DNA of 64,000 nucleotides, taken from IMG/VR virus record IMGVR_UViG_3300044695_007092, positions 11,321-75,320 of that record; one strand, 5' to 3'. This DNA comes from a virus. This document shows, in pieces, positions 1 through 64,000 of this stretch. The notes under the pieces were generated by a model. The model ran no database searches, was not told the origin of the DNA, and was given only the letters and a program-made list of their open reading frames with translations. The translations under genes were made by a program, and so were the position numbers. The first letter of the stretch is position 1, and the number at the start of each line of letters is the position of its first letter.

Positions 1-2
1 CA

Positions 3-752
3 GAACTGGCGAAGCAATTCGCCGCAAGGACGGGTCTTCCATTACTGAAAATGGATTGTGCCAATGTGACCGAGGCGTCGCAATGGTTCGGTCGATTAGA
101 CATGAAGAACTCTTCGTTGGAGTATCTCGAAGCCCCATTCTCTAGAGTCGTAGCAAGGGGTAACCATGTTATCCTCTTGGACGAGATAAACCGCGCCTCT
201 CCCGAGGTGCTAAATGTTCTTCTTCCGCTTCTTGACACCACTAGAAGCTCATTTGTTCAGGAGCGAAAGCCAAGTCCAATTCTCCGCGATGGGGGCGGCC
301 TTATCTGGTTCGCAACTATGAACGAAGGCTCCCAGTATACTGGGACCATGAGGTTAGACCGTGCTCTTCGTGGCAGGTTCTCTAATGTAGTGGAATTGAC
401 TTATCTGTCAAAGCCAGACGAGGTAAACCTACTTGTTCAGAGAACTGGAATAGATGTAGAGAATGCAACCAAGCTTGTAGAAATTGCGGACACTATCCGC
501 CTAAAAGCTAAGGGCATTAATAGTATCTACACTCACGTTCTCTCTACTCGAGAGTTGCTTAATGCAGCTAAGAAGTTCGTAATGGGCGGAATCAAGACTC
601 TAAGGTTCACTGTGTTGAATCACTTCGACGGAAGCAACGGTGCAGACTCCGAACGAGGTCATGTGTTAAAAATGCTTGAAGGTAAGCTGGGTAATATTGA
701 CGGAAAGGCTGAGAAGCCAAAGTCCGCTAGCGATATGATCGCTGGCTCCTAG
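3..752 (+). CDS. MoxR/CbbQ-NorQ-type AAA+ ATPase (5' truncated by window edge)
   Basis: Frame is open from position 3 (ELAKQFAARTG, typical of the segment after Walker A). Walker B ILLDEINRA, FATMN sensor, LDRALRGRF arginine finger and LSTRELL C-terminal motif are present. Confidence 0.85.
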   Translation, partial: ELAKQFAARTGLPLLKMDCANVTEASQWFGRLDMKNSSLEYLEAPFSRVVARGNHVILLDEINRASPEVLNVLLPLLDTTRSSFVQERKPSPILRDGGGLIWFATMNEGSQYTGTMRLDRALRGRFSNVVELTYLSKPDEVNLLVQRTGIDVENATKLVEIADTIRLKAKGINSIYTHVLSTRELLNAAKKFVMGGIKTLRFTVLNHFDGSNGADSERGHVLKMLEGKLGNIDGKAEKPKSASDMIAGS

Positions 753-765
753 TTTAATGTTCTTT

Positions 766-797
766 GGCGGCAGGGGTAGCTCTGCCGCCTACTTTTT
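766..797 (+). terminator. Intrinsic terminator-like hairpin
   Basis: GGCGGCAGGG/CTCTGCCGCC stem followed by TACTTTTT. Confidence 0.55.
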
Positions 798-808
798 AAG
801 GGGCTAAG

Positions 809-2869
809 ATGTCATCAGAGTCATCAGGATTTAATAGATGGTTTTCAAAACCAATATACGAAGTCGAGAATAATAAGACGTACTGGAACTCCTGGTCTAA
901 ATGGAGTTACCTAGACGATGGTATGGATGATTGGGGAATTGTAGATAAAGAAGGCGATAAGATAAAAGACAAGAACTCAGATAAGAGATTATGCGAAGAG
1001 GCTCTAAGGGCTATCAGCAGATCGGCAAACGTTATCCTTAACTCCACAGAGTCACAGGAAAAGCGTCTTACTATTAAGTTCTCTGACGGTAGTGACGTCA
1101 ATACGCCAGACTCTACAAATATATATTTATCTCCTGATAAGTTGGTATCCTGCAGTACTAGAGAAGAAAAAGATGAGGTAATAGACAGTATGTCAGGGCA
1201 GTCAATGCTTACAGCTCAGCTAAAGAGGCAGATTCCTGTTGACGTGTATGATCTGTTCTCTGCGTCTGAAGACCGAGAGATTAGGGCTCTATGGAGCGCC
1301 ATCGAGACTGCCATAGCCAGAGGAGATATTATTTCTGACTGGTCAGGCTTCAAACCTTACTTTGACATTTATGCAAAGTTCTCTTCTAAGGTTACAAGCA
1401 CTGTCATAAAAAGGCAGCTAAGTAAGCATAACGGATCCAGCCCAGAAAAACCTACTAGCGCCTCCGCTCTAGTTATGGGTCTCGCGTGGAATCTGTATCA
1501 TTCCCATGATCCAGTTAAAATTCCAGAAGTATACAAAGATGGAAAGATGCTTATAGCAAACGCTCTAAAAGATGCAGATACTTGCGAAAAGCGCTGGAAT
1601 ATGTGTTCAGAGGTAGTAACGGCGCTTAGATCAATGTACGATGCGCCCACTCCTCCAGAAGCTTCTACTCCACCGCCTCCAGGTAATCCTTACGGCGGAG
1701 ATCTCGAAGAGATAGATACAACAGAGCTAATTGCCGGGCTTCAAGATATAGAAGACCAAGCAAACCCTGCTGCCCCTAAAAAGGTAGTAAGAAAAAAAGG
1801 CTTTGATAAGTTCACAGGAGTGGACGAAGCTTTATTCGGTGTCGGTGCCGTAGATAATAAAAAATGTAAGGCTGCTGCCGATATCGAAGGTATCAGCGGC
1901 GACTCTACTACTGAGCTTAGTGACTCCGTAAGCGCACCAATGGTCCCTGGCGGTTCTGCTAGAACTACAGGAAGATCCGTAAGTAGAGGTGTGGCTTGCT
2001 GGGTAGATAAAGACTTACCTAGTAAGATGACAAAAGCTCATTACACAAAAGACAAGATCAGTGAACTTGATAAAATAGCCGAAGCTATTAAAGACAGCTT
2101 TGGGTTTACTGATAAGGTTGCTAAAAGAAAATTATACGGGCTTAAAGCAGGAAATCTTAGAATTGAATCGCTATACAAGCTAGAGATGGGGTCAGACGAC
2201 GTCTTCTTTAAGAAGACTGAAGTAGACGTCGACAAGGTTTCCGTGTGCCTACTTATAGATCAGTCAGGCAGCATGAGCTGCGCTAGCGAATCAGGCGTAG
2301 AGAGAGTTATAGAAGCATCCGAAGTAGCGTACGTCCTAGCTAAGCTATGCAGGGATATTAAACATATTGACCTTTCAGTAATAGGTTTCTCTGCGCAGGA
2401 GAGTTGTAAGGAAGCACGTGAGAAACTTAAAGGAGAGGATATTAACTCCGAAGTTAATATGCGTCTGATCTATGACTCCATGGACGGTGCTCACAATAAA
2501 ATAGAGGATATTTGCAATATCCGGTCTCACGCAAATAATCTTGACGGCTTTAGTCTATGGTTTGCAGCCAAACATATGGCGGAGACTAGAGCTGAGAGAA
2601 AGAGAAAGGTCTTGATCGTTGTTTCTGACGGATCCCCTAATGGTAGAGGATACGGCGGAGAAGAGGCAACCAAACATGTAGCTACATGCAGAAAGGATGC
2701 TAAATTTAGATTTGGAATTGATACCTTCGCTATAGGCATATCAAGTGCCTACTCACAGCGAGAGGGAGATGACATGTACGGCACCGGCAACAACATCGTT
2801 ATTAGCGATGTAAAATCCAGTGTCGGTTATCTCTCTCGATTCTTAAATCAGGTATCACAGATAGCCTAA
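809..2869 (+). CDS. vWA (MIDAS) domain protein, CobT/NorD-like partner of the AAA+ ATPase
   Basis: LLIDQSGSM (DxSxS) and IVVSDGSP motifs in the C-terminal third; adjacent to a MoxR-type ATPase. Confidence 0.85.
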   Translation: MSSESSGFNRWFSKPIYEVENNKTYWNSWSKWSYLDDGMDDWGIVDKEGDKIKDKNSDKRLCEEALRAISRSANVILNSTESQEKRLTIKFSDGSDVNTPDSTNIYLSPDKLVSCSTREEKDEVIDSMSGQSMLTAQLKRQIPVDVYDLFSASEDREIRALWSAIETAIARGDIISDWSGFKPYFDIYAKFSSKVTSTVIKRQLSKHNGSSPEKPTSASALVMGLAWNLYHSHDPVKIPEVYKDGKMLIANALKDADTCEKRWNMCSEVVTALRSMYDAPTPPEASTPPPPGNPYGGDLEEIDTTELIAGLQDIEDQANPAAPKKVVRKKGFDKFTGVDEALFGVGAVDNKKCKAAADIEGISGDSTTELSDSVSAPMVPGGSARTTGRSVSRGVACWVDKDLPSKMTKAHYTKDKISELDKIAEAIKDSFGFTDKVAKRKLYGLKAGNLRIESLYKLEMGSDDVFFKKTEVDVDKVSVCLLIDQSGSMSCASESGVERVIEASEVAYVLAKLCRDIKHIDLSVIGFSAQESCKEAREKLKGEDINSEVNMRLIYDSMDGAHNKIEDICNIRSHANNLDGFSLWFAAKHMAETRAERKRKVLIVVSDGSPNGRGYGGEEATKHVATCRKDAKFRFGIDTFAIGISSAYSQREGDDMYGTGNNIVISDVKSSVGYLSRFLNQVSQIA

Positions 2870-3984
2870 AGGTAGTCTTCGACCTTAATAGCGTTGTAAG
2901 ACGCTTGCTTGTAGGCGGTCTTTACACCAAGGCTGTCTACAAGTGTGTCGAAAAGATTAGCATCGCCTCTTGGCAAGGTTGCTAGTTCTTCAGCTAGCTT
3001 CTCTGCGTCTACAAATAAGCCGCCGCTGGAAACTCGGTCTGCGAAATCATTTCCAAACAAGTCTTTGATTTCGTCAAGTTTGATGCTTTCCAGCTCGGCC
3101 TTTTTATATACAGAACCACTAGTAAGTTGTACGTGGTCGTTAATTATATCACTGGCTTCTTTGACTGTAATCGTGTAAAGGTCGTTTACAGACCCAAGCG
3201 ATTTAAACTTATATTGAGCGTCTACGGCGCTTATAATAGATGCAGCCTTATCAACTGTATCTGTTGAATTGCTACTAAGTACACGTTGTGCTGTCTTTAC
3301 AAGCATAGACTGGATATCAGGATCTTTTTTCAAGGTCTTAAGGGCTTTAGCCCTATCAAAAAGCATGTTTGCAACTTTAGTTCTAGAGACCATACCGTTT
3401 GCGGCATACTTCGTAATTTCAGTCTCATTAGAAAGAGCTACTCCAAACTCTGCTGCCTTATCTATGATCTTGTTTGCAATAGTCTTTCGGTCGGTAAAAT
3501 TAAGATCATTAGCGTATTTGTTCATCCAGTCTGCAGCCGCCTTTACTTCCATGGCGTTGCGAATAGGATAGGTTCTAGTCTTATGTCCTGTTTCAAACTT
3601 TACTACGATAGCGAAGTCATCATCGCTAAGGTCTTCTTCTGAATGCTTTTGCATAGAGGCGTGTTTTTCTACAAGCTGTTCTAGCTCTGGCCTGACTCCA
3701 AAGAAGTCTCCGGCCTTTAGGATTCTGTCCTTAATTACAGAAGCGACCTTGCCAAACTCATTTGCTTGGTCTAAAAAGTAAGCCATAGACATATAAGTTG
3801 AGGATGGGGTATGGCATGGAAACTTCAAAGTTCTTGGGTCAGCATAGGCTGATGATGGTAACGAGGACTCCGAGCCTACTAAATCTTCATGTGAAGCAGA
3901 CTTTACGAATTCTGGGATATCGTAGAGTTTTGTAAAACTGTGTAGTTTAACCCCAGCTTTGTCATTAACCTGGTCAATAATCAT
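2866..3984 (-). CDS. Hypothetical protein rich in K-x-A motifs, possibly head-associated
   Basis: Long ORF; GGAG RBS before ATG at 3984; 15 K-x-A tripeptides. Confidence 0.6.
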   Translation of the reverse strand: MIIDQVNDKAGVKLHSFTKLYDIPEFVKSASHEDLVGSESSLPSSAYADPRTLKFPCHTPSSTYMSMAYFLDQANEFGKVASVIKDRILKAGDFFGVRPELEQLVEKHASMQKHSEEDLSDDDFAIVVKFETGHKTRTYPIRNAMEVKAAADWMNKYANDLNFTDRKTIANKIIDKAAEFGVALSNETEITKYAANGMVSRTKVANMLFDRAKALKTLKKDPDIQSMLVKTAQRVLSSNSTDTVDKAASIISAVDAQYKFKSLGSVNDLYTITVKEASDIINDHVQLTSGSVYKKAELESIKLDEIKDLFGNDFADRVSSGGLFVDAEKLAEELATLPRGDANLFDTLVDSLGVKTAYKQASYNAIKVEDYL

Positions 3985-6466
3985 GTCATCTACTCCAATA
4001 ATGGTGCTTAACAGCAAGGTTCAATGGAACACGGTACTTGATCTGGCTAATGTCACGCCTGATTCAAACTTCCTTCCATGCAATTGCACGTGCCCTAATT
4101 GTAGCAATAATCTTACCATATATAAAGACATTACATCAACATCGACACAGTGGTTTTACTGTAAATCGTGTGAGCTGACCGGTGACACCATAGAACTACT
4201 GGCAGCATATATGAAATTAGGGCTTATGGATACGATTAATTTCCTGGTTTCCAGGGAAATTATAAGTAATGACCATGAAGATTACCCAAAATGGGTAGCC
4301 CACTACCTGTATAGACAGGTGGGGTATAGGAATAAGGTATTATCGTTTTGGAGAAAAATAAAGGGCTGCGAGGAGCGGATAGTAAAAGAACACATGGATA
4401 TACTTTCTATTCTAAATATAAACGGTGGGCATGCCGACATAGAACCTGTTAGAAACATCTTTGGGTTTAGCAATAAGTTAGAAGTCCTAAAAAACTTAAT
4501 AGTAGGTAATTCTACTGCCAGCGTAGACGGTGGGTCTAATAGGGTATTTGTAGGCAAAGCTTGGAAAAATGTTTGTTTGATTCCATCGTTCGACATGCCA
4601 GGTAGAATAAAGTCATTTCTAATCTTTGGTAATATAGAGGCCGGAAGCGTATCGGTCATAATAAGACACATAGCCTATAAGACTTGGAACCAGTTTGATA
4701 AAGAGCCTGGGCTTCTGTTCTTGGAAGAAGCAGTTAAATACGACGATAGGTCAAAGATAGTAGTAACTGACACAGTTCAGGGGCTCAATATCATAGTAGA
4801 CTATCTAGACAAGTACAAAAAGTTTCCACCTATATTAGTAACCACACCAGACAAAGATAAAATAACTAAAGCGTGGAAGACTATTGTAGAAGAAGGTAAA
4901 GACGTAATAGTTTCAGGCCAAAGAGCTGTTGAAATTGTGTCTTTAGGCTCAGATGCTTATATAAGCGAATTTTCTGATGTGTGGGATAGCCCGTGGGTAG
5001 GTTCAAGTAAATGGATACTAAAAACTATAGAGAACAAGAAAAAACAAACGTTAGTGGAGACGTCTCCAAAATTGGATACAAGAAAGCGAGTTATATTTGA
5101 TAAAAGAGTTTACGAGGAAAAGAAAGAAGGCACAACTAAAAACGACTCTATAGTCATGGATGCTATTCTTAAAATAGATGAAATATCATTAGAGCGCTCA
5201 ATTAGATATTACACAGGGACACTAACAGCTGCCTCCAGTGGTATTTCTGTTAAGTTTAAAGAGAAGGCAAGAAAGCTTGACCGTAGGTTTTGTACTTGGC
5301 TTGGAGAGATAAGTACAGAAAAAAATATGGGGCATATAATGTGCAAGCAAGGCTTTTCTCAAGTAGCTGTAAAAGTAGCTGTATTACTTAATCCTCCCAA
5401 GTCCGTAGTTTATAATAATCCGATCGAAAATCCAGACTATCCATTATATAAGTTTTCAAAATATAAAATAACAAAGAATGGAGAAGTAATAAATGTTGTA
5501 AATCCTGTTAAAGGAAGAGATGGAGAACTGTGCAGCGATGAGAGGATTGACATATTTGAAAAGGATGTACTAGGCGACGAAAACAATGGATTTGCGTGGG
5601 CAGTTATAGTTAGCTGCATTTCTAATCTTATGTCAAAGGTAACAAATAAGCCTAGGGTAGGCGTAGGTGTAGAGCCTGAATACTTTGATGATGCTAGAAA
5701 AGTAGCACTTCTGCTAGGCTCGTACGAGATTAGGTTTGGATCAGGTAATATTAAAATGCCTGTTATAAGCAAAGTAATAGAGAACGAGTCCAGACTAAAC
5801 CTCCCAGTCTTGTTGATTCCGTGCAGGCATTACGCTTCAATACATAAGTACGAGATAGAGCAAGCTCCTGGTAATAGGAACTGCATAATAAAAATGAATG
5901 AGATGTCACTGTACGGAGCCCGAACAATAACAAGATGGGCTTATATAAGGGGCAATACGGCTCACGTATTAACTAACTTACTTGAGTCTGCTTGTAAGAA
6001 AATAAGCATAAATTTTCTTACATGGTTAATAAAGTCTAATTACAAGCCTGAAGGCGCTGATAGTATAAAAAAGGCTATAGATGCGCTGTCAGAGTGGTGT
6101 AGGCAAAGTGGAATAACGCTAGATGGCCTACATAAAGGAATTAACCTTATAGACCATGACCTTGATAAGACAGATGACAGGTCTAAGGCTGACGCATTTA
6201 AAACACTTATGGGTAGGTTTATGAATATGGACGGGTTTGTAAGTAATGGAAAAAACGCATGTAAAAAAGAGGTAACCTGGATAGCGTGTAGAGACTTCTA
6301 CAATATGTGTAAAAAAGGTCTAATACCTATTACCGACAGGGGTACATTAGCCAAAGCGCTGTTAGATACAAAAACAATTAAAAGCTATGAGATATATAAA
6401 GCAAACGGAAAACCAAGCTGGATGATAGCTAATTCCGAACTAGAGGCTTGGGAAAACAAAATATAA
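3983..6466 (+). CDS. Large protein with an N-terminal primase-like zinc-binding domain
   Basis: CPNC...WFYCKSCELTGDTIELLA resembles the DnaG CHC2 zinc finger; a downstream segment is weakly TOPRIM-like but lacks the acidic motifs. Start may be 3983 or 4001. Confidence 0.5.
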   Translation: MSSTPIMVLNSKVQWNTVLDLANVTPDSNFLPCNCTCPNCSNNLTIYKDITSTSTQWFYCKSCELTGDTIELLAAYMKLGLMDTINFLVSREIISNDHEDYPKWVAHYLYRQVGYRNKVLSFWRKIKGCEERIVKEHMDILSILNINGGHADIEPVRNIFGFSNKLEVLKNLIVGNSTASVDGGSNRVFVGKAWKNVCLIPSFDMPGRIKSFLIFGNIEAGSVSVIIRHIAYKTWNQFDKEPGLLFLEEAVKYDDRSKIVVTDTVQGLNIIVDYLDKYKKFPPILVTTPDKDKITKAWKTIVEEGKDVIVSGQRAVEIVSLGSDAYISEFSDVWDSPWVGSSKWILKTIENKKKQTLVETSPKLDTRKRVIFDKRVYEEKKEGTTKNDSIVMDAILKIDEISLERSIRYYTGTLTAASSGISVKFKEKARKLDRRFCTWLGEISTEKNMGHIMCKQGFSQVAVKVAVLLNPPKSVVYNNPIENPDYPLYKFSKYKITKNGEVINVVNPVKGRDGELCSDERIDIFEKDVLGDENNGFAWAVIVSCISNLMSKVTNKPRVGVGVEPEYFDDARKVALLLGSYEIRFGSGNIKMPVISKVIENESRLNLPVLLIPCRHYASIHKYEIEQAPGNRNCIIKMNEMSLYGARTITRWAYIRGNTAHVLTNLLESACKKISINFLTWLIKSNYKPEGADSIKKAIDALSEWCRQSGITLDGLHKGINLIDHDLDKTDDRSKADAFKTLMGRFMNMDGFVSNGKNACKKEVTWIACRDFYNMCKKGLIPITDRGTLAKALLDTKTIKSYEIYKANGKPSWMIANSELEAWENKI

Positions 6467-8269
6467 CTAAGCGTTCCAGCCTTCTAAACCAGCCTCCTGG
6501 GCTTGCTCTCTTGTAATAGAGTACCGCTCAGTTTTAAACTCAGGCCATGCACCTGTCATGTGCCACAGGCAAAGTGCTCCGATATTTACGGACTGGGCAA
6601 AGTCGTCAGAAAGAGCTGGGTTTCTTTGTATAGTGTAAATGTCTGAGCCTGAGGCTGTTGTTGCCTTATTTTCTACTAAGGCTAAAAAATCTTGGATAAG
6701 GCCTGGATCCTCTGAGCTAACGTAGTCGTAGGCAAAGAATCTTATCTTTTTAGTTCTAATCGCCATGCATGTGGATAAAAGACTTCTGGTCTTATCTGCT
6801 CTGTAGTGCGCCCTTGGATTAGTAGGCGAAGCAGGAACATAAGTGAACATAGCCTTACTGGCTGCCCTTACGTACTGCACTGGTAATAGGTATTTTAATG
6901 ATACGCCGGATTGAACAAGGACAGTTTCCCTTATTGATCCTGCTCCGGAGTAGTCATGAGTTATAAACTCACACTTGTACATTCTGTAGATCTTAAGGCA
7001 TTCTGCGGCCTCGGCCATATGGTCATGCGGAGTTAGAAGTCTCTTAGACCACACCACCTCGATATTACCTGTAGCGGTAATACCCATAACTGCTAGAACA
7101 GTTAGGCTTACGCCTTTTTCTCCGCCACCACCCCAGTCCACTGCCAGTACCCTATGGGTGTACCTTCTGAGTATTTCGTCTGTACAATTTTTAGACGGAT
7201 TACGGGGGTCGTTCTTAAGATCAGGATTAGAGGCGGCCTGAAGCTCTAGAAGAGATACAAGCTGAAGACCGCTACCTGAACTTTCTCCTAATACTTCATT
7301 GAGAAACCTTTCATGTGTATAATTACCCATTCCTTCCTTCTTTGCATTCAGCTCTGCCCACTTATCTCTGCGGGCATAATGAATATGCATAATTGGTTGA
7401 GGTATATGATAACCGGCATAGTTAAATCTTCTTTCAGGATGCTTATGTATCCATCTTCCATTTGACGGATGTATTACTCTATCACACTTTGCGCATACTG
7501 TTCCTGGATTATTTTCTGTAATGTCGTCTCTTATCGGCCCTATCATTCTAATTAAATCATGAGATACACAGGAGATGTTCATGTAGTTGCAGGCTTCGCA
7601 AGTAATGGCCCACTCTGCCTGTGAAGAAGACAACCACTCACGCTCAATAGTATTATCAAGAGTTTTTGGAGTACCTGCTATCTTCATGGTGCCCCACTCA
7701 CTGGCGGACATTGTCTCACGAATAACCGGAATGTGATCACCATCCATATCCTGTACTTCGTCTATAACAACTTGATCCGCCCGTATACCACGAACCCTGT
7801 CAGCGTCCAATAGGGCAAAAGAAAACTGCATCATGCTGTTGTTTCGAAAGCTTCGCTGCAAAACGCTGTTTTCTGTCTCGGGTCCGATCAATAAGGATTT
7901 GATTGGGGACTGCTCTATGAAAGGTCTTATGTAGTTGCTAGATAAACGCCTAACCTGTTCAAAGAGAGGAGTTATGTACAGGTTGCGAAAATAAGGTATC
8001 GTAGCACAGGTGATAACACCGTGCGCCGATATAACAGTGCTTTTTCCTACTTGACGCCCAGTCTTAAGGACTGTCCTTCTGGGCATGTGTATATTAAATA
8101 GAGGTTCAAACTGATAATGCTTTGCAAGCCCATAAGGCTTGCCATCGAGGTTAAGGATAGTTGGCAGGAGTGGAGAAAGGTTAGGCAACTTACCTTTCTT
8201 AAGTTTTAGAATAACCTCAGAAACAAGTTCCTGGTCTTTAGCATCAGTTTGAATATTATTGGAGTTCAT
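6467..8269 (-). CDS. Terminase large subunit (GpA-like)
   Basis: KTGRQVGKST Walker A, RVRGIRAD/VVIDEVQD Walker B, AGTPK coupling motif, CxxC...CxxC insert, AVDWGGG nuclease motif. Confidence 0.9.
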   Translation of the reverse strand: MNSNNIQTDAKDQELVSEVILKLKKGKLPNLSPLLPTILNLDGKPYGLAKHYQFEPLFNIHMPRRTVLKTGRQVGKSTVISAHGVITCATIPYFRNLYITPLFEQVRRLSSNYIRPFIEQSPIKSLLIGPETENSVLQRSFRNNSMMQFSFALLDADRVRGIRADQVVIDEVQDMDGDHIPVIRETMSASEWGTMKIAGTPKTLDNTIEREWLSSSQAEWAITCEACNYMNISCVSHDLIRMIGPIRDDITENNPGTVCAKCDRVIHPSNGRWIHKHPERRFNYAGYHIPQPIMHIHYARRDKWAELNAKKEGMGNYTHERFLNEVLGESSGSGLQLVSLLELQAASNPDLKNDPRNPSKNCTDEILRRYTHRVLAVDWGGGGEKGVSLTVLAVMGITATGNIEVVWSKRLLTPHDHMAEAAECLKIYRMYKCEFITHDYSGAGSIRETVLVQSGVSLKYLLPVQYVRAASKAMFTYVPASPTNPRAHYRADKTRSLLSTCMAIRTKKIRFFAYDYVSSEDPGLIQDFLALVENKATTASGSDIYTIQRNPALSDDFAQSVNIGALCLWHMTGAWPEFKTERYSITREQAQEAGLEGWNA

Positions 8270-8466
8270 AAAATGTATAAGATTACCGAACGTGTAGAAG
8301 AAGAGTATGGTCCAGCTGATTATGGTAAAATAGCAAACGTTCTTGAACCATTTGGCATAATTTCCACTATGTCGATTGTATTCATTATTATATACGTGTC
8401 CTTCTTTTGATAAGATGAGACTGGTATATAAAGTAATGTTATAGCCTAATCAGGAGGATTAATACA

Positions 8467-8676
8467 ATGCCAAGCCGCTCATCTAGAAGGTTTTTAGAAA
8501 GATCAGGGTTAATAGTTACACAAAGGCTCCCTCAATCAAGGGTTGCGATCGGTAACTTAAATTCCCTAAAGTATCCTTTAAGCCCCCCATACCCTTCAGA
8601 CCACAATCGACCTAATGAAGGCGATCCTCCACCTGATAGGGGCGTATCTAGAGAGTGGCCGTACGGAGACGCATAA
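8467..8676 (+). CDS. Hypothetical protein
   Basis: Strong AGGAGG RBS; stop overlaps the next start (TAATG). Confidence 0.55.
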   Translation: MPSRSSRRFLERSGLIVTQRLPQSRVAIGNLNSLKYPLSPPYPSDHNRPNEGDPPPDRGVSREWPYGDA

Positions 8677-8966
8677 TGAGCTATGGAAGTTACTCAGCAG
8701 AGGATGATAAAAGAACAATAGCTTTTTGGATACTAGGAGGCGGGCTTCTTGCCTCTATAGTTCTATTATCGCCTTTTTTCTTTATCTTCGCTCTGGCGGT
8801 TACTTGTGCAATAACTAGAGGACTTGAAAATATAGATGCTAAAAGGCCTGTTTACATGCCAGGTAAGCACTATAGACATTTTCAAGATTCTGTAGAAAGA
8901 GCAGTATCCAGTAAACCTTATAGTAAAATCTATAGGCGAAGGATAAAAAAGAGCCGTTACTATTAA
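8676..8966 (+). CDS. Hypothetical membrane protein
   Basis: Long hydrophobic stretch IAFWILGGGLLASIVLLSPFFFIFALAV; followed by a terminator. Confidence 0.6.
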   Translation: MSYGSYSAEDDKRTIAFWILGGGLLASIVLLSPFFFIFALAVTCAITRGLENIDAKRPVYMPGKHYRHFQDSVERAVSSKPYSKIYRRRIKKSRYY

Positions 8967-8976
8967 TAAATAGAAT

Positions 8977-9011
8977 AGGGCCTTGTCGCTCGTCGCGGCA
9001 AGGCCTTTTTG
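8977..9011 (+). terminator. Intrinsic terminator
   Basis: GGCCTTGTCGC/GCGGCAAGGCC stem plus T-tract. Confidence 0.7.
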
Positions 9012-9032
9012 TACCTGAGCAAAGGAGTTCTC

Positions 9033-9356
9033 ATGATCGATGTTTTAATTGCAACTTTCTTGGCTGCTGTGGCAACTAAAGCGGCCTTGGATGCCTGGTT
9101 TGAAGGAAACGTGTTTGCACTAGCTAGAGCCTATGCAGAAGCATGGAAGTCTTCTGACAGAAAGGTTGTAAGCTTATTTGGAGAGTTGTTATCCTGCCGG
9201 TTCTGTTTAGGGTATCACGCTTCATTTGTATTCTCGATTATATGTTGCCTACTATTAAATAATTGGCTATTTGTACTTCTGGTTGCTTTTGCAGCCCGAG
9301 GAATGGAATACGAGATGGAAAGATACTTAAGGAGCAAATATGATCCCAAAGAGTGA
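9033..9356 (+). CDS. DUF1360-like membrane protein
   Basis: GELLSCRFCLGYH motif between hydrophobic helices; AAGGAG RBS. Confidence 0.6.
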   Translation: MIDVLIATFLAAVATKAALDAWFEGNVFALARAYAEAWKSSDRKVVSLFGELLSCRFCLGYHASFVFSIICCLLLNNWLFVLLVAFAARGMEYEMERYLRSKYDPKE

Positions 9357-9729
9357 CGATATCAAACCAAGACATATGGAAGTTACAGATGCCTTAAGGG
9401 ATGCTGTTAACAACCTATTAGAGGGGGTCCCCGAGCTTAGATCGGTAGGGATAATACTGGACTGGAACATAGGGAAGAGCGAATTCCCGTTTGGAATGAT
9501 GATAGGAAGAGAAGGCATGGTAAGGTCGGCAGATGAGCTGTTCTCTATTATGGAGCAGACTGCAAAACTTAGCGGCTTTCAGGCTAAGTCTATAGTAGAA
9601 ACACTAGTAAGTATAGACGGTAAGGCTACTGAACTTACTAAGAAGGTAAAAGAAATGAAAGAGCAGATGAAAGAGTTAGAGTCTAAAAAGGATCAAATTA
9701 TCAATGAAAGGAATTCAGATGAAAAATAA
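9340..9729 (+). CDS. Hypothetical protein with C-terminal coiled coil
   Basis: AGGAG RBS; K/E-rich heptad tail. Confidence 0.6.
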   Translation: MIPKSDDIKPRHMEVTDALRDAVNNLLEGVPELRSVGIILDWNIGKSEFPFGMMIGREGMVRSADELFSIMEQTAKLSGFQAKSIVETLVSIDGKATELTKKVKEMKEQMKELESKKDQIINERNSDEK

Positions 9730-9937
9730 AAGGCAAGTGAAAGCAGAAAAGGTTATAATGATTTGTAGCCGAAGGATGATATCCAAGGTGTTGGGTATTG
9801 ATCCTAAACAGATCAAGGATAATGTACTTTTTAACGACGAAGGGGCTTGTGCGATGATACGGGAGTTGTATCAGATTAACCAAAAGCAACCTGACAGGTT
9901 GACCAGGGCGTACGACTTGGCAGACCTAGTCCGGTAA
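9719..9937 (+). CDS. Hypothetical protein
   Basis: Overlapping operon position. Confidence 0.45.
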   Translation: MKNKRQVKAEKVIMICSRRMISKVLGIDPKQIKDNVLFNDEGACAMIRELYQINQKQPDRLTRAYDLADLVR

Positions 9938-9948
9938 GGAAGGAGGTC

Positions 9949-10101
9949 TTGAAAAAGGCTAAAGTTACTAAGCTCGAGCTTTTGAAGTTTAATAAGTACC
10001 TTGTTAAGTTATCATGTGGTCATTTTTTCATAAATGACACAACGGTAACAAAGATAAAAGATATGGCGCAGTTTGTAACCTGCACCAAGTGTAAAGAGTA
10101 A
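9949..10101 (+). CDS. Small zinc-ribbon protein (50 aa, below ORF-track cutoff)
   Basis: AGGAGG then TTG start; LSCGH...CTKC. Confidence 0.55.
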   Translation: MKKAKVTKLELLKFNKYLVKLSCGHFFINDTTVTKIKDMAQFVTCTKCKE

Positions 10102-10147
10102 TACAGTAAGGATACTAGCTGTTATGCAGCTAGAGATGGCAGGTAGG

Positions 10148-10179
10148 GCCGCTACTCTCGTTGAGTAGCGGCTTTTTTT
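10148..10179 (+). terminator. Intrinsic terminator
   Basis: GCCGCTACTC/GAGTAGCGGC perfect stem plus T7. Confidence 0.85.
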
Positions 10180-10203
10180 GTTATAGTGCTAGGAGATTTA
10201 ACT

Positions 10204-10362
10204 TTGAAAGTTAAAAAAAGTAAATGCCCAAAGTGTAAAAACGAGACTGCTAAAGCCCATCACTTGGCGACATTTGAAGATAGATTATGCTTCACGTGTC
10301 TAGATAAAAGAGTTAAGAAGAAAGGAAAATTCAAAGAAATAGACATGAGCTCCGATGAGTAA
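10204..10362 (+). CDS. Small zinc-finger protein (52 aa)
   Basis: GGAG RBS, TTG start, CPKC...CFTC. Confidence 0.5.
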   Translation: MKVKKSKCPKCKNETAKAHHLATFEDRLCFTCLDKRVKKKGKFKEIDMSSDE

Positions 10363-10636
10363 AAAAATTGAAATACCTAAGCATGTTATCGAGAACGTTA
10401 AGTCATTACTAGATGTTATGGAGTTTAAAGGCCTACTAGATATGTTCCTAAAAGGAATGTGCAGACATACTGTAATAGAAACAGGAGGTAAGTTTGAGAT
10501 AGTAGCTCTGTCTATAAATTGCGTTGGTGATAGACTTTTTGAGTTTAATTTTGGAATAACTCATGAATGCGAAGATGATCGTTCTTGGTGGGTGCTGGAC
10601 TCAGCTATAACGGTAACAAGGAGTAGTAAACAATGA
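10355..10636 (+). CDS. Hypothetical protein
   Basis: Coupled ORFs (ATGA overlap with the next gene). Confidence 0.55.
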   Translation: MSKKIEIPKHVIENVKSLLDVMEFKGLLDMFLKGMCRHTVIETGGKFEIVALSINCVGDRLFEFNFGITHECEDDRSWWVLDSAITVTRSSKQ

Positions 10637-10887
10637 AAAAGGAGCTAACTATGGACAGGGCATGGTCGCCTACAGATAATGATAGAAATTGGCTAAAGGG
10701 CCTATTCTATCTGATGGCAGATAGAGCTGTATGGAGTGTGCCCGCTACTGGGCAGACATTCGTAAAAAGAGGCGATGCCCTGGTTTGGACTAACGAAGAG
10801 ATAGGAGATCACGCAGAGATCTTTGCGAGATCAAAGATGATAGGGCATGAAGTAGGAATAGACGTTATAAAAGAAAGTGAGCTATAG
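10633..10887 (+). CDS. Hypothetical protein
   Basis: AGGAG RBS; coupled to neighbours. Confidence 0.55.
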   Translation: MKKELTMDRAWSPTDNDRNWLKGLFYLMADRAVWSVPATGQTFVKRGDALVWTNEEIGDHAEIFARSKMIGHEVGIDVIKESEL

Positions 10888-11379
10888 GTGAATATATTTG
10901 TGTTGTCTCTAGAGCCAAAAGAGGCAGCGCAATGGCATATGGACAGGCATGTTGTTAAGATGCCGCTGGAGTCCGCGCAGATGCTATGCACAGCGCTTTA
11001 TCACCACGGGTACTCATCTCCTTACAAACCAGCGCATAAGAATCACCCTTGTACATTATGGGCTGCCAAGTCTAGATCCAACTTTATATGGCTCTGCCGG
11101 CTAGGATTAGAGCTTTGCGGAGAGTACACTTTTCGATATAAAAAAGAACATAAGTCAGGAGAAGTAATAAGTTTCTGCAAGGATATGAGAATACTAATAC
11201 CTGATGGCCCGCTTACAAGCTTTGCTCAAGCCATGCCTGATGAGTATAAAGATGCGTGTCCTTTGAAAGCCTACAGAGAGTATTACAGAAAAGGTAAGTC
11301 TCATCTTGCTAGTTGGAAAGATAGAGAAGAGCCTTGGTGGTACAAGGACGACAGTAAGAAAGCCGTATTAGGAGATTAG
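10888..11379 (+). CDS. Pyrimidine-dimer DNA glycosylase / endonuclease V family
   Basis: MNIFVL...DRHVVKMPLESAQMLCTA...HKNHPCTLWA...FAQAMPDEYK signature. Confidence 0.85.
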   Translation: MNIFVLSLEPKEAAQWHMDRHVVKMPLESAQMLCTALYHHGYSSPYKPAHKNHPCTLWAAKSRSNFIWLCRLGLELCGEYTFRYKKEHKSGEVISFCKDMRILIPDGPLTSFAQAMPDEYKDACPLKAYREYYRKGKSHLASWKDREEPWWYKDDSKKAVLGD

Positions 11380-11380
11380 C

Positions 11381-11671
11381 ATGGAGCTTGAACCCGATAT
11401 ACAGTTTATTAAAGAAGCCATAGATGAGATGAATATTGAGTCTATAGTAGAGACTATGATTAGAGGCCACGTTCTTAACATAGCCGGAGAAGATATGGAT
11501 TTAAATGCGATTATAAAATCTGTATCAGTAAGCGATACTGACGATATAAACATTAGAAAAGCTAACATAATTATAGATTTACTAGTAAGAGTAAAGCCTG
11601 AGCTAAAGCTCAGGTCAGTGGAGCATGTTCTGTTGTACCCAAGTTATGAAAGGAATGGTAATGAAAAGTAA
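11381..11671 (+). CDS. Hypothetical protein
   Basis: GGAG RBS; operon position. Confidence 0.55.
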   Translation: MELEPDIQFIKEAIDEMNIESIVETMIRGHVLNIAGEDMDLNAIIKSVSVSDTDDINIRKANIIIDLLVRVKPELKLRSVEHVLLYPSYERNGNEK

Positions 11672-12068
11672 AGTTAAAAAGACAATCAGTAAGAAAACTA
11701 AGACTGCACCTATTAAATACGTAAAGGCATTACTCACTATATCAGAGCTAAGAAAGGTTCGTTTAACTAGGTTATCTGAGATGATGGAGATTAAAAAATA
11801 TGAACCAGAAAAAATAAATAAAATGAGGATAGATAGTAAATCTATTCTTAGAAAGAAGAATGGTAAGTACCAGCTTTTAAAGTGTAATTTAGACGAGTTA
11901 ATGCAGTGTCTGGTTCACCAGATACAGCTTAAAGACAGAAAATACAGCAAGCCATTAGAGATCAAGGAGTTTAGTATTGATTTAACGTACTCCTACGGCG
12001 GTAAGGTTGATATGAGGCAAATGGTTAACGGGTCTCAAAAAGAATCATGGAAAAGGCCTGAAGATTAA
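11661..12068 (+). CDS. Hypothetical basic protein
   Basis: Lys-rich ORF followed by a terminator. Confidence 0.5.
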   Translation: MKSKVKKTISKKTKTAPIKYVKALLTISELRKVRLTRLSEMMEIKKYEPEKINKMRIDSKSILRKKNGKYQLLKCNLDELMQCLVHQIQLKDRKYSKPLEIKEFSIDLTYSYGGKVDMRQMVNGSQKESWKRPED

Positions 12069-12096
12069 TGCTAGGCGCGGTTAGTAGTTTTAACAT

Positions 12097-12132
12097 AGCC
12101 AATTGTGGAGTTGTTTCCACAATTGGCTTTTC
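12097..12132 (+). terminator. Intrinsic terminator
   Basis: AGCCAATTGTGGA/TCCACAATTGGCT stem plus T-tract. Confidence 0.75.
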
Positions 12133-12151
12133 TATTTAACAGGAGAATAAA

Positions 12152-12328
12152 ATGGCAATTGAAGTTAGCACGACGAATCAAGATTCATCAAAGATAGAGG
12201 TAACTAAAAACTCTAAGGGATATACATGGGTTATAAGACTGACGTGTAAGGACGGCGAAGAGCAAAATACTATCGATAGGATTGAAGCTATAAACACTGA
12301 CCTAACCAGAAGATTTAAATCAGAATAG
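12152..12328 (+). CDS. Small hypothetical protein (58 aa)
   Basis: AGGAG RBS; MAIEVSTTNQDSSKIEVTKNSKGYTWVIRL... Confidence 0.6.
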   Translation: MAIEVSTTNQDSSKIEVTKNSKGYTWVIRLTCKDGEEQNTIDRIEAINTDLTRRFKSE

Positions 12329-12338
12329 GAGAAATAAA

Positions 12339-14591
12339 ATGTCAAGAGAACATGTAGTCGAGATACTAAGCGTAGCATCCGCTAAAAAATACGCAAAGAG
12401 CGCAGACAGGCACTTTAGCTTTGCAAACCTTAAAAGTCTTGAAAAGCCGGACACATTAAGATGGCTTACGTCGCATAACCCTGAGTGCTCTGAAAAGATG
12501 AGTATAGGGTTTGGAGATAGATTTACAATAACTAAAGATAATAGACTGTACATTAAGGACCTGCACACAGTAGAGCTGCGTATATGTGGAGATATAGAAT
12601 TAGATTATAACGAGACGTTAGAGTTTATGCATGAGCTGGCCTGCTCTCAGATAAAATCTATTGAGTTTTGTAGGTCAGCTGCTATTCATATATTAAAGAC
12701 CATAAACACCAAGCCTATAGACGACGCAGCGCTTATTGAAATGATTAGTAGGGTTCCATCTAAGAGTCCTCCTATCTACGATAAAATTATGATCGAGGGC
12801 GCCTATAGTTTTAGATCGGGTAATGAGTGCACCATAGTAACCACTCACGACCACGCTCCGGCTATTAATAGGATACTTGTTGATGTCGCTTGTACAGGCG
12901 ACGGTATGAGCATAAGACGGCATAATCATTATGCTAGCACTTCGGAGCAGGTGGTTGAAATAACTGTAAGAACAGATATAGCAGCCGCAGTAGTTGGAGA
13001 CTCCCTCCTACTTACAGAAACGCATAAGTCCGTGGCTAGAGAAAAGATTAAAGGATTCTTTAATATGATAAAGCGCTCTATCATGTTTAAAGAAATAGCT
13101 ACTGGCAGGTGCTTATTTAAAACAATCGATATGGAGGACTTAGATAGGGCTTCATCGGTAGGTTCATTTATAAAAACAGTTAATACTAATAAACTAGCTT
13201 TGCATGTATCTGTCGCTTTTAATACTGAAGAGGCCTACCTCAGCTCTACGTACCTAAGGGAAGCCATGGCTGTTGAAGGCGGAGAAGACATGGTGTCAAG
13301 GTTCGTAAGGGATGCTGAGAGTATTAGAGCTCAAGCACGCTGCTATGGTGTAACCGGCAGAGACTTATTTAGAGAAAAAGGTATTAGAAAGCTAATAAGC
13401 CAAAGAATACAGGATATTAATTTTATTAATAAAGCGCTGGCAGAAGAATGTAAACTTCTTTCTGAGGATATAGAGGAGGCTGTTAAAAATAGAAGGCCGT
13501 TTAGCCATGAGCGTAATGCCTCTACCTCTGTATTTTCTTGCACAATCAACGATGATATATATGACAAAGAGTTGGTAGACTATTTAACAAAAAATGTTAC
13601 AGGCAAACTTGTTGTAAGACAGGGCTTAAGGGCTATCCCATGCTTAGACAGCGACAAGTTTACATTAATAGATGACATCGGTATAGAAGTAAAAAAGGAA
13701 GTATTGAATGGTCCTTTTAATTTTAAAGAGTTCAAAGGAAAGAATATAGTACTTGGAAATATAGACCCAAAGAAAGTAGTTCCAGGCGATCTATCTCGTT
13801 TAATATCTAACTTAAGAAAAAGCATTTATATAGTAGGAGATACGGAAGAAACTCACGGAAAAAGCGAAGGCGTGCTTATGTTCTGCGAGTACTCTACTAT
13901 ACCTGACTATATATTTGAAGAGCTTATGATGTCTATGGCCGGGATAGAAATTAAAGATGGAAGAATATATCCTAGCTTTCTAGACGACGCCAGAGGCTTA
14001 TCTTTAAGTAAACAAAATTACAACGATATAGATATCACTATATTCATTCCTGATACATGTAAGATTAGCGCTAAGTGGGCTAATAACCTACATATGTTAA
14101 AGCTTAAAATACAAAAGTCCGTAGACGAGGCAAGAATAGTAATTCAGCCTCTAATTAACTGCTTTACTAAAAACATAGGCGTTAGCGATATAGATATAAC
14201 CTCTGATATAAATAGTGGTGTGGCGTATAGTAAGAGGTGCAGGCTAACTCCTACCAGCACTTGTTCAGCAACCTTTATTGATAGTATCTTTATGGGGTAC
14301 GATGAACTAGGAATACCTTTATACGGAGCCTGCGGCCCCTCCGATGGAGTGGCTGAGACTGCTAGAGGTGGTAACCTAAAGGAGTTATATCCAGAATTAG
14401 AAGATAAAAATGGAATGTTTGGTAAAATAACGGCCGTAGGAAGAAAAAGAATTAGAAGAGGATCTCATAATATATGCATATATATTAGAGGTTTGACTAA
14501 AGAGTCAGCGCTTATAAGGTCTTCTACTTTAGAGTTGGCTAAGATAACTGAGTCTTTAGTTCCTAGCCTAGAGGCAGCTATGTCTTTTTAA
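12339..14591 (+). CDS. Large hypothetical protein (750 aa)
   Basis: Long ORF with AGGAG RBS; no motif recognised. Confidence 0.7.
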   Translation: MSREHVVEILSVASAKKYAKSADRHFSFANLKSLEKPDTLRWLTSHNPECSEKMSIGFGDRFTITKDNRLYIKDLHTVELRICGDIELDYNETLEFMHELACSQIKSIEFCRSAAIHILKTINTKPIDDAALIEMISRVPSKSPPIYDKIMIEGAYSFRSGNECTIVTTHDHAPAINRILVDVACTGDGMSIRRHNHYASTSEQVVEITVRTDIAAAVVGDSLLLTETHKSVAREKIKGFFNMIKRSIMFKEIATGRCLFKTIDMEDLDRASSVGSFIKTVNTNKLALHVSVAFNTEEAYLSSTYLREAMAVEGGEDMVSRFVRDAESIRAQARCYGVTGRDLFREKGIRKLISQRIQDINFINKALAEECKLLSEDIEEAVKNRRPFSHERNASTSVFSCTINDDIYDKELVDYLTKNVTGKLVVRQGLRAIPCLDSDKFTLIDDIGIEVKKEVLNGPFNFKEFKGKNIVLGNIDPKKVVPGDLSRLISNLRKSIYIVGDTEETHGKSEGVLMFCEYSTIPDYIFEELMMSMAGIEIKDGRIYPSFLDDARGLSLSKQNYNDIDITIFIPDTCKISAKWANNLHMLKLKIQKSVDEARIVIQPLINCFTKNIGVSDIDITSDINSGVAYSKRCRLTPTSTCSATFIDSIFMGYDELGIPLYGACGPSDGVAETARGGNLKELYPELEDKNGMFGKITAVGRKRIRRGSHNICIYIRGLTKESALIRSSTLELAKITESLVPSLEAAMSF

Positions 14592-14602
14592 TTAATAGAA
14601 AT

Positions 14603-14634
14603 AGAAAAGGAGGCGGTTAAGCCTCCTTTTCTTT
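14603..14634. terminator. Bidirectional terminator between convergent genes
   Basis: AGAAAAGGAGGC/GCCTCCTTTTCT. Confidence 0.75.
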
Positions 14635-14652
14635 ACTAAATACTACCGAATA

Positions 14653-14892
14653 CTAACGAAGCCTATTAAGAAGCCTGTTAGCCCTGCCGCGAATCTTCTC
14701 AGAAGCGGAACAAGAAGATTTACAAGAGGATTCAACCTTTGTTGAATTTTCAACCTTTGGGGCTGGCTTAGATTCTACTTTGGCCGGAACTGCTGAGCAG
14801 GACCCACCAGAGCAAGAACCTGACTTCTTAAAAATGCCGTCAACGGCTTCAGACCCGAAAGCAATACCTGCGATAACAACTAACTGAAACAT
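14653..14892 (-). CDS. Small secreted or membrane-anchored Cys/Ser-rich peptide
   Basis: GGAGG RBS; hydrophobic N-terminus; SCSGGSCS; Arg-rich C-terminus. Confidence 0.6.
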   Translation of the reverse strand: MFQLVVIAGIAFGSEAVDGIFKKSGSCSGGSCSAVPAKVESKPAPKVENSTKVESSCKSSCSASEKIRGRANRLLNRLR

Positions 14893-15051
14893 ACTAACCT
14901 CCTGTAAAGTCTATCTACCAGCCCTATTGCTGGAGATGAAAGTTTACAGATGTTAAGTACTTCGACAAGTAATCGCTTAGATATTTATAAACACAATCTA
15001 TATAAACCCTTTACATGTAAAGGTTTATAAATTTAAAAAAGAAAGGAAATC

Positions 15052-15468
15052 ATGAAAAGCAAATACAAGTACACATACCACAAAGGCCATTACACGATCT
15101 ACAAGTTCATAATGAACCATAATAATAAAGGCGTAAAAGTCACAGATTTGGATATTGAAAAAGGCACGCGCCTTGGAAAATCTACTGTGTTAATATACCG
15201 CACTAAGCTTATGAGAGACGGCGTAATAGCAAGAGACGGCTCTGACAGTAGGTCAGGTAGGGTAAGGAAGGCATGGAAATGCATTAAACCCTTCAAATTA
15301 GAGAGATCTGTCGCTAGTAAGGTCAAAGTACCAAAAATTAATAAAGCCTCAAATTATAGAAAAGAAAAGGTGTTCTTAGGCACCGTTCTGGAAAAGGTCT
15401 TAGCAGAGCTTAGCCTTAACAATAATCTACTGGGGCAGGTAGCAAGACTACTTAGTGTAGACTATTAA
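15052..15468 (+). CDS. Winged-helix DNA-binding protein
   Basis: DLDIEKGTRLGKSTVLIYRTKLMRDGVIAR...GRVRKAW helix-turn-helix plus wing pattern. Confidence 0.55.
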   Translation: MKSKYKYTYHKGHYTIYKFIMNHNNKGVKVTDLDIEKGTRLGKSTVLIYRTKLMRDGVIARDGSDSRSGRVRKAWKCIKPFKLERSVASKVKVPKINKASNYRKEKVFLGTVLEKVLAELSLNNNLLGQVARLLSVDY

Positions 15469-15523
15469 GTAAAAGCGACTCGTAGTCGCTGCAAAAAATT
15501 AAGTGCAATACTAATGTACGGTT

Positions 15524-15577
15524 GTATACAAAAATGTTGCACTTAATTCATACTACTCCTAAAGGAGTAGTATAATA
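15524..15577 (+). repeat. Left arm of 54-bp inverted repeat
   Basis: Reverse complement of 15951-16004 with 2 mismatches; contains the palindrome ATACTACTCCT-AA-AGGAGTAGTAT. Confidence 0.95.
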
Positions 15578-15602
15578 TATTTTAAAACCAAGAAAGGTAA
15601 AA

Positions 15603-15938
15603 ATGCAGAACACAAAAATCATAAAACTATTAGTTCTTATTAATCATAGAAATAGAGAAATTGATATAAGGGCTAAAACTTCTCCTAACGTCTTTTGTGT
15701 AAGAATAAGATGCACTATTGACCAGTTCAGTAAAGGCGATCTGCACGAAAAAGCCTTATCAATAGGAAAAAAATACATTCATACTAAGATGAATGCATCA
15801 AGCGAAGATTTTGATCTTGTATGCTTTGATAAGTATGAAGGACATTTTATTAGCAAAAAGGTATGGAAATTACCTATGTGGAAGCAATCACAAGTATACG
15901 ATATCAGTAAAGACGAAGTTTCAAAACATGAAGAATGA
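15603..15938 (+). CDS. Hypothetical protein enclosed by the inverted repeat
   Basis: AAAGG RBS; fills the space between the IR arms. Confidence 0.6.
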   Translation: MQNTKIIKLLVLINHRNREIDIRAKTSPNVFCVRIRCTIDQFSKGDLHEKALSIGKKYIHTKMNASSEDFDLVCFDKYEGHFISKKVWKLPMWKQSQVYDISKDEVSKHEE

Positions 15939-15950
15939 TAGATGTAAATC

Positions 15951-16004
15951 TATTATACTACTCCTTTAGGAGTAGTATGAATTAAGTGCAACACCTTTGT
16001 ATAC
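15951..16004 (-). repeat. Right arm of 54-bp inverted repeat
   Basis: Reverse complement of 15524-15577 with 2 mismatches. Confidence 0.95.
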
Positions 16005-16140
16005 CTGCGTACACTATATACGCAGGTAATCTATTTACAGAATGCTCCAGTAATAGGACAATTGTATTAGCTACAGTTAATGCCATCTTGTCTTGTTACT
16101 AGGAGCTTCTATAGTAAAACTTAAAAGTAAGGGAGGTATC

Positions 16141-16401
16141 ATGAAGACTTTAGACGTGGATACCGAGCAAGAAACAGAAGAGCCCAAAAAAAGCAAAGCG
16201 GATAAGCTTGCAGGAAAGATCATAACTCATCTTAGGAAACTTCATAAGTTTCCAGAAAATGTAATAAAAGTAGAAGCAATAAACGTGTACACAACTCGAT
16301 GGAGAGTAAACGTGTGGACGTGGGGAGAGAATAACGCCAAGGTAGAAGCATCTTGGTTTGTAGTAGTAGATCTTAAGGGTGATGTAGTACAGGTGTATTA
16401 G
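16141..16401 (+). CDS. Hypothetical protein
   Basis: GGAGG RBS before ATG 16141; NVYTTRWRVNVW. Confidence 0.6.
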   Translation: MKTLDVDTEQETEEPKKSKADKLAGKIITHLRKLHKFPENVIKVEAINVYTTRWRVNVWTWGENNAKVEASWFVVVDLKGDVVQVY

Positions 16402-16412
16402 TTTTAGGAGAT

Positions 16413-16706
16413 ATGATGATTGAAAGAAAAAAAATAGAGTTTAATAATGATGACCATAGAGAAGAGGTTGTTGCTAAAGTAGTCTCTAGTTCAATAGAGG
16501 CCCTTCGTATGCTATCTCATACTCTTAATTCCGGCTCGATCAAAAGCTTTGAAGACTTTAAAAGATTAATAGAAGACCCAAAAAATACCGCTATCAGGGA
16601 GCTTCTTGATAGATCGAAGGAAGAGGTAAATAAGCATATTATAACTAAAGGCGAGTTTCTTAGAGAGACCGCTAAACAAGACCCTAAGCTGACTTGCTTA
16701 GACTAG
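16413..16706 (+). CDS. Hypothetical protein
   Basis: AGGAG RBS; followed by a terminator. Confidence 0.55.
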   Translation: MMIERKKIEFNNDDHREEVVAKVVSSSIEALRMLSHTLNSGSIKSFEDFKRLIEDPKNTAIRELLDRSKEEVNKHIITKGEFLRETAKQDPKLTCLD

Positions 16707-16719
16707 TCTTGATACACTT

Positions 16720-16764
16720 AATAAAGGGGTGGGGTATTTCCCCCACCCCTTTATTTTTTTAGCT
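16720..16764 (+). terminator. Intrinsic terminator ending T7-AGCT
   Basis: AATAAAGGGGTGGGG/CCCCACCCCTTTATT plus T-run and AGCT. Confidence 0.85.
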
Positions 16765-16797
16765 GTAAGCAAGTAAGAGTAAAAGTAAGGGGCTTCA

Positions 16798-17697
16798 ATG
16801 AAACAACAAAGGCTGGTTTATAGATTCTACAGAGCTTGCTTTTATAGACGTTTAAATGAACTAGTAAATAAAGGACCTAAGCCAGAAAGAGGGACCTTAC
16901 TACAAAGCTATATCTTGCGAAGGGCTAGAAAGATAAAGCTTTTTAAAAGGCTGTTCAAGCATGACCCGGTCTTAGGCGAGAAATACAAGTATCTATGTTA
17001 TTCTTTGACTAAATGTAAACTTCCAATGTACCTAAACGTTAAAGGTTACAAGAAACAATTAACTAAAAAAGACGTATCCGGTAATCCAGTATACTGCAGT
17101 AAGACAAGATTCTGCGGTCATTGCTGGATTAGAACTACGTGTAGGTCTTTTGTAAAAATGGTAAAAGCTATGCCGACTACTGACGGTTATATTTACGCCT
17201 ATAAGTCTAAAGTATCCCTAATAGACGCAGACGCAAGTACCTACTCTATAATTAATGAATGCCGTGATATGTTTACCAAACGTCATAAGTTCTCATCTTA
17301 CAAGCTAAAGAGGGCCGGTATTCTCGGTATAAGCGAGACCTTATGTGTATACCCTATAGTTGCAAATAATAAAAAGGTATTCGCCCTAGAGCTTAGGCAA
17401 ATAGCTTATTGTCATCCTGCATCAATTTTTGCTCTGGCTGCTACTTCAAAGTCTGATAAGATTTTTGGTTCAGCATCTATAGATTTTTGCAGCTTTCCAG
17501 CAAACTATATGAAGGCAGGAGTCGCCACTCAGATTAAACTTGATACAATTTTAAAAAGGATTAGGCTTACAAGAAGATCTGGAATAATGTACAACCCCGA
17601 AGGTGCAAAAGTGGATACGTCTCCACCAATTGATATCGACGGGGCCGGTGAGCCGGGACCACTAGGGTGGGAGGGGGTAGGCCCGCTAGGGCCTTAG
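16798..17697 (+). CDS. Degenerate rolling-circle Rep-like (HUH-fold) protein
   Basis: YCSKTRFCGHCWIR zinc motif, GILGISETLCVY, NYMK and RLTRRSGIM follow Rep_1 motif order; HUH histidines absent. Confidence 0.4.
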   Translation: MKQQRLVYRFYRACFYRRLNELVNKGPKPERGTLLQSYILRRARKIKLFKRLFKHDPVLGEKYKYLCYSLTKCKLPMYLNVKGYKKQLTKKDVSGNPVYCSKTRFCGHCWIRTTCRSFVKMVKAMPTTDGYIYAYKSKVSLIDADASTYSIINECRDMFTKRHKFSSYKLKRAGILGISETLCVYPIVANNKKVFALELRQIAYCHPASIFALAATSKSDKIFGSASIDFCSFPANYMKAGVATQIKLDTILKRIRLTRRSGIMYNPEGAKVDTSPPIDIDGAGEPGPLGWEGVGPLGP

Positions 17698-17761
17698 GAT
17701 TGGCCAGAGTCGACTCCGACAATATTAAAACCTTATGTTAAGGAAGATTAAGGAAAATAAT

Positions 17762-18211
17762 ATGGTAAAGGAAGTTAAGTTAAAGTCTTATATTATACTA
17801 GTTCCGCCTGTATTTGGATCCAAGGTATTCGTACCTTCGAAGTATCCAGCGCCAGGCGAAAGTTATAATCATAAGCAGATGGTAGACGTTCTTACCATAT
17901 TTGATAAGAGATGGAAGGCTGCGGGCTCTCCAGTAGATAGAGAGCCCTACGCCTTGTCTTCAAGTAAAGATGGTATTGTGGAAAATGATCCTTTAAGATT
18001 TACTCACGACCAGATTTATTCGGAAATGGCCGCAGACGCTTACATAGAGTCAGTTGCCGAAAAGGAGTCTTCAAACCTGCTACTTAAGGAATTACTTAGT
18101 TTAGACAACAGTTTTGATAGCGATGATGACATCGACATAGCGCCACATGGAGGTGGCAAAACGTGCGAAAGAAAAACAACAAACAAAAGAAGTTCGATAA
18201 GGAAAAAGTAG
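17762..18211 (+). CDS. Hypothetical protein
   Basis: AAGGA RBS; ORF. Confidence 0.5.
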   Translation: MVKEVKLKSYIILVPPVFGSKVFVPSKYPAPGESYNHKQMVDVLTIFDKRWKAAGSPVDREPYALSSSKDGIVENDPLRFTHDQIYSEMAADAYIESVAEKESSNLLLKELLSLDNSFDSDDDIDIAPHGGGKTCERKTTNKRSSIRKK

Positions 18212-18402
18212 ATAAGCATAAGAAAAGATATCCTAACGGCGGTGTAAAAAAATGTTTACGCTGCGATAAAGATTTTCTTTCTAGTGACGTTATTACCAAT
18301 AGGATATGCGTCGACTGCTCTAGGCATATAAGCAAAGAGTGGCTTCCAGACGTTTATAACTCTGGAGTTAATCCTTCACAGGACGTAGACGACTGGTTCT
18401 AG
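18163..18402 (+). CDS. Small zinc-finger protein
   Basis: GGAGG RBS, GTG start, CLRC...RICVDC. Confidence 0.6.
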   Translation: MRKKNNKQKKFDKEKVDKHKKRYPNGGVKKCLRCDKDFLSSDVITNRICVDCSRHISKEWLPDVYNSGVNPSQDVDDWF

Positions 18403-19062
18403 TCACCTATTGTGCCATAGGCTTTTATCAACAAGAAGACCGGCCATTGATATGGTCGTAGGGTCCTCTACTCCGCAGAACGCTGCTATCTTACCAACGC
18501 AGTCTTTAGTGTTTGTCATAAGGTCTTCGTAGGTTACAGAAAGCGTAGGTATGCCGAGCTCCTCGGCCCACTTTAAAGACTCTATCCTAGCTTCTTCATA
18601 CCTGCTTATTATTTCGTAAGCCCTGTCGTACTCTACCTTAATTACCTTTTTCATACTCTCAGACGACAGGTGCAAAGGTCTAGACGTGCTTATTATTTTA
18701 AGTTCGCATGTTGAAGTTAAGTACTTGTGTAAGGTACTTATAAGAAACACCATTCTAGGATCTTTTACCCCCCATAGCTTCTGAACACATTTTTTTCTTA
18801 CAAGGTTAATATATGCTGGTATTAGTAGGTCTTTATTTTTAGCAATAGGGTCGTCAAATAGATAAGGTATGGTTCCGTACATATGTCTGTGTATTTCTAG
18901 AAACTCCATATCTTCGTAAAAACCTTTTTCGTTATGCTCTCCTGCGACCATTAGTCTTGAGCCCATATTTACTCCTAACGAGTGAACAATGCCGGATAAT
19001 ACACTTGACCCTGACCTAGGTGTCGCTAATATAGCAAAACATGTACTGTTGTAGTCTGACAC
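18403..19062 (-). CDS. Sulfotransferase family protein
   Basis: ATPRSGSS PAPS-binding loop, NEKGFYED, WGVKDPR, VTYEDL. Confidence 0.85.
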   Translation of the reverse strand: MSDYNSTCFAILATPRSGSSVLSGIVHSLGVNMGSRLMVAGEHNEKGFYEDMEFLEIHRHMYGTIPYLFDDPIAKNKDLLIPAYINLVRKKCVQKLWGVKDPRMVFLISTLHKYLTSTCELKIISTSRPLHLSSESMKKVIKVEYDRAYEIISRYEEARIESLKWAEELGIPTLSVTYEDLMTNTKDCVGKIAAFCGVEDPTTISMAGLLVDKSLWHNR

Positions 19063-19074
19063 GGGAACTCCTTT

Positions 19075-19887
19075 ATGACCTTAAAAAGAATAGCATTATT
19101 TACCATAATTCAGAACGAAGACTTCTTTCTAAACATATGGTTAGAGTATTACAAGAAGTATTTTCCAATAGAGGATATATACGTTCTTAATCATAACTCG
19201 ACAATAGAGTCCTGTTTGAAAATTCTGAAGAGCGCAAAGGAATCAGGAGTAAACGTAATACCAGTACATAGGGACTTCAGCTTTGATCATGCTTGGCTTA
19301 GGACTACTGTTGAAAACTTTCAAAGATTTCTTCTAAAAAGTTATGACTATGTCATGTTTGTTGAGATAGATGAAATAGTTGCTCCAGACCCATCTCGTTA
19401 CAAATTAGGAATACACCAGTACATATTAGACGCATTCAATGACAGTTCTGTTAATGTATTGAGGTGTGTCGGATTTAACGTAGAACACACTCCAGCTACT
19501 GAGCCTGATATGGATCTTAACTCTTTAGTATTATCTCAAAGATCAAAGTGGCGTAGGTCTTATATATACGATAAGCCACTAATATCTAATATTCCTCTTG
19601 AGTGGGTCAACGGTTTTCACTGGTTGACCACTATGAAGACACCACCAGTAAGACCAGATCTTATTCTTATTCATCTGCACAAGATGGATTACGGCCTATG
19701 CAAGAAAAAACATGCAGAGTCTGCAAAAAGAAAATGGAGCAAGTACGATATTGAAACCTTACAAGGCGAGCATAATCGAATCGATAGCGGGGCTGAATTT
19801 GAGCAATTCTTTTTTGGAGGTAACCGTCATCAAGAGGTTGATAACTATCTTGTAGACATACCTCCTCATTTTAAAGGAGTAGTGTAA
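19075..19887 (+). CDS. Glycosyltransferase (GT-A, GT2/GT92-like)
   Basis: FTIIQNEDFFLNIWLEYY, VEIDE DxD-like, YDKPLI, WVNGFH, LIHLH. Confidence 0.75.
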   Translation: MTLKRIALFTIIQNEDFFLNIWLEYYKKYFPIEDIYVLNHNSTIESCLKILKSAKESGVNVIPVHRDFSFDHAWLRTTVENFQRFLLKSYDYVMFVEIDEIVAPDPSRYKLGIHQYILDAFNDSSVNVLRCVGFNVEHTPATEPDMDLNSLVLSQRSKWRRSYIYDKPLISNIPLEWVNGFHWLTTMKTPPVRPDLILIHLHKMDYGLCKKKHAESAKRKWSKYDIETLQGEHNRIDSGAEFEQFFFGGNRHQEVDNYLVDIPPHFKGVV

Positions 19888-21155
19888 TGGCGTCGGCATT
19901 AGACAAGGTTTTAATTTCTAACAAATGCATTGCAGGTACTCCTTTTACTTACGCGTCTCTTGTCATGCCTACATGTAGGTTAGATGCAACTGTTAACTTT
20001 TTTAGAGAGTGGTCTGAAAGCTTTAAAGATAGTCTAAACACCATACACATTGTGTACGACGGCCCCTCCTCGTCTATACCTGATAAAATTATACAGGACA
20101 TAAAGTCATACAATATCAATACTTATATACACTCTTGGGACGCCTTATTCATAGGCGATAAAGTTGAAGATGATGTTGTACGTAAGATGCCTGCAACTTT
20201 AGAAAGTCTAGAGGCCTTAGGTATTAAATGCTTTAGCAGAAAAGACTCAGCAATAAGGAGCTATGGTTTTCTCGTAGCTGCTACTTATGCAAAATTAAAG
20301 TCACATAATCGTCTACTTCCTGAAGACCATATCATATACACACTTGATGATGACTGCATGCCGCTATGTGACATCTCCGAAAATAAAACAAGTTTCTTTA
20401 ATAAGCATGCAAACAACTTATTAAGTTTTGGATCCTGGTCTTCAACAGTTCCCGGAGTAAGGGTAAGAGGGCTCCCGTACTATACTAAGAACAGATATAA
20501 CTACAGTGTTAAAGATGTAGTAATGAGCATGGGTACTTGGAAGGGCATACCGGACTTTGACGCAGCTCAGAGACTATCTTTAGGAGAAGGATCTGACAAA
20601 GTCGAGCTTCCTCTGCTAATCGAATCAGTTATGGCTCACCCTGGAGTTTTATACCCTATATGCGGTATGAACCTAGCATTCAGGGCTAGCATGCTTCCTG
20701 CTGCTTTATTTGCTCCTATGGGTACGGCTTCTAATTACAAAAGATTTGATGATATATGGTTTGGTATATTTGCACAGGCTGTGTTATCGATATCTAAAAA
20801 TAACTGGTGTTACGGCCAGCCTCTCATATATCATGCTAGGTTAAGCGGAGCCATGGATTGCTTGGTTGCAGAAGCGCCTGGAATAAGGCTCAACGAATCT
20901 CTATGGATGTACGTTAGGGACTCTATAGATAATTATGCAAAATGTGGTAATAGCTTTAGCTCTAATTCTATTATCAAAGCAGCTGAGTACGTAGTAAAAG
21001 CCATGTCCCATTACAAAGACACGGCTAATACTGTTTTTGAAAAATACGATAAAGAGTGCACAGACTACATAACACTATGGTGCGAGTGCTTAAGTAACTG
21101 GCTCTCTCTCACTGATAGATATGTTTTTTGTGATAAAGGCGTCATTAGCGCATAG
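19887..21155 (+). CDS. GT75 reversibly glycosylated polypeptide / UDP-arabinopyranose mutase-like protein
   Basis: KDSAIRSYGF, YTLDDDC, VRGLPY, GTWKGIPDFDA, YPICGMNLAF, RFDDIW and GQPLIYH match plant RGP motifs in order. Confidence 0.85.
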   Translation: MASALDKVLISNKCIAGTPFTYASLVMPTCRLDATVNFFREWSESFKDSLNTIHIVYDGPSSSIPDKIIQDIKSYNINTYIHSWDALFIGDKVEDDVVRKMPATLESLEALGIKCFSRKDSAIRSYGFLVAATYAKLKSHNRLLPEDHIIYTLDDDCMPLCDISENKTSFFNKHANNLLSFGSWSSTVPGVRVRGLPYYTKNRYNYSVKDVVMSMGTWKGIPDFDAAQRLSLGEGSDKVELPLLIESVMAHPGVLYPICGMNLAFRASMLPAALFAPMGTASNYKRFDDIWFGIFAQAVLSISKNNWCYGQPLIYHARLSGAMDCLVAEAPGIRLNESLWMYVRDSIDNYAKCGNSFSSNSIIKAAEYVVKAMSHYKDTANTVFEKYDKECTDYITLWCECLSNWLSLTDRYVFCDKGVISA

Positions 21156-21293
21156 CTCTCCTCTTGCTATCCTAACGTTTTTAGGAGCAGTTATTCCTAC
21201 TTTAACTTGGCTGTTACTTATCCTAGTAATAACTATAGATATATCGTTATTTATCCTTATGGTTTCTCCTAGCCGTCTTGAAACTACTAGCAT
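21090..21293 (-). CDS. csrA: Carbon storage regulator CsrA/RsmA
   Basis: MLVVSRRLGETIRIN...QVKVGITAPKNVRIARGEL; AAGGAGG RBS. Confidence 0.92.
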   Translation of the reverse strand: MLVVSRRLGETIRINNDISIVITRISNSQVKVGITAPKNVRIARGELCANDAFITKNISISEREPVT

Positions 21294-21390
21294 AAATCCT
21301 CCTTAATTGGTAATAGGGTTCTATATATTTTGTATCGATGTCATATAAAATTTCAACTAGTTATTTAACATATTTTTGATTGGAGATTGA

Positions 21391-22113
21391 ATGCGTAAAA
21401 TGCCAGCTAAAGCAAGACATCCTAAGCTAGACGAGGCTTGGGAAAAATACCAAAATTTGATCAGATGGTGGGCAGCTAAGCTAAATAAGTGGTACAGTAG
21501 ACTAACTAGAACAAAAGTAAATGACACAGGTTCGATAATATCGTATCTGTTCTTAAAGCTAAATAATGCTCTCTGGCTATGGGATCCTAAAAGAGGAATT
21601 AAATTCAGCACATACTTTTCAGCTCATATCCACTTTCAGTTCAGAATTCATTATCTAAGATTTGAATCAGACAAAGAAAGTGCCAGCTTTGTAAATAGAT
21701 TCTCGCGTAATAAAACATCATTCAAGTGCAGAGTATACCACGAAACTTTACTACTTCGCTATTGGGGCGAGGGTAGAAAAGAGTCAGGCTTTATTTCTGC
21801 ATATCTTGATATAGAGCACAAAGATAGAAAAGACTATTACAACTGGGTACACGATCTTATAGAAGAACTGGGAGGTGTAGAGAAAGCATGGAAAATCTTT
21901 ACTATGACCATAAATAAAAGATCGGCAGATATACTTCATCGTAGGTTTGTACTAGGTGAAACCCTAGAACAAATAGGCAGGCATTACAAGGTTACAAGAG
22001 AAAGGATACGACAACTAGAATTCTTAGCAATGATGTCTTTAAAGGACAAATTTAAAAACAACAAAAAGCTAGAGGCTCTAGTAAAACGGTACGGTTTAGC
22101 TATCAAAGATTAA
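21391..22113 (+). CDS. Sigma70-family RNA polymerase sigma factor
   Basis: Region 2 WDPKRGIKFSTY and region 4 TLEQIGRHYKVTRERIRQLE. Confidence 0.88.
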   Translation: MRKMPAKARHPKLDEAWEKYQNLIRWWAAKLNKWYSRLTRTKVNDTGSIISYLFLKLNNALWLWDPKRGIKFSTYFSAHIHFQFRIHYLRFESDKESASFVNRFSRNKTSFKCRVYHETLLLRYWGEGRKESGFISAYLDIEHKDRKDYYNWVHDLIEELGGVEKAWKIFTMTINKRSADILHRRFVLGETLEQIGRHYKVTRERIRQLEFLAMMSLKDKFKNNKKLEALVKRYGLAIKD

Positions 22114-22167
22114 TCCTAGTAATTGATTGTAAATACTGATATCACATACTTTTAAATTGGAGATTCA

Positions 22168-23328
22168 ATGACTGACCTTCTTAATAATATTAAGTTTACA
22201 TCAAAGCCCATAGCAGTAATTAGCTCAGACTGGCACATGGCCTTAAATGCCTGGAAGAAACATCCAGGCATAAAAGGAGATGCAGAGTTTTCTCTTTCTC
22301 AGACCGTAGACATAGCTACTCATCTTGGAGTTCCTATCATAGGGGCTGGAGATCTATTTGATGTTAAGACTCCCGATTCGTATTCCGTCAGCGCCGTAGC
22401 TAGACAGATGGCTAGAATGCACGAAAAAGGGCTTCCTGTCTATTACGTTCAAGGTCAGCATGAGATGTCTGACCCGGCATGGATGAGCTTGTTTCCAGGC
22501 TGTCATAATGCTCATGACAAGAACTTTACGATAGGCAGTATAAGCTTTTTTGGGTACGACTACTTTTTACCAAAGTCTGTAGAGGATTCCTACAACCGGT
22601 TCAAGCCGGCTGATATATTAATAACGCATCAAGTATGGTCCGAGCTTCTTCCCAGGCACGGCCAAAGCTTTTGTTGCTCATACAGCTTGATATCACAGAA
22701 CAACACATATAAAGCGATAGTCAGTGGAGACTATCATTCCCACTTCAAAGACACCATCTACAACACAGGGTGCCTCTTTGTATCTCCTGGCAGTTCATGT
22801 CTGCAAGACATGAATGAATCCCCAAATAAAGCCATATGGGTTCTAACTGAAAGCATGGAGTTTATCTCTGTACCTATAAAGGCAAGAAGACTGACCAATG
22901 TAGTTATACAGTCTGATAACGACTTATTTGTATCTGTCAGTCTTGCCGATAGCCTTGTGGAGGACGCCTTTCCTAACGGAATAGGTAAGCCTATCGTAAG
23001 GGTTAAATACAATACAGAAATAAAGAACGTTTACGCTGCCATGAATAATGCATACAAAGATAAAGCCTACTTAGACTTTAAGCCTATCATGGAGGACGAC
23101 ATCACGGACGAGCCTATTGAGCACCACCCGATAAAACTCATAACAAGCTCAGCAGATGAGATATTTTGCGAGTCTTTAGAGGAATGCCTTCCTTCTAATC
23201 ATAGAGGACTGTCAGACATAGTAAGAATATGGAGGACATCTAATCTTGATGAGCTAAGGAAAGAAATATCAACAATAGCCGATGAAATAAAAAATATTGA
23301 TAAAACTGAACAACTGGGGGCCAAATGA
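22168..23328 (+). CDS. SbcD/Mre11-like metallophosphoesterase nuclease
   Basis: SDWH, GDLFD, GQHE, THQ, SGDYH, SPGS. Confidence 0.88.
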   Translation: MTDLLNNIKFTSKPIAVISSDWHMALNAWKKHPGIKGDAEFSLSQTVDIATHLGVPIIGAGDLFDVKTPDSYSVSAVARQMARMHEKGLPVYYVQGQHEMSDPAWMSLFPGCHNAHDKNFTIGSISFFGYDYFLPKSVEDSYNRFKPADILITHQVWSELLPRHGQSFCCSYSLISQNNTYKAIVSGDYHSHFKDTIYNTGCLFVSPGSSCLQDMNESPNKAIWVLTESMEFISVPIKARRLTNVVIQSDNDLFVSVSLADSLVEDAFPNGIGKPIVRVKYNTEIKNVYAAMNNAYKDKAYLDFKPIMEDDITDEPIEHHPIKLITSSADEIFCESLEECLPSNHRGLSDIVRIWRTSNLDELRKEISTIADEIKNIDKTEQLGAK

Positions 23329-25460
23329 AACTTGAAAGACTAAGGCTAAAAAACTTCTGTCAGCACAGAGAACTTGATTGGTCTTTTCCAAATGGAATTG
23401 TAGCCATACTTGGGCCTAATGGTTCTGGTAAATCAAATGCGGTCAAGGCGGCTTACGCTGCCTTGACTGGTGATTTCAAAAGGAATGAAGGTGTTATAAC
23501 CGACAACATAAGTAAGACTTGTCTTGAAAAAGACGAGAGCTATGTTGAATTAACGTTTTCAACTAGTGGAAACGTCGCCACTATTACTAGGCATTTAAGA
23601 CCAAACAAAAGATCTTTGGTAATAAACGGAGGAAAGCCTATAACCTCCGAAAAAGATATAGCAGTAGCTATAGAGGGTCTAATAGGAATAAACAATGACA
23701 TACTAAGCGACTATATCTTCGTAGATCAGTGGAAGATGTTCGAAGTGTTTACGGCTTCAAAATCTGAGAGGATGTCAGCGCTTCAATCTTTATACGGTCT
23801 TGGCAGGGCAGAGGTATGCTATGACGAGATATCAAAGATATCTGGAAAAATAAACATACAGATGCCGTCTGAGTCCATAGAAGATATACAAGCACACATT
23901 AGAGAGAAGAGCCTGTTGCTAAGTTCTCTTCAATTATCCATAGCGCCTATAAGCCATGAGTCAATGGACGACTCGCTTCTGCAGAACCGCCTAAAGGTTA
24001 TAAGGCAGGTTAAATCGGACATGACTCAGATAGTTTCTATAAAGTCTAACTTAGAAAAAGCTAGCCTAAGGGTAAAGGAACTGGAGGACGCAGTTCTGTT
24101 AGAGTCAGCGGCATCCATTCTTGATGGCTTTGCAAATATGGATGAGTTAAACTCTGCCTTAACAGAAATAGATAACAGCTTACGCATATGGCATGATATC
24201 GATAGGAAAAACGCCAGGAGATCAGAGATAGAAGCAGCCATAGCTTACTCTACTAAGAAGCTGGAGGATTTAGGTCCTGAACCAGCAAAGCCGATTATGT
24301 ATTACCCGTCTCACGGACCCGAGTTTAATTCTTACAACTCTTTAATAGGATCGCTTGAATCCAAAGTTTCTTGTCTATCTGAACTTAAAGGTAAGAATGA
24401 ATGCCCTATATGCAAGTCGTCTGGTGACGTCTTGGTAGAAGCCACAAAGCTACTTAACGATTCAATAGAAGAATTAGCCCCTATTGTTGCAGCCATGAAG
24501 AAGGCATACGAAGACAGTAGAAACTATGACTCTATACTAAGAGTCTACAGCGAAAAGCACGCAAGACTTAAAGTCAGCGTGGACCGTGATAGTGAAGACC
24601 TAGTTGAGTTATCTAAAATAGAAATAGCTGAGCCAGTAAAAAGCAAAAACCTATGCATTTCTGAGAACGTTAGACTTACCACTATAAGAGGAAAGTACTT
24701 GTCAGCTCTAGAAAAGTTGTCAGAGCTGACATCCAATATAGCCTTTTATAAAGGGCAGGTAGACACTATGTCTGAGCAGGTAGCTAAGCTGGAGGTTGCG
24801 TGCAAAGGCTTTGATGATATCCAAGAATGCGCTGCGCTAGAGGAAAAGATAGTAGGCGATATAGCCACAGCTACGGCTAACAAAGAAAAGTACATAAGGT
24901 CTGAGGAAGCTATAAAGGGCTGTATTGAAACAATAGATATGTTAGAGAAAAGAAGGAACAGAATATCTTTGGACCTGGACGAGGCAAGGGTTAATATCGG
25001 TATTAAGGATCACCTAGAGACTCTAAAGGATGTTCTTCATAGATCTAACCTTCCTAGGAAGGTTGCCGTCAACTATCTAAAGCAGACCGTTGCTAAGATG
25101 AATGGTTACCTTGAAGATTTTAACGCAGTGTTCAGAGTCTACTCTGATGACGAGCTAGTATTCTGGGCTAAGTTTAATGACGGTAGAGAGTTGCCGGCCT
25201 CAAGGTTATCTGGTGGTGAGAACGGTTTACTGTCCATGGCATTTAGATTGGCAGTACAGTTTGGTGTAGCTGCTAGTGTAAATCTTTTAGTTTTGGACGA
25301 ACCCACTGTCGGACTTGATGATGATAACGTAGAATGTCTTGAGACTGCATTTAATAGACTGCGAGCTATGGCTAAATCATCTGGCATGCAGGTGTTAATT
25401 GTCAGCCACGAAAAGGCTATTGAGAGAATGTGTGACCATACGCTATCACTATATAGGTGA
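23325..25460 (+). CDS. SbcC/Rad50-like SMC ATPase
   Basis: GPNGSGKS, coiled coil with CPIC hook, LSGGE, LDEPT, VSHE. Confidence 0.92.
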   Translation: MKLERLRLKNFCQHRELDWSFPNGIVAILGPNGSGKSNAVKAAYAALTGDFKRNEGVITDNISKTCLEKDESYVELTFSTSGNVATITRHLRPNKRSLVINGGKPITSEKDIAVAIEGLIGINNDILSDYIFVDQWKMFEVFTASKSERMSALQSLYGLGRAEVCYDEISKISGKINIQMPSESIEDIQAHIREKSLLLSSLQLSIAPISHESMDDSLLQNRLKVIRQVKSDMTQIVSIKSNLEKASLRVKELEDAVLLESAASILDGFANMDELNSALTEIDNSLRIWHDIDRKNARRSEIEAAIAYSTKKLEDLGPEPAKPIMYYPSHGPEFNSYNSLIGSLESKVSCLSELKGKNECPICKSSGDVLVEATKLLNDSIEELAPIVAAMKKAYEDSRNYDSILRVYSEKHARLKVSVDRDSEDLVELSKIEIAEPVKSKNLCISENVRLTTIRGKYLSALEKLSELTSNIAFYKGQVDTMSEQVAKLEVACKGFDDIQECAALEEKIVGDIATATANKEKYIRSEEAIKGCIETIDMLEKRRNRISLDLDEARVNIGIKDHLETLKDVLHRSNLPRKVAVNYLKQTVAKMNGYLEDFNAVFRVYSDDELVFWAKFNDGRELPASRLSGGENGLLSMAFRLAVQFGVAASVNLLVLDEPTVGLDDDNVECLETAFNRLRAMAKSSGMQVLIVSHEKAIERMCDHTLSLYR

Positions 25461-25463
25461 TTA

Positions 25464-26465
25464 ATGACAAAGCTGATTGATAGTTCCTACTTGAAGGTGA
25501 CTTCAAACGAGGAAGGTGGTATATGGATTATAGATGGCGACAAGATGCCCAAAAAGATGGATATCAAAGTCGACGAGTTTGTAGAAGATGTTGTGGGCTC
25601 TAACAAATATAAATTTGTTAGAGTCCTAGCATCACCTGTTAACTATAACCTAATAACAAAGCTTTACACTTTGAAAGAGAAAGGACACGTCGAGTCCTTA
25701 CAACTGGCCACCCCAGCTCTTATGCAGTCAAATCGGCCGGAGAGTTCTTTACTTCGAATGAGGCTGTGTACTTTACCTGCTTCTCTTGGAGGCTTTCATG
25801 AGGCTACTGATGACGACTTCACTATATACACTATGGCCCGACTAGCTCGAATTCTAAGGTCTATAGAAATAAAGATGCTAGATTGCGGCAACCACATACC
25901 ATTAAAGTTAGAGAGAGAATACAAGAAGGTATGTTCTGTGATGATTGATACTTTAAATACTCATCCAGTATGGCAGTACATTAGTTTTATAGACTCTATA
26001 GATCCTGTGATAGCCGGAGTTGTTCTAGCAAACATAGGCGACCCTAGGTGGTTTGTTAACCCAGACAAGCCAGACAGGCTATCAAGGATGTACTCTTGGA
26101 TGGGCCTGGCAGGTGAGCATAACTGCCCTGACAAGATGTACAGAAAAAATTCAACCATGCTTTGTTGGTACGGCGGTAATTACGGTGGATTTGTTGAGTA
26201 CAAGGACTTTCCAACAATAGTAAAAGATAAACTTAGCGACCCAGCCTGTTTTATATTAAAGCACGCTTATGACACTTGGGGCCCAGAACATGCGGTATGG
26301 CCTAGAGAGAAGATATCTAAGTATTTGATTAAGTTCATAAGACTAGCGTGGCTTGATTGCATATACCCCTACCCAAATCCTTGGATGGAGGGTCTGTTTG
26401 ACTACCGTACTTTCTTTAAATCAAGCAAAGACCTTAAAGAGTTTACTAATTTTATTGAAAAATAA
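25464..26465 (+). CDS. Degenerate IS110-transposase/Nop-domain-like protein
   Basis: HPVWQYISFIDSIDPVIAGVVLANIGDPRWF...LSRMYSWMGL matches the Transposase_20/Nop helix-hairpin segment; N-terminus has RuvC-like strand order without recognisable DEDD. Confidence 0.6.
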   Translation: MTKLIDSSYLKVTSNEEGGIWIIDGDKMPKKMDIKVDEFVEDVVGSNKYKFVRVLASPVNYNLITKLYTLKEKGHVESLQLATPALMQSNRPESSLLRMRLCTLPASLGGFHEATDDDFTIYTMARLARILRSIEIKMLDCGNHIPLKLEREYKKVCSVMIDTLNTHPVWQYISFIDSIDPVIAGVVLANIGDPRWFVNPDKPDRLSRMYSWMGLAGEHNCPDKMYRKNSTMLCWYGGNYGGFVEYKDFPTIVKDKLSDPACFILKHAYDTWGPEHAVWPREKISKYLIKFIRLAWLDCIYPYPNPWMEGLFDYRTFFKSSKDLKEFTNFIEK

Positions 26466-26581
26466 ATAGACGTAACCTGTTACGTGTACAGGCCTTTTCA
26501 TCTCTTTACTAATAAACTTTAATTTCGCAGATTGACTGTTTAAATCTATCGAAATAGAATGCCAAACGAGACGAATATTAA

Positions 26582-26657
26582 AATAAAAATCCCCGACTGA
26601 AGGCAATCAGTCAGGGATCATTTAACACCGCATTACGGGGCGGTGCAGTAAACACTG
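26582..26657 (-). ncRNA. Candidate ~75-nt small RNA
   Basis: Minus-strand TTGACT-N16-TAGACT promoter (26690-26663), CACCGC/GCGGTG hairpin, and a G-U-containing terminator followed by TTTTTATTT. Confidence 0.45.
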
Positions 26658-26726
26658 CATCTAGTCTATAAACACTTTTGCCTAAGTCAATAGATAGCCC
26701 TTCTTAAAAATTTGAAAGGACAATTC

Positions 26727-28256
26727 ATGGAAGTCAATTTTACAATAGGTAATTCCCTATTGCAGGTATCTTCTCCTACCGGAGAGCTTCCCCTTGATCT
26801 AAAGAAAAGACTAGAGAGTAGGCTGAGTTATTCTCACGTATCCTTTAATCACACCGGAGCTTTCAGACGACAACCTGCCTTCTCTTCAGAAGTAAGGACA
26901 GTATTTAAATATGATCAAAAGAACAACCTTGTATGCCCTAGAGGTTTTACAAAGAGATTAAAAGCGGAGTTAAGCTCTTCTGGCATAACTGTAAACGTTA
27001 TCGACCTAGATGGTGAGTATCATAGCAGCCCTGCATTTTGTATAGACTTTGAAAGGCTTAATCAAACTATAAGCCTTAGGGAAAAGCAGGACGATTGTCT
27101 TGCGTCTATTATGTCTAGCAGAGACGGCTTAATAGTAGCCCCTACAGGGTTCGGCAAGTCATTCATGTTCTCTGCAATATGCATGGCCTATCCTGACGCT
27201 AAGATCCATATAGTTACACGTCGTGTAGACGTTATGAAAAGGCTGTATGGTTCCTTATCAAAGCTTATACCAACTGTAGGAATGGTAGGAAGCGGAAGTA
27301 ACAGATGGGGCAGGGTAACTGTAATTACTGCAGACAGCATGCATAGGATAAGCCACTCAGGGGAGCAGTGCGCTGACATACTTCTATATGACGAAGCGCA
27401 TGAAGCAGTAGCCTCCTCTTACCAGTCTGAGCTAGGTAAGTACTTAAAGACAAGGAAGTTTGGATTCACGGCTTCTCCGGACGGAAGAATGGACGGAGCT
27501 CATTTCCTTTTAGAAGCTATATTCGGTCCAAGAATATTCGAGATGTCTTACGACGAGGCTGTAGCATCTAATCTTGTGGTTCCTATAAAGGTTGAATGGA
27601 TTAACGTTGATTGCGTAAATCCATGTGGCGACCTTAATGGCGTTCCAAAGGAGCGCTGGGGTATATGGCGCAATGAAGTTAGAAACCTCGCTATATCTGA
27701 AAAGGCAAAGGAATACAGCGCAGATGATCAGGTACTTATAATGGTCAAATCTGTAGAGCACGCTGTTTATCTTAAGCAGGTGTTACCTGACTTTAAGCTT
27801 TGCTATGACACTATGGATACTGATGACTATCAAAGGTATGTAAAAAAAGGACTTATAGACCCAGCCGATGAACCTCTTATGGTGCCAGCCCGCAGAGAGA
27901 ATATGCGTGTTAAGTTTGAAAGGGGAGAACTTAAAAAGGTAATTAGTACAGACGTGTGGAGCACTGGTGTGGACTTTGCACAGCTAGCAGTTCTTATAAG
28001 AGCAGATGCTCGCGCCAGTAAGATAGTCGACATACAGGCGCCAGGTAGAGTAGCCAGAAAGCACGACCCGTCCGGAAAGAGCAGCGGTCTGGTAATTGAC
28101 TGCATGGATAACTTTGATTTCTCCTTTATGAATAGAAGCAGAAGTAGACGGCTTTCATACAAGAAGATGGGATGGGAAGAAATTCAAAATAAGCTTAAGC
28201 CTCCTATGGAATCTATTGAAGGCATAGACGTTATGGAGGAGGCCTTCGATGAGTGA
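26727..28256 (+). CDS. Superfamily 2 (DEAH) helicase, UvsW/Rad25-like
   Basis: APTGFGKS, YDEAH, TASP, QAPGRVAR. Confidence 0.88.
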   Translation: MEVNFTIGNSLLQVSSPTGELPLDLKKRLESRLSYSHVSFNHTGAFRRQPAFSSEVRTVFKYDQKNNLVCPRGFTKRLKAELSSSGITVNVIDLDGEYHSSPAFCIDFERLNQTISLREKQDDCLASIMSSRDGLIVAPTGFGKSFMFSAICMAYPDAKIHIVTRRVDVMKRLYGSLSKLIPTVGMVGSGSNRWGRVTVITADSMHRISHSGEQCADILLYDEAHEAVASSYQSELGKYLKTRKFGFTASPDGRMDGAHFLLEAIFGPRIFEMSYDEAVASNLVVPIKVEWINVDCVNPCGDLNGVPKERWGIWRNEVRNLAISEKAKEYSADDQVLIMVKSVEHAVYLKQVLPDFKLCYDTMDTDDYQRYVKKGLIDPADEPLMVPARRENMRVKFERGELKKVISTDVWSTGVDFAQLAVLIRADARASKIVDIQAPGRVARKHDPSGKSSGLVIDCMDNFDFSFMNRSRSRRLSYKKMGWEEIQNKLKPPMESIEGIDVMEEAFDE

Positions 28257-28950
28257 AAGCCTTGAAACACTGGCCCTAGAAGCCCGCAGGCTGTATTGCG
28301 CTTTTATGTCAAAGCACATAAAGAACACAAGCGGTATCGTAAGCGAATACGGCCGAGGAATAATGCCGCACTATGACGGTACGTCGACTGAAAAGCCGAA
28401 GCATGGTAAGGCCATAGTGCATAAAAGTGGAAAAGATTATAAGCCTGTATGGCCTAAGATAGCTAAGTCCGCAGTCTCTGGTACTCTTACTGTAATAGAG
28501 CTTATAAGAGCACAGTTTGATTCATCTGTAGGCGGAGCTCCGTCTGCAAATTCGTGTCACGGTAACAGGGCTGTAGGGTTAGCTCTATCTAGAAGGGAAT
28601 CCGCAATACAGGAAAGCGCAAACCTATTGAATTCTTTTAAGAAGACTATAGATATTGATCTTACCAACATGCATAAGTTACTAACATCAAAACAGGCTGT
28701 AGCAGATGTTGTTCTTCTTAGTAAAGTTCCGTCTATATGCAAAGTTAACATACTTATGCTTATGCAACTTGAAGATAGCATACCTGATGAAGTTATCTTC
28801 GATGCGGTAGAGGATTATATGCTAAGACCAGACATATATGATGCAGCTTGGGGAGGAGCACTCCATAGTTCTTTTATAGAAAAGGCAATAAGACAAATAA
28901 AAGCCAAAAGAATTGCGCTAGGTATAAAGACAGATAAAGTAATTTTATAA
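28249..28950 (+). CDS. Hypothetical protein (possible helicase loader, by position only)
   Basis: GGAGG RBS; lies between two helicases. Confidence 0.55.
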   Translation: MSESLETLALEARRLYCAFMSKHIKNTSGIVSEYGRGIMPHYDGTSTEKPKHGKAIVHKSGKDYKPVWPKIAKSAVSGTLTVIELIRAQFDSSVGGAPSANSCHGNRAVGLALSRRESAIQESANLLNSFKKTIDIDLTNMHKLLTSKQAVADVVLLSKVPSICKVNILMLMQLEDSIPDEVIFDAVEDYMLRPDIYDAAWGGALHSSFIEKAIRQIKAKRIALGIKTDKVIL

Positions 28951-28962
28951 CAAGGAGGTATT

Positions 28963-30624
28963 ATGGCCAGGTTAGACAACAATAGCTGGTCTAGAGAATC
29001 GTCATATAGGCTTGATATAGACTCTATCGATTTTATGGTCAGGCACTACGCAAACGACGAAGACCTTGTATCTGAGTGCTCCTCCCTCTTTAAAGATAAC
29101 TACTTCTCAGAAGACGAAAAGCACTACATGCTTATAATTAAGTTTATAAGGCTGTACAAGTTAGACTTCGGCGATAGACCAAATCCAGAAGCCTTAAGAA
29201 TAATGGTAAATGATAACGATTTAGTTCGTAACGGCTACACAATGGCCAATCAAGTTCCACTTAAGGATGCTTGCTACGATATTATAAAATCAATAGGTGC
29301 ATTTACACCAGAAGACATAGTAAAGAACAGAGTTATCTGTAGGGAAATAATAAAAAGGTTTCTAGTAGAGAGAGGGTTCCATGATGCGATATATAACAAT
29401 ATATCAACCATCAACTCAGCTCAGAGCGTAATAAAGGAACCCTCAAAATTCGTAGAAAGCATAACAAACGTTCTTAACGAGATACAGTCAGTAGAGTCCT
29501 CCGCTGTTTTCAGCGTAGTACCTGACGTGTGGAAGCCTAACATTGTGGTAGGTGATTCTATAGGAATACCTTATCTAGACATGTTCATGACGGGCGGGGT
29601 TAGAGCTGGCGATGTCTACGGCGTTCTTGGAGGGTTCGGTAGCGGTAAGACGTGGATAGGTATAAACGTTATTACCCACTTCTGCAAAAACGAGAACCAT
29701 AGAAAGATAAAATGTAAAATGTCTGGGGCTCCGTATAAGCCAAAGATAGGTGTGCTTGCACACTACGAAGATAGCTTAGACAGTATACGATTCCGATTAC
29801 TTGCTAGCATGGCCGATATGCCCATGAAACATGTAATGGAATATATCATCAATGGCACACCTTTATCTACTAGATCAACCTATAGAGAGTATGAACTAAA
29901 AAGATATGCCAGTATATCTAACGATTCTATTAAAAGACCCGAAGTAGAAAGGTTTGAAGAAGCAAAGGTAATTTTAGCCGATCACTGCAGGATCATATCC
30001 TTAAATGGAGAAAATCAGCAGCACAAAGGTAAAGGTTACATAGATGAGCTTACAGCCCAGCTAAACAGCTGCGTTAAGTCTTCTAGTTCGGATCTTGGTG
30101 TATGTGTTCTTGACTACGCTAAGCTTATGGCTGAGAGGCACGTAACTGGAGGAAAGGACGGCTTTCAGAACTTAAGGCATTATATAAAGGCTATACCTGA
30201 AAGGGTATCTCTTGAGATATGCAATAAGTTTAAGTGTTACGCCGTGGTACTTCAGCAACTTAGTGGAGCCTCAACTAAGACCAGGCCCGGCATGGCTATC
30301 CATCACTCTGAAGCTTCAGAGTGTAAGGACTTTGCTGAAAACTGCCATAGAGTGTTCTGCTTAGGTAATAAGCACCCACAAAGTGGTGTTCAGAGGTTTG
30401 ACGCTTCGAAACTTAGAAATGACGAGTTTAAATCAAAGAACTATGCAGTAATAAGGTTCAATGGTGATACTTGTAATTATGAAGTAGATGACGATTGGGT
30501 AATAGATGATCACTCTGGCTTTGCTCCTGCTGGAATAGCAGGCGCATCGATGAGTGTAGCCCCTACCAGAAAAGCATCAACAGCAAGCCTGTCATCTCTA
30601 TCAGATATGGATGATGACTTATGA
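28963..30624 (+). CDS. DnaB-like replicative helicase
   Basis: GGFGSGKT Walker A, HYED, VLDYA, LQQLS, KLRN. Confidence 0.82.
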   Translation: MARLDNNSWSRESSYRLDIDSIDFMVRHYANDEDLVSECSSLFKDNYFSEDEKHYMLIIKFIRLYKLDFGDRPNPEALRIMVNDNDLVRNGYTMANQVPLKDACYDIIKSIGAFTPEDIVKNRVICREIIKRFLVERGFHDAIYNNISTINSAQSVIKEPSKFVESITNVLNEIQSVESSAVFSVVPDVWKPNIVVGDSIGIPYLDMFMTGGVRAGDVYGVLGGFGSGKTWIGINVITHFCKNENHRKIKCKMSGAPYKPKIGVLAHYEDSLDSIRFRLLASMADMPMKHVMEYIINGTPLSTRSTYREYELKRYASISNDSIKRPEVERFEEAKVILADHCRIISLNGENQQHKGKGYIDELTAQLNSCVKSSSSDLGVCVLDYAKLMAERHVTGGKDGFQNLRHYIKAIPERVSLEICNKFKCYAVVLQQLSGASTKTRPGMAIHHSEASECKDFAENCHRVFCLGNKHPQSGVQRFDASKLRNDEFKSKNYAVIRFNGDTCNYEVDDDWVIDDHSGFAPAGIAGASMSVAPTRKASTASLSSLSDMDDDL

Positions 30625-30639
30625 TATGAAAGGATTGTT

Positions 30640-31695
30640 ATGAACATGACTAGCGAGGAAGTCCTATGCCCTGAGCTTTACTATAAGTTAAAGAAGGTAT
30701 TCAGTAAAGTTTTGGTTTCAAATAGAGGCGTAGGCATGGTCCTAAGGCCAGACGGCGATGGAAGATCTGCACCGCTTGTAAGCGGGGAGCACTATAGAAT
30801 ATGCTGCCCCTGGTGTAATGATGACAGGTTTAGGTTGTATATAAATCATAGATGGTTTGAGAATAGGTTTATGGCAAACTGTTTCAACGAGACAGCTTGT
30901 ACAAAAGGAGAGCACGGTAAGGGAAGGCTTGATCAACTCCACGTATGGCTTTTTGGTACAACAGAAAAGATATTATTACCTGTAAGGCATGTAAAGGTAT
31001 CTGACTCTGAAGCTGCCGCTATGATGGAGTTTAGACCTCCGCAAGGATGTGTAGCTTTATCAAATCTGCCAGAAGAGCACGAAGCTTTGACTTACCTTAG
31101 AGGTAGAGGTTACGACCCTAGCCAGCTTGAGAAGTTTCTCGGACTAGGCTGGATAACTGACCAAGGGCTTCCAGCCCTGAAGAATAGGATATACATACCT
31201 ATATACCAGTCAGGTAAGCTTATGGGCTTCCAAGCTAGAATAGTAAAAGAAGATCCTGAGAGAGCACATCAGAAGTATATAAATCCAATGGGTATGCGTA
31301 AATCTACGTTGTTGTACAACTTAGACAATGCAATAAACCAGGAAGTACTGGTAGTGTGTGAAGGCCCCGCTGATGTATGGTCAGTAGGGCCTTCTGGTGT
31401 TGCCATATTTGGAAGCGACTGTAGCTATAACCAGCTTACTACTATAGGTAAGCATTTTAATGGAAAGACTATAGCCGTAGCCCTTGATGCAGATGCACAC
31501 GAAAAGGCTGATCAACTTGTTGTAAAGATACAGCAAGTAGTCCCAAGGTCCTTTGTAACAAAGATAGAAATGGCAGGAAACGAAGATCCTGGAAGCCTTA
31601 AATTAGAATTGTGGAGACGTCTCTACAATAAGCTGACCAGCAGTGGATTAGAAATACCAAAAGCAACAATGGAGTGGCCTTTACACCATGCATGA
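30640..31695 (+). CDS. DNA primase
   Basis: CPWC...CFNETAC zinc finger, YLRGRG, FQAR, KYIN, CEGPAD, LDAD TOPRIM. Confidence 0.88.
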   Translation: MNMTSEEVLCPELYYKLKKVFSKVLVSNRGVGMVLRPDGDGRSAPLVSGEHYRICCPWCNDDRFRLYINHRWFENRFMANCFNETACTKGEHGKGRLDQLHVWLFGTTEKILLPVRHVKVSDSEAAAMMEFRPPQGCVALSNLPEEHEALTYLRGRGYDPSQLEKFLGLGWITDQGLPALKNRIYIPIYQSGKLMGFQARIVKEDPERAHQKYINPMGMRKSTLLYNLDNAINQEVLVVCEGPADVWSVGPSGVAIFGSDCSYNQLTTIGKHFNGKTIAVALDADAHEKADQLVVKIQQVVPRSFVTKIEMAGNEDPGSLKLELWRRLYNKLTSSGLEIPKATMEWPLHHA

Positions 31696-34600
31696 AAAAC
31701 TAGATTTAACTAGCCACTGCACGTTTACGAATTTTGTGCAGCTTATAGAAAAATCTGGGCCTCTTTTACCGTGGCCCTTTATTTTTCCAAGTCAAGTAAC
31801 GACTATATTTAATAAACCAGGACCTGACTTCTTTCAGCTGGCCAAGGTTATGGCTAACTCTGAAGAGAAGCTAATAATAGATGCTTATCTAGATTTCCTA
31901 CACTTCAGGGCTCTTTACGACAGCAACTTTATGTTGCCTGTAATGTTTAACGGAAACATACTTGAAGCTAGGACTGTCCCTGGAAGCGGGTGGATGGCTG
32001 ATTGCAGGGTAGGCCCGTTCCGAAAGTATAAGTACATGGTAGTAGGTAAAGCTCCTACTGATGAGGACATATTCAAAGGTAAGATTACTTTTGGATCTAA
32101 CGCTTCTCTTCTCTGGGATATGCTATCTGTACACGGGTTTAACAAGTCAGACTTCTATCTAACCTGTGTGGTTAAACATAAGACACTAGACCCTTCGTCT
32201 AATGGATTAAAGTCTGCGTGGGTAAACAACTGCGCGGCTATATTAAAGCTTGAGATGATGCTAGCAAAGCCAGACTTTATATTGCTAACAGGCGACGAAG
32301 CCCTTAAAGCTGTTGCTGGAAGAGACAAGAAGCTTTCAGACGCAGTAGGAAAGGTATTTGATGTTCCTATCGCCTGTTTAGACGGTTCGGTTCATATAGC
32401 TAAAGCCGTAGCTGCTGTAAATCCTGCTTATGTTATGAGGTATCCAGAGCACTTAGACAGACTTAGGTCTTCTGTTTCTCATTTTGCAGCTCTGTGCAAA
32501 GGAGAAGAGTTTCTTTCAAATGAAACAGATATACAGCATTTCGATATAAGATCTGGCAGTGAGCTTGAAATAATAAAAAATGAAATACTAAAGGAAAGTA
32601 ATCCAGTTATAGCCATAGATCTAGAATGGCATGGAGACTGGCCTACGGAAAAAGACGCATACGTAAGAACTTTACAGCTTTCATGGAAGCCAAAGTTTGC
32701 CTGCAGCATAGTTATAAATAAAGCTGGAGGAGGACTGGTATTTGATAGCCCATCCCCTAATGGAATGGAAACTCTTAGAAGGATTCTAAACTCCATATTC
32801 TTTCCAGAAGATGGCAGGAAGGTTAGAGTGGTAGGTCATTACCTTACTGCAGATCTTCCCTGGCTTAAGTCTTTAGGTGTAGACCTGTCTAACCTGTTCA
32901 CGGCGCCAGACGACGATGACTTTAAAAATGTTAAGACTAATGCAGATATGGCTGCATATAGATTTGGTTTTGAGAAAACAGAATATGAAGGCGGATTTGA
33001 TACTTTACTGGCTGCCCACGCTGTAAATGAGACGGACATATTCAATCTAGAGGAGCAGGCAGTAAGATACTGCGGCGTTCCTAGGTGGGAAGGTCCTTTA
33101 GTTGAATGGCGTAAGAGGTACTGCAAAGAGAAGGGAATAAAAGACTCAGCTCTAGGCGGTTATGGGGATTGCCCAGATGAAGTATTAATTCCTTATGGTT
33201 GCTACGATGCCGACGTAACCAGAAGGTTATTTGACTATTATAACGGCACTCCTTCAGAGGAGGGCAAGCTCAATAAAGATAAGTACGGCAATAACTGTAG
33301 AGTTCCTTTTTGGACATCTATGAGAGCTTATCCTGCTTTTATAGAGATGAGGCAAAAAGGCATACTAATTGACCAGGCTAGAGTCAGAGAGCTTACTGAG
33401 TTGTACGAGGCTTTATATGAGAGCCTGCTTACTAAACTCAGAGTAATGATTAAATGGCCTGAGTTTAATGCTTCAAGTACGTTTCATAAGAGAGAGCTGC
33501 TATTCGGAGAGAAGCTCTCAGGAAAAAGAGATGCGGACGGTAATCCTGTTAGGCAGAGGCCTAATGAAGCTGTATGCCTTAACATACAGCCTTACAAAAG
33601 TACCGGAACCGGATCTAAAGGAAAACTATGGGCTGAGTTAGCTGCCAGAGGTACAGAGCATCTCTATACAGCGGCTACTGACAAGGAGTCTCTAACCATA
33701 TTGTCTGAAGGAAATCCTGTCGTAACAGCGCTTAGAGACGTAAGAGCTCTACACTATTTGAAGACTACTGTCCTAAGGTCCCCAGAATGTGATAAGGATG
33801 GAATAGAGCTCGTAGATGATGACGGAGAGCAAGTGTACGAGAAAGGCTTACTATCGTATATCAACTCAGACAATAGAGTTCGTTCTATGTTTAGTCAGGC
33901 TAAGGAAACCGGAAGGGCTTCTTCATCAAGACCAAACATGCAGAATCTAGGTAAGACTATAGAGGATAGGTATAAAGCTATCTTTTCAGCTCATGGAGCA
34001 GATCTGTCTCTTGAGTACTCTTACCCTCTCAGATCTGCCATTAGCGCTAGACCTGGGACTGTACTGGTAGAGGCTGACTACACTGGCGCTGAGCTAGCTA
34101 TTATGGCTTGGCAGTCTGGCGACAAGAATATGATTGATCATGTACGAAGGGCCAATCTTCCTGAAAATGACCCTGAGTACTACGACATTCATAGCAATGT
34201 TGCCGTTAGCACTTTTAAACTATCATGCCCTCCTACAAAGAAAGGACTAAAGGATGCAGGAAAGGGCGGGCTACGAACAGCGGCAAAGGCTGTAGTGTTC
34301 GGATATGCTTACGGCCAAGGAGCAGAGTCTACTGCTCGAAAAGCCAAGCAAGAAGGTGTAGAGATTACAGTAGGAGAGGCACAAGATCTTATCAACGGTC
34401 TTGTAGCCATGTATCCTGCCCTGCCTATATATTTCCAAGAGTGTAAGCTAAGGGTAAAAACTCCAGGATGGGTGTGTAATGCTTTCGGCAGATTCAGAAG
34501 ATTTGCCCCTAGTAACGACAGAGCTGTAATAGCTGAATATGAACGACAGAGCATGAATTTCCCTATTCAGTCATGCGTAGCTGACGCTGTATCGAGATCA

Positions 34601-34915
34601 TTAGATCATATATACAACTATAGAAAAAATGCACCAAAAGGAATGACTTACGATATCATCCTACAGGTTCATGACGCGGTTATTTTAGAGGTTCCTTACG
34701 AATGCGTACCTTGGGTAGTAGATGAAGTGCTGCCTACGTGCATGAGTAAGAACGTTAGTATATATTCTTGTAAATTAGACGGAACTAAGAGGCCAGGAGA
34801 CAGCGGTCCTTATAATCTAGGTATAGCGACTGAAGTATTTACCAAGTGGTCGATACCGCTTACAAAGAAGGACTGTGAAATTATGGGTATACCCGAGAGG
34901 TTTGCTCAACATTAG
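31688..34915 (+). CDS. Family A DNA polymerase with N-terminal UDG-like domain and 3'-5' exonuclease
   Basis: UDG-like VVGKAP; exonuclease IDLE and YGCYDAD; TGRASSSRPNMQN, ADYTGAEL, RTAAKAVVFGYAYG, QVHDA. Confidence 0.93.
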   Translation: MHEKLDLTSHCTFTNFVQLIEKSGPLLPWPFIFPSQVTTIFNKPGPDFFQLAKVMANSEEKLIIDAYLDFLHFRALYDSNFMLPVMFNGNILEARTVPGSGWMADCRVGPFRKYKYMVVGKAPTDEDIFKGKITFGSNASLLWDMLSVHGFNKSDFYLTCVVKHKTLDPSSNGLKSAWVNNCAAILKLEMMLAKPDFILLTGDEALKAVAGRDKKLSDAVGKVFDVPIACLDGSVHIAKAVAAVNPAYVMRYPEHLDRLRSSVSHFAALCKGEEFLSNETDIQHFDIRSGSELEIIKNEILKESNPVIAIDLEWHGDWPTEKDAYVRTLQLSWKPKFACSIVINKAGGGLVFDSPSPNGMETLRRILNSIFFPEDGRKVRVVGHYLTADLPWLKSLGVDLSNLFTAPDDDDFKNVKTNADMAAYRFGFEKTEYEGGFDTLLAAHAVNETDIFNLEEQAVRYCGVPRWEGPLVEWRKRYCKEKGIKDSALGGYGDCPDEVLIPYGCYDADVTRRLFDYYNGTPSEEGKLNKDKYGNNCRVPFWTSMRAYPAFIEMRQKGILIDQARVRELTELYEALYESLLTKLRVMIKWPEFNASSTFHKRELLFGEKLSGKRDADGNPVRQRPNEAVCLNIQPYKSTGTGSKGKLWAELAARGTEHLYTAATDKESLTILSEGNPVVTALRDVRALHYLKTTVLRSPECDKDGIELVDDDGEQVYEKGLLSYINSDNRVRSMFSQAKETGRASSSRPNMQNLGKTIEDRYKAIFSAHGADLSLEYSYPLRSAISARPGTVLVEADYTGAELAIMAWQSGDKNMIDHVRRANLPENDPEYYDIHSNVAVSTFKLSCPPTKKGLKDAGKGGLRTAAKAVVFGYAYGQGAESTARKAKQEGVEITVGEAQDLINGLVAMYPALPIYFQECKLRVKTPGWVCNAFGRFRRFAPSNDRAVIAEYERQSMNFPIQSCVADAVSRSLDHIYNYRKNAPKGMTYDIILQVHDAVILEVPYECVPWVVDEVLPTCMSKNVSIYSCKLDGTKRPGDSGPYNLGIATEVFTKWSIPLTKKDCEIMGIPERFAQH

Positions 34916-34925
34916 GAGGTTAGTC

Positions 34926-35423
34926 ATGGAGTATCGTAAAATAGCAACTGGAATGATTGAGGCTACATATGAGGCTTTTAAGGAGTGGAAAAACCCTACT
35001 CGTAAAGCTACAATTTTTGATAACGATAGTGACCTAGAGTATGAGCTTAATAAGCACGGCGATATACCTGTATGGTCTAAGATGGACACCGATAGCAAGT
35101 GTGCGGCAATAGAGTACGTTTATAAAAATAGAGATACCCTAGAGCTGCACTCTGGTTGCGTGTCCAGTATGGTTCAGGCCACTGCTTACTTTATGATATA
35201 CGATTTTGTTACAAACATAATTTTCTCAAAAGACGACTCAGGCATTCCAGAGATAGAGATGTTCTTTGATGATTTAGATTTTATGAGCCACGATGAATAT
35301 AATACCGAGGAAGTTCTTGTCTTTCCAGCAGACGGGTCAAAAGCAGGACCGGAGGCTAACAACTTTGACTCTAGTATGTCTAAGTTGTGTGATAAGGCTG
35401 TGGCTGAAGACCACCCAAGCTAG
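34926..35423 (+). CDS. Hypothetical protein
   Basis: AGGAGG RBS before ATG 34926. Confidence 0.6.
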   Translation: MEYRKIATGMIEATYEAFKEWKNPTRKATIFDNDSDLEYELNKHGDIPVWSKMDTDSKCAAIEYVYKNRDTLELHSGCVSSMVQATAYFMIYDFVTNIIFSKDDSGIPEIEMFFDDLDFMSHDEYNTEEVLVFPADGSKAGPEANNFDSSMSKLCDKAVAEDHPS

Positions 35424-35445
35424 TGCCAATATTGGCTGTTTTGCC

Positions 35446-35480
35446 TATGATCACGAAAGCAATTTCGTGATCATATCTTT
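35446..35480 (+). terminator. Perfect 13-bp hairpin with GCAA loop (terminator or operator)
   Basis: TATGATCACGAAA-GCAA-TTTCGTGATCATA. Confidence 0.6.
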
Positions 35481-35559
35481 AATTAATTTAACTAGGAGAT
35501 GAGTACTCTAAGGTATCTAGTTGCTTAATTCATGATAGTTTAGACTGCTTTAGGAGAAG

Positions 35560-35880
35560 ATGATGGAGACTAGAAAGTGTAAGTTTTGTAATGAAGATGT
35601 TATCTATAATAACATCTCAGGCAGGCATATGAACATAGATGGAAAATCATATCATTCTAAAACTTGCAAAAACTCTATGGAATACCATAAAGCACGAGCA
35701 GCAGAAGTAGCAGAAACTAAAAGAAAATCTAATACTAAAAAGGCTAAACGCAGAAAACCCCAAGATGAGATTGACCGACTAATATGGGAGGGTGATAGAA
35801 TAATCGACGGACACGCCGCTGACTGGGGGCTAGTAGAGGACTCAGACGATTATAATGCTGGCTGCAGGGACGACTATTAG
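35560..35880 (+). CDS. Hypothetical zinc-binding protein
   Basis: CKFC...HSKTC; AGGAG RBS. Confidence 0.6.
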   Translation: MMETRKCKFCNEDVIYNNISGRHMNIDGKSYHSKTCKNSMEYHKARAAEVAETKRKSNTKKAKRRKPQDEIDRLIWEGDRIIDGHAADWGLVEDSDDYNAGCRDDY

Positions 35881-35902
35881 GACTTTTTTGTAAGGATACT
35901 AT

Positions 35903-36091
35903 ATGAACTTCTCAAAGCATATAACAGCATTTCTATTAAGGCAGAGAGGGCAGAACGGCCCTCTCTGTGCAGAGATAGAGGAAAAACTGTCGCCAGAAGG
36001 ACAGGAGAGACTATTTAAAATATTACAGGATATGGACTTAGAAATAGGTAGAGCAAAACGCAGGCAACCTTGGCTGCCGGGGCAAGTGTAG
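35903..36091 (+). CDS. Hypothetical protein
   Basis: AAGGA RBS. Confidence 0.5.
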   Translation: MNFSKHITAFLLRQRGQNGPLCAEIEEKLSPEGQERLFKILQDMDLEIGRAKRRQPWLPGQV

Positions 36092-36132
36092 CTAACATAG
36101 CTAGTGATTACCTTATAGATAGGAATTATAAG

Positions 36133-36612
36133 ATGATAGCTTTTTGCGGTCATGGCAGGTCTGGAAAAGATACTGCGGCTTTGATGTTCTCTAAACTAAC
36201 TGGCTTAGCGTACTCCGGAAGCATGTCTTGGTCAGGTAAGGGTGTTGTAGCTAAAGCTCTGGGTATACCAGAGCAGATAGCATGGGACACCCGACATCAG
36301 AGAAGGTTAGAGTGGTATAACATACTTAAGGACTGTAGAGATAACGATCCTACTTGGCTGGTTAAGTTATGCCTTAGCCAAGCTGAAGTAATATCTGGAA
36401 TAAGAGATCTTATAGAATTAAAGTCTAGTCTAGAAAAGGGTTATGTCAAATACGCTATATGGGTTGATAGACCGGGTATTGACCCTGATCCGACAGTCAC
36501 ATACAATTCCTCAGACTGCACGCATATCTTGAAAAATTCTGGTGATTTAAATTTTTTAAATAATCAGATTTATCAGTTGGCGGAAGAGCTCAATTTAATA
36601 AAAAGAGCATAG
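36133..36612 (+). CDS. Deoxynucleoside monophosphate kinase-like P-loop protein
   Basis: AFCGHGRSGKDT, ISGIR..E, IWVDRP, ILKNSG. Confidence 0.7.
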   Translation: MIAFCGHGRSGKDTAALMFSKLTGLAYSGSMSWSGKGVVAKALGIPEQIAWDTRHQRRLEWYNILKDCRDNDPTWLVKLCLSQAEVISGIRDLIELKSSLEKGYVKYAIWVDRPGIDPDPTVTYNSSDCTHILKNSGDLNFLNNQIYQLAEELNLIKRA

Positions 36613-36672
36613 TGTTAATTTTTCTTTGTGGCCAGGTCGGTTATCCGACCGAAATTTTACTTGGAGGTTTTT

Positions 36673-38022
36673 ATGCAAGGTTTTCGAATGCCCAGTGAAA
36701 ATGCATCCCGTGAGTCAAATCGCGGAGATCATATTTTGAAGCCGGGCTCTGGTATGGTTAAACGCCCATCGTGGGCCAAGTCTGATCCCACTGTGATACG
36801 TATCTTTCCCTGTATCCAAGACGGTAATTTTCAACCTACTCGGTACACCGATACGGATTTTAGTGGATGGTTCTATGCAGCATCTATGGTATTGGGCTTT
36901 GGTAATCCACAAAAGTCTTGGATCGCATACGATCCAGAAGACCGACATTACGATACTCGTAATAATCCTGCTGTAATTGTATACGATTTGGCTAATCAAG
37001 TAGCTAATGGTAAGGTACGAGGACCTCAGGAATGGGCTCTTATGCTAAAAGGCGGGCAGGGCAGATCTGCGCTTATTTCAAGGCCAGACACTGCGCTTAT
37101 TGTTAGGTGTGCTGTTTATGAAAATAAAGGGCAGCCAAACAACCCACCAGACGGGTTAGCTCCAAACCATCAGACTGTCTTTATGCTTTTAAAGAAGTCA
37201 GCTTGGTCAGCTATGAATAAAGAGATTAATTCCTCAAGTGGAGTTAGTTCTGAAAACTCTAATCTAAGGTTTAAGCACGGAGACGTGGTAAGCCTAGCCG
37301 ACGGTTCTTACTTTTTATTCTACGAAATGGGGTTCCCTCCTAGAGGCTATGAACACCTAAAAGATGCACCAGCTATGGCTTCTTATTCTTCAAAGATGAA
37401 GCCCATCGGATATGACTGCATCGTAAGCAAAACGTATAGAGGCCAGCCAGCTACGTTTAGTCAGGAAGAAGTAGGCATGATCGCCAGGAGAGTAGCTTCT
37501 CCTATTAGGGACTGCCTTAATTTTCCTACAGACGAAGAGCAAGTGCGCTTCATAGTGGACAGCATGAGAGATAACTCAGCTTCCGCAGGGCTTGTAGTAC
37601 ATGCCCTCAGAGACAGATACGAAAGAAGCATCCCAGCTGACTTCGTGAACTTTGGCAATGAATTCTTGAGACAGGTTGGTCTTATGGCCACCTCTGTATC
37701 CAATCCAGGATTCACTCAAGCTTTGCCTACGTATCCTATGCCTACGTACCAGCAAAATACTGCCGGCCTAGCTCCTGTAGTAGCACCAGTAGGAGTTCCT
37801 GTACCTCAGGCTATTCCTTCTAACTACCCACAGGTAGCGGCTCCAGCTATTCCTCAGCCGGTGCCTAGCCCTAATCAGGTTCCCATGATGCAGAATATGG
37901 CTGATATCCAAAGTATGATCAGCAAAAACATATCTGAAGTATCTGAGAACCCAGACAAGATTAGAGACGAGCTTAAAGATATGCTTGCAAGAAATAGAGC
38001 AGGTCACAACGTACCTGAGTAG
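36673..38022 (+). CDS. Putative single-stranded DNA-binding protein (gp32-like) with Pro-rich tail
   Basis: TVIRIFP motif; lies upstream of the RecA-like gene; strong RBS. Confidence 0.45.
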   Translation: MQGFRMPSENASRESNRGDHILKPGSGMVKRPSWAKSDPTVIRIFPCIQDGNFQPTRYTDTDFSGWFYAASMVLGFGNPQKSWIAYDPEDRHYDTRNNPAVIVYDLANQVANGKVRGPQEWALMLKGGQGRSALISRPDTALIVRCAVYENKGQPNNPPDGLAPNHQTVFMLLKKSAWSAMNKEINSSSGVSSENSNLRFKHGDVVSLADGSYFLFYEMGFPPRGYEHLKDAPAMASYSSKMKPIGYDCIVSKTYRGQPATFSQEEVGMIARRVASPIRDCLNFPTDEEQVRFIVDSMRDNSASAGLVVHALRDRYERSIPADFVNFGNEFLRQVGLMATSVSNPGFTQALPTYPMPTYQQNTAGLAPVVAPVGVPVPQAIPSNYPQVAAPAIPQPVPSPNQVPMMQNMADIQSMISKNISEVSENPDKIRDELKDMLARNRAGHNVPE

Positions 38023-38113
38023 TAATTAATAATTGATATGCCTCTTGTTAAGGCGAGAGGCATGTCTATCTTCACGTATTTACAATAATTTACATATACA
38101 TATAGAGGGCATC

Positions 38114-39304
38114 ATGGCCAAGAAGAAAGTAGACTTAGCACAGAGCACATTCACTGATTTTTTCTCCACACAGATTAGTTCATCTCAGAACAATATAGGA
38201 AGAAGCGACATATACATGGGCGACGAGTCCCAAGCTGTCGTAATAGGTATTCCTCTTAAGGCTTTTAGCCTTAGGTACTTCTTTCAAAATGATTGTTTTC
38301 CTTTGTCCAGAATGACCGAGCTGTATGGGCCTAGCGGTTCATGCAAGACGGCATTACTGTTTGAGATGTTCAAGTGGCATGTGGATTTTTCTGGAGGTTA
38401 TGTCTACAACCTTACTGAAGCCAGGGATACCCCTGACCTTAGATCAAGTATAATAGGTCATGAAAAAGATAAAGGGTTTCCAACAAACCTATGCGGGTCT
38501 GTAGAAGAGTGGCAGAGAAGTATTACCTTGTGGCTGAAGCAGGGTAGAAAACTATGGCCTAATCTTGGAGGCTGTCCTTTTCCAGTTGCTATTGGGGTAG
38601 ACTCCTTGACCGGAGTAACAACCGAGTCAGACATCAGCGACATATGGGAAAAGAACCACGCCTCTATCGGATTTGCAAAAGGTGCTAATCTTATTAACAC
38701 TTACTGCAAGTTCCTATTCAACGAGCTAAGAGTATGGCCGTTCAGCTTCATAGGCATTAATCACGTAAAGGTATCTAAGGATGCAAGAGGGTTTACCATA
38801 AAAAGGGTACCCGGCGGCGATGCCTTGACATACCATGCCACCATGAAGATATATACAAATCTTAAAGATAAGATAGAAAAGCTTAAAGAGTCTGTAAGAG
38901 TTGTAGAGCTCTCTATGGAAAAGAACTCCTTAAGCAACGCAGGAGAAAACAGAGTCATAACCGTATCCATGAAATGGAGCGTTGATGATGAAGGTAAGCA
39001 ACATACTTTATGGGATTGGCACGAGGCTACAATAGCAACCATACTCTCTATGTCAGCTACCTTGAAAGGTAAAGCTTGCGACCTCCTAGGTCTTGATAAC
39101 ATAGACAAGTCTAGGAAAACAGCAGACTGCTCAGCTCTAGGCCTTACTAAGGCTAGCTGGACAGAGATAGGACAAGCTATAGAAGACAACAATGATTTAA
39201 GAGAAGCGTTAGATAAGATGCACGGTATCAGAAAAAGAACTCCATTTAAAATTGGAGTTCCATACTGTGATCAGATGTCTGGCGATTACGAAAGGGATGA
39301 GTAA
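38114..39304 (+). CDS. RecA/UvsX-like recombinase
   Basis: TELYGPSGSCKT, GVDSL, FIGINH, PGGDALTYHA, MEKN. Confidence 0.85.
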   Translation: MAKKKVDLAQSTFTDFFSTQISSSQNNIGRSDIYMGDESQAVVIGIPLKAFSLRYFFQNDCFPLSRMTELYGPSGSCKTALLFEMFKWHVDFSGGYVYNLTEARDTPDLRSSIIGHEKDKGFPTNLCGSVEEWQRSITLWLKQGRKLWPNLGGCPFPVAIGVDSLTGVTTESDISDIWEKNHASIGFAKGANLINTYCKFLFNELRVWPFSFIGINHVKVSKDARGFTIKRVPGGDALTYHATMKIYTNLKDKIEKLKESVRVVELSMEKNSLSNAGENRVITVSMKWSVDDEGKQHTLWDWHEATIATILSMSATLKGKACDLLGLDNIDKSRKTADCSALGLTKASWTEIGQAIEDNNDLREALDKMHGIRKRTPFKIGVPYCDQMSGDYERDE

Positions 39305-39863
39305 TATGTTAGACGAAAAGAATGAATTCTTTAAAGACAGGCCATTCGGCATAGACTCAGAGGACACGTCCTCTGAGCTTGCCGTAAGTGTTCTTCTTAA
39401 AAGATTTCCTACAATAGGTTCCCTCAAAGAGTTAAAAACCGCCTGTAAATCCCAAACGTCATCCTCTAGGGTGACGTTATCATGGCTTTCTGAAGAGTTT
39501 CCTAGTTTCCCAGTAAGGATGGCTTATAAGAAAGTTCCGTGGGTGAGGGATATGTGGGATGGTCTTTATAATAGGTTTAAAAAGACAGATCTTTATTCAT
39601 CATGGAAGGAGGAAGAAGATAACTGGAAGTTATTGTCTGAAGAAGAATACTTGGTCAAACCGATGGCTGTAGTTTTTAATTGGCCAAAATGGAAGATGTG
39701 TTGTATGCATAACTGCGAATCAACAAGATTCGGCGGTGTTTTATTAAACTCTTCCTATGGCAAGACAAGCGACGTCCTAAAGATAGTCAGAGTAATATCT
39801 GGAGAAACCTTTGTTATCGAGCCGTTCGATCAGTTTCTCGGAAATGTAAGTTGGTCTAAGTGA
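39297..39863 (+). CDS. Hypothetical protein
   Basis: Coupled ORF. Confidence 0.55.
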   Translation: MSNMLDEKNEFFKDRPFGIDSEDTSSELAVSVLLKRFPTIGSLKELKTACKSQTSSSRVTLSWLSEEFPSFPVRMAYKKVPWVRDMWDGLYNRFKKTDLYSSWKEEEDNWKLLSEEEYLVKPMAVVFNWPKWKMCCMHNCESTRFGGVLLNSSYGKTSDVLKIVRVISGETFVIEPFDQFLGNVSWSK

Positions 39864-39878
39864 CTAGAAAGGTCAATC

Positions 39879-40271
39879 ATGCAAGACAATAAGAATCTAT
39901 CAGTGCAGCTTTATAAGTCTCTTCATCTACCCTGCACGGCTGATAGCTCGCAGACTACTAACGTTACTAACTCAGATCGATACCTAGAAGTTCAGGTAGT
40001 TTATCTTCCTGACTGCTGCCCCAAGCTTTCTTCAGAAGAAAGGCTGAGACGGGAAAACGTAGATAGGGACTGGTTTAAAACATTGATGGATCTCAATCCT
40101 AATATTGATAATCTATCAAATGTTGTAGACGCAGCTGCTAAGGCCTTCATAGAAACCGTTAAGCCTATTAACCTAGGTATCTCGGTGGTGCTTAGCGGCA
40201 CTGCTGACAAGAATGAGTTTTGTACTAAGTCCGTTACCTATAATTGGGACAGGGATGTAACAGATGCATAG
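39879..40271 (+). CDS. Divergent QueF-like T-fold protein
   Basis: LPC...D.YLEVQVVYLPD and AFIETVKPINLGISV resemble QueF SLCP..PDFATIYISYIPD and DLIELMDPRYIEV. Confidence 0.35.
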   Translation: MQDNKNLSVQLYKSLHLPCTADSSQTTNVTNSDRYLEVQVVYLPDCCPKLSSEERLRRENVDRDWFKTLMDLNPNIDNLSNVVDAAAKAFIETVKPINLGISVVLSGTADKNEFCTKSVTYNWDRDVTDA

Positions 40272-41436
40272 ACCAGACGGAAGTAACTCGGATTCCTTAG
40301 CTGTTTCAGTAAAAGGACTTATGTTCAATAGTACTGAATACAATAAGCTTTTAGATTTCCTAGCAGATCAGGAAAGGGTTACTGAGTCTTGGCTTATAGA
40401 CGACGAGTCTCAGATAGCTCTTACTCGAAAAGGTAAGACTGTAGGAGGCGATAAGATGTCCTGGTTGGCGCTACGCCAGATCTGTAAGAATCTATCTTCA
40501 GGTCTGGCGTCTTCTTTATCCGATCTTATAGGCCTTAAAAGGGCCGTAGACGATATGGATAGGCCTCCCAAGATGATAGCAGACCCTGATGATGACTTCA
40601 CAATAGGTGAAGCGGCTACTCTTTACAACCTTGCTCTGAAAAAGAGATTTGGAAGGCTCTTCGGCTTCCAGGTAGTCAGGAATACAGAGACAAAGGTAAT
40701 AGAGGCAGTTGTAGGTGCAAAGTATAGACGAATATCCAATAACGACTTTCTATCTGCCGTTTCTAACATCATAGAGTCTTTGGACCTCAAGTTTCAATTC
40801 AGGTCTGCGTCTATGTACGACAGAAAAATGTCTATGATATATACGTTAAAAGATTACGAAGACTGCGCCCTAACTCCAGGCCTGCTAATAAGTAACAGCG
40901 AAATAGGTGATGCGGCTATAAAGGCAACTATAGTACTGATCGACAGTACAGATGCTATTATGTCAGCACCCTATGGTAAACTTGGTCGTGTGGCTCATTC
41001 AGGAAGAGATTTATTAGGTAAGCTGTCTCAACTCATAACTGGTGTAACATCCAGACTCACTAATAACACTTTTACCAAAGACGGCCTTAATAAGCGTGTG
41101 GAAAGCAATAAGGCTAAGTCTTTAGGGTTTAAGGGAGAAGGCGAGGACGAGGAAAGATTTAAACAGCTAATAGAATTCCTAACTGATAGATGTGACATGA
41201 ATTATATGACGGCCAAGAGGTGTCTTGCTAAGACCCTTGCTGGAACTGATTTGGAGAAAGGCACATTCTCCATGTTAGAACGGTCTACGACTTGGCCAAA
41301 GAGGTCTACTATGTGCTTGGTTGAGGTAATTACCAGAGAATGCAGAGATCATCTACTTTTGGGCTTCTTTCCTAAGGAAAGACTTGAAAGGCTAGCCTGG
41401 TCTCTGTTTTTCAATAAATTATCCGTACCGGATTAG
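40264..41436 (+). CDS. DUF932-like phage protein
   Basis: VRNTETKVIEAVVGAKYRRISN, GLLISNSEIG, VAHSG. Confidence 0.6.
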   Translation: MHRPDGSNSDSLAVSVKGLMFNSTEYNKLLDFLADQERVTESWLIDDESQIALTRKGKTVGGDKMSWLALRQICKNLSSGLASSLSDLIGLKRAVDDMDRPPKMIADPDDDFTIGEAATLYNLALKKRFGRLFGFQVVRNTETKVIEAVVGAKYRRISNNDFLSAVSNIIESLDLKFQFRSASMYDRKMSMIYTLKDYEDCALTPGLLISNSEIGDAAIKATIVLIDSTDAIMSAPYGKLGRVAHSGRDLLGKLSQLITGVTSRLTNNTFTKDGLNKRVESNKAKSLGFKGEGEDEERFKQLIEFLTDRCDMNYMTAKRCLAKTLAGTDLEKGTFSMLERSTTWPKRSTMCLVEVITRECRDHLLLGFFPKERLERLAWSLFFNKLSVPD

Positions 41437-41470
41437 CCGGATGGTAACTTTTTTCACATTGAGGTGTAAC

Positions 41471-42385
41471 ATGACAGATAAATTTGTGGCCTTAAGTAAA
41501 ACAACTACAGCAGCAGTTAACCCCCATGATATTGAGGATAAACTGAGCGAAGATGTATCAGAGCTTACAAAAGCTGAGCTTGATTTAAGAAAGAAAGCAA
41601 TAGATGGCATGGATGAAAATCTAAAGTCTATCTACGAAGAAGAGATGGAAGCGTATAAGAACCATAGGGGTGATATCGTTAGCTTCAACTATGATCGCGG
41701 CTTGGTAGCTGCAGAAGTAAATCGCAATCCCTCTTATGGCGCCGCAGCAGTTGATCTCTTATCCACTGCACTAGGAGTAGATCGTTCTACGGTTTATAAA
41801 ACCATTAGATTCAGCAATATGTACAGCACCAAGAACGACTTGGATAGCGTATTGAAAAAGGCTGAGGGTAATGGCATTACTCTTACATGGTCTCACTTTG
41901 CCACTGTCTTACATATTCCAGAGACAGAAGATTCGACAGATCCTCACGAAGATCGTCGTAAGATGATTGATACTGCTATAGAAAATAAGCTTTCTGTAAG
42001 GGCACTCGCTGCTGAAGTAAAGCTTGTTTACGGTAATAAGACCTCTAAGAAGGCAAGCACTGCTAGAGCTAATGTAAAATCTTTGTTTAAGCAGCTTGAG
42101 GGCGGTAACACAAGGTTTGCAGTAAAGATTAAGAAAAAGGCAGAAGAGCTCATTAATGACTTTGATGAAGCGGTAGAGACAGGCTCAGCTGAAGATATCA
42201 AGTCTTATCTTGAGAGGTCTGAAGGCCTTAGATCTAGCTTAGAAGGTTTAATAGACCTATTGGAAAGGGTAAAGTCCTTTATAGCAAAGTTTCCAGCCAA
42301 GATTCATGCCACAGCCTCCGATCGTAAAAAGATCGCTGATACAAGGGATGAGTCTGACACAAAGAAACATAAGATCTCAAAGTAA
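41471..42385 (+). CDS. DUF1016 N-terminal (YhcG-N)-like DNA-binding protein
   Basis: YGAAAVDLLS, LTWSHF, AIENKLSVRAL. Confidence 0.6.
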   Translation: MTDKFVALSKTTTAAVNPHDIEDKLSEDVSELTKAELDLRKKAIDGMDENLKSIYEEEMEAYKNHRGDIVSFNYDRGLVAAEVNRNPSYGAAAVDLLSTALGVDRSTVYKTIRFSNMYSTKNDLDSVLKKAEGNGITLTWSHFATVLHIPETEDSTDPHEDRRKMIDTAIENKLSVRALAAEVKLVYGNKTSKKASTARANVKSLFKQLEGGNTRFAVKIKKKAEELINDFDEAVETGSAEDIKSYLERSEGLRSSLEGLIDLLERVKSFIAKFPAKIHATASDRKKIADTRDESDTKKHKISK

Positions 42386-43077
42386 TGTCAACCACCATAT
42401 GCTGTTTAATTTACGGCGATTATCCAAAGCTCGCTGATAGGTGCCTTAGGCCTATCAGCGAGCTTTATAAACATGGCGTCGAAGTTAGGATTGGATGTAA
42501 TGACATGTCCAAGGCCACTGAAGACGTAATTAACCAACTGTTCTCTCCATCAGATAATCTAACGGTAATAAAGAACAGCCCTCAGATATATAAGTACCCA
42601 ATGATGAGAAAGCTATTTAATTGCAAGCCAATAGTGACCGACAAGGTTATGTGGTTTGATGATGATAGCTATATAAAAGACCCTAATCCAGTAGCCTGGC
42701 TCAAGTCTGTAGAGTCCCTAATGATAGACAAGAAGGCTGATATGATAGGGTCGCTATACCATATACCTGTATCCCCTAAACAAAAAGAGTGGAGACGTCT
42801 CCACTGTTCTTGGTTTAAGGTAGGCATGCATACCGGCAAGACATTGTTTGCTACTGGCGGATGGTGGGCAATAAGTACTAATGTGTTAGTACAGTACGAC
42901 TGGCCACATCCACTTTTAAAGCATAGAGGCGGTGATGTATTGCTAGGAGAGCTTATGAGGCACGCATCTTTGAACTTGGTAAAGTTCAACAACGGTGTAG
43001 CCATAAACGCGGATAACGACGGAAAAGAGTCAGCATCTAAAAGACGAGGATACGACGAGCCTCCAATAGGTTCCTAA
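42385..43077 (+). CDS. Glycosyltransferase (GT-A)
   Basis: MWFDDDSY DxD, FATGGWWA, GGDVLLG. Confidence 0.7.
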   Translation: MSTTICCLIYGDYPKLADRCLRPISELYKHGVEVRIGCNDMSKATEDVINQLFSPSDNLTVIKNSPQIYKYPMMRKLFNCKPIVTDKVMWFDDDSYIKDPNPVAWLKSVESLMIDKKADMIGSLYHIPVSPKQKEWRRLHCSWFKVGMHTGKTLFATGGWWAISTNVLVQYDWPHPLLKHRGGDVLLGELMRHASLNLVKFNNGVAINADNDGKESASKRRGYDEPPIGS

Positions 43078-43094
43078 TATGATTGGAGTTAATC

Positions 43095-44036
43095 ATGGCA
43101 AAAAAGGATTTAGAGCATGAAAAGATTAAAGTGTCTATCAGGAAGATACAGGACGTGCGTCAACGAGTTATTGATTGTCTTCGTCCTTTTATTGGCGGCA
43201 CTATTACTGGCGATATGTTTGATAGGGCTGTTGCTGCTTTATCGTTCTCTGTTCCAAAGTCCTGCCTCAACATTACCTGCAGTCAGGATATGCTATCAAA
43301 GTTCACAAGACAGCCTATTACTTCAAAAGATGTAAGAATGATGTCTGCAAGGATAGCCGGAAACCTAGACTTTATAATGCAGGGCAACCCCTTATACGAT
43401 AACGACTGGAAGTCTAGATCTGATTGGGGTCTTATGCAGGTATTTGGTGTAGAGAAGGCTGTGCGAACGTTTAAAGATGGTAACAGTCAGGCAGGGGCCT
43501 GGATGGATATAGACATACACTCTGGGCCAGCCAGCGGTCATAAGATAAAAAAGTTCTGGTCAAATGATATGTTTAGCTTTGCTAGATATAGACTTGGCTT
43601 CAGTTACCCTATTACATCTCCAACCTCTAGAGCTGTATGTAGTTATCCTTTTTTAGATGAGTCCTATGTATTCGGCTTATACTTTCTAGGCTACTTTGAC
43701 CATCTAGCGCTTAGAGGGGATAGACCAGAGTATACTAAATTTGTATGCACAGACTATTTAGTAGAGGCTAATAGAAAGCTTTTGAGGAAAAGGTTAAGGG
43801 CTATTCATAACGATGGAGACTTTAAATGCCCTATGAATATGCCTTCTTCAACTCATTGCCATAAGTGCCCTGCTGGAGTAGATAGGTGTGAAGCTGCGGT
43901 AAAACGTAAGTCATATATATCTGGAGACTGCAAAAAATGCGGGAAGTTATCATGGATAGATCCTGATAAGCCTGACTCTTGCATTAATTGTGTTTACTCG
44001 TTAAGCTTACACGTAATTCATAAGTCAAAAGACTAG
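43095..44036 (+). CDS. Hypothetical protein with Cys-rich C-terminus
   Basis: CP...CHKC...C, CKKC, CINC. Confidence 0.6.
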   Translation: MAKKDLEHEKIKVSIRKIQDVRQRVIDCLRPFIGGTITGDMFDRAVAALSFSVPKSCLNITCSQDMLSKFTRQPITSKDVRMMSARIAGNLDFIMQGNPLYDNDWKSRSDWGLMQVFGVEKAVRTFKDGNSQAGAWMDIDIHSGPASGHKIKKFWSNDMFSFARYRLGFSYPITSPTSRAVCSYPFLDESYVFGLYFLGYFDHLALRGDRPEYTKFVCTDYLVEANRKLLRKRLRAIHNDGDFKCPMNMPSSTHCHKCPAGVDRCEAAVKRKSYISGDCKKCGKLSWIDPDKPDSCINCVYSLSLHVIHKSKD

Positions 44037-44079
44037 AAAGACAGTATGCATCACTTTATAAGGAAAGGGACTACATAAC

Positions 44080-44577
44080 GTGGCTACCAATATATTGGGT
44101 CATGTGGACAAGAGAAGGTATAACCCAAGCCGAGACATAGCTTATTGCTGGCCCTGGATAATGAGGGCATCTATGGATAGGGTTACATCTGGAACAGGAG
44201 AGCCTTGGGCATTAAAGGTAATAGAAAAGTACAATATCAGTAATGAAGAGCTCGTAAAAGTGGCCAAATGCCTGGCCTCTTTTATGGCGCTATGCAATAA
44301 ACCAGAAGAATCTCCATCCAATCCAAAAGATGCAGTCGAGGCCAGCGGCCTTTTCGATTGCAGCGAAGAAGCCAGATTACTAGTTTTATCAGCCATGGGT
44401 GAAACCATGTTGGCTGCTTTCTTTTTAGCTATCAGAGACGTTCTGGTTGAGGATGAACCATCGCCTCTTAATGATAAAAGGTTTGCAGAACTAGTACAGG
44501 CTTCTATGGATAAACTTTGTTTAAGGAACGAATCATTTTTCAGACGTACTCTGAGAAAGATAAGGTCCTGGTTCTAA
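44080..44577 (+). CDS. Hypothetical protein
   Basis: GTG start after AAGGGA. Confidence 0.55.
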   Translation: MATNILGHVDKRRYNPSRDIAYCWPWIMRASMDRVTSGTGEPWALKVIEKYNISNEELVKVAKCLASFMALCNKPEESPSNPKDAVEASGLFDCSEEARLLVLSAMGETMLAAFFLAIRDVLVEDEPSPLNDKRFAELVQASMDKLCLRNESFFRRTLRKIRSWF

Positions 44578-44592
44578 TATGATTGGATAGTC

Positions 44593-45369
44593 ATGGATGA
44601 CGGTAGTATATGGTTATTGCAGACGATTTCTAAATTAGGCCCTCTACCTGTAAACTATTTAGTATTTGATATAGAGTCCACAGGGCTAGATCTCAAAAAC
44701 GACATAGTCGTTCAGCTTGGTTATGCAGTCGTAGTGGATAAGAAGCTTGTAGACTGCTCTTATTACATACCAGACTGGACGCACGACAGGGATCATCACT
44801 TCTGTGAGTGGCTTGAAAATAGAATGCTATCTACAAAGAAGAGCATGGACGCCAGAGCCCCTGGCCAGCCGTCTATGTATAAGCACAGCACTGCCAGAAT
44901 GAAGTCACACGGCGTCCCCGTACAGGAGGCCTTTAATAACTTCATGGATATCGTAAGGATATGCAAATCCCACAACTTCAGCCTTATAGCCCACAATGGT
45001 TTAAAGTTTGACCAACCTATGCTTAATAATAATATTAAGCAAGTACTTGGAGATCATGAGTCATTTGAGTTTGAAAAAATGGGAATAGGCTACTTTGATA
45101 CCATGGGCCTCGAAAGAGGGCTATATAGCAGAATACAGCCTTATCCTGAAGATAGTTGGATGAGCTTCACAGGGCGGCTTGTAAAAGAAGGAGGAAAAAT
45201 ATATTCTTCTTTGGATAGGCACTGTGCGAATAAGTACAATTTAATAAATAAATATAATATGAGTGGTAGTGCTCATGAAGCTGACTTTGATTGTAAACTT
45301 ACACACTATCTTTTTGAAGAATATAGAAGCATGTGCGAAAAGGCCAAAAGTAACTTACTGAAAGCATAG
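44593..45369 (+). CDS. DEDDh 3'-5' exonuclease (DnaQ-like)
   Basis: FDIESTGL, AHNGLKFD, AHEADFD. Confidence 0.88.
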   Translation: MDDGSIWLLQTISKLGPLPVNYLVFDIESTGLDLKNDIVVQLGYAVVVDKKLVDCSYYIPDWTHDRDHHFCEWLENRMLSTKKSMDARAPGQPSMYKHSTARMKSHGVPVQEAFNNFMDIVRICKSHNFSLIAHNGLKFDQPMLNNNIKQVLGDHESFEFEKMGIGYFDTMGLERGLYSRIQPYPEDSWMSFTGRLVKEGGKIYSSLDRHCANKYNLINKYNMSGSAHEADFDCKLTHYLFEEYRSMCEKAKSNLLKA

Positions 45370-45371
45370 AC

Positions 45372-46013
45372 ATGAAATTAAATGTAGAGAAGTACCCAGA
45401 AGAACTAGGCGAAAAGGTTTCTAATGGAAGAGTAGAAGGTACTAAGACCGTACTGGGATTAGACCTTGGAACAAACTGTGGTTACTCTTATTGCTTCATA
45501 CATAATAAGCTTGGTGATAAGCCTAGAATATATGCGGGGCAGCTAGACCTATCAGCCGGCCCTTATGACTCTGGAGCTATAAGGTTTCTAAGGCTAAGGC
45601 ATTTCTTATCAGCAATTAAGCCCGATCTTATAGCTTATGAAGATGTAAGATATACTCCTTCGGTAAAGGGGTTTATGAGCGCAGGTGCTCTACTAGCAAG
45701 AGCTGCTCCAGCTTGCGAGTGGTTCGGTGCATTAAAGGCTACCGTAAGCACATGGGCAGAAGAAAACGGAGTTCCGTGCACAGGTATACCTATTGGATCA
45801 ATAAAGAAAAGGGCCACAGGAAAGGGCAATGCTAATAAGGTAGATATCATCAAGGCCTGTAATAATGAATTCGGATTTGATTTTGATCACGAAGGCTATG
45901 AGTCCTCTGGTGCAGACAACGTAGCCGATTCTGTATACGTATGCACTCTTGCAGTAGAGTCATATGGTTTAGGGTTTAACCCAGAAAGAGAGAATGAGGA
46001 TGCACGTCAATAA
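45372..46013 (+). CDS. RuvC-like Holliday junction resolvase
   Basis: LGLDLGTNCG, IAYED, IKKRATGKGNANK, DNVADS. Confidence 0.85.
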   Translation: MKLNVEKYPEELGEKVSNGRVEGTKTVLGLDLGTNCGYSYCFIHNKLGDKPRIYAGQLDLSAGPYDSGAIRFLRLRHFLSAIKPDLIAYEDVRYTPSVKGFMSAGALLARAAPACEWFGALKATVSTWAEENGVPCTGIPIGSIKKRATGKGNANKVDIIKACNNEFGFDFDHEGYESSGADNVADSVYVCTLAVESYGLGFNPERENEDARQ

Positions 46014-46950
46014 TAGTAAGGTATCTCACGCAGTAAAAGATTCTTTAAGATCAGTCCTTATCGAGCAAGCTAACGGTCCCGGCAGCCTATACTTTATGGA
46101 TGCTCTTAAGCTGGCTAGAATGTTAGAGAAGGCCGCACTAGATGACATACAAGCTAAAGCTACGGCTATGGGCGCTAGTGCGGAGGCTGTTGATAAGCTA
46201 AAGCGCGATATAGTTTACATGGCTAAGTCGAATCCCATAGAAAACTATAGGATATCCAAAGCTTGTAGCAAAGCTTCAAAGTATCTATCCGACTCAGCTA
46301 GCAAAGAAGACGACATTGAAAAAGAAATTCCAAAGTGCAAGCCCCTGTATAACAGAGAAAAGTACATGCAGAGGTTTGATGCCGGGTTTGACAACGAAGA
46401 GCTGATTAGCTCTAGCGTACCTAATTTGTTTGTGGGTAAGAGAGAAGACTTAGATGTAGTTATCAGTTACATATTAGACAGGTGCGAGATCAACGAGAAC
46501 TGTTGTCTACATCTTAGTCTTAAGAGTTTCAACAAGAAGCTTAATAAGAACTACAAAAAGCTAAGGCCAGAGGAGTGGGAGGGTAAGCTAAAATCTAGAA
46601 ACTCATCAGGAATGAAAAGCCTACTTGCTATTGGTAGTAAGCTTAAACCTTTAGAAGTACTTGTAGTGGACGAACTGAGCGTAGGCTACGGCCCATCAGA
46701 AAAAGAATACTCTAATCTTAAAAAAGCACACATGTGCTATAACAATTGCAGCCTTAGCACCTGCGCTAGAGGGGTTGTTCTTTTGGCTTTCCAAGAAGCA
46801 GACTCAGCTGATAAGGTTAAAGATGCTGCAGCCATTACCTCAATGGTTGATAAGTCTAGATACTACGAATGCCTGTCAGACGGCAAGAATGTATTTTTGA
46901 GAGATAAAAACTGTAACGTAGTCCTGACAATATGTAAGGATAAGGAATGA
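45994..46950 (+). CDS. Hypothetical protein
   Basis: Long coupled ORF; VLVVDEL is Walker-B-like but no Walker A seen. Confidence 0.55.
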   Translation: MRMHVNNSKVSHAVKDSLRSVLIEQANGPGSLYFMDALKLARMLEKAALDDIQAKATAMGASAEAVDKLKRDIVYMAKSNPIENYRISKACSKASKYLSDSASKEDDIEKEIPKCKPLYNREKYMQRFDAGFDNEELISSSVPNLFVGKREDLDVVISYILDRCEINENCCLHLSLKSFNKKLNKNYKKLRPEEWEGKLKSRNSSGMKSLLAIGSKLKPLEVLVVDELSVGYGPSEKEYSNLKKAHMCYNNCSLSTCARGVVLLAFQEADSADKVKDAAAITSMVDKSRYYECLSDGKNVFLRDKNCNVVLTICKDKE

Positions 46951-47612
46951 AAAACCAAAGATTATCTCAAGAGATAGTAGAGAGCTACTTAGAATCTATA
47001 CCAGATGTAGAGCTCACAGGCAAAGTACCAGTCGAAGAAGGTATAAAAGACGTGGGGCTTGACTCTCCTTCCATGGAAGAGCTCAAGAAGATGCCCGCCC
47101 TTAAAAGGGTAGACCTTTCTGATTCTCTGTCTAGCCTGTCTAACGACTTTGTATTTTTTAACCATACTATGCTCTTTTCGAAAGGTGGGTTAGACTTCGA
47201 TCCGCTTACTGAATATCAGGGCTGGTGCGGAAAGGACAGTGTCGTAAATTACATGGTGTTCAATAGGCAGATATTTGATAATTTTGACTTTCCAGATAGA
47301 AGCGGAGGTCATGATAAACTGTTAGCTTTCACCTCCATTGAGCACTGGCCTGTAATAGAAAGGGCCATTGGTCATTTAACTATTCTTAACCGAAGTAAGG
47401 ATTACATGTTTCTTTGTGAGGCGGTTAAGGTTAAGATACCTGACCCTAAGAAGCCTACTATGTTCATAGAGCCTTATGTATGGAATCTAAAAGGATCGGT
47501 ATGCAGTTGGACGTGTTCTGGATATCCAGTACCTCGGCTGGTTAAAAAACCAGCTGATTATGAAGCAAAAAGATTAATGAGAGCTATAAATAATGAACCA
47601 CTTGACCCCTGA
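46947..47612 (+). CDS. Hypothetical protein
   Basis: ATGA coupling. Confidence 0.55.
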   Translation: MKNQRLSQEIVESYLESIPDVELTGKVPVEEGIKDVGLDSPSMEELKKMPALKRVDLSDSLSSLSNDFVFFNHTMLFSKGGLDFDPLTEYQGWCGKDSVVNYMVFNRQIFDNFDFPDRSGGHDKLLAFTSIEHWPVIERAIGHLTILNRSKDYMFLCEAVKVKIPDPKKPTMFIEPYVWNLKGSVCSWTCSGYPVPRLVKKPADYEAKRLMRAINNEPLDP

Positions 47613-47892
47613 AAGAAGACTGTTAAAGACGAAGACCTTCGTAGAGGAGCGTATCTACGAAAGGCCAGCTGGAGCGGCGCCAGACGATTGGCGTCTTGTA
47701 AAAGTCACTGATCCTATAGATGACACTATAAACGAATGGGTAGCAAATAATAGAGTTACCATCGTTAGCACCTCTCCACCGGGTATTAATAGCAGGTGGC
47801 TGGACAAGGACATGACTAGCAGGGCAGTTTTGATAGCCCTGACAATCATCTATGAAGGCGACAACAATGCACAATGGCCAGAACGAGTCTGA
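47593..47892 (+). CDS. Hypothetical protein
   Basis: Coupled ORF. Confidence 0.5.
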   Translation: MNHLTPERRLLKTKTFVEERIYERPAGAAPDDWRLVKVTDPIDDTINEWVANNRVTIVSTSPPGINSRWLDKDMTSRAVLIALTIIYEGDNNAQWPERV

Positions 47893-48211
47893 GCCCAGTC
47901 AGGAAGATATTACTGATAAAAAGTTTTATCTTATGATTGTGCCTGCGCACGGAAAGCCGGAATGCAAGGAGTTTACTTTAAAGGACGACCTTGTTTCCGA
48001 GCTTAGGGCCCTATCTAAGAAGAGGGTGTCCTGTCACGTATTTGAAGGTCAAAGGTGGCACATATCTTTGCCTCCAAGAAAACTCATTTCTCCAGACGGT
48101 ACGGTAGATGCGGACCTGTCGCACAACCCAGAGACGGTATCAATCGATATTGAAGGGTACCTTTTTGACGACCCAGAAGTAATCGATGACGACGAAGACT
48201 TTGATATTTAG
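47852..48211 (+). CDS. Hypothetical protein with acidic tail
   Basis: Coupled ORF. Confidence 0.5.
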   Translation: MKATTMHNGQNESEPSQEDITDKKFYLMIVPAHGKPECKEFTLKDDLVSELRALSKKRVSCHVFEGQRWHISLPPRKLISPDGTVDADLSHNPETVSIDIEGYLFDDPEVIDDDEDFDI

Positions 48212-48227
48212 AGACAATTCTTAGCCC

Positions 48228-48255
48228 TAAATTCGGGCCAAAAACGCGTCATAAT
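48228..48255 (+). promoter_or_regulatory. Repeated promoter motif, copy D
   Basis: TAAATT-N16-CATAAT with GCGT preceding CATAAT. Confidence 0.7.
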
Positions 48256-48298
48256 TATATGTTGTCTTATATATGACAACAAGAAAGGAAAGGGTGCC

Positions 48299-48544
48299 AT
48301 GGAGATACTAGGTCTCGCCCTGTTGTTAACCATAGCTTGGGCTGCTTATAGCATCCTCAAGCGGGGTAGAGGTCCAATGCGGCCTTACCTCAAGATAGAC
48401 GGACGACTTAGAGAAGTCGTCCACAGAAAGCGGATAGGCTCTTCGGTCGTGTGTACCGTAAAGCCTTTAGAGAAGGGGTCAAGTAGGCCCCGAGTAATCG
48501 TCCCTGCTGAAGGGGGCGATATTGTCTGGTTACCTAAAAGGTAA
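48299..48544 (+). CDS. Small N-terminally anchored protein
   Basis: Hydrophobic N-terminus; AAAGG RBS. Confidence 0.6.
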   Translation: MEILGLALLLTIAWAAYSILKRGRGPMRPYLKIDGRLREVVHRKRIGSSVVCTVKPLEKGSSRPRVIVPAEGGDIVWLPKR

Positions 48545-48565
48545 CCCATAAGGAGGAGTGGCACG

Positions 48566-49291
48566 ATGCTGCAGATAGAAGGAATTATCGAAAAGGGCGC
48601 TCTCGTTGAAGGCGCCGCTAAGACCCTATTTGGGGGTAAGTTTGACAATAACAGTTGGATGATGTGGTTACCCGACGACGGTCGGGAATTAACATTTAAA
48701 AGCGGAGATATATACTACGAAGAAGGGCTGCTAGCCCTAATAAGATATGGTAATAAAACCATATCGGTTTGGAAGGTAATAGATGGGGTCTTAGAGCCCC
48801 AGGTGGTGTTCATTCCAGCCAAGTTCGGGTTTGGAAAAAACAGAATAATTCCCACTGCCTCGGCGTACGCCGAAGTAGTGATGCAAAACGCAGAAGCTTC
48901 TGACATCTTGGATTTCCTTCCCCTTCCTAGAAGGGTGCTAGGCTTCCGAGAGGCAGATCTGCCAGACGTGGCGGATTTAGATCAAAAGGCCTTGGCCGGC
49001 ATGGCTAGATCTAGCGACCCCTCCAAAATGGAGGCGGCGTACAAAAAGTTCAAGAGGTCTGGGGACCTGGTATTCGTACCAGAAAGTCTGCTACCAGCGG
49101 ACTTTGTGGCTGATTACAATCAGCCATGGTGCCTCGACTTAGAGGGTTTTATAGACAGCGAGCGGTACCCAGTACCGCAGCTTGTATACCAAACCTCCCT
49201 GACGAAACACGGCCTCCATTACAGCGCCGCCACAAATGGCGCCCGTAAGGTAGGAGGAGGCCCAAAAACAAGGAAGAACGGACGCCCTTGA
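48566..49291 (+). CDS. Hypothetical protein
   Basis: AAGGAGG RBS. Confidence 0.65.
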   Translation: MLQIEGIIEKGALVEGAAKTLFGGKFDNNSWMMWLPDDGRELTFKSGDIYYEEGLLALIRYGNKTISVWKVIDGVLEPQVVFIPAKFGFGKNRIIPTASAYAEVVMQNAEASDILDFLPLPRRVLGFREADLPDVADLDQKALAGMARSSDPSKMEAAYKKFKRSGDLVFVPESLLPADFVADYNQPWCLDLEGFIDSERYPVPQLVYQTSLTKHGLHYSAATNGARKVGGGPKTRKNGRP

Positions 49292-49317
49292 TCAAGGCGG
49301 CTCGTTCTTTCAAGTTG

Positions 49318-49779
49318 GTGGTAGAGCGCACTCAACTCTACCGCGACGTCTAGGCCCGTTAAGACTATGTAATTCCTACTGCTAGCAAAAACGTATTAAT
49401 ACCTGCACTTGTAATAGGCGCCGTCTAGGTAGCCTATTAATTGCACGCGTATTTCATGGGATTATGCGACGCAAGGGTGTTAGATTCAGACGGGTCGAAA
49501 CAAAAGCTTGCCCTCACAAGCAAGTGCGTCAGAGTGGCCTAAACGGTACCCCACTCTTGTATATACCGGGTAACTGTTCGGTCTCAGGACCATGCACTCC
49601 CAGGAGTAGCGGGTTGTCTGGGCGGGTTACTGCCCCAAGAATATTGGGGAAAAAGAAGAGCGTTGTGCGGCTACAGCCGTGTTGCCATTAAATCCCCAGG
49701 GAGAGAATGGGATGACGGGTCTGTGCGGGCGTTCTTCTCCAACCAGGGCCGGGCCTAGCAATAGGCCTGGCTTTCTTTT
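49318..49779 (+). ncRNA. Candidate structured ncRNA (~460 nt)
   Basis: GC-rich region tiled with nested G-U-containing helices, ending in a GCAA hairpin plus T-tract. Confidence 0.5.
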
Positions 49780-49792
49780 AGGAGGAAGCTTT

Positions 49793-49978
49793 ATGCAAGG
49801 GATTCTGCAAGCAGAAGTTATCAGCGAGTGGCTTATCGACAAAGCTGTCGAAAGACAGTGTGTGTTGATGGCCCTTAAAGAGGCAGATAAAAAGGGCTGT
49901 GGAGACTTCAGAGTCTTCACGGCAACTGGAAATAATAATAATATAGAAGTGGTATACGTAAAAGTTTACCACGCATAA
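49793..49978 (+). CDS. Small hypothetical protein
   Basis: AGGAGG RBS before ATG 49793. Confidence 0.55.
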   Translation: MQGILQAEVISEWLIDKAVERQCVLMALKEADKKGCGDFRVFTATGNNNNIEVVYVKVYHA

Positions 49979-49983
49979 TACAT

Positions 49984-50032
49984 AAATCACAGTTAGCCTA
50001 GTTATGGCTATCTGTGATTTTTTTTTAGCTAT
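49984..50032 (+). terminator. Terminator ending T9-AGCTAT
   Basis: AAATCACAG..TAGCC/GGCTA..CTGTGATTT plus T-run. Confidence 0.75.
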
Positions 50033-50264
50033 TAGATATCTTTCTTTAATATTTCGTCTATTAAAAGTGGTATGCCGTAGCCCATCATATATACTGAGCA
50101 TACAATTAAAAACATATGATAGTAGATGTTTGTAAACAAGAAGTACCCTATGTGATCTAGGATACACAACATATCTTCTTCTAATCTCATGTTGCTTATT
50201 GCTCCAATAAACAGTAGAAAGTTACATTATAAGATATTGTCTCCATGTAAGCGAAAGGATAATC

Positions 50265-51023
50265 ATGAGCGGATACAGCGGATTGCAGTCAGTCACAAGC
50301 GGTTCAAACATAGACCCAAACAGAAAGACCACTAAAATAGTAGTAGACCCACACGAGCTGGACTCGTTTACTATAGATCTGAACGCTATGAAAGCTTCTG
50401 CTAACAAGTACTCTTTAAAGAATGATACCAGTGCCGAGCTAAGGTCTTTAAATGAGACTGATAGATCAAAAGTAATATCTAATAACCTAAGAAAGCTATC
50501 AAGTGATAAAGCAAATGAGGCTCCACCTAATCTAGGTACTGTTGCTGCTACCCTAGACGGAGCTAACCACGTACATCCTGCCGCCGCCTTACCTGAATCA
50601 GCTGTAACTCCTCCATCTGTAAGGGTTTACTTTGATATGCCAGGACTGGCCACACTGAATTCAAAATACCACGGTGTAACTGTTGTGCCAGGGTACTTAG
50701 TACTTACAACAGACCTAAGATACGCCGGATCAGGCGAGTTCTACCCTTTTACAAGTAAGCTTGCTAATGAGTCATCAGCCTATATTGGCGTGATGGTAGA
50801 AGGCATAGATAGCCTATTTCTAATCAGGCCGCCAGCTATTACTCACAAGTTTGGGCCCTATGAACACTGCCTAGTTCCAATAAGCCAAGAAAAAGATCTA
50901 CCAGAAGAGATTAAGAAGAACGTAGACGAGGTAGATAAAGAAGTGGAGACGTCTCCACAAACAGGTTATGATAATTATGAAGAATACACCAGCCCGCCTA
51001 GTGCCGATAGCGGTGTACTTTAA
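50265..51023 (+). CDS. Hypothetical protein upstream of portal
   Basis: AAGGA RBS; long ORF. Confidence 0.6.
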   Translation: MSGYSGLQSVTSGSNIDPNRKTTKIVVDPHELDSFTIDLNAMKASANKYSLKNDTSAELRSLNETDRSKVISNNLRKLSSDKANEAPPNLGTVAATLDGANHVHPAAALPESAVTPPSVRVYFDMPGLATLNSKYHGVTVVPGYLVLTTDLRYAGSGEFYPFTSKLANESSAYIGVMVEGIDSLFLIRPPAITHKFGPYEHCLVPISQEKDLPEEIKKNVDEVDKEVETSPQTGYDNYEEYTSPPSADSGVL

Positions 51024-51067
51024 TATATATAAGTATAGTACTATTTAAGCCTTAGGAGGCATATTGC

Positions 51068-52987
51068 ATGTCAGATTATTCAGAAGGAGCCCTAGGGCGC
51101 GGATGGGCCTTGAACAGCAGGGGTGACGAGCCTTTTCCAGATCCTTTCATGGACTATGCCTCTACGGTTATGCCTGAGAACATCAGGGACGCCTTGCGGT
51201 ATTGCGAATTTATTTTTCACTCAAACTCTATGATCAGAGAAGCAGCTAGAAGAGTTCTTAGTTACTTCATAACAGAAATTGAGATCAGAGCCGTCAACGG
51301 CAAGAATATGGGCGATGACGAAAAGCAAAAGTATTTGTCATTCCTCAACGACACTTTAGACATAAAAACCGTACTACATTCGGTCGGTCTGGATTTTCTA
51401 TGCTATGGTAATAGCTTCACAACTCTTATTATTCCTTTTAGACGTTATCTTTATTGCCCTAAGTGCTCTCTTGATGTGCCACTGAAGCAAGTAATCAATA
51501 ATCCTGCTTTTGGATTTAAATGGAAGATGCCTGATTTCCAGGCTAATTGCCCTAGATGTAAATACACAGGTACGTGGAAAAGAGTAGATAGACGTACTAA
51601 TGAACCAGAAGAGGTTAGAGTTCGTAGATGGCCTGCAGTCGAGATGGAAGTAAGATACGATCCTGTTAGGGATAACCGTGACTATCTATGGCGTATACCT
51701 GAAGACTACAGGATGCAAGTGCGTAGAGGAGACCCCCAAGTTTTAGAAACTGTTCCCTGGGAAATAATAGAAGCTATATCATCCAATGGCTTTTTATTAT
51801 TCGATAAGAAGGCGGTTCATCATATGTATGAGCCGACTCTGTCAGGGGTAAGATCTAGAGGTTGGGGTATCTCACGTACTTTAATTAACTTTCGTCATGC
51901 ATGGTATGTGCAGGTTCTTCACAGGTATAACGAGGCTATTGCCTTGGACTATGTGATACCATTTAGGGTTTTGACACCTGCTCCGCAGTCTAGCTCAATG
52001 CCAGAAGCAGGCGATCCTTTAATGAATATGGATCTAGGCGGGTTACGTGGTCAGGTGCAGGCTATGCTTAGAAAGAGACGAAGAGATCCTGCTGCTTGGC
52101 ACTTCTTAAGCACACCTATTCAATATAATATGATGGGCGGAGAAGCTAGAAACCTAGCCCCTACTGACTTACTTGAATCAGGCGTCAACATGCTCTTAAA
52201 CGGCTTTGGTATGCCAGCTGAATTATACAAAGGCACCCTAAGCCTTCAGGCAGCATTACCTGCTATTAGGTTATTTGAATCGAGCTGGCAGTATTTGATA
52301 CATTGCTTGAATAACTTTCTTACCGAAACAACTAAAGCAGTAGGTGACGCATTTGGCTGGGAGCCTGCCACTTGCCGTCTTATCAAACCTTCAATGCTCG
52401 ACGATGTTCAACTTATCATGTCCAAGATGCAGCTTATGCAGGCTCAGCAGGTCAGCCAGACCGGAGTTCTCAGAAGCATGGGTATGGACTTCAAAGAAGA
52501 ACAAAGGCAAATCCTCGACGAGCAAAGGTTTATGCAGGAAGAGCAGGCCAAGATGCAGAAGAGTATGGAAGACTCTTCTCTCATGGAACAGATGGCTCCT
52601 TCTGTCACCGGCCAGTTCATGCAGAATATGCAAGCGCAGGCTCAAGGCGGGCAGCCCGCGCCCCAGGGAGCTCAGCCTCCTCCTGGACCAGCACAGAGCG
52701 CTCCTCCTCAAGGGCCTGCAGGAATGGCTGCGCAAGGTATGTCTATCGCTACTCCTACCGGACCTAATGAGAAGGTTACACCGCAGGATATGCAGGCTAA
52801 AGCACAAACTATAGCAGACCAGATGCTGTCTATGCCTGAGTCGCAGAGACAGTCTGAGATGACTAAGCTTAAGTCTCAAGACCCAGTTATTCACAGTTTG
52901 GTTAAGCAGACAATAGGAAACATCAGGCAGCAGGCTCAAACTCAAGGAGCTCGCATGATGTTACAGCAGCAGTATGGTACTCAATAG
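51068..52987 (+). CDS. Probable portal protein with zinc-ribbon insert and Q/M/P-rich tail
   Basis: VGLDFLCYGNSF and VHHMYEPTLSG..RGWGISR portal-like motifs; LNGFGMPAEL. Confidence 0.7.
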   Translation: MSDYSEGALGRGWALNSRGDEPFPDPFMDYASTVMPENIRDALRYCEFIFHSNSMIREAARRVLSYFITEIEIRAVNGKNMGDDEKQKYLSFLNDTLDIKTVLHSVGLDFLCYGNSFTTLIIPFRRYLYCPKCSLDVPLKQVINNPAFGFKWKMPDFQANCPRCKYTGTWKRVDRRTNEPEEVRVRRWPAVEMEVRYDPVRDNRDYLWRIPEDYRMQVRRGDPQVLETVPWEIIEAISSNGFLLFDKKAVHHMYEPTLSGVRSRGWGISRTLINFRHAWYVQVLHRYNEAIALDYVIPFRVLTPAPQSSSMPEAGDPLMNMDLGGLRGQVQAMLRKRRRDPAAWHFLSTPIQYNMMGGEARNLAPTDLLESGVNMLLNGFGMPAELYKGTLSLQAALPAIRLFESSWQYLIHCLNNFLTETTKAVGDAFGWEPATCRLIKPSMLDDVQLIMSKMQLMQAQQVSQTGVLRSMGMDFKEEQRQILDEQRFMQEEQAKMQKSMEDSSLMEQMAPSVTGQFMQNMQAQAQGGQPAPQGAQPPPGPAQSAPPQGPAGMAAQGMSIATPTGPNEKVTPQDMQAKAQTIADQMLSMPESQRQSEMTKLKSQDPVIHSLVKQTIGNIRQQAQTQGARMMLQQQYGTQ

Positions 52988-52995
52988 AATAAAAA

Positions 52996-53532
52996 ATGAA
53001 AATAATCATGAGCACTATAAGTAATTTCTTTAAAATGCTTATGGACCTCAACCATGAAAGGGAAGAGGCCAAGGATGGCAGCATGATCCCAGAAGCAGAG
53101 ATTAGCGAACTTCTAGAGCTACACAACAAGACTAGAAGCGTTTATGATCTTCCGCCGTTGGAAATGGATAAAGACTGTGTTCTGGTAGCGCAGTCGCATG
53201 CAACTTGGATGGCTAATTCTCAGAATATATCCCATATGGGTTTTAGCTTCTTTGGTCCTTCTCAAAGGATGGCTATAGTAGGTCAAGACCCTGATAGGCT
53301 AGGAGAGTGCATATCTTTTTCAGTAAGCGGCGACGTCAAAGACCTTATGAAATCGTGGTTTACATCTGAAAGCCATAAAAATATAATCCTTGGTAAATAC
53401 GATAGAATAGGAATAGGTAGAGCCGTAGGCTATATGGATGCTAACTATTACTGGTGTGCAGTATATAGCACTAGTAAAAAGGCAAAAGGATCGCCAAAAG
53501 TACAGATGTCAGACAGCTTAGTCGACGTATAG
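52996..53532 (+). CDS. CAP/SCP domain protein
   Basis: LELHNKTR...LPPL...AQSHATWMA...SH...GE...WFTSESHKNIIL...IGIG...YW. Confidence 0.88.
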   Translation: MKIIMSTISNFFKMLMDLNHEREEAKDGSMIPEAEISELLELHNKTRSVYDLPPLEMDKDCVLVAQSHATWMANSQNISHMGFSFFGPSQRMAIVGQDPDRLGECISFSVSGDVKDLMKSWFTSESHKNIILGKYDRIGIGRAVGYMDANYYWCAVYSTSKKAKGSPKVQMSDSLVDV

Positions 53533-53543
53533 AAAGTCAGACA

Positions 53544-54305
53544 ATGATTAAAATAATGGCCTGTACGGTAGCCTCCCCTACTCCAAGAAATGAAGTATGG
53601 GCTTCTCTACAGTCTACATTTCTAGATAGAACTAAATTTGCAGAAGTGCATAAGCATGTAGTTATAAACGGAGCATCCCCGGTTCCGTGGTTAGATAACG
53701 GATATAAGATTATAAGCCACTGGGCTTATAACAAAGGGCACCTGCAAGGACTTAGATCAATAATAGACAACTTTAAAGTCAGTGAGTGCGACTGGTTACT
53801 TATACTAGATAGTGATGCTTGGCCCATAAGAGATGACTGGTTTGCAGTCTGTGACAAGCTTATGAGCGAAAAAGGAAAAGAAGGATGCGCCGCTATAAGA
53901 TGTGAGAACTTTGATACATTTCCTCATCCGTGCATATTTTTAGCAAACAAGTCGCTAATCAACAGAGGGGCAGAGTTCGACCTTAGAACTGATATTAATC
54001 TTTTAGGGAACATAGTAACTGATCTAGCTGTGTCCCATGTAGACTTTGATAACTATTTTATTCCTTTGCTAAGGAGTAACAAGGTAAATCATCATCCCCT
54101 GTTTGGAGGTATATACAATCACTTGTTCTACCATCACGGGGCAGGAAGTAGGCTTGCAGATTTAACTAGAGTAGGAATGTCAGGCATGCACGACCATTAC
54201 ATCAGTAATACATCTCATGCAGCAGTAGAGGCAGCGATGTATTCTTCCTTATCAACAGACCCAAAGAGCTATTTGAATAAGCTAATAGTCGGAGTTGCCC
54301 TATGA
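53544..54305 (+). CDS. Glycosyltransferase (GT-A)
   Basis: LLILDSDAWP DxD; FYHHGAGSR. Confidence 0.7.
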   Translation: MIKIMACTVASPTPRNEVWASLQSTFLDRTKFAEVHKHVVINGASPVPWLDNGYKIISHWAYNKGHLQGLRSIIDNFKVSECDWLLILDSDAWPIRDDWFAVCDKLMSEKGKEGCAAIRCENFDTFPHPCIFLANKSLINRGAEFDLRTDINLLGNIVTDLAVSHVDFDNYFIPLLRSNKVNHHPLFGGIYNHLFYHHGAGSRLADLTRVGMSGMHDHYISNTSHAAVEAAMYSSLSTDPKSYLNKLIVGVAL

Positions 54306-54913
54306 AGTATAAGCTGCAGCCTTTTCTTGAGTGGTACAAGGCCCAGGAGCTATCAAAGCCTTGGTTAGTAGTAGGTAAAGGGCCTAGCTTTAGCCATATA
54401 AATAAAGTTGACCTTGATAGCTACTCTGTACTAGCTCTCAACCATGTTATGTTTGAAATACCCTGTCTTTTAGGGCATGCCATAGATTTAGATGTTTACA
54501 ATACGTCGGATAATAAATTTTTATGCCAACATTTAGTAACACCATGGGAACCGCATATAAACTTTAAACCAGGTAACAAAAGCCTTTTAGATCTCATGTT
54601 CGAGAACAGGTTAGAGTACAGAAATATTCTTTATTACAACAGCAGCAGAACAAGAAATAAGAATCTAAAGTATAAAGGCCCAGATGTCAGGGTTAGGTTT
54701 TTTGGATCAGTGGCTGCCATGAACCTACTTGCTATGGCCGGAGTAAAGACTATACATACATTAGGCATAGACGGTGGCTCAAAGTATCATCCAAGCTTTG
54801 ATGAAGCTGACCTTTTAGCTAACGGAAGACAGTCATTTGATTCTCAGTTTTCTGAGTTTAAGCTAACTGAGAAGCGTTATGGTGTTACTATAAGTCCATT
54901 AAATTTAAAATAG
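54302..54913 (+). CDS. Maf/DUF115-like (sialyltransferase-like) protein
   Basis: LVVGKGPS, VLALN, AMAGVKTIHTLGIDG. Confidence 0.6.
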   Translation: MKYKLQPFLEWYKAQELSKPWLVVGKGPSFSHINKVDLDSYSVLALNHVMFEIPCLLGHAIDLDVYNTSDNKFLCQHLVTPWEPHINFKPGNKSLLDLMFENRLEYRNILYYNSSRTRNKNLKYKGPDVRVRFFGSVAAMNLLAMAGVKTIHTLGIDGGSKYHPSFDEADLLANGRQSFDSQFSEFKLTEKRYGVTISPLNLK

Positions 54914-54968
54914 GTAGTGATATTTATTTAATAAATAGGTATCATACCCCAAATTATTGGAGATAGTT

Positions 54969-55721
54969 ATGGCTACTGGCCCTATAAAGATTTTCGTAGG
55001 CACTGAGATTAAGACTAAAGTACCATTGGATGTTCTCTCTTATTCAATAAAGAGAAGAACCTCCCATGAGGTTAGTATAGTACCTATGATAGGTAGTGGG
55101 TGGGAAGTTCCAAAAGGGCTTCACCAAGGCACTGGATTCAGCCTTAGAAGGTTCATGATACCTAATGCATGCAACTACGAAGGCCATGCAATTTATCTAG
55201 ACGCTGATCAGTTATGTCTTGGGGACATATCAGAACTTTGGGGATATGCCGATAAGTTAGTAGGCAAGGCCGTAGCCTGTACATATCAGCCTGACAAGTT
55301 CAGCAAGACCCCATGGCCTAATACTTCTGTAATGTTGATAGACTGCCATAACGCAGGCTGGAACCCGGCTGAGCTGTGGGACATGCTTAGAAGAGGCTAT
55401 AACTATCCTAACTTTATGCATCTTACCTTTATGGATAGCATGCCTTTGATGATACCTACTTTCTGGAATCATCTTAATGTGCATGAGGACGCTACTACCA
55501 GAATTCTGCACTACACCAAGGAGCCTGAGCAGCCTTGGTATAAGCCTAGTCATTCTTTAGCCAGTCTATGGGAAAGAGAGCTTGTTCAAGCCATATCAGC
55601 TGGCGCTGTGAGCAAGAAAGACTTTGAATTTGCTTTAGACTTATGGCATAAACCTAAGCTAGATAAGAGGTTAACTCAAGGGCTTCACCCGCATTATAAA
55701 AAGTATCTAGGAAACTTCTAA
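54969..55721 (+). CDS. Glycosyltransferase family 8-like
   Basis: TGFSLRRF, IYLDADQ, TSVMLIDC, WNHL, LHYT..QPW. Confidence 0.8.
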   Translation: MATGPIKIFVGTEIKTKVPLDVLSYSIKRRTSHEVSIVPMIGSGWEVPKGLHQGTGFSLRRFMIPNACNYEGHAIYLDADQLCLGDISELWGYADKLVGKAVACTYQPDKFSKTPWPNTSVMLIDCHNAGWNPAELWDMLRRGYNYPNFMHLTFMDSMPLMIPTFWNHLNVHEDATTRILHYTKEPEQPWYKPSHSLASLWERELVQAISAGAVSKKDFEFALDLWHKPKLDKRLTQGLHPHYKKYLGNF

Positions 55722-56434
55722 TGCGCATAGGCAAGCTATATAACATTCACAAAGGTGAAGACATATACATAGTAGGCACAGGACCTACAGCTAGGATGCT
55801 TCCTAGCAATATACTCTCAGGCAGAATAACTATAGGGCTTAACCAGGCGTACAAGAACTTTAATGTACTGTATTCAATAACCGTTCATCCAGAGCTAGAG
55901 GTTGAGTACAGGGATGTTTTAAAGGCTAATCCTAGTGTTAGCACTAAGTGGATAGTTAAGCAAAAGCCTCCTACAAATCTACCTTTTGATGACCCGGGCA
56001 GATATGTATTTAAGACAAGCCCTGAATGGGCAGGGTTCATAGGCAAGGACAAGGATACCCTTTTCGTTGGAAGAGGTGTGCAGCAGACAGCCATAGATAT
56101 GGCTTGTAGAATGGGAGCAAGGGCTATATTTTTAATAGGCGTTGATATGTCAGATTTAGGTGGAGATCACCATTCTCATAACCAACACGTTAGATTTCAT
56201 GGCCTTCCCCATGAGGACGTTTATTCAGAATATAGAGCATGGACTTATAAATCTAGAAAATTGGCTCGAGAAAAGGCCAAAATTCCTGTATTATCGTTAT
56301 CACCACTTTTAGGGTGTGGCGGTGCGATCCACGATGCTGATTACGTTCAGCTTAGGGATGAGCTTGGCTTGGCTAAGTTGCCAGAGCCAAAAGACACTTC
56401 CGGATATTCCAGAAGTAAAATAGATAACCCTTAG
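55721..56434 (+). CDS. Maf/DUF115-like (sialyltransferase-like) protein
   Basis: HKGEDIYIVGTGPT, TIGLN, MGARAIFLIGVDM. Confidence 0.65.
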   Translation: MRIGKLYNIHKGEDIYIVGTGPTARMLPSNILSGRITIGLNQAYKNFNVLYSITVHPELEVEYRDVLKANPSVSTKWIVKQKPPTNLPFDDPGRYVFKTSPEWAGFIGKDKDTLFVGRGVQQTAIDMACRMGARAIFLIGVDMSDLGGDHHSHNQHVRFHGLPHEDVYSEYRAWTYKSRKLAREKAKIPVLSLSPLLGCGGAIHDADYVQLRDELGLAKLPEPKDTSGYSRSKIDNP

Positions 56435-56448
56435 TTAGGAGTATTATT

Positions 56449-57606
56449 ATGGCGAGCAGGTATGACAATTTGAATACGGCTATTGCAGCTACTGTGGACG
56501 ATAGCAAGAAGAACAAGCCATATCGTATTATCGAGATTGGCGTCCATAAAGCAGCTAGAGCTGTAATGATGGTTAAACTTGCAAAGAAGCTAGGTCGAAC
56601 AAACATAGAATACTATGGATTTGATCTGTTTGAGGACATGACTCCTAGCGTTAATCAAGATGAGTTTGGAAAGCCAGAATTAGCTCTTAGCAGGGAAGAG
56701 GCTAGGAAAAAGATAATTGAAGCCGGTGCTTCTAAGGTGCAGCTTGTAAAAGGCGATACAAGAGTAACCCTAGCGCAAGCTGTAAAGGATATTCCTATTG
56801 CCAATGTTGTATTCGTAGATGGGGGCCACACTATTGAGACTATCGCAAGCGACCTTGAGAACATTCTCAACTGCTGCGGTGAAAAGACTCGCATTCTTTT
56901 GGACGACTGCTATCCAAGCGTATATGACAGAGGGTGTGCATTCTTAGCTAAGTGTTTTAGTATTCTGAAAGAATACGGCATTACGATGGAAGAGCTACAT
57001 CCTGTAGACGTTTTTGAAAAGAATCCCTACGGCGAAGGTTCGCTCAACGTAAGAATTATGTCGTTAAGGTGCGCAGCTCAGTTAACTCCAGCAAAGCTTG
57101 AAGGTTTAGGCTCTAAGCTGATCTACGAAGCAAACCCTTCAGGGCCCGAACCAAAAGAATTCTTCCCTGAGAAGTCCTTCGTAGAAACGAAAAGCGAGGC
57201 CAGCGAACCTGCTGGAGAGACCTTTCAACCCGCTGATAGCAGCTGTGATACCGACGTACAACCAGTTCGAGTATGCGAGAATAGCTGTGGAAACCTTCCT
57301 GGAGAACACTGCGAACGGGCTAGTGATACTTGTGGACGATGGGAGCCCCCATTGGAAGCCAGAAGCGTGGAGCAAGTTCCCGAAGAACAAACTCCTGTTG
57401 TACAGGTTCCCGAAGAACGACAAGAACCTGACCAGATCGTGGAACCAGGGAATCCGCTTGGCCTTGGAGCACCATGCTCAAGTGATAATAGCGGGGAACT
57501 CAGACCTGAAGTTTCCCCAGAACTGGAGCAAGGGAATAATAGAGGCTCTAGAAGAAGGCGCAGGCGTGGTAGGGCCGATGACGAACGCTCCGGGCCACAG
57601 GCCTAG
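56449..57606 (+). CDS. Class I SAM methyltransferase (Methyltransf_24-like) with disordered tail overlapping the next gene
   Basis: IIEIGVH, YYGFDLFE, LVKGDT, FVDGGH, LLDD. Confidence 0.78.
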   Translation: MASRYDNLNTAIAATVDDSKKNKPYRIIEIGVHKAARAVMMVKLAKKLGRTNIEYYGFDLFEDMTPSVNQDEFGKPELALSREEARKKIIEAGASKVQLVKGDTRVTLAQAVKDIPIANVVFVDGGHTIETIASDLENILNCCGEKTRILLDDCYPSVYDRGCAFLAKCFSILKEYGITMEELHPVDVFEKNPYGEGSLNVRIMSLRCAAQLTPAKLEGLGSKLIYEANPSGPEPKEFFPEKSFVETKSEASEPAGETFQPADSSCDTDVQPVRVCENSCGNLPGEHCERASDTCGRWEPPLEARSVEQVPEEQTPVVQVPEERQEPDQIVEPGNPLGLGAPCSSDNSGELRPEVSPELEQGNNRGSRRRRRRGRADDERSGPQA

Positions 57607-57967
57607 ACAACACGTCAGTAGGTTCGTCAGCAGCTATGTTGTCGACGACTCTGATAGTTACATCTCAAAGATATCCAACCTTCTTTATAAAGAGAAGGTT
57701 GGATGCACTGAGAAAGGCCCTCTAAACGGCTTCTGTCTTGCAGCTAGGGCTGCCACATGGAAGGCAGGGGCTTACAGCTTATCGAACCATCACTTCTTTA
57801 ATCCTAAGTTCAAGATGACCCGCAATGAAGATGAGCTTATGGGTAGATTTAAGAAGCTAGGAATAAGCAGCCGCATAGCTTGTTCTAGTTTTGTGTTTCA
57901 TTACAGAGGTGTTACCAGACATCCTTCCGGAAGAAGCGCCGGCAAGGGTCATTTAAGGATAAAGTAA
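57233..57967 (+). CDS. Glycosyltransferase family 2 (start uncertain; possibly frameshift-fused to the upstream gene)
   Basis: LIAAVIPTYN, LVDDGS, WNQG, GNSD, VGPMTN, NEDE, FVFHYRG. Confidence 0.8.
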   Translation: MIAAVIPTYNQFEYARIAVETFLENTANGLVILVDDGSPHWKPEAWSKFPKNKLLLYRFPKNDKNLTRSWNQGIRLALEHHAQVIIAGNSDLKFPQNWSKGIIEALEEGAGVVGPMTNAPGHRPRQHVSRFVSSYVVDDSDSYISKISNLLYKEKVGCTEKGPLNGFCLAARAATWKAGAYSLSNHHFFNPKFKMTRNEDELMGRFKKLGISSRIACSSFVFHYRGVTRHPSGRSAGKGHLRIK

Positions 57968-58587
57968 TGAGGTACTGGAAACCTAGGAAGATAAGCCCAG
58001 ATTCCAAGGTTTGCATATCTGTGGTGACCTACAATCAAACAGACTGCCTATCCTCTTTGATTCACGCATTAAAAGCTCAAACCTTTAATAACTTCAGTGC
58101 GTATATACTTCACGATGGGCCATGGTCTTCTGCCGCCAATAGGTGTTATGTAAACGCCGTTGATGGTGACTCTAGATTTTTTCAAATGAATGGAGCCATC
58201 AGGCAGGCTAAGTTCGGTCACGCTTTAAGGCAGGTAGGGTTTGATAATGGTATAAAGAACGGCTGCAACTGGTTATGCACTATGAATGCAGACTGCTGGT
58301 ATGCCCCTGTATATTTTGAATGGATGCTAGGCTCAGCCCATGAAAATAAATCTAACTTTGTTTACTGTAACCTGGTTCACAGTCACAAGTTATGGAAACC
58401 AATGACCTCAGAACTAAAGAGAGGCTCTATAGACGCAGGTAACTGGATAGCGGATACTGGCTTAGTGGGTAGCACTAAATGGGAAAGCACCGACTTCGCT
58501 GCAGACTGGACGTACATAAGTAAACTTAAATCTAAACCCGACTTTAGGCCCAGTAAAGTCGATGGTTATATATTTACACACAACTGA
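57967..58587 (+). CDS. Glycosyltransferase family 2
   Basis: ISVVTYNQ, ILHDG, MNADCWY, AADW. Confidence 0.78.
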   Translation: MRYWKPRKISPDSKVCISVVTYNQTDCLSSLIHALKAQTFNNFSAYILHDGPWSSAANRCYVNAVDGDSRFFQMNGAIRQAKFGHALRQVGFDNGIKNGCNWLCTMNADCWYAPVYFEWMLGSAHENKSNFVYCNLVHSHKLWKPMTSELKRGSIDAGNWIADTGLVGSTKWESTDFAADWTYISKLKSKPDFRPSKVDGYIFTHN

Positions 58588-58589
58588 TT

Positions 58590-59630
58590 ATGAAGATAGG
58601 CTTCGATGTACAGTATAAACCTCACGACGCCGTCTACGCAGCGTTGAGGTTATCTGATTCATTGAGGTATCTTGGATACGATACAACTCTATTTAGTAAC
58701 AAGACCCCTAAACACAATTACGGTTGCGGCTGGGACAAGCTGGTCATAACTCCAAAAGATATGTCATATGATAAATGGCTACTAGGTCTTAGCCATGTAA
58801 TATGGCCTGTACCTCCTAATAAAGATGTTGTACAGAAAGTAGGTAAGTCTATAGTTACCATAGCTTTATCTCCATGGGACTGCCTTCCAGGTTATGTAAA
58901 GAGCTCTTTAAGGCTGTGTGCCCATGTAGTTACGCCATGCCTTGAGAACTCAGACACAGTAAGGAAAGAAGCCAATATTAGAGACGTCTCCACAATTGAG
59001 TGGGACAGCTCTATACCCATGACCAAAAAGGATTTAAATGATATAGATCCTAGCAGGCCTAAGGTTCTTATACCTTTGCACTCTAGCCAAGGCCTTAGAT
59101 GCGACTTGGAAATCCTATGCAACATAATATCAGGCATAGCGGAGAAAAGCCCTCAAGCTGATATAACCATATCTTATAGTCCTAAGAGTATGCCATGGGA
59201 GGTAAGGAAGTCTTTATTTAGTTACCTCAAGAAGCATAAGAATATAAAAGGCGTAATAGATGAGACAACTTGTACTAGTTCCTTACTGCTTTATGGGTAT
59301 AGTGATATAGTATTGTGGCCTGCTGAGATTGAAGGTTTTGGCTTAGTGGGAATAGAGTCTATCTACATGGGCACACCAGTAGTGGCCTATGACATACCCC
59401 CAATGTCAAATATAATAACAAATGGAGTTAACGGTATGTTAGTGCCGTGCGACGATGGAGGCTCTAAAGGCGGAGTTATGTATGCAGAGCCTAATCCATC
59501 TGAGTTTATAAAAGTGGCGACTGATGCCATAAATGAAAAAATACTGGCACTTAACAAGAATACTAAGGTAGGCAGGCGATCAGTTAGAAGCATGTTTTAC
59601 TCACAGTGGAAGAAGTTAATAGAGGGCTAA
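58590..59630 (+). CDS. Glycosyltransferase family 4 (GT-B)
   Basis: EGFGLVGIES...GTPVVAYDIP...ITNGVNGMLV. Confidence 0.85.
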   Translation: MKIGFDVQYKPHDAVYAALRLSDSLRYLGYDTTLFSNKTPKHNYGCGWDKLVITPKDMSYDKWLLGLSHVIWPVPPNKDVVQKVGKSIVTIALSPWDCLPGYVKSSLRLCAHVVTPCLENSDTVRKEANIRDVSTIEWDSSIPMTKKDLNDIDPSRPKVLIPLHSSQGLRCDLEILCNIISGIAEKSPQADITISYSPKSMPWEVRKSLFSYLKKHKNIKGVIDETTCTSSLLLYGYSDIVLWPAEIEGFGLVGIESIYMGTPVVAYDIPPMSNIITNGVNGMLVPCDDGGSKGGVMYAEPNPSEFIKVATDAINEKILALNKNTKVGRRSVRSMFYSQWKKLIEG

Positions 59631-59633
59631 CAC

Positions 59634-59999
59634 ATGGATGTTCTAGCTGTAAGACAAGAAGAGAAGCTGTGGGGCCGCAACCATATTATTCATTTGGATA
59701 ATTCCTTTCAGATCTGCCACATACATATCCTTAAAGGCGGATACTGCTCTAATCACTTTCATCAGAACAAGTGGAATCAATTCTATATTGTCTCGGGTAG
59801 ACTGATGGTCAGCTGCTATAACCCAGATGGTACTATAAAGAGCACCATCATTCTTAGACCTACCGAGTGCATCAAAGTACCACCTGGCTTAAACCATAAG
59901 TTTGAAGCTTTAGAAGAGACTGAAGCTTTGGAGATCTATTGGTCTGAGCTATCTGAGCACGATATTGTGCGTACAGACGTAGGCGGCATCAAGGCTTAA
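59634..59999 (+). CDS. Cupin, sugar isomerase-like
   Basis: KLWG, CSNHFHQNK, VPPGLNHKFEALE, DIVR. Confidence 0.8.
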   Translation: MDVLAVRQEEKLWGRNHIIHLDNSFQICHIHILKGGYCSNHFHQNKWNQFYIVSGRLMVSCYNPDGTIKSTIILRPTECIKVPPGLNHKFEALEETEALEIYWSELSEHDIVRTDVGGIKA

Positions 60000-60023
60000 T
60001 TCAACCCATAATAGTGTCATAAT
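59996..60023 (+). promoter_or_regulatory. Repeated promoter motif, copy A
   Basis: TTAATT-N16-CATAAT. Confidence 0.7.
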
Positions 60024-60224
60024 ATAGTGATACCGATAGGTATTAGCCCAATCGAGATAGCGGCTTTAAAGGTACTCGTAAGCCCAACTGACTGTTCCTG
60101 TCAGGTTGGTAATATGGCCTAGGAACCCTCCAGAGATAGACCAGCGTAATTGGTCTCTGGTGGAGGTAGAGCTGGTCTCCTCTATTGGTGGGAAGAATCT
60201 CCAAAGAAGGATGTAAATTCCTTC

Positions 60225-60251
60225 CGTCTTGAGCAGGACGTTAAACTGCTT
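60225..60251 (+). repeat. Pseudoknot motif copy 1
   Basis: CGTCTTGAGCAGGACGTTAAACTGCTT. Confidence 0.85.
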
Positions 60252-60272
60252 CATTTGTAGTTTATCGCTGGT

Positions 60273-60299
60273 GTCCTGAGTAAGACTTTAAACTGCTCA
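60273..60299 (+). repeat. Pseudoknot motif copy 2
   Basis: GTCCTGAGTAAGACTTTAAACTGCTCA. Confidence 0.85.
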
Positions 60300-60445
60300 T
60301 ATTTATGGCACCGGAGGTAAAGCCCTCTGGCCGTGCACGCCGGCAGCGTGGTAGGAAACCCACCAAGGAAATGGGGTATGGATGAAACTTCCATATATCT
60401 CCCTATACCCACGGGAGATATTGCTCGCACCTTGAGGGAAGGTGC

Positions 60446-60473
60446 CGTCCTGGAGCAGGACGTTAAACTGCTC
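60446..60473 (+). repeat. Pseudoknot motif copy 3
   Basis: CGTCCTGGAGCAGGACGTTAAACTGCTC directly before the T-run. Confidence 0.85.
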
Positions 60474-60495
60474 TTTTTTTAGCTATCACACACTC

Positions 60496-60523
60496 TTAAT
60501 TCAACTAATAAGTGCGTCATAAT
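60496..60523 (+). promoter_or_regulatory. Repeated promoter motif, copy B
   Basis: TTAATT-N16-CATAAT. Confidence 0.75.
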
Positions 60524-60594
60524 GATATGAAAGCGTAGGTATTAGGCAAGCTCGATAGCTTGTCACCTATGTGAGTATATACATGGAGGTTCTC

Positions 60595-60900
60595 ATGACT
60601 ACGTTAGTAAAATCCTTATTGCCTTGCGTAACGGTATCTCAGTCCCTGCGCAGAGAAGGTTTCAAAAGAGTGATAGGATATGGTTCGAACTCTGCAGAAA
60701 TCAGACCAAATAAAAGATTGTGCGGAGTAATGATTGATGTAGATGTACAGTCAGGAGTGTTCTCTTGTGTCCTGCTAAACGACTGGGACGATTCGTCCTG
60801 CATGTACATGAGCTCTAATTTGCAGCAAGACCAGTTCGCCAGCGAAAGCTGGAGTGAATTGGTACAGTGGATAAAGCAATCCCCAAGAAGGATTGCTTAA
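60595..60900 (+). CDS. Hypothetical protein (cassette B payload)
   Basis: GGAGG RBS. Confidence 0.6.
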   Translation: MTTLVKSLLPCVTVSQSLRREGFKRVIGYGSNSAEIRPNKRLCGVMIDVDVQSGVFSCVLLNDWDDSSCMYMSSNLQQDQFASESWSELVQWIKQSPRRIA

Positions 60901-60903
60901 TTT

Positions 60904-60953
60904 AAGAAACACATCATGCCTTCGGGTGTGGTGTGTTTCTTTTTTTAGCTATC
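60904..60953 (+). terminator. UUCG-capped terminator ending T7-AGCTATC
   Basis: 17-bp stem, cTTCGg loop. Confidence 0.9.
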
Positions 60954-60973
60954 ACACATCCTATCTCGTTATG

Positions 60974-61001
60974 TTAATTGGACTTATAAACGCGTCATAA
61001 T
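60974..61001 (+). promoter_or_regulatory. Repeated promoter motif, copy C
   Basis: TTAATT-N16-CATAAT. Confidence 0.75.
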
Positions 61002-61070
61002 AGTATGAAAGGATAGGTTATCAGTCATCTAACAGGTGACGCCTAATCTTAGTTGTTCATGGAGGCTAAT

Positions 61071-61334
61071 ATGAACATGAATATTGCGAATTATGTACTT
61101 TTAGACAAGCTCTCTAATTTGTATGCAGGTGATAACTGCGACGGGCTGGTATTCGTCGCAACTGTAGACCTTGATGGTGGTGATCGTTTTAAGTATGCTC
61201 CTTGGGTGCCAGCCACCAAGTCTCAAGAGGACGTCTATTGGGTCGCCCGTAAAAGTGCAGAGGATTTTGGTAAGGAGTCTTTCTGCGCTGAAACTGGTGA
61301 GTCATCATACCACTGCACCTGCGGGTGGCATTAA
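61071..61334 (+). CDS. Hypothetical protein (cassette C payload)
   Basis: GGAGG RBS; C-terminal HCTCGWH. Confidence 0.6.
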   Translation: MNMNIANYVLLDKLSNLYAGDNCDGLVFVATVDLDGGDRFKYAPWVPATKSQEDVYWVARKSAEDFGKESFCAETGESSYHCTCGWH

Positions 61335-61338
61335 AATG

Positions 61339-61365
61339 CGTCCTGAGCCGACGTTAAAGGGCTCA
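61339..61365 (+). repeat. Pseudoknot motif copy 4 (covarying)
   Basis: CGTCCTGAGCCGACGTTAAAGGGCTCA. Confidence 0.8.
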
Positions 61366-61388
61366 CAGCGTATGAGCGTATGCTGTTG

Positions 61389-61435
61389 ATCAACCTTACT
61401 CCTGGGCGGAGTGAGGTTGATTTTTTTTAGCTATC
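61389..61435 (+). terminator. Terminator ending T8-AGCTATC
   Basis: ATCAACCTTACTCC/GGAGTGAGGTTGAT stem. Confidence 0.88.
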
Positions 61436-61492
61436 AGACACTCCTATCCTAGGTTATCATTCAAGTAACTACTTTAATGAGGTGCCAACGAT

Positions 61493-61822
61493 ATGGAATG
61501 GCTTGTCATCCTTGCTGTCATTACGTTGTATGCATCATCTTTAATACTGTGCTATAGCGATTCAATAAGAAATGCTTGGTACTATCCTCTTCTATCTATA
61601 GCCATAGGCATAATAGTATCCACAATGTGGGTACTCGGTGTCAGGCTTGCAGACAATAAAGAACGAATATTCTTCTTCAGCCTATGCTGGGAATTTTCAG
61701 TTATCTTTATAGACTATGCAATACCTCTTGCTTTCTTTGGCTTAAATGTTAATAAGTATGTAATATTAGGTTCTCTTCTCGTAGCCACAGGATTGGTTAT
61801 AATGAAGTTGAACATGAGATAA
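61493..61822 (+). CDS. Four-helix membrane protein (SMR/DMT-like size)
   Basis: Four hydrophobic segments in 109 aa; C-terminal ILGSLLVATGLVIM. Confidence 0.55.
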   Translation: MEWLVILAVITLYASSLILCYSDSIRNAWYYPLLSIAIGIIVSTMWVLGVRLADNKERIFFFSLCWEFSVIFIDYAIPLAFFGLNVNKYVILGSLLVATGLVIMKLNMR

Positions 61823-61847
61823 GCGCTTTTAAAGAAAGGTTGTTTAG

Positions 61848-62225
61848 ATGGCTAATCTATCATTTTGGAAAGATTCAGTAGGATTTGGTGTTTATACCAA
61901 GGATGACCCTGATCTATTGTCATGGCTGTATGTACAATGGGTTAAGAAAGAAAGTCCTGATGAAGCTACCTCTGCAAGCGTTATTAAGTTCCTAGAGTTC
62001 TCAAGTAACCTTATTAGTCAAAAACCTGTTGTGGCCATGGAGTACATTGATAACGGAATTGCTGTTATTTTATCTACAGGGGAAAAGATTCCATTTAATA
62101 AGTCCAGTACAGTAAAGCAGCTAGTTACATCTGTAAACGTAATGGGGGCTTCAACCTCAATGGCTGGCCCTAGAGTAGACCCTCAAGTTGATACTTCTAT
62201 TCCTATAACAGGTGAGGCCCGATAA
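61848..62225 (+). CDS. Hypothetical protein
   Basis: AAAGG RBS. Confidence 0.55.
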   Translation: MANLSFWKDSVGFGVYTKDDPDLLSWLYVQWVKKESPDEATSASVIKFLEFSSNLISQKPVVAMEYIDNGIAVILSTGEKIPFNKSSTVKQLVTSVNVMGASTSMAGPRVDPQVDTSIPITGEAR

Positions 62226-62467
62226 TGAAAAAGACTAATACACATAACCTTAAGCTATACACCGGTGAAGAGACTGAATCATTCCTTGAGGGATTAGTAG
62301 ACGAATTTCTACATATTTCATTAAGTAAGAATAGAACATTAGCACCCGAAGAGGCAGAACTTGTTCAAAAGCACTTTGATGACTTTATTTCATTCTGTGT
62401 GGCCACTTCATCTGGTAAAATTGTATTAGATAACGGAAAAATGACACCATTTGTTAACCCTAGGTAA
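62225..62467 (+). CDS. Hypothetical protein
   Basis: TAATG coupling. Confidence 0.55.
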   Translation: MKKTNTHNLKLYTGEETESFLEGLVDEFLHISLSKNRTLAPEEAELVQKHFDDFISFCVATSSGKIVLDNGKMTPFVNPR

Positions 62468-62471
62468 CATA

Positions 62472-62750
62472 ATGAGCAAATATAATAAAAATGATGCAGT
62501 AAAGAAAATGGTAGACCTTCTTAACAAAGATGCTCATTGCGGCTGTGGCTGCAGTAGCTGTGTTAAGAAGGCTGCCATATCTACACTGGGGGCCATTGGA
62601 TCTAATTTTAAAAAACTTACACCGTCAGCCGTAAATGCAAATGATATTTCTGCTAAACCCATGCGGCAGAAGCAGTTAGGTCAACAACAAAATAATCCTT
62701 ATTTGAACAATTATAGCTCGCAAACTCCTATAAACACTGGTAGTATGTAA
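62472..62750 (+). CDS. Hypothetical protein
   Basis: ORF with HCGCGCSSC. Confidence 0.5.
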   Translation: MSKYNKNDAVKKMVDLLNKDAHCGCGCSSCVKKAAISTLGAIGSNFKKLTPSAVNANDISAKPMRQKQLGQQQNNPYLNNYSSQTPINTGSM

Positions 62751-62911
62751 ATTGTTAGCCCATCCAATCGACGTAAGTCCTTATGTGACTTCTACTTAGC
62801 CAAAATTTTATTAAAATTTTAAGCATTTTTTACTTATCATTGATTTAAATCAGGCTAAGTAATACAAATACATAGTTCCTAGATAGCCATGTTCATTACA
62901 AGGGGTTGATC

Positions 62912-63754
62912 ATGTCGAAGAGCAGTAAGTCGGTAACGGCAGAGGAGCTAAAGAACTTGTATCCTGGCCTCTCTTTGTTAGAGGGGTACGATGCAGCTCT
63001 TGTTGGAGTAGTCGCCTCAGCAGATAATTCGTTTATACCGGTATATGACACCTTTGCGATTATAGACATCATCTATAATATGGGCTTCGAATCAAAGGAA
63101 GACCTTAAAAGCTACTTCTTTAACCTAGTCAATGAGTCAAAGAAGGGCGGCATAGGTCCTATGTTCATTCAGTCTGCCAAGCTGCATACTAAGAATTCTA
63201 AAGGCCATAATAAACCACCAAAGCCCCCTATCTCCTTCGACCCTAAAGACACTGAGATATTCTCTGAAGAAGAAAACAAGATACTGGAAGAGGCATTAGA
63301 CTCTTTAGAGGCCATGGATACAGAAGATTCAGTATGGCACGATGAGGACGACAGTGACTTTGGAGCCTATGTTGACGATGAGGACCTTGATCCTCCATTT
63401 GGCTATAAATACACAGATAGCGCAGCGTACGACTCTGACTCTGATAGTGATGAGTCATTCAAGGCAGATAGCGATGACAGCTATGAGTATGGTGAGGAAG
63501 ATGACGAAGAAGAGGACGAGGATGAAGATGAAGATGAAAATAAAGAGTACGAAAGTTTGCTAGAGCTTGAAGTTTACCTAGGTAATAGTAATCCATATGA
63601 CTGCATACTTAGTAAAAATAAGAAAGACATAATGCAGGCTATAAGGCTATTCTTTCCTAATCTTGAAAACCTTAGAGATATAAAGCGAATACACTTTCTA
63701 TTCGATGGCGCAGAGATGGAAGAAGACGAAGAGGACGACCAAGAAGAAAATTAA
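62912..63754 (+). CDS. Highly acidic protein
   Basis: Long D/E tracts in the C-terminal half. Confidence 0.65.
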   Translation: MSKSSKSVTAEELKNLYPGLSLLEGYDAALVGVVASADNSFIPVYDTFAIIDIIYNMGFESKEDLKSYFFNLVNESKKGGIGPMFIQSAKLHTKNSKGHNKPPKPPISFDPKDTEIFSEEENKILEEALDSLEAMDTEDSVWHDEDDSDFGAYVDDEDLDPPFGYKYTDSAAYDSDSDSDESFKADSDDSYEYGEEDDEEEDEDEDEDENKEYESLLELEVYLGNSNPYDCILSKNKKDIMQAIRLFFPNLENLRDIKRIHFLFDGAEMEEDEEDDQEEN

Positions 63755-63790
63755 TGTAGACTAGATCCTGCAATACTATAGAATAACGCC

Positions 63791-63999
63791 GTGCTGATTT
63801 ATTACTTAGCCGAGAGTGTCGGCTGGTTAGGCGCAGTCTGGCATGGAAGCCATACTATACTGCGCAGGTACCCGCATCGTGGCGAAAGCTTTAAGATGTG
63901 GCAGGCGGGGTGGGCAGCTTACACTCATATATGCTGGCCCTGAGCTCTAAGAGCCGTAGGTCTTCGGGAAGGGGATCCGAAGAGGTATTAGATCAGCAC
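63791..63999 (+). ncRNA. Multibranched structured ncRNA (~210 nt), possibly manA-motif-like
   Basis: 17-bp closing helix 63791-63807/63983-63999, six internal hairpins, GAGTGT/ACACTC loop-loop complementarity. Confidence 0.65.
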
Positions 64000-64000
64000 A

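Follow-up and report, generated by a model that had tools for sequence, protein, structure and literature searches.

An exapted, catalytically inactive TasR/IS110-type protein encoded in the sbcD-sbcC operon of uncultured phages

The locus and its conservation

The DNA analysed here (the window) is a 64,000-nt stretch of a 75-kb virus record in IMG/VR, which is 36% complete according to CheckV, and all positions below are numbered within this window. The gene under study, hereafter X, is the open reading frame at 25464-26465 on the plus strand, which runs from ATG to TAA and encodes a protein of 333 aa. It lies directly behind the genes for an SbcD/Mre11-like phosphoesterase and an SbcC/Rad50-like ATPase and is followed by genes for an SF2 helicase, a 233-aa uncharacterized protein, a DnaB-like helicase, a primase, and PolA; a UvsX-like recombinase is encoded further along the same window. 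The features to which the text refers are as follows.

22168..23328, plus strand: SbcD/Mre11-like phosphoesterase, first gene of the operon (Metallophos_2 in Pfam, weak; phrog_1649 and phrog_100, SbcD-like)
23325..25460, plus strand: SbcC/Rad50-like ATPase, 711 aa (SMC_N, 1.3e-19; AAA_23; phrog_77, SbcC-like, 3.5e-41)
25464..25805, plus strand: X residues 1-114, RNase H/RuvC-like N-domain without the DEDD tetrad (AlphaFold2 topology)
25806..25958, plus strand: X residues 115-165, helical, coiled-coil-like hairpin (AlphaFold2 helices 116-140 and 147-164)
25959..26465, plus strand: X residues 166-333 and stop codon, Nop/Transposase_20-like C-domain without the catalytic Ser (hhalign to IS110, structural match to TasH)
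26476..26492, plus strand: terminator-like hairpin followed by CCTTTT, directly 3′ of the X stop codon (consensus scan; weak)
26532..26560, plus strand: sigma-70-type promoter TTGACT-N17-TAGAAT of the helicase unit (10/12 consensus match)
26580..26690, minus strand: candidate cis-antisense sRNA of ~75 nt with its own promoter (TTGACT-N16-TAGACT, 26690-26663), hairpins, and a terminator
26712..28256, plus strand: SF2 DNA helicase, ResIII plus Helicase_C (Pfam; phrog_16, 3.7e-45)
38033-39304: UvsX-like recombinase

The stop codon of sbcC (TGA, 25458-25460) and the start codon of X are separated by the triplet TTA, a gap of 3 nt (TGA-TTA-ATG), exactly as the initial annotation had read it. Related loci were collected from IMG/VR with a close alignment (31 loci) and a distant one (64 loci), which gave approximately 95 loci on contigs of 6-230 kb, some of them sharing a contig. 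The gene order sbcD-sbcC-X-SF2 helicase-(u233)-dnaB-primase(-polA) is constant among them and is kept down to 22-24% identity in X, the only exceptions being loci cut by a contig end. At every locus that extends far enough, sbcD lies upstream of sbcC, and the SF2 helicase is found 3′ of X at all loci. In 90 of 93 loci, the nearest start codon of X is found between -31 and +27 nt relative to the sbcC stop, with frequent overlaps, and in distant relatives an extra ORF of 146-190 aa that belongs to no known family is inserted between X and the helicase. X evolves at approximately the rate of SbcC, with paired identities (%, SbcC first) of 62/62, 52/50, 48/36, 38/32, 30/28, 26/27, and 27/25, and faster than the helicase, PolA, and primase.

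The promoter TTGACT-N17-TAGAAT behind X is the sole such site in the 64-kb window, and TTGAC-N17/18-(A)TAGAAT-like boxes occupy the same place behind X in the seven inspected relatives nearest to it (L001-L005, L007, and L008). This conserved promoter implies that the sbcD-sbcC-X transcription unit ends with X and that the helicase opens the next one. In addition, L001 shows a hairpin with CCTTTT similar to the one that follows X (weak evidence).

X belongs to a large family. Nine close homologues are full length and share 27-99% identity with it (E down to 6e-230), and an exhaustive HMMER search recovered 558 clusters at E ≤ 1e-3, including 244 at E ≤ 1e-10 (clusters formed at 50% identity), which together rule out a chance likeness. 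Among the best 150 listed of the 558 clusters, almost all have a length of ~300-340 aa; no fused long forms (644-2000 aa) were found, which is weak evidence. Neither a tblastn comparison of three members with 50,697 GenBank phage records nor BFVD yielded a match (for BFVD, no significant one). Twenty DNA runs, drawn from 17 studies, contain DNA nearly identical to that of the record; most are lake-water metagenomes and the others unspecified metagenomes, and no RNA run is among those listed. X is present once in the 75-kb contig, and its family is a single-copy core gene of a large lineage of uncultured phages, mostly of 100-230 kb. A 6.9-kb contig of a Planctomycetota MAG also carries an X homologue.

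Predicted fold and loss of the inherited active sites

The AlphaFold2 model of X, which was built on a 65-sequence alignment (pLDDT 95.8, pTM 0.92), consists of an RNase H/RuvC-like alpha/beta N-domain with the topology b1-b2-b3-a-b4-a-b5-a, a helical hairpin, and a helical Nop/Transposase_20-like C-domain. In a Foldseek comparison with the PDB, only TIGR-TasR (9MTY), IS621 (8WT6/8WT9), and ISCro4 (9T56) reached a probability of 1.0. VIA-align gave a Z score of 14.0 for TasR (253 aa aligned, model residues 8-328), 10.9 for IS621 and 10.8 for ISCro4 (~260 aa each), and 10.7 for the C-domain of TasH (model residues 118-331). When 48,161 representative chains were searched independently of Foldseek, the same families emerged, with Z 13.8 for TasR, 10.3 for the TasH C-domain, and values from 10.1 for IS110 recombinases, and TasR, TasH, and IS110 were the only families with Z of at least 8. 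Nop5 and Prp31 are absent among the structural matches listed for X, these lists being filled by matches to the N-domain. A short family member, P0021, was modelled with similar confidence (pLDDT 94.6) and matched TasR at Z 11.3, TasH at 8.7, and ISCro4 at only 6.8. Judged by these models, the nearest structural relative of X is TasR, and the same holds for P0021.

The hairpin varies in length within the family. Its helices comprise 25 and 18 aa in X and 13 and 9 aa in P0021, and the segment between Y122 and H167, whose family median is 23 aa, reaches 43-47 aa only in the subclade of the window and in another member, P0103. A homodimer prediction for X scored 0.00 and is usable as evidence neither way.

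Sequence profiles connect the C-terminal half of X to IS110. As controls, we used ten IS110 transposases from Planctomycetota genomes, Pfam-verified for both DEDD_Tnp_IS110 and Transposase_20, and hhalign aligned the X family to them with a probability of 91.6% and an E value of 8.1e-7 over 138 columns (X 122-297), spanning the second hairpin helix, the HhH-like 'DPxRF' and 'GLxP' motifs, and the C-terminal helices. On this profile evidence, the C-terminal half of X is homologous to IS110 transposases. PF02371 is carried by the Atlas clusters nearest to X, and phrog_4285, labelled 'transposase', matches X at E 1.7e-6 (aa 159-224) as well as 14 of the 65 family members. X lies below every Pfam threshold, X and 65 family members gave nothing usable in Pfam at E ≤ 10, the Pfam Nop domain (PF01798) did not match X at E ≤ 10, PF02371 found no match in the contig in six frames, and a PDB sequence search with two X-family profiles returned chance matches only. 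The dual-repeat TasH clade, represented by a narrow alignment of the Salicola phage CGphi29 TasH and its homologues (Neff 2.2), showed no significant link to X in hhalign (probability 3.6%, E 0.012) and matched IS110 at E 5e-7. Since many Tas proteins have precomputed PF02371 matches, the 'Transposase_20' label cannot separate Tas from IS110, and X is treated here as a distinct branch of the superfamily.

The catalytic residues of these relatives are missing from X. In all ten IS110 controls, D7, E53, D90, D93, and the SG of QSG are invariant. Within residues 1-117 of X, an Asp or Glu is present in at least 60% of the 65 family proteins only at D6 (78%), E38 (68%), and E113 (60%), none of which lies opposite the IS110 DEDD residues; the positions that do are hydrophobic, non-acidic, or unconserved in X, as far as a low-confidence topological alignment indicates (the N-domain hhalign between X and IS110, at E 0.49, was not significant and served as a topological guide only). 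The QSG of IS110 aligns to an unconserved stretch of X (216-224), in which Ser occurs in at most 12 of 65 proteins at any column, and the residues that follow SRMYSWMGL in X are AGEHNC. As predicted from sequence, the X family is dead for both inherited chemistries, DEDD and catalytic Ser.

These results bear out what the initial annotation had seen in the protein. The motifs that it quoted are all present, namely VRVLAS (aa 52-57), LQLATP (79-84), HPVW (167-170), IDPVIAGVVLANIGDPRWF (179-197), and SRMYSWMGL (207-215); the fold of IS110/Nop/Tas type that it proposed is recovered both by the structural matches to TasR, TasH, IS621, and ISCro4 and by the profile alignment; and the lack of DEDD residues and of an SG serine after GL, which it had noted in one sequence, extends to the whole family. 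Its statement that IS ends are missing agrees with X being single copy and in an identical position in 95 loci.

The loss of all catalytic residues, together with the weak 'transposase' PHROG match, might recall a functionless and decaying remnant of an IS110 insertion. That interpretation has practically no chance of being correct, considering the full-length conservation in 558 clusters, the compact and confident fold, the single copy, and the absence of IS ends, and it is refuted by conservation and synteny; the initial annotation had named synteny in relatives as a check, and the fixed gene order shows that X is not such a remnant.

X has also kept a set of residues of its own. The family conserves K11, W21, R53, N60, P84, R100, the motif S107-x-G109-G110-W/F-H112, D118, Y122, H167, D193-P194-R195-W196, and G214. 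S107 is found in 60 of 65 proteins, G109 and G110 in all 65, H112 in 59, Y122 in 62, H167 in 63, and D193 in 64, position 118 is Asp or Glu in 62, and P194, R195, and G214 are invariant. The best-conserved stretch is formed by the Nop-like motifs HPxW...DPRW...GL. The conserved basic residues (K11, R53, R100, R195, R205, R227, R266, R283, and R293) are consistent with nucleic-acid binding.

It is conceivable that some of these residues make X a cryptic enzyme, with S107, H112, Y122, H167, D118, and R195 serving, for example, in metal-independent RNA/DNA cleavage like that of the Tas Y/H dyad, or in strand transfer. S107, G109, G110, H112, D118, Y122, and H167 are indeed near-invariant and not explained by known roles in the fold, and a Tyr/His dyad processes tigRNA in dual-repeat Tas according to the available text of Xu et al. 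(2026, bioRxiv 10.64898/2026.09.09.750476). In the same text, however, the dyad is placed in a C-terminal loop, at other positions than those in X, and the conserved residues of X are located at domain junctions, where they may be structural. We regard enzymatic activity of this kind as very improbable.

A dead N-domain could also serve as a platform, so that X would be a scaffold whose N-domain brings in SbcD, the SF2 helicase, or another enzyme while the rest of the protein acts as an adaptor. When searched alone, the N-domain matched YqgF/RuvX, the YqgF-like domain of SPT6, the MutS connector, the TerL nuclease, integrases, RuvC, and the RuvC domain of TnpB/Cas12 at Z 5-7.5, and this list includes non-catalytic modules (MutS connector and SPT6 YqgF-like domain). 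The tight coupling of X to sbcC would fit such a role, and the N-domain of Nop5 offers a precedent: in the available text of Faure et al. (2025, PMC12045711), it is an inactive RuvC by which fibrillarin is recruited. The conserved basic residues of the C-domain suggest, on the other hand, that a nucleic-acid ligand has been retained, no partner has been identified, and fused forms longer than 644 aa are missing (weak evidence). A purely protein-recruiting role is, in our view, improbable.

Guide RNA search and proposed function

All characterized relatives of X (IS110, TasR/TasH/TasA, and dead TasR) use a guide RNA, and an RNA-free mode of action would be exceptional. Rfam and tRNA scans of the window gave no matches. 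No TIGR-like array was detected in the window or in the 75-kb contig by TRF, direct-repeat analysis, and a purpose-written scan for 6-mers that occur four or more times with a fixed period of 28-100 nt, all run without a positive control; for the window, this agrees with the initial annotation. The sole repeat found by these scans in the 75-kb contig is a collagen-like coding repeat, and a repeated hairpin at 60228-60482 is too small for two spacers. Array scans of 32 relative loci found nothing, and neither arrays nor conserved non-coding elements were present within 6-10 kb of X in the ~95 loci, even when intergenic regions were clustered. These loci are densely packed, with 83 intergenic gaps of at least 90 nt in total, and no non-coding element is common to divergent X loci.

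The neighbouring RNA candidate is the minus-strand sRNA, which is predicted to form three hairpins and has a terminator U-run on the minus strand only. It is a credible small minus-strand transcript. Its conservation with compensatory changes is limited to one other contig (L002/L045), and the candidate is present in two lineages only among ~95 loci; the other loci lack it, even L001, which is a closer relative. A search of IMG/VR with its core pattern returned the L002 contig as the one true relative, along with six matches due to chance, and its box-C-like word 'AUGAU' is not conserved. The candidate probably lies outside the X system. Its antisense orientation to the helicase leader makes a role as a lineage-specific helicase regulator more likely than one in guiding X.

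The initial annotation had described X as a domesticated RNA-guided factor, programmed by guides from this sRNA or from ncRNA cassettes, which lie at a distance from X. Domestication is supported by the fold, the dead sites, and the fixed position in a replication/recombination module; RNA programming is not, given that the 6-10 kb around X in its relatives contain neither an array nor a conserved non-coding element and that the adjacent sRNA is confined to two lineages. RNA guidance of X is possible, although this analysis gave no positive evidence for it.

The form that it might take is that of a naturally dead TasR-like effector without an array, loaded with a guide that is encoded at another site of the phage genome or derived from transcripts of the phage or the host. 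Such an effector would bind matching DNA and thereby direct or exclude SbcCD or repress transcription. We consider this unlikely, though still a serious contender. The structures closest to X all belong to guide-RNA enzymes, its best-conserved part consists of the Nop-like motifs, and naturally dead TasR as well as TasA act as RNA-guided repressors according to the available text of Xu et al. (2026, bioRxiv 10.64898/2026.09.09.750476), which leaves 'an alternative guide RNA source' possible for an array-less viral branch. With 36% of the genome covered and flanks of 6-10 kb in the relatives, a guide could be encoded elsewhere; known guides, however, adjoin the effector gene or sit inside it, and no array, spaced motif, or conserved intergenic element was present over this distance in the ~95 loci. 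The two-lineage distribution of the neighbouring sRNA candidate and the lack of Rfam matches speak against RNA guidance too, and most members are without the long coiled coil through which TasR dimerizes around a dual-spacer RNA.

Taken together, the data place X in the TasR/IS110 superfamily (RuvC-like plus Nop-like) as an exapted member without catalytic activity. As to its function, we tentatively favour, at somewhat less than even confidence, a non-catalytic nucleic-acid-binding accessory of the phage SbcCD. According to this proposal, X would be made in step with SbcCD and would use its conserved basic Nop-like surface and dead RuvC lobe to grip an intermediate (a DNA end, a branched DNA, or an RNA:DNA hybrid), which the Mre11/Rad50-type nuclease would process in recombination-dependent replication, X itself not being programmed by an array-encoded guide. 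The evidence for the SbcCD-accessory function is circumstantial, namely operon membership and the similarity of evolutionary rates.

A bolder reading makes X an RNA-loaded or R-loop-recognizing adaptor that gives SbcCD sequence- or structure-specific targeting, which we think quite unlikely. Its guides could come from transcripts, or it could itself hold the RNA:DNA hybrid at a replication start beside its gene. The replication start proposed for this purpose is the unique strong promoter together with an AT-rich stretch (26532-26592). The cumulative GC skew has no turning point near 26.5 kb and so offers no support for an origin there. If true, such an adaptor would stand for a functional class that is new to the superfamily and tied to DNA-end processing or replication initiation.

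Comparison with TIGR-Tas, IS110, and box C/D Nop proteins

Compact RNA-guided DNA tools have most recently been drawn from the Nop/TasR/IS110 superfamily. TIGR-Tas systems were defined, and Tas, IS110, and box C/D Nop proteins linked to one another, by Faure et al. (2025, PMC12045711), and naturally dead TasR and TasA were later described as RNA-guided repressors by Xu et al. (2026, bioRxiv 10.64898/2026.09.09.750476). In its available text, the latter study also mentions 'one long phylogenetic branch' of array-less, compact TasR without the coiled-coil domain in densely packed viral genomes, whose role is explicitly left open by its discoverers. By description only, this 'divergent tas clade' resembles the X family in being viral, compact, and array-less, in combining RuvC with Nop, and in having a short or absent coiled coil and almost no intergenic space; the subclade of the window itself differs from that description by its hairpin of 25 and 18 residues. 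The X family has probably been noticed before, as the array-less TasR branch. The available text of Xu et al. gives neither gene context nor function for this clade, and no mention of a linkage to SbcCD occurs in the available texts of Faure et al. (2025) or Xu et al. (2026), so that, as far as these two texts go, the SbcCD context of X is previously unreported. A large dead family that is locked into an SbcD-SbcC operon beside replication genes provides a concrete and testable functional context: X may join a phage Mre11/Rad50 nuclease as its third subunit or as an adaptor, or it may be RNA-guided with an unconventional guide source, and either outcome would extend the known roles of this protein scaffold.

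Among characterized systems, TIGR-TasR (TaTasR, PDB 9MTY) shares with X the succession of a RuvC-like N-domain, a helical hairpin, and a Nop-like C-domain within ~300-330 aa. TasR is phage-borne like X, and variants with a dead RuvC domain exist in CPR bacteria. In addition, the family member P0103, which matches X at E 9.6e-17, carries the motifs of AF-A0A3M1VGY1, a sequence included in the seed alignment from which the custom TIGR HMM was built (Data S1 of Faure et al., 2025, PMC12045711). X differs from TasR in that no TIGR array was found near it, that most members of its family have a vestigial coiled coil, and that it is fixed within the sbcDC operon, whereas TasR is a stand-alone locus.

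The IS110 recombinases IS621 and ISCro4 resemble X in domain order, in an alignment over nearly the whole protein (Z 10.1-10.9), and in the shared DPxRF/W and GL(x)P motifs. Unlike them, X has neither the DEDD residues nor the catalytic Ser, is single copy and without mobility, and lacks a non-coding end that could encode a bridge or seek RNA.

Finally, the box C/D proteins Nop5 and Nop56/58, as well as Prp31, belong to the same superfamily, and the N-domain of Nop5 is likewise a dead RuvC-like domain according to the available text of Faure et al. (2025, PMC12045711). The Nop5 partners fibrillarin and L7Ae were not noticed among the annotated neighbours of X. Proteins of the Nop5 type are the nearest conceptual precedent for a non-catalytic protein that combines RuvC-like and Nop-like domains.

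Transcription signals between X and the helicase gene

Two candidate elements of opposite polarity lie between the gene for the dead TasR/IS110-like protein (X) and that for the SF2 helicase:

26532-26560, plus strand: near-consensus sigma-70 promoter (TTGAC-N17/18-TAGAAT) upstream of the helicase gene
26580-26690, minus strand: candidate sRNA of ~75 nt with its own promoter (TTGACT-N16-TAGACT), three hairpins and a strand-specific terminator

The plus-strand promoter is the sole near-consensus sigma-70 site of its type in the 64-kb window, is followed by an AT-rich stretch and is kept at the equivalent position in diverged phages (L001-L005, L007 and L008). One possibility is that this site marks an early transcription unit; a transcription-primed origin is a more speculative reading. 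The candidate sRNA lies antisense to the 5' leader of the helicase mRNA. Among the relatives, its counterpart was found only in a single contig (L002/L045), where identity is ~80% and the stems carry compensatory changes, while the X protein of that contig is only 50% identical to that of the window.

Genes flanking the conserved operon

Several further genes accompany the sbcD-sbcC-X operon and the helicase gene:

19075-21155 and 21391-22113, plus strand: two glycosyltransferase-like genes (GT2-type, RGP-like) and a sigma-70 region-4 protein, just upstream of sbcD
28249-28950, plus strand: 233-aa protein between the SF2 helicase and DnaB
L012, 11042-11614, and L023, 10968-11477, plus strand: examples of an additional ORF between X and the helicase

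The glycosyltransferase pair is retained in several relatives (L003-L007 and L026). Together with the sigma-70 region-4 protein, it may hint at glycosylation of DNA or protein and at a sigma factor of the phage's own. The 233-aa protein, which matched neither a Pfam nor a PHROG family, is kept between the helicase and DnaB in nearer relatives with 41-70% identity. The additional ORF (146-190 aa, no Pfam match) occurs in distant relatives (L010-L030) and is absent from the window's own subclade.

Repetitive sequences

The initial annotation had named ncRNA cassettes as a possible guide source for X, and the cassette region is a gene-free stretch holding a repeated element:

60228-60482: a 33-nt element, present three times, that contains a GAGCAG...CTGCTC hairpin as well as a T-run

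This hairpin is too small for a stem-loop tigRNA unit. Upstream of the window, the 75-kb source contig opens (bases 1-257) within a collagen-like repeat, ~26 copies of GGCCCTCAA (Gly-Pro-Gln); the record is therefore a fragment whose break falls within a structural gene of repetitive sequence.

Possible host hint and database labels

Across 185,579 species genomes, the X family had a sole match:

RFHO01000106.1, 5677-6441: X-family homologue on a 6.9-kb contig of a Planctomycetota MAG

This short contig most likely represents a piece of a phage genome that ended up in the bin of the MAG; it could provide a weak hint at the host. As for known systems, many homologues of the Tas protein TasH (P0194-P0278) carry precomputed PF02371 (Transposase_20) matches, and thus phage proteins of ~310 aa labelled 'IS110 transposase' in databases may often be Tas proteins.

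Follow-up and report, generated by a model that had tools for sequence, protein, structure and literature searches.

Self-contained accessory units are familiar from the lambdoid morons and from the terminal host-takeover module of SPO1, with its reiterated early promoters and terminators. Arrays with repeated ends have been described in T4-type phages, where, according to Arbiol et al. 2010 (PMC2839356) and Comeau et al. 2014 (PMC4122927), repeated terminator-promoter motifs called PeSLs (promoter-early stem-loops) flank small ORFans in hyperplastic regions. The passages of these two reports on which we draw put the shuffling of PeSLs down to homologous recombination between the repeats, and describe mini-circles formed via exchange between neighboring motifs.

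Here, we describe cassettes of an uncultured lake phage whose anatomy is conserved, whose payloads turn over among relatives, and whose breakpoints fall at the joints between units. We consider it likely that they undergo PeSL-like modular shuffling, through homologous recombination at repeated terminator-promoter joints, and not through an integron-like process.

A cassette family with conserved ends

The window (the whole 64,000-nt stretch analyzed) belongs to a contig of 75,320 bp (G000), over the whole of which the motif statistics were run. The phage has a genome of ~190 to 200 kb and encodes a family A DNA polymerase with a UDG-like domain, a gpA-type large terminase, and a sigma factor of its own; its closest phage polymerase matches, at 22 to 26% identity, are from non-T4 phages. 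The family promoter and tail recur at the same two loci in at least eight related IMG/VR phages, in which the neighboring glycosyltransferase shows 52 to 83% amino acid identity and one to five differing cassettes occupy the tandem-unit locus. Completeness is 92% for the relative G001 and 100% for both G002 and G003.

The contig holds five units, of which one lies upstream of the window; the other four are those that an earlier note had described, and each was found with its promoter and tail (Table 1). Every unit has its own copy of a conserved promoter of ~35 bp (C-TTAATTC..ATAA..GCGTCATAAT-N4-TG) and ends in a hairpin, a run of seven to nine T, and AGCTAT(C/T)A(G/C), with the tails of the three tandem units reading AGCTATCA(C/G)AC. 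The motif scan that the note had proposed, run over the whole contig, placed both motifs and their pairing far above chance. Specifically, T[TA]AATT-N12-G[CT]GTCATAAT occurs five times versus none in 300 dinucleotide shuffles, T5-AGCTAT occurs six times versus a shuffle mean of 0.19, and in 5/5 cases a tail comes within 2 kb after the promoter and ahead of the next one, an arrangement obtained in none of 100,000 random placements. The significance of the promoter motif derives from this extended consensus and not from the loose pattern, as TWAATT-N16-CATAAT alone gave four matches versus 2.06 expected, which is not significant.

Across 42 unique promoter contexts, the 35-bp consensus combines the -10 box CATAAT with an atypical -35 box (TTAATT), and TG is conserved at the start site. 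Of the five hairpins tested, four fold strongly (-18.8 to -26.9 kcal/mol, z -4.9 to -8.2), that of unit 2 folds weakly (-10.3 kcal/mol, z -1.7), and, as in intrinsic terminators, a GC-containing hairpin stands directly before a U-tract of ~7 to 9. Promoter and terminator activity are predicted from these signals, and the units are probably autonomous transcription cassettes, the payload of each being either a non-coding RNA or a small ORFan. Their transcription may be early; the promoter would be read by the phage's own sigma factor or else, early in infection, by the RNA polymerase of the host. Given that sigma factor and the atypical -35 box, the family promoters may not be host-dependent.

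Table 1. Predicted elements of the cassette family and related sites (window coordinates, except where G000 is named)
Feature	Coordinates	Strand	Description
Fifth unit	G000 6607-7495		upstream of the window
Terminator with variant tail	16720..16766	+	strong; T7-AGCTGT; -26.9 kcal/mol
T5-AGCTATCAG site	44421..44434	+	inside ORF 44080-44577
Unit 1 promoter	48228..48255	+	TAAATT-N16-CATAAT, GCGT preceding the -10 box
Unit 1 payload	48299..49978	+	three ORFs and a non-coding stretch
Unit 1 ORFs	48299-48544, 48566-49291, 49793-49978	+	81 aa, 241 aa, 61 aa
Unit 1 structured stretch	49292-49792	+	GC-rich, non-coding; fold z -3.3
Unit 1 terminator	49984..50034	+	hairpin, T9 (50018-50026), AGCTATTA tail; -18.8 kcal/mol, z -7.6
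Unit 1 tail	50018-50032	+	T-run and AGCTAT
Unit 2 promoter	59996..60023	+	begins within the stop codon of a conserved cupin gene
Unit 2 payload	60024..60451	+	non-coding modular RNA, repeated small hairpins (60222-60250, 60278-60303)
Unit 2 terminator	60452..60491	+	GAGCAG..CTGCTC, loop GACGTTAAA, T7 (60474-60480), AGCTATCACAC
Unit 2 tail	60474-60486	+	T-run and AGCTAT
Unit 3 promoter	60496..60523	+	16 nt past the A of the preceding AGCTAT
Unit 3 payload ORF	60595..60900	+	101 aa, no known family
Unit 3 terminator	60904..60957	+	17-bp hairpin, T7 (60940-60946), AGCTATCACAC; -24 kcal/mol, z -8.2
Unit 3 tail	60940-60952	+	T-run and AGCTAT
Unit 4 promoter	60974..61001	+	28 nt past the A of the preceding AGCTAT
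Unit 4 payload ORF	61071..61334	+	87 aa
Unit 4 terminator	61388..61439	+	15-bp hairpin, T8 (61421-61428), AGCTATCAGAC
Unit 4 tail	61421-61434	+	T-run and AGCTAT

None of the payloads matched a Pfam or PHROG family at a meaningful score, and protein-atlas searches gave no usable lead. Homologs of the unit 1 ORFs, for which no family match was found, occur only in the relatives L028 and L029, at 31 to 62% amino acid identity versus 62 to 87% for the flanking genes. The unit 3 ORF has homologs (74 to 77% amino acid identity) in G001/L021 and L024, where they adjoin different cassettes, and none in the compared part of the nearest relative, while the unit 4 ORF has no homolog in any relative compared. 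No conserved ORF was found in the unit 2 payload, of which positions 60225-60297 are 94.5% identical to L027, compared with ~71% for the flanking genes; the hairpin and tail of this unit are invariant across six cassettes in five genomes, whose payloads differ. Unit 1, which had appeared to interrupt otherwise core-like genes, is not a private insertion: all relatives have a promoter-to-tail slot between this same pair of genes, kept with differing payloads, and the homologous promoter is present in that slot in L028, L029, L033, and L034.

Cassette turnover at the joints

The comparison of relatives for cassette gain, loss, and order bears out the modular cassettes of the earlier note: their number, order, and payload vary, the breakpoints lie at motif-bearing junctions, and neither a fixed content nor breakpoints unrelated to the motif were seen. 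Synteny is lost at the first promoter and regained where the last terminator, that of unit 4, has its T-run. This terminator bounds the variable region on the right, and homology to L022, L023, and L027 returns at 61418-61422. The window and its nearest relative are collinear, at ~79%, up to position 60024, just after CATAAT, and beyond this point the joints alone match. L024 corresponds to L023 without cassette 1, the junction lying within the promoter repeat, and also lacks cassettes 3 and 4, with a junction at the T-run and AGCTAT. The unit 3 ORF has different neighbors in the window, G001, and L024, and the unit 2 RNA, which comes first among the cassettes of the window and of L022, takes second place in L027. 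Finally, G001 carries a nearly empty promoter-to-tail unit of ~110 bp, the contig counterpart of which measures 890 bp.

Variation extends into lake populations, for which the data are assembled metagenome contigs. One sample confirmed the window arrangement from 59731 to 62300, and in variant contigs the breaks lie at the promoter edge (59994 and 60000), after the -10 box (60026), at the leader end (61048), and at the T-run (61418), with one further variant breaking at 61441, past the tail, and running into another family promoter. One contig joins 61048 to 61418, and the unit 4 payload is therefore skipped or replaced.

These observations bear on an explanation without any shuffling, in which the cassettes consist of early genes that evolve fast under vertical inheritance, with the joints kept purely as regulatory signals. 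The unit 1 ORFs are indeed recognizably homologous in L028 and L029, yet far more diverged than their flanks, and fast divergence therefore accounts for part of the impression that payloads are unrelated. As a general account, this explanation is contradicted by a cassette number ranging from one to five in variable order, by clean deletions with junctions within repeats, by the empty unit in G001, and by the variants inside lake populations, and we give it very little credence.

Proposed recombination at the joints

We infer that the shuffling mechanism is homologous recombination. Each terminator tail forms, with the promoter that follows it, one composite joint that, because it is repeated many times within the genome and common to the clade, would supply patches of identity; recombination at these patches could then delete, insert, replace, or reorder the payloads between them. 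The tail itself would be a selected part of the terminator class, as a terminator-distal or joint element or a factor-binding site, and only secondarily the right-hand homology patch. At 15 to 17 bp, the tail patch is short for homologous recombination, and recombination alone leaves unexplained both the invariance of the tail across sub-clades with other promoters (G002 and G003) and the constrained distance from tail to promoter.

RecA/UvsX-like matches are strong in G002 (83 bits) and G003 (78 bits) and fall below the family cutoff in G001 (15.9 bits) and the contig (11.8 bits), and the profile had no match in G005. The match in the window (38033-39304) covers only a short stretch of ~60 residues, and the RecA-like assignment in the contig is weak. 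The window also holds an SbcC-like gene at 23325-25460.

An integron-like cassette-shuffling system had instead been envisaged in the earlier note, with AGCTATCAsAC as its recombination/insertion or protein-binding site. In such a system, the hairpin and this sequence would act as an attC at which a dedicated recombinase excises and inserts cassettes. The pairing of a variable hairpin with a short conserved stretch is attC-like, hairpin families on the left and spacer and promoter families on the right assort independently about the tail, and the lake variant breaking at 61441 diverges directly past the tail. Nevertheless, neither the Phage_integrase (PF00589) nor the Resolvase (PF00239) profile had a match in G000, G001, G002, G003, or G005, five genomes of which three are at least 92% complete, whereas the control profile for the PF00589 search matched in 14/14 genomes. 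Neither did these five genomes yield a conserved homing endonuclease, with no match for GIY-YIG and HNH in only two of them. Further, the cassettes have their own promoters, the hairpins lack a conserved core, not all breakpoints lie at AGCTAT (some are inside the promoter, right behind the -10 box, or where the leader ends), termination accounts for the T-run, and the tail also follows single terminators outside arrays (16754; G001 70905). The integron-like reading is thus disfavored and, in our judgment, highly improbable; the tail is not a dedicated recombination site.

The terminator tail

Selection acts on the tail. In five genomes, the orthologous last terminator has a single invariant block, T7-AGCTATCAG, and five unrelated hairpins precede it. 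The clade has 62 unique T5+AGCTRT sites, of which 61 are preceded by a hairpin of -7 kcal/mol or stronger, and tail positions 7 to 12, which lie outside the search pattern, are conserved as Y-A-G/c-a/c-C-A. Two strong terminators on the coding strand (G000 8586 and 21493) have no tail, and the tail therefore marks one class of terminators, not all. The partial end that had been noticed at 16754 does have a strong terminator, but its tail is the variant AGCTGT and no family promoter lies upstream. The T5-AGCTATCAG site at 44421, which is kept only in L028, the nearest relative, and is absent from the G001 sites, is probably coding or due to chance.

The earlier claim that conservation beyond the U-tract is unneeded for termination was too strong, given that a purine and U after U7 raise termination, the signal being GC(U)7RU (Battaglia et al. 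2026 preprint, doi 10.64898/2026.05.29.728758), though this effect reaches no further than the tail's opening one or two bases. As in that signal, where a purine directly follows a 7-nt U-tract, all of the tails here open with A after T7-9; unlike that signal, which comprises two bases (R and U), they have G as the second base and conservation continues 9 to 12 nt further.

In an alternative reading, the tail, T7-AGCTATCAG, would above all be bound by a phage or host protein, serving either a factor that enforces or relieves termination at terminators of this class or as an upstream element of the adjacent promoter, with shuffling as a by-product. Consistent with this, the tail is confined to one terminator class, is invariant at orthologous sites despite diverging hairpins and downstream UTRs, and is retained, also invariant, in the G002/G003 sub-clade, where promoters are of other types. 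Its spacing to the next promoter is 16 to 18 or 28 to 29 nt in 16/18 unique joints, two classes that lie about one helical turn apart and have spacers of unrelated sequence; TAGCTA is a 6-bp palindrome, and an 18-bp palindrome lies between the tail and the -35 box in relatives. We nonetheless find this reading doubtful. No candidate binding protein was found, and some tails have a ribosome-binding site within ~10 nt downstream, or lack a family promoter there, which means that the tail cannot be purely a promoter element. The T-run varies from 5 to 9, which leaves the register of the tail to the hairpin loose, and the result of the test for a fixed -10 box downstream of the tail is driven by related sequences.

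A more novel suggestion, which we likewise find doubtful, is that T7-AGCTATCAG might be a discrete cis-element that is read by a phage or host factor and defines a special terminator or joint class in a clade of lake phages, acting in termination control or targeted recombination independently of promoter type. The tail recurs in some Planctomycetota genomes. If the suggestion were true, this recurrence could give a clue to the host and suggest a shared signal.

Comparison with known systems

Like integron cassettes, the units described here form arrays of small cassettes that end on one side in a variable structured element and a short conserved sequence, and their content varies among relatives. 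They differ in having no IntI-type integrase in the five genomes searched, in carrying their own promoter and terminator (integron cassettes being promoterless and served by one common promoter), in a conserved block that lies outside the hairpin, after the T-run, whereas attC core sites lie inside the structure, and in breakpoints that are spread across several joint elements. With the morons and the SPO1 host-takeover module, they share self-contained promoter-gene-terminator units of uncharacterized accessory genes located between conserved genes. Morons, however, are usually individually distinct, whereas the unit ends here are near-identical across units and across the clade, and are tied to turnover. 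The cassettes show where the genes and RNAs that change fastest in this clade are kept; these likely have host-interaction functions.

The PeSLs, as far as the cited descriptions go, offer the closest parallel: composite terminator-promoter motifs flank small ORFans in variable regions, the borders of indels and replacements between related phages lie at the motifs, and a stem-loop is joined to a promoter, here with T7-9 after hairpins whose folding energies run from -10 to -27 kcal/mol. Because the phage is not T4-like, as the PeSL carriers are, we regard the cassettes as an analogue of PeSLs and not as a member of that group. PeSLs repeat a strong promoter motif of sigma-70 type. Compared with those same descriptions, the promoter here is set apart by its atypical -35 box (TTAATTC) and by the TG conserved where transcription is predicted to start, the stem-loop stands upstream as a terminator of its own and does not lie within or overlap the promoter, and an invariant box of 9 to 12 nt after the U-tract, kept across promoter types, has no counterpart in them. 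This box, a clean natural case of a short sequence past the U-tract that stays invariant amid turnover, is a candidate for an unrecognized terminator-distal or joint signal. The PeSL principle, in which accessory genes have built-in crossover points in the form of repeated terminator-promoter joints, would not be specific to T4-type phages and would extend to an unrelated, uncultured group of large freshwater phages.

Cassette units on the phage contig

Each cassette runs from a promoter through a payload to a terminator, behind whose T-run stands an AGCTAT-containing box (the tail); tail and next promoter together form a joint. The four units that the earlier note had placed in the window were all confirmed at their coordinates (see table), and the motif scan it had proposed, run over the whole 75,320-bp contig (G000), revealed a pairing of promoter and tail that is far from random. 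Specifically, the extended promoter pattern has five copies on the contig and none in 300 shuffles, T5-AGCTAT has six against 0.19 expected, and a tail-bearing terminator precedes the next promoter for all five promoters, an arrangement reached by 0 of 100,000 random placements. Across 42 unique contexts from the clade, the promoter consensus reads C-TTAAT(T/C)C-(a/g)a-cc-c-ATAA-ny-GCGTCATAAT-N4-TG, in which the C before the -35 box, the spacer ATAA and the TG at the predicted start are conserved outside the search pattern.

On folding, four of the five terminators tested gave -18.8 to -26.9 kcal/mol (z -4.9 to -8.2); the remaining one, the hairpin of unit 2, was weaker (-10.3 kcal/mol, z -1.7). 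Position 16754, previously taken for a partial cassette end, does hold a strong terminator, and the tail there is a variant, AGCTGT. A tail-like site at 44421 sits within an ORF and is probably a chance occurrence. Given two strong coding-strand terminators that have no tail, the tail marks one class of terminators.

Locations of the cassettes and of other features on the contig and its relatives
Feature	Coordinates	Remarks
Unit 1	window 48228-50032	
Unit 2	window 59996-60487	
Unit 3	window 60496-60953	
Unit 4	window 60974-61435	
Fifth unit	G000 6607-7495	upstream of window
Strong terminators without tail	G000 8586 and 21493	coding strand
Cupin gene	59634-59999	before array
Unit-2 RNA	60024-60451	
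~28-nt hairpin/pseudoknot	window 60222-60250, 60278-60303, 60449-60480, 61340-61366	four copies
GC-rich stretch of unit 1	49292-49792	
Sigma factor	window 21391-22113	Sigma70 region 4 clear, 41.8 bits; region 2 match weak
RecA/UvsX-like	38033-39304	weak match
Family A DNA polymerase with UDG-like domain, gpA-type terminase, SbcC-like ATPase, helicase	SbcC-like ATPase in window	recognisable genes
Primase-like protein		recognisable gene
Dispersed palindrome	window 5054-5071, 42789-42806, 50943-50960	cores from 5056, 42791, 50945
Dispersed palindrome	G000 5032 and 8495	upstream of window
T-loop-like terminators	G003 ~51015, 54046, 97377; L010 7561; L016 5189	

Cassette turnover among relatives

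Relatives, gathered by a tail pattern scan and two protein-anchored scans, comprise at least ten IMG/VR contigs, and they bear out the earlier idea of cassette shuffling, as cassette number, order and payload differ among them with breakpoints at the joints. At the tandem locus (units 2-4, behind a glycosyltransferase and a cupin gene), they carry one to five cassettes that share promoter and tail and have different payloads. The nearest relative follows the window at ~79% nucleotide identity as far as 60024, immediately 3' of CATAAT, and further on the joints alone match; three related loci (L022, L023 and L027) become homologous to the window again at 61418-61422, the beginning of the last T-run. 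Another, L024, corresponds to L023 minus cassette 1, with the junction within the promoter repeat, and cassettes 3-4 are missing as well, the join there falling on T-run and AGCTAT. The unit-3 ORF has homologs of 74-77% amino acid identity beside different neighbors in L024 and in the related genome G001, and none in the sequence available from the nearest relative; for the unit-4 ORF, no homolog turned up in any of the relatives compared; and the unit-2 RNA occupies cassette 1 in the window and L022 and cassette 2 in L027. In G001, promoter and tail are only ~110 bp apart at a place that an 890-bp unit occupies in the present contig, and the combinations of hairpin families with downstream spacer/promoter families around the tail vary. 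Several of the relatives' contigs terminate inside the array, as expected of a repeat-rich, polymorphic region.

The lake population was compared through assembled metagenome contigs, which do not reveal circles or frequencies. One contig from an independent lake sample is identical to the window across 59731-62300. Variant contigs from other samples depart from the window at 59994 and 60000, the promoter edge, and at 61441, right behind the tail, where the sequence passes into a further copy of the family promoter at 18-nt spacing; elsewhere, 60026 is joined to 60308, and the leader end at 61048 to the T-run at 61418.

Unit 1, at a separate locus, had been seen to interrupt otherwise core-like genes. 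It is not a private insertion: every relative has a promoter-to-tail slot between the same two genes. The slot holds the same three ORFs in L028 and L029 (31-62% amino acid identity, against 62-87% in the flanks), the first ORF only in L031 and L032, two other cassettes in L033 and L036, and yet another payload in L034 and L035.

The cupin protein encoded before the tandem array reaches 92-96% identity in most relatives (57% in L026), compared with no more than 60-83% for the neighboring glycosyltransferase. The difference suggests that the cupin is either strongly constrained or was recently exchanged beside a recombination-prone array.

Payloads and structured RNAs

The payload proteins matched no Pfam or PHROG family at a meaningful score, and protein-atlas searches with the 241-aa and 101-aa ORFs turned up nothing of use. 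No Rfam family reached its gathering score in the window, and the units gave chance-level matches only. Unit 2 carries as its payload a conserved non-coding RNA of modular build, in which a leader hairpin is combined with repeats of a GGATG..AAAyTTCC hairpin and with the pseudoknot modules described below; it has no Rfam match. Its module numbers vary among L020, L022 and L027, and a segment at 60225-60297 is 94.5% identical to L027, compared with ~71% for the flanking genes. A 34-codon ORF running through the unit-2 terminator was considered as a conserved gene and rejected, as alignment places a frameshift in the nearest relative.

A hairpin/pseudoknot of ~28 nt, GTC-yTGAGnnn-GAC-GTTAAA-nnnCTC, retains the loop GACGUUAAA and undergoes compensatory stem changes (GAGCAG/CTGCTC, GAGTA/TGCTC and TGAGCC/GGCTCA). 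One of its copies serves as the unit-2 terminator too and is invariant across six cassettes of five genomes.

Unit 1 includes a GC-rich non-coding stretch of ~500 nt that folds better than shuffles (z -3.3) and has no Rfam match; at the matching position the nearest relative has a structured stretch (z -5.0) that blastn does not align with it.

A conserved box behind the terminator

Mostly, the T-run has a length of 7-8 bases; among 61 unique tails associated with a hairpin, the positions after AGCTAT are Y, A (57/61), G (46/61), a/c, C and A. At the last terminator of the tandem locus, T7-AGCTATCAG is the sole invariant block of a five-genome alignment, with five unrelated hairpins upstream and a poorly conserved UTR downstream. 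The tail also occurs in the sub-clade of the related genomes G002 and G003, where the promoters behind it belong to another type, TATAAT. Its invariance at orthologous sites, its presence despite another promoter type and its restriction to one terminator class together indicate that the tail is under selection.

According to a recent preprint (doi 10.64898/2026.05.29.728758), intrinsic termination works better where U7 is followed by a purine plus U; this signal may account for the first A of the tail, not for the following 8-11 bases. That the tail is a late or second promoter, or a promoter element, was rejected as a general explanation: several tails abut a ribosome-binding site. Hexamers resembling a -10 box do follow the tail at offsets clustering at 20-22 and 27, a clustering that traces to sequence relatedness within the G002/G003 sub-clade. 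Counted from the A of AGCTAT, TTAATT begins after 16-18 nt in eight unique spacers, which share no sequence relatedness, and after 28-29 nt in eight others, two classes about one helical turn apart; longer spacers (126 and 135 nt) occur in two joints only. This suggests that T-run and tail are helically phased relative to a promoter when one follows, rather than as a general rule. By sequence comparison, the tail is an unusually conserved terminator-distal box.

Within the G002/G003 sub-clade, long hairpins form several of the terminators that bear this tail or a similar one, and the tRNA T-loop is copied in their loops (GGTTCAAATCC or GGTTCAATTCC); ARAGORN calls none of them a tRNA.

A perfect palindrome of up to 18 bp, (A)GTGGAGACGTCTCCAC(T), is dispersed over the contig. 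The 75-kb contig has five copies of its 12-mer core, G001 has 26 and G003 has none (<0.02 expected by chance); the copies are mostly within ORFs, in all three frames and 4-16 kb apart, and genomes share orthologous positions. Cassettes of G001, L024 and L025 also have the palindrome precisely between the AGCTATCA tail and the promoter's -35 box. As a DNA-level signal, it resembles the binding site of a dimeric protein.

The phage and its possible host

Nearly all genes of the window lie on the + strand, and no tRNAs were found in it. The window takes up bases 11321-75320 of the 75,320-bp IMG/VR contig, which is an estimated 36% complete; relatives measure 181-204 kb, one with direct terminal repeats, and the public runs containing the locus are lake or freshwater metagenomes in every case. 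Since megablast of both cassette loci against 50,697 GenBank phages gave no match and the polymerase finds best matches of only 22-26% identity, we place the phage, by sequence, in a deep, uncultured, non-T4 lineage with no cultured close relative. Its sigma factor may be the reader of the cassette promoters, whose -35 box, TTAATTC, is atypical; a search for a T7-like RNA polymerase gave no match, and its control search was equally without one.

The tail 19-mer occurs on nine genome contigs among ~185,000 species genomes, about the chance number, five of them Planctomycetota. One Planctomycetota genome has the 14-mer five times, four of these in one repeat family that ends in hairpin-T7-AGCTATCAGCCAAAT. 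A general host or phylum-wide terminator signal is not borne out, as 400 kb of that genome contain 176 T-runs with a length of at least six, only one of them bearing the tail, and 200 further Planctomycetota genomes gave 11 matches against six for the control. For Planctomycetota as the host phylum, these counts offer a weak hint, no more.

Mechanism and comparison with known systems

The earlier note had read AGCTATCAsAC as a recombination/insertion or protein-binding site of an integron-like shuffling system; a site-specific mechanism of this kind is not supported. Searches for tyrosine- and serine-type domains (Phage_integrase and Resolvase), whose controls worked, were negative for this contig and for the four relatives covered, of which three are 92-100% complete. 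Moreover, the breakpoints are spread over the joint (upstream promoter edge, after the -10 box, leader end, T-run and after the tail), which points to the edges of homology patches rather than to a single crossover point. GIY-YIG and HNH endonucleases were likewise rejected as drivers, the former giving no match and the latter occurring in just two of five genomes. G002 and G003 give strong RecA/UvsX-like matches; those in G001 and this contig fall short of the family cut-off, and the related genome G005 has none.

In outline, the model of promoter-early stem-loop (PeSL) cassettes in T4-type phages attributes ORFan indels and replacements to homologous recombination at repeated promoter/stem-loop modules (PMC2839356; PMC4122927). 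By analogy, homologous recombination at the repeated joints would insert, delete and replace payloads here. A promoter per cassette and breakpoints at several places in the joint accord with the PeSL model and do not fit an integron. Unlike the PeSL phages, the present clade is non-T4, and it has an unusually conserved terminator-distal box. Judged by this comparison, the system is best described as a variant of the PeSL type, carried by a clade of lake phages outside the T4 group.

Follow-up and report, generated by a model that had tools for sequence, protein, structure and literature searches.

Cassette A (60030-60487, + strand) of a large lake phage is best read as the gene of a non-coding RNA, long (~450 nt) and densely folded. 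It lies in the window, the 64,000-nt stretch analysed here, which takes up the final 64 kb of a phage contig of 75,320 b in IMG/VR. Comparison with related contigs shows that the hairpins and the four H-type pseudoknots (knots) of this RNA are kept by compensatory changes, and that the RNA belongs to an uncatalogued mosaic family of interchangeable modules, which appear in other orders in the relatives. The knots resemble coremin-type exoribonuclease-resistant RNAs (xrRNAs), a kind of RNA so far described only for eukaryotic RNA viruses, and the phage RNA is probably very stable.

The original prediction that cassette A expresses only RNA is supported by the lack of a conserved ORF, by compensatory changes in the conserved modules and by contigs from four RNA libraries. 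No credible ORF is present in 60030-60487, where the ORFs of the + strand have at most 49 aa and show no conserved start or RBS. The cassette has the shape of a transcription unit, with a common promoter, a 5'-terminal hairpin and an end formed by a knot and U7. The promoter and end motif that had been noted for it are found again at cassettes B and C, and downstream the cassette is bounded by T7-AGCTATCAC, the end common to the cassettes. The 29-nt promoter-like element is repeated at 60495-60523 and 60973-61001 and also precedes every cassette in relatives. Neither the cassette promoter nor K3 was picked up by a generic scan for sigma-70 promoters and terminators, and K3 is missed because its loop has 9 nt. 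The phage itself encodes a sigma-70 region-4 protein. Homologous ORF-less cassettes with mosaic module order are found in four related lake-phage contigs (L012, L014, L019 and L138). In cassette A the modules follow as 5' hairpin, K0, alpha body, K1, K2, beta body and K3/terminator, and the features are given below with scores of the knot model (R1) and the beta core model (R2).

59996-60023, + strand: promoter-like element of the cassettes, TTAATT-N16-CATAAT, with likely start near G60029/A60030
60030-60043, + strand: 5'-terminal hairpin ATACC-GATA-GGTAT, predicted in the MFE fold
60045-60078, + strand: K0, knot-like element with S1 AGCC/GGCT, spacer TTAAAGGTA and S2 CGAG (60053-56)/CTCG (60075-78)
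60079-60225, + strand: alpha body, a multi-hairpin domain conserved in L138 and L014 and represented in RNA-library contigs
60084-60109, + strand: alpha hairpin CCAAC-TGAC/GTCA-G-GTTGG
60131-60159, + strand: alpha hairpin CCAGAGA/TCTCTGG
60167-60184, + strand: alpha hairpin TAGAG/CTCTA
60206-60224, + strand: alpha GNRA-like hairpin GAAGGA-TGTAAAT-TCCTTC, one of six named in the original prediction
60226-60251, + strand: K1, H-type pseudoknot GTC-ttGAGCAG-GAC-GTTAAA-CTGCTT, without U-tract (R1 43.8 bits)
60273-60299, + strand: K2, H-type pseudoknot GTC-cTGAGTAa-GAC-TTTAAAC-TGCTCA (R1 42.3 bits)
60305-60446, + strand: beta body (R2 63.3 bits)
60311-60330, + strand: beta hairpin CCGGAGG/CCTCTGG, named
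60336-60350, + strand: beta hairpin P_a, CACGC/GCGTG, named
60353-60365, + strand: beta hairpin P_b, AGG-AAACCCA-CC(A)
60377-60395, + strand: beta hairpin TATGGA-TGAAACT-TCCATA, named
60396-60420, + strand: beta hairpin (A)TATCTCCC/GGGAGATA(T), named
60427-60445, + strand: beta hairpin GCACCTT/AAGGTGC, named
60447-60480, + strand: K3, pseudoknot GTC-ctgGAGCAG-GAC-GTTAAA-CTGCTC with T7 (60474-60480), the cassette terminator (R1 41.9 bits)
60481-60491, + strand: conserved end motif AGCTATCACAC after the T-run, spanning 60474-60491 together with T7
61340-61385, + strand: K4, knot GTC-cTGAGCC-GAC-GTTAAAG-GGCTCA with an 8-bp hairpin CAGCGTAT-GAGC-GTATGCTG, outside cassette A (R1 38.0 bits)

All six named hairpins were found in the sequence, and the dense folding was confirmed, with an MFE of -170.1 kcal/mol against -140.0 ± 6.1 kcal/mol in dinucleotide shuffles (z = -4.95; 0/100 shuffles matched it; minus strand z = -4.59). 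The three pseudoknots of the original prediction were borne out as K1 (60226-60251), K2 (60273-60299) and K3 (60447-60473). Beyond them, cassette C has a fourth copy (61340-61365), and K0 at 60045-60078 is a variant. K0 was identified by eye and gave no match to model R1; its S1 reads GGTC/GACC in L138 and L019, with both strands changed, and L014 has GTCC/GGAC and TTTAAAC at this site. The 5'-terminal hairpin is invariant in the window, L138 and L014, and is also present in L019 and L012.

The knots repeat one H-type formula, GUC-loop-GAC-GUUAAAC-tail. Among 14 distinct copies the pairing was 89.9%, against 30-57% with the partners slid. Stem 1 (GUC/GAC) was found in 14/14 copies, with G-C in 14, U-A in 12 and C-G in 13, and stem 2 has 4-8 bp with 86.6% of cells paired and both-side changes in four of seven pairs. 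The covariation score of 0.232 vs 0.129 was reached by 0/500 shuffles, and T19, A20 and A21 of the spacer are invariant. K1 has a copy in each of L014, L019 and L138. The loop and tail of K2 differ from those of K1, yet their complementarity is kept, and the loop and tail of K4 covary with K1-K3. Across the 64-kb window, model R1 detected exactly four copies, which are all + strand and fall within 60224-61371, and on whole records of relatives it matched only in the same cassette array. A 15-mer pattern scan of IMG/VR with TGGATGAAACTTCCA was non-specific, giving 116 mostly unrelated loci (L020-L132), which were reused as control. R1 had no match in this ~1-Mb random control, which is a small sample for a model tuned to the family; generic coremin-like architecture was not in excess there (27 real vs 23 reversed), and none of these architectures had GAC-GTTAAAC. 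Readthrough or frameshifting at the knot was considered, as the knot lies 5-8 nt 3' of stop codons in six coding cassettes, and was dropped because the knot's position relative to the reading frame varies. K4 starts 6 nt 3' of the stop codon of coding cassette C.

The alpha body is 91% identical in L138 and 74% identical in L014, with compensatory changes, and this covariation comes from few sequences because the RNA is carried by only five genomes. Two candidate loop-loop pairings were seen by eye in the alpha body, GUUCC:GGAAC and ACCAGC:GCUGGU; L014 has GGCUAGC:GCUAGCC at these sites. The beta core is 93.8% paired with compensatory change at three pairs (0/500 shuffles), and its model R2 matched only ORF-less cassettes of relatives. 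The beta body is 95% identical to L012 8267-8386.

In the window as well as in eight relatives, the cassettes all have the motif T7-AGCTATCA...CTTAATYC..GTCATAAT at their flanks, and their content varies. The knot with T7 also ends protein-coding cassettes of the relatives. With its repeated terminator and promoter motif and its swapped small cassettes, the array is like the PeSL cassettes of T4-type phages, in which a composite terminator and promoter motif surrounds small variable cassettes of a hyperplastic region and whole-cassette swaps distinguish relatives (PMC2839356, PMC4122927). However, the motif sequence here is unrelated, the terminator is a pseudoknot, and some cassettes carry RNA in place of ORFs. 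The phage is not T4-like, because the terminase of the closest isolate is only 30% identical. The glycosyltransferase of the carrier phages is only 60-83% identical among four IMG/VR contigs (the L138 contig stops short of the gene). Of the matches in a metagenome scan, one (L138) was a true homologue and six were due to chance, and there was no DNA match among INPHARED phages.

Contigs from four metatranscriptome studies (three lake, one estuary) are 98-100% identical to parts of the RNA; such contigs carry no strand, ends or level, and RNA libraries can hold DNA. In four runs they cover 60066/60075/60078 to 60250 at 98-99% identity and a depth of 11-43. Those over the alpha body continue into a module known from L014/L138, and contigs of X19 and X20 extend beyond the alpha body through K1 and for ~155 nt into the next module. 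Adapter-bounded contig ends are located at 60066 and 60078, at the edges of K0. One estuary contig is 100% identical over 60369-60413 in the beta body. At a cut-off of 88%, the RNA runs had no contigs on the cupin gene, the glycosyltransferase gene or cassette B, and cassette C had only a low-depth (3x), ~90%-identical contig of X23 over the last ~20 nt of its ORF and the 3' UTR. The missing contigs were not counted as evidence, because the flanks of the source relatives may diverge beyond this cut-off. Matches of the RNA runs at 63493-63538 fall on a low-complexity acidic repeat.

The RNA did not fall into a known family. The Rfam check gave no CsrB/Rsm score and no family at gathering threshold in the window; Rfam 15 at E <= 10 gave only chance-level matches (MIR5516, AaHKsRNA22, LOOT) in 59900-60650, and the search of the relatives' cassettes found no family. 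ARAGORN detected no tRNA or tmRNA, and a search for antisense targets in the rest of the 75-kb contig found no complementarity beyond chance 11-12-mers. Further likenesses were dropped for lack of support: to lambda boxB pentaloops, the GAAA tetraloop/11-nt receptor, the type I-C CRISPR repeat handle (GUGGAUUGAAAC vs GUGGAUGAAAC), box C/D, and the pistol and preQ1-I folds.

Coremin xrRNA-C and xrRNA-WCC occur in beny-, cucumo- and other eukaryotic RNA viruses, and they stall 5'-3' exonucleases and ribosomes (PMC6546385, PMC10520033, PMC10321173). The published coremin motif is GUCCGAAGACGUUAAACUAC (PMC10520033), and the defining feature of xrRNA-WCC is a Watson-Crick stem between loop and spacer, with a published length of 3 bp (PMC10321173). 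In coremin, the hp2 hairpin directly 3' of the spacer is needed for Xrn1 resistance (PMC6546385). The bacterial RNase J1 is also blocked by an xrRNA (PMC5760640).

The phage knots share with coremin the GUC, a following pyrimidine, GAC and GUUAAACU.C, and their 3-bp stem GUC/GAC has a C-G pair closing the loop, which is of the pyrimidine-purine kind, as in the 5' hairpin (3-5 bp) of coremin. The spacers (GUUAAACUGC in K1 and K3, UUUAAACUGC in K2 and GUUAAAGGGC in K4) have the ~10 nt of coremin, and GUUAAACUGC is equal to coremin GUUAAACUAC at 9/10 positions. Antiparallel pairing joins the loop to the 3' part of the spacer or to the tail, as in xrRNA-WCC, and copies stand in tandem as in coremin. 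However, stem 2 has 4-8 bp and not 3, and the loops of 7-9 nt (e.g. CUGGAGCAG, UUGAGCAG, CUGAGUAA, CUGAGCC and CAUGCAU) start with Y in 13/14 copies without G as the second base, and are not the YGAD/YGNNAD of xrRNA-C. In the hp2 position, K4 has its 8-bp hairpin 0 nt after stem 2 and K2 has a hairpin 7 nt downstream; K1 has none, K3 has the U-tract instead, and in relatives hairpins follow some copies after 0-4 nt. One knot copy doubles as intrinsic terminator, and the RNA is carried by a dsDNA bacteriophage; bacteria have no Xrn1. The flaviviral ring xrRNAs belong to another fold class than the phage knot.

We hold with moderate confidence that this is a nuclease-resistant, long-lived ncRNA whose alpha and beta bodies would bind a partner, by a mechanism that we infer as follows. 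The knots, with stem 1 GUC/GAC, the A-rich GUUAAAC strand across the stem and a loop-tail stem 2 of 4-8 bp, may act like coremin-type xrRNAs. They would be mechanical blocks to enzymes that move 5' to 3' (for instance an RNase J-type exonuclease, RNase E in scanning mode or helicases), and those with a U-tract would also be pseudoknotted terminators and 3'-end caps. Through such blocks and caps each structured body would be shielded and the RNA would accumulate. The conserved alpha and beta bodies may be the working parts, probably holding or sequestering a host or phage factor. In the relatives' coding cassettes the knot is at the extreme 3' end with nothing downstream to shield, so a plain terminator/3'-cap role may be the main one. 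As to the function proposed originally, a stable decoy or sponge RNA is plausible through the likeness of the knots to exoribonuclease-resistant RNAs, and the CsrA/Rsm version of it is not supported.

We found no paper reporting an exoribonuclease-resistant RNA in a phage or bacterium; with coremin-like knots at the core of a phage RNA gene, the xrRNA mechanism would reach into prokaryotic RNA decay. For bacterial engineering, such knots would offer a small natural element that stabilises RNA and terminates transcription. The RNA would define a new environmentally expressed ncRNA family, and the partner of the two conserved bodies could reveal a new phage-host interaction.

It is possible, though we regard it as tentative, that the RNA is a phage "sfRNA", a promoter-driven decoy with coremin-class knots which would accumulate to high levels and jam or titrate the RNase J/RNase E decay machinery of the host or another host factor. 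In that case plant RNA viruses and phages would share one tiny xrRNA fold, which would double as a pseudoknotted transcription terminator. Subgenomic flavivirus RNA (sfRNA) and BNYVV ncRNA3, which are headed by xrRNAs, are also non-coding viral RNAs with several knots of nuclease-resistant type before structured domains, and their presumed role is to build up and to target host factors. They differ from the phage RNA, which comes from its own promoter and not from decay of a longer RNA.

Somewhat unlikely is a precursor with punctuation, one transcript that host or phage RNases would cut at the knots or trim up to them and so free alpha and beta as small stable RNAs, the knots marking and protecting the ends. 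Each body is bounded by knots, the module borders in relatives and RNA contigs are exactly at the GTTAAACTGC motif (e.g. 60250), and the adapter-bounded ends at 60066 and 60078 coincide with the K0 edges. But reverse-transcriptase stops could account for these ends, contigs show neither ends nor processing, and contigs of X19 and X20 cross K1 into the next module.

We find it improbable that the RNA is a relic of shuffling without own function, in which former cassettes were fused by recombination at shared terminators and the knots are terminators without U-tract. K1 and K2 do resemble terminators without a T-run, knot and T7 terminate the coding cassettes of relatives, and the mosaic array resembles PeSL-flanked hyperplastic regions of T4-type phages (PMC2839356, PMC4122927). 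Against this, the alpha body is conserved at 98-99% in RNA contigs of four studies while its flanks differ, hairpins and knots carry compensatory changes with a fold z of -4.95, and the same modules are still found in ORF-less cassettes of five genomes despite the glycosyltransferase divergence (60-83%, four contigs).

Type III antitoxins consist of small pseudoknots in arrays, and pseudo-ToxI mimics such an antitoxin. A similar decoy against a toxin that binds RNA or a defence nuclease, with knots neutralising a host abortive-infection endoribonuclease, would be matched with 3-5 knots per RNA and an invariant A-rich strand. Like CsrB/RsmZ sponges and ToxI, the phage RNA is a multi-module structured RNA proposed to titrate a protein, but it has no GGA-in-loop array, no tandem identical repeats and no Rfam match. 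We consider this decoy very unlikely: near-identical tandem repeats, which in ToxI-like RNAs have ~34-40 nt and adjoin the gene of a toxin endoribonuclease, are absent, the knot spacing is 47, 175 and 891 nt, no neighbour is toxin-like or defence-like (none has a Pfam or PADLOC match), and the same knot also ends ordinary mRNAs.

The sponge proposed originally, with GGA motifs titrating host CsrA, has hardly any probability left. Sponges of the CsrB/Rsm kind expose many A(N)GGA motifs in loops of hairpins or in single strands. Cassette A contains the 13 GGA claimed, in 458 nt, vs 6.8 per 458 nt window-wide, but shuffles had 9.2 ± 2.1 and reached 13 in 65/1000, which is no significant enrichment. 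The claim that many are in stems was right (12/13 wholly or partly in predicted stems, including those of the conserved hairpins), and only the GGA at 60122 is fully unpaired in the ensemble, and this one (UAGGAAC) is able to pair with a conserved hairpin loop (GUUCC). CsrB/RsmX/Y/Z are also without Rfam match here. Equally improbable is the coding of small peptides, e.g. 60378-60482 (35 aa) with its ATG 6 nt 3' of AAGGAA, as L012 is without AAGGA, a 1-nt indel shifts the C-terminal frame, the start is inside a conserved hairpin, and the substitutions follow stems, not codons.

Cassette A (60030-60487) is the first unit in an array of small cassettes and lies immediately 3' of a glycan operon, whose last genes encode a glycosyltransferase and a cupin (59634-59999). 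It is an ORF-less unit running from promoter to terminator, with conserved, covarying hairpins and H-type pseudoknots. The promoter and end motif of the original prediction were both confirmed, and the ORF search on the plus strand gave none longer than 49 aa; the ORFs of cassettes B and C, the next units, are preceded by GGAGG sites. All the hairpins predicted were located, the count of 13 GGA triplets was right, and the three predicted pseudoknots are K1, K2 and K3, which are matched by a covariance model of the knot (R1) and show covarying loop-tail pairing. The plus strand folds at -170.1 kcal/mol vs -140.0 ± 6.1 kcal/mol in shuffles (z -4.95). The features, with the layout of the 5' hairpin and of the structured alpha and beta bodies as read in this analysis, are:

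59996-60023, plus strand, promoter-like TTAATT-N16-CATAAT, recurring at cassettes B and C
60030-60043, plus strand, 5' hairpin
60045-60078, plus strand, K0, a knot-like variant read by eye
60079-60225, plus strand, alpha body
60226-60251, plus strand, K1, loop-tail pair GAGCAG/CTGCTT, without U-tract
60273-60299, plus strand, K2, loop-tail pair TGAGTA/TGCTCA, without U-tract
60305-60446, plus strand, beta body
60447-60480, plus strand, K3 with U7, loop-tail pair GAGCAG/CTGCTC, cassette end
60474-60491, plus strand, end motif T7-AGCTATCACAC, recurring at cassettes B and C
61340-61385, plus strand, K4 with 8-bp hairpin, TGAGCC/GGCTCA, 6 nt after the stop of coding cassette C

The knot copies are laid out as GTC, loop, GAC, GTTAAA(C) and a tail complementary to the loop, and the 15-nt core GAC-K-TTAAAC-TGCT occurs at 60237, 60284, 60459 and 61350. 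Further loop/tail pairs in relatives are TGCA/TGCA, TTAGTA/TGCTAA, TGTGCA/TGCGCG and CTGAGTAG/CTGCTTAG. When 14 distinct copies were aligned, stems 1 and 2 were 89.9% paired vs 30-57% with slid 3' partners, four of the seven stem-2 pairs had changed on both sides, and the covariation score and percent paired were reached by none of 500 shuffles. Across the 64-kb window R1 gave four matches and no more, each of them on the plus strand (60224-61371). Its matches on five whole records of relatives were confined to the same array, and in a 190-kb, 92%-complete relative both knot copies are terminators of coding cassettes; the knot therefore belongs to the cassette array in general. No additional knots were found in a random sample of about 1 Mb of viral contigs. 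With a U-tract the knot forms the cassette end, as in K3 and in coding cassettes of relatives, where it comes 5-8 nt after the stop codon; without one it is internal to RNA cassettes (K1, K2) or lies in a 3' UTR (K4). The hairpin of K4 stands directly behind the knot, and both are upstream of cassette C's own terminator. K0 (AGCC/GGCT, TTAAAGGTA, CGAG/CTCG) is divergent and gave no R1 match; its stem 1 changed on both sides to GGTC/GACC in the relatives L138 and L019, and reads GTCC/GGAC-TTTAAAC in L014.

The core of the beta body is common to nine distinct copies from five genomes. It consists of a 3-bp stem NGG/CCN' with the 7-nt loop YWACCNR and a G-rich linker, followed by the hairpin NNGGA-UGNAANU-UCCNN, whose loop can be read as a GNAA tetraloop with one base added. 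These pairs were 93.8% paired vs 36-49% when slid, three of them had changed on both sides, and matches of the beta-core model (R2) were confined to ORF-less cassettes. Further 3' hairpins keep their loops with wholly different stems; the stems CTACGCCA/TGGCGTAG and ACGTCC/GGACGT carry the same loop AGUAACUAC. In the alpha body, CCAAC-TGAC/GTCA-G-GTTGG is retained, L138 and L019 having U-A in place of a C-G pair. Two candidate loop pairings were read in this body by eye, GUUCC (60094-98) with GGAAC (60122-26) and ACCAGC (60140-45) with GCUGGU (60171-76), and the two corresponding sites of L014 read GGCUAGC and GCUAGCC; with two or three sequences behind them, these are leads and not findings.

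Searching with the neighbouring glycosyltransferase gave eight related IMG/VR loci (52-83% protein identity). The same array was present in all eight, each cassette starting with CTTAATYC...GTCATAAT and ending with a T-run and AGCTATCA, and the cassette content varies among them, which is the same logic as in the PeSL-flanked hyperplastic regions of T4-type phages (PMC2839356, PMC4122927). ORF-less cassettes akin to A were found in L012, L014, L019 and the metagenome contig L138, and they have parts of A in common, never the whole: 60000-60297 is 91% identical to L138 and 74% to L014, 60370-60490 is 95% identical to L012, and in L019 the 5' domain and the K1-K2 stretch are present and the alpha body is missing. 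Judged by these alignments, cassette A is a member of a mosaic RNA family, whose RNA type is carried by five genomes only.

Some other cassettes were also observed. The unit at 48228-50032 shares the promoter type (at 48248) and the end motif (at 50022) and has a 241-aa ORF, after which the stretch 49292-50032 is GC-rich (~0.50) and ORF-poor and matched neither the knot nor the beta-core model. The 101-aa protein of cassette B (60595-60900) is conserved in the relatives L015 and L016 at 103-105 aa and had no match in Pfam, PHROG or PADLOC. In L012, the closest relative, a short cassette (8788-9050) has a coding-type leader and RBS with an ORF of just 15 codons, after which come a G-rich, structured stretch and the terminator knot; possibly this cassette has decayed or is of the RNA type.

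At least a quarter of the sampled words of 59600-61450 was present in 18 lake DNA metagenomes, and at least half in seven, two of which may be the source; six metatranscriptome runs had 5-7%. Four RNA runs, from three studies of lakes and one of an estuary, were compared with 56000-64000, and all four had a contig 98-99% identical to the alpha body and K1 (60066/60075/60078-60250) at depth 11-43. In runs X19 and X20 this contig extends about 155 nt past 60250 into CGGCGTCTCAC.GCCTTACAGTGAGTGGCT, a module that comes after a knot in L014 and L138; therefore this RNA belongs to a relative whose modules are ordered differently. Two more contigs came from the estuary run, one with 100% identity over 60369-60413 (beta core) and another over 60208-60249, and run X22 had one over 60225-60276. 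In X19 and X20, Illumina adapter abuts 60078 and 60066, where stem 2 and stem 1 of K0 have their 3' edges; either reverse transcriptase stopping at the knot or true ends of the RNA may account for this, a weak hint only. Cassette A-type sequence is thus present in RNA libraries of four studies, short of proof of a defined transcript, because strand, ends and level cannot be read from contigs and DNA may be present in RNA libraries. Dozens of unrelated metatranscriptome contigs match an acidic-repeat, low-complexity coding stretch at 63493-63538, and these are not evidence that this phage is expressed.

The knot resembles exoribonuclease-resistant RNAs (xrRNAs) of eukaryotic RNA viruses. Coremin, GUCCGAAGACGUUAAACUAC (PMC10520033), requires a hairpin of 3-5 bp whose loop reads YGAD (or YGNNAD) and is closed by a pyrimidine-purine pair; a conserved spacer of 10 nt has to follow, with another hairpin immediately 3' of it (PMC6546385). 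In the xrRNA-WCC variant three Watson-Crick pairs take the place of the non-canonical loop-spacer contact (PMC10321173). The phage knots have the same GUC, next pyrimidine (13 of 14) and GAC, agree at 9 of 10 spacer positions (GUUAAACU.C), and have the Watson-Crick loop-tail stem too. However, their loops are 7-9 nt and their stem 2 is 4-8 bp, and the downstream hairpin is found in K4 (8 bp, 0 nt off) and near K2 (7 nt off), while K1 has none and K3 has a U-tract instead. We therefore regard the phage knot as a probable novel variant within the coremin/xrRNA-WCC class that would act in a similar way, rather than as an established member. Since bacterial RNase J1 is halted by a flaviviral xrRNA, which acts as a mechanical barrier of a general kind (PMC5760640), this principle can hold in bacteria too; our literature search found no description of a natural xrRNA in a phage.

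By analogy with xrRNAs and 5' stem-loop stabilisers, the 5' end would be protected by the 5'-terminal hairpin and K0, the beta body would be shielded by K1 and K2, and K3 would serve as a pseudoknotted intrinsic terminator and 3' cap, making the RNA long-lived. The near-invariant alpha and beta bodies may bind something, as their conservation suggests. A processed precursor is also possible and overlaps with this protected RNA. The toxin decoy of the original prediction, similar to a type III antitoxin, is a possible reading which we leave standing, though tandem repeats and a toxin neighbour are both missing at cassette A. Covariation in knots and hairpins, and an alpha body conserved at 98-99% between sites, argue against a functionless relic of cassette fusion. 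That L012 has lost both frame and RBS argues against small peptides encoded by the cassette. The proposed CsrA/Rsm sponge is not supported, because a count of 13 GGA is no enrichment, being reached by 65 of 1000 shuffles, and all but one of the 13 triplets lie wholly or partly in predicted stems.

The virus contig in IMG/VR is 75,320 b, with the window as its final 64 kb, and is 36% complete (CheckV); based on the 92%-complete relative, the phage genome is estimated at ~190-200 kb. Among its products are a gpA-type large terminase, only 30% identical to the nearest one from an isolate, a family A DNA polymerase, a primase, an SbcC-like ATPase, a sigma-70 region-4 protein and many glycosyltransferases. 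The cassette promoters TTAATT-N16-CATAAT are non-canonical, and the region-4 protein (21391-22113) may be what recognises them.
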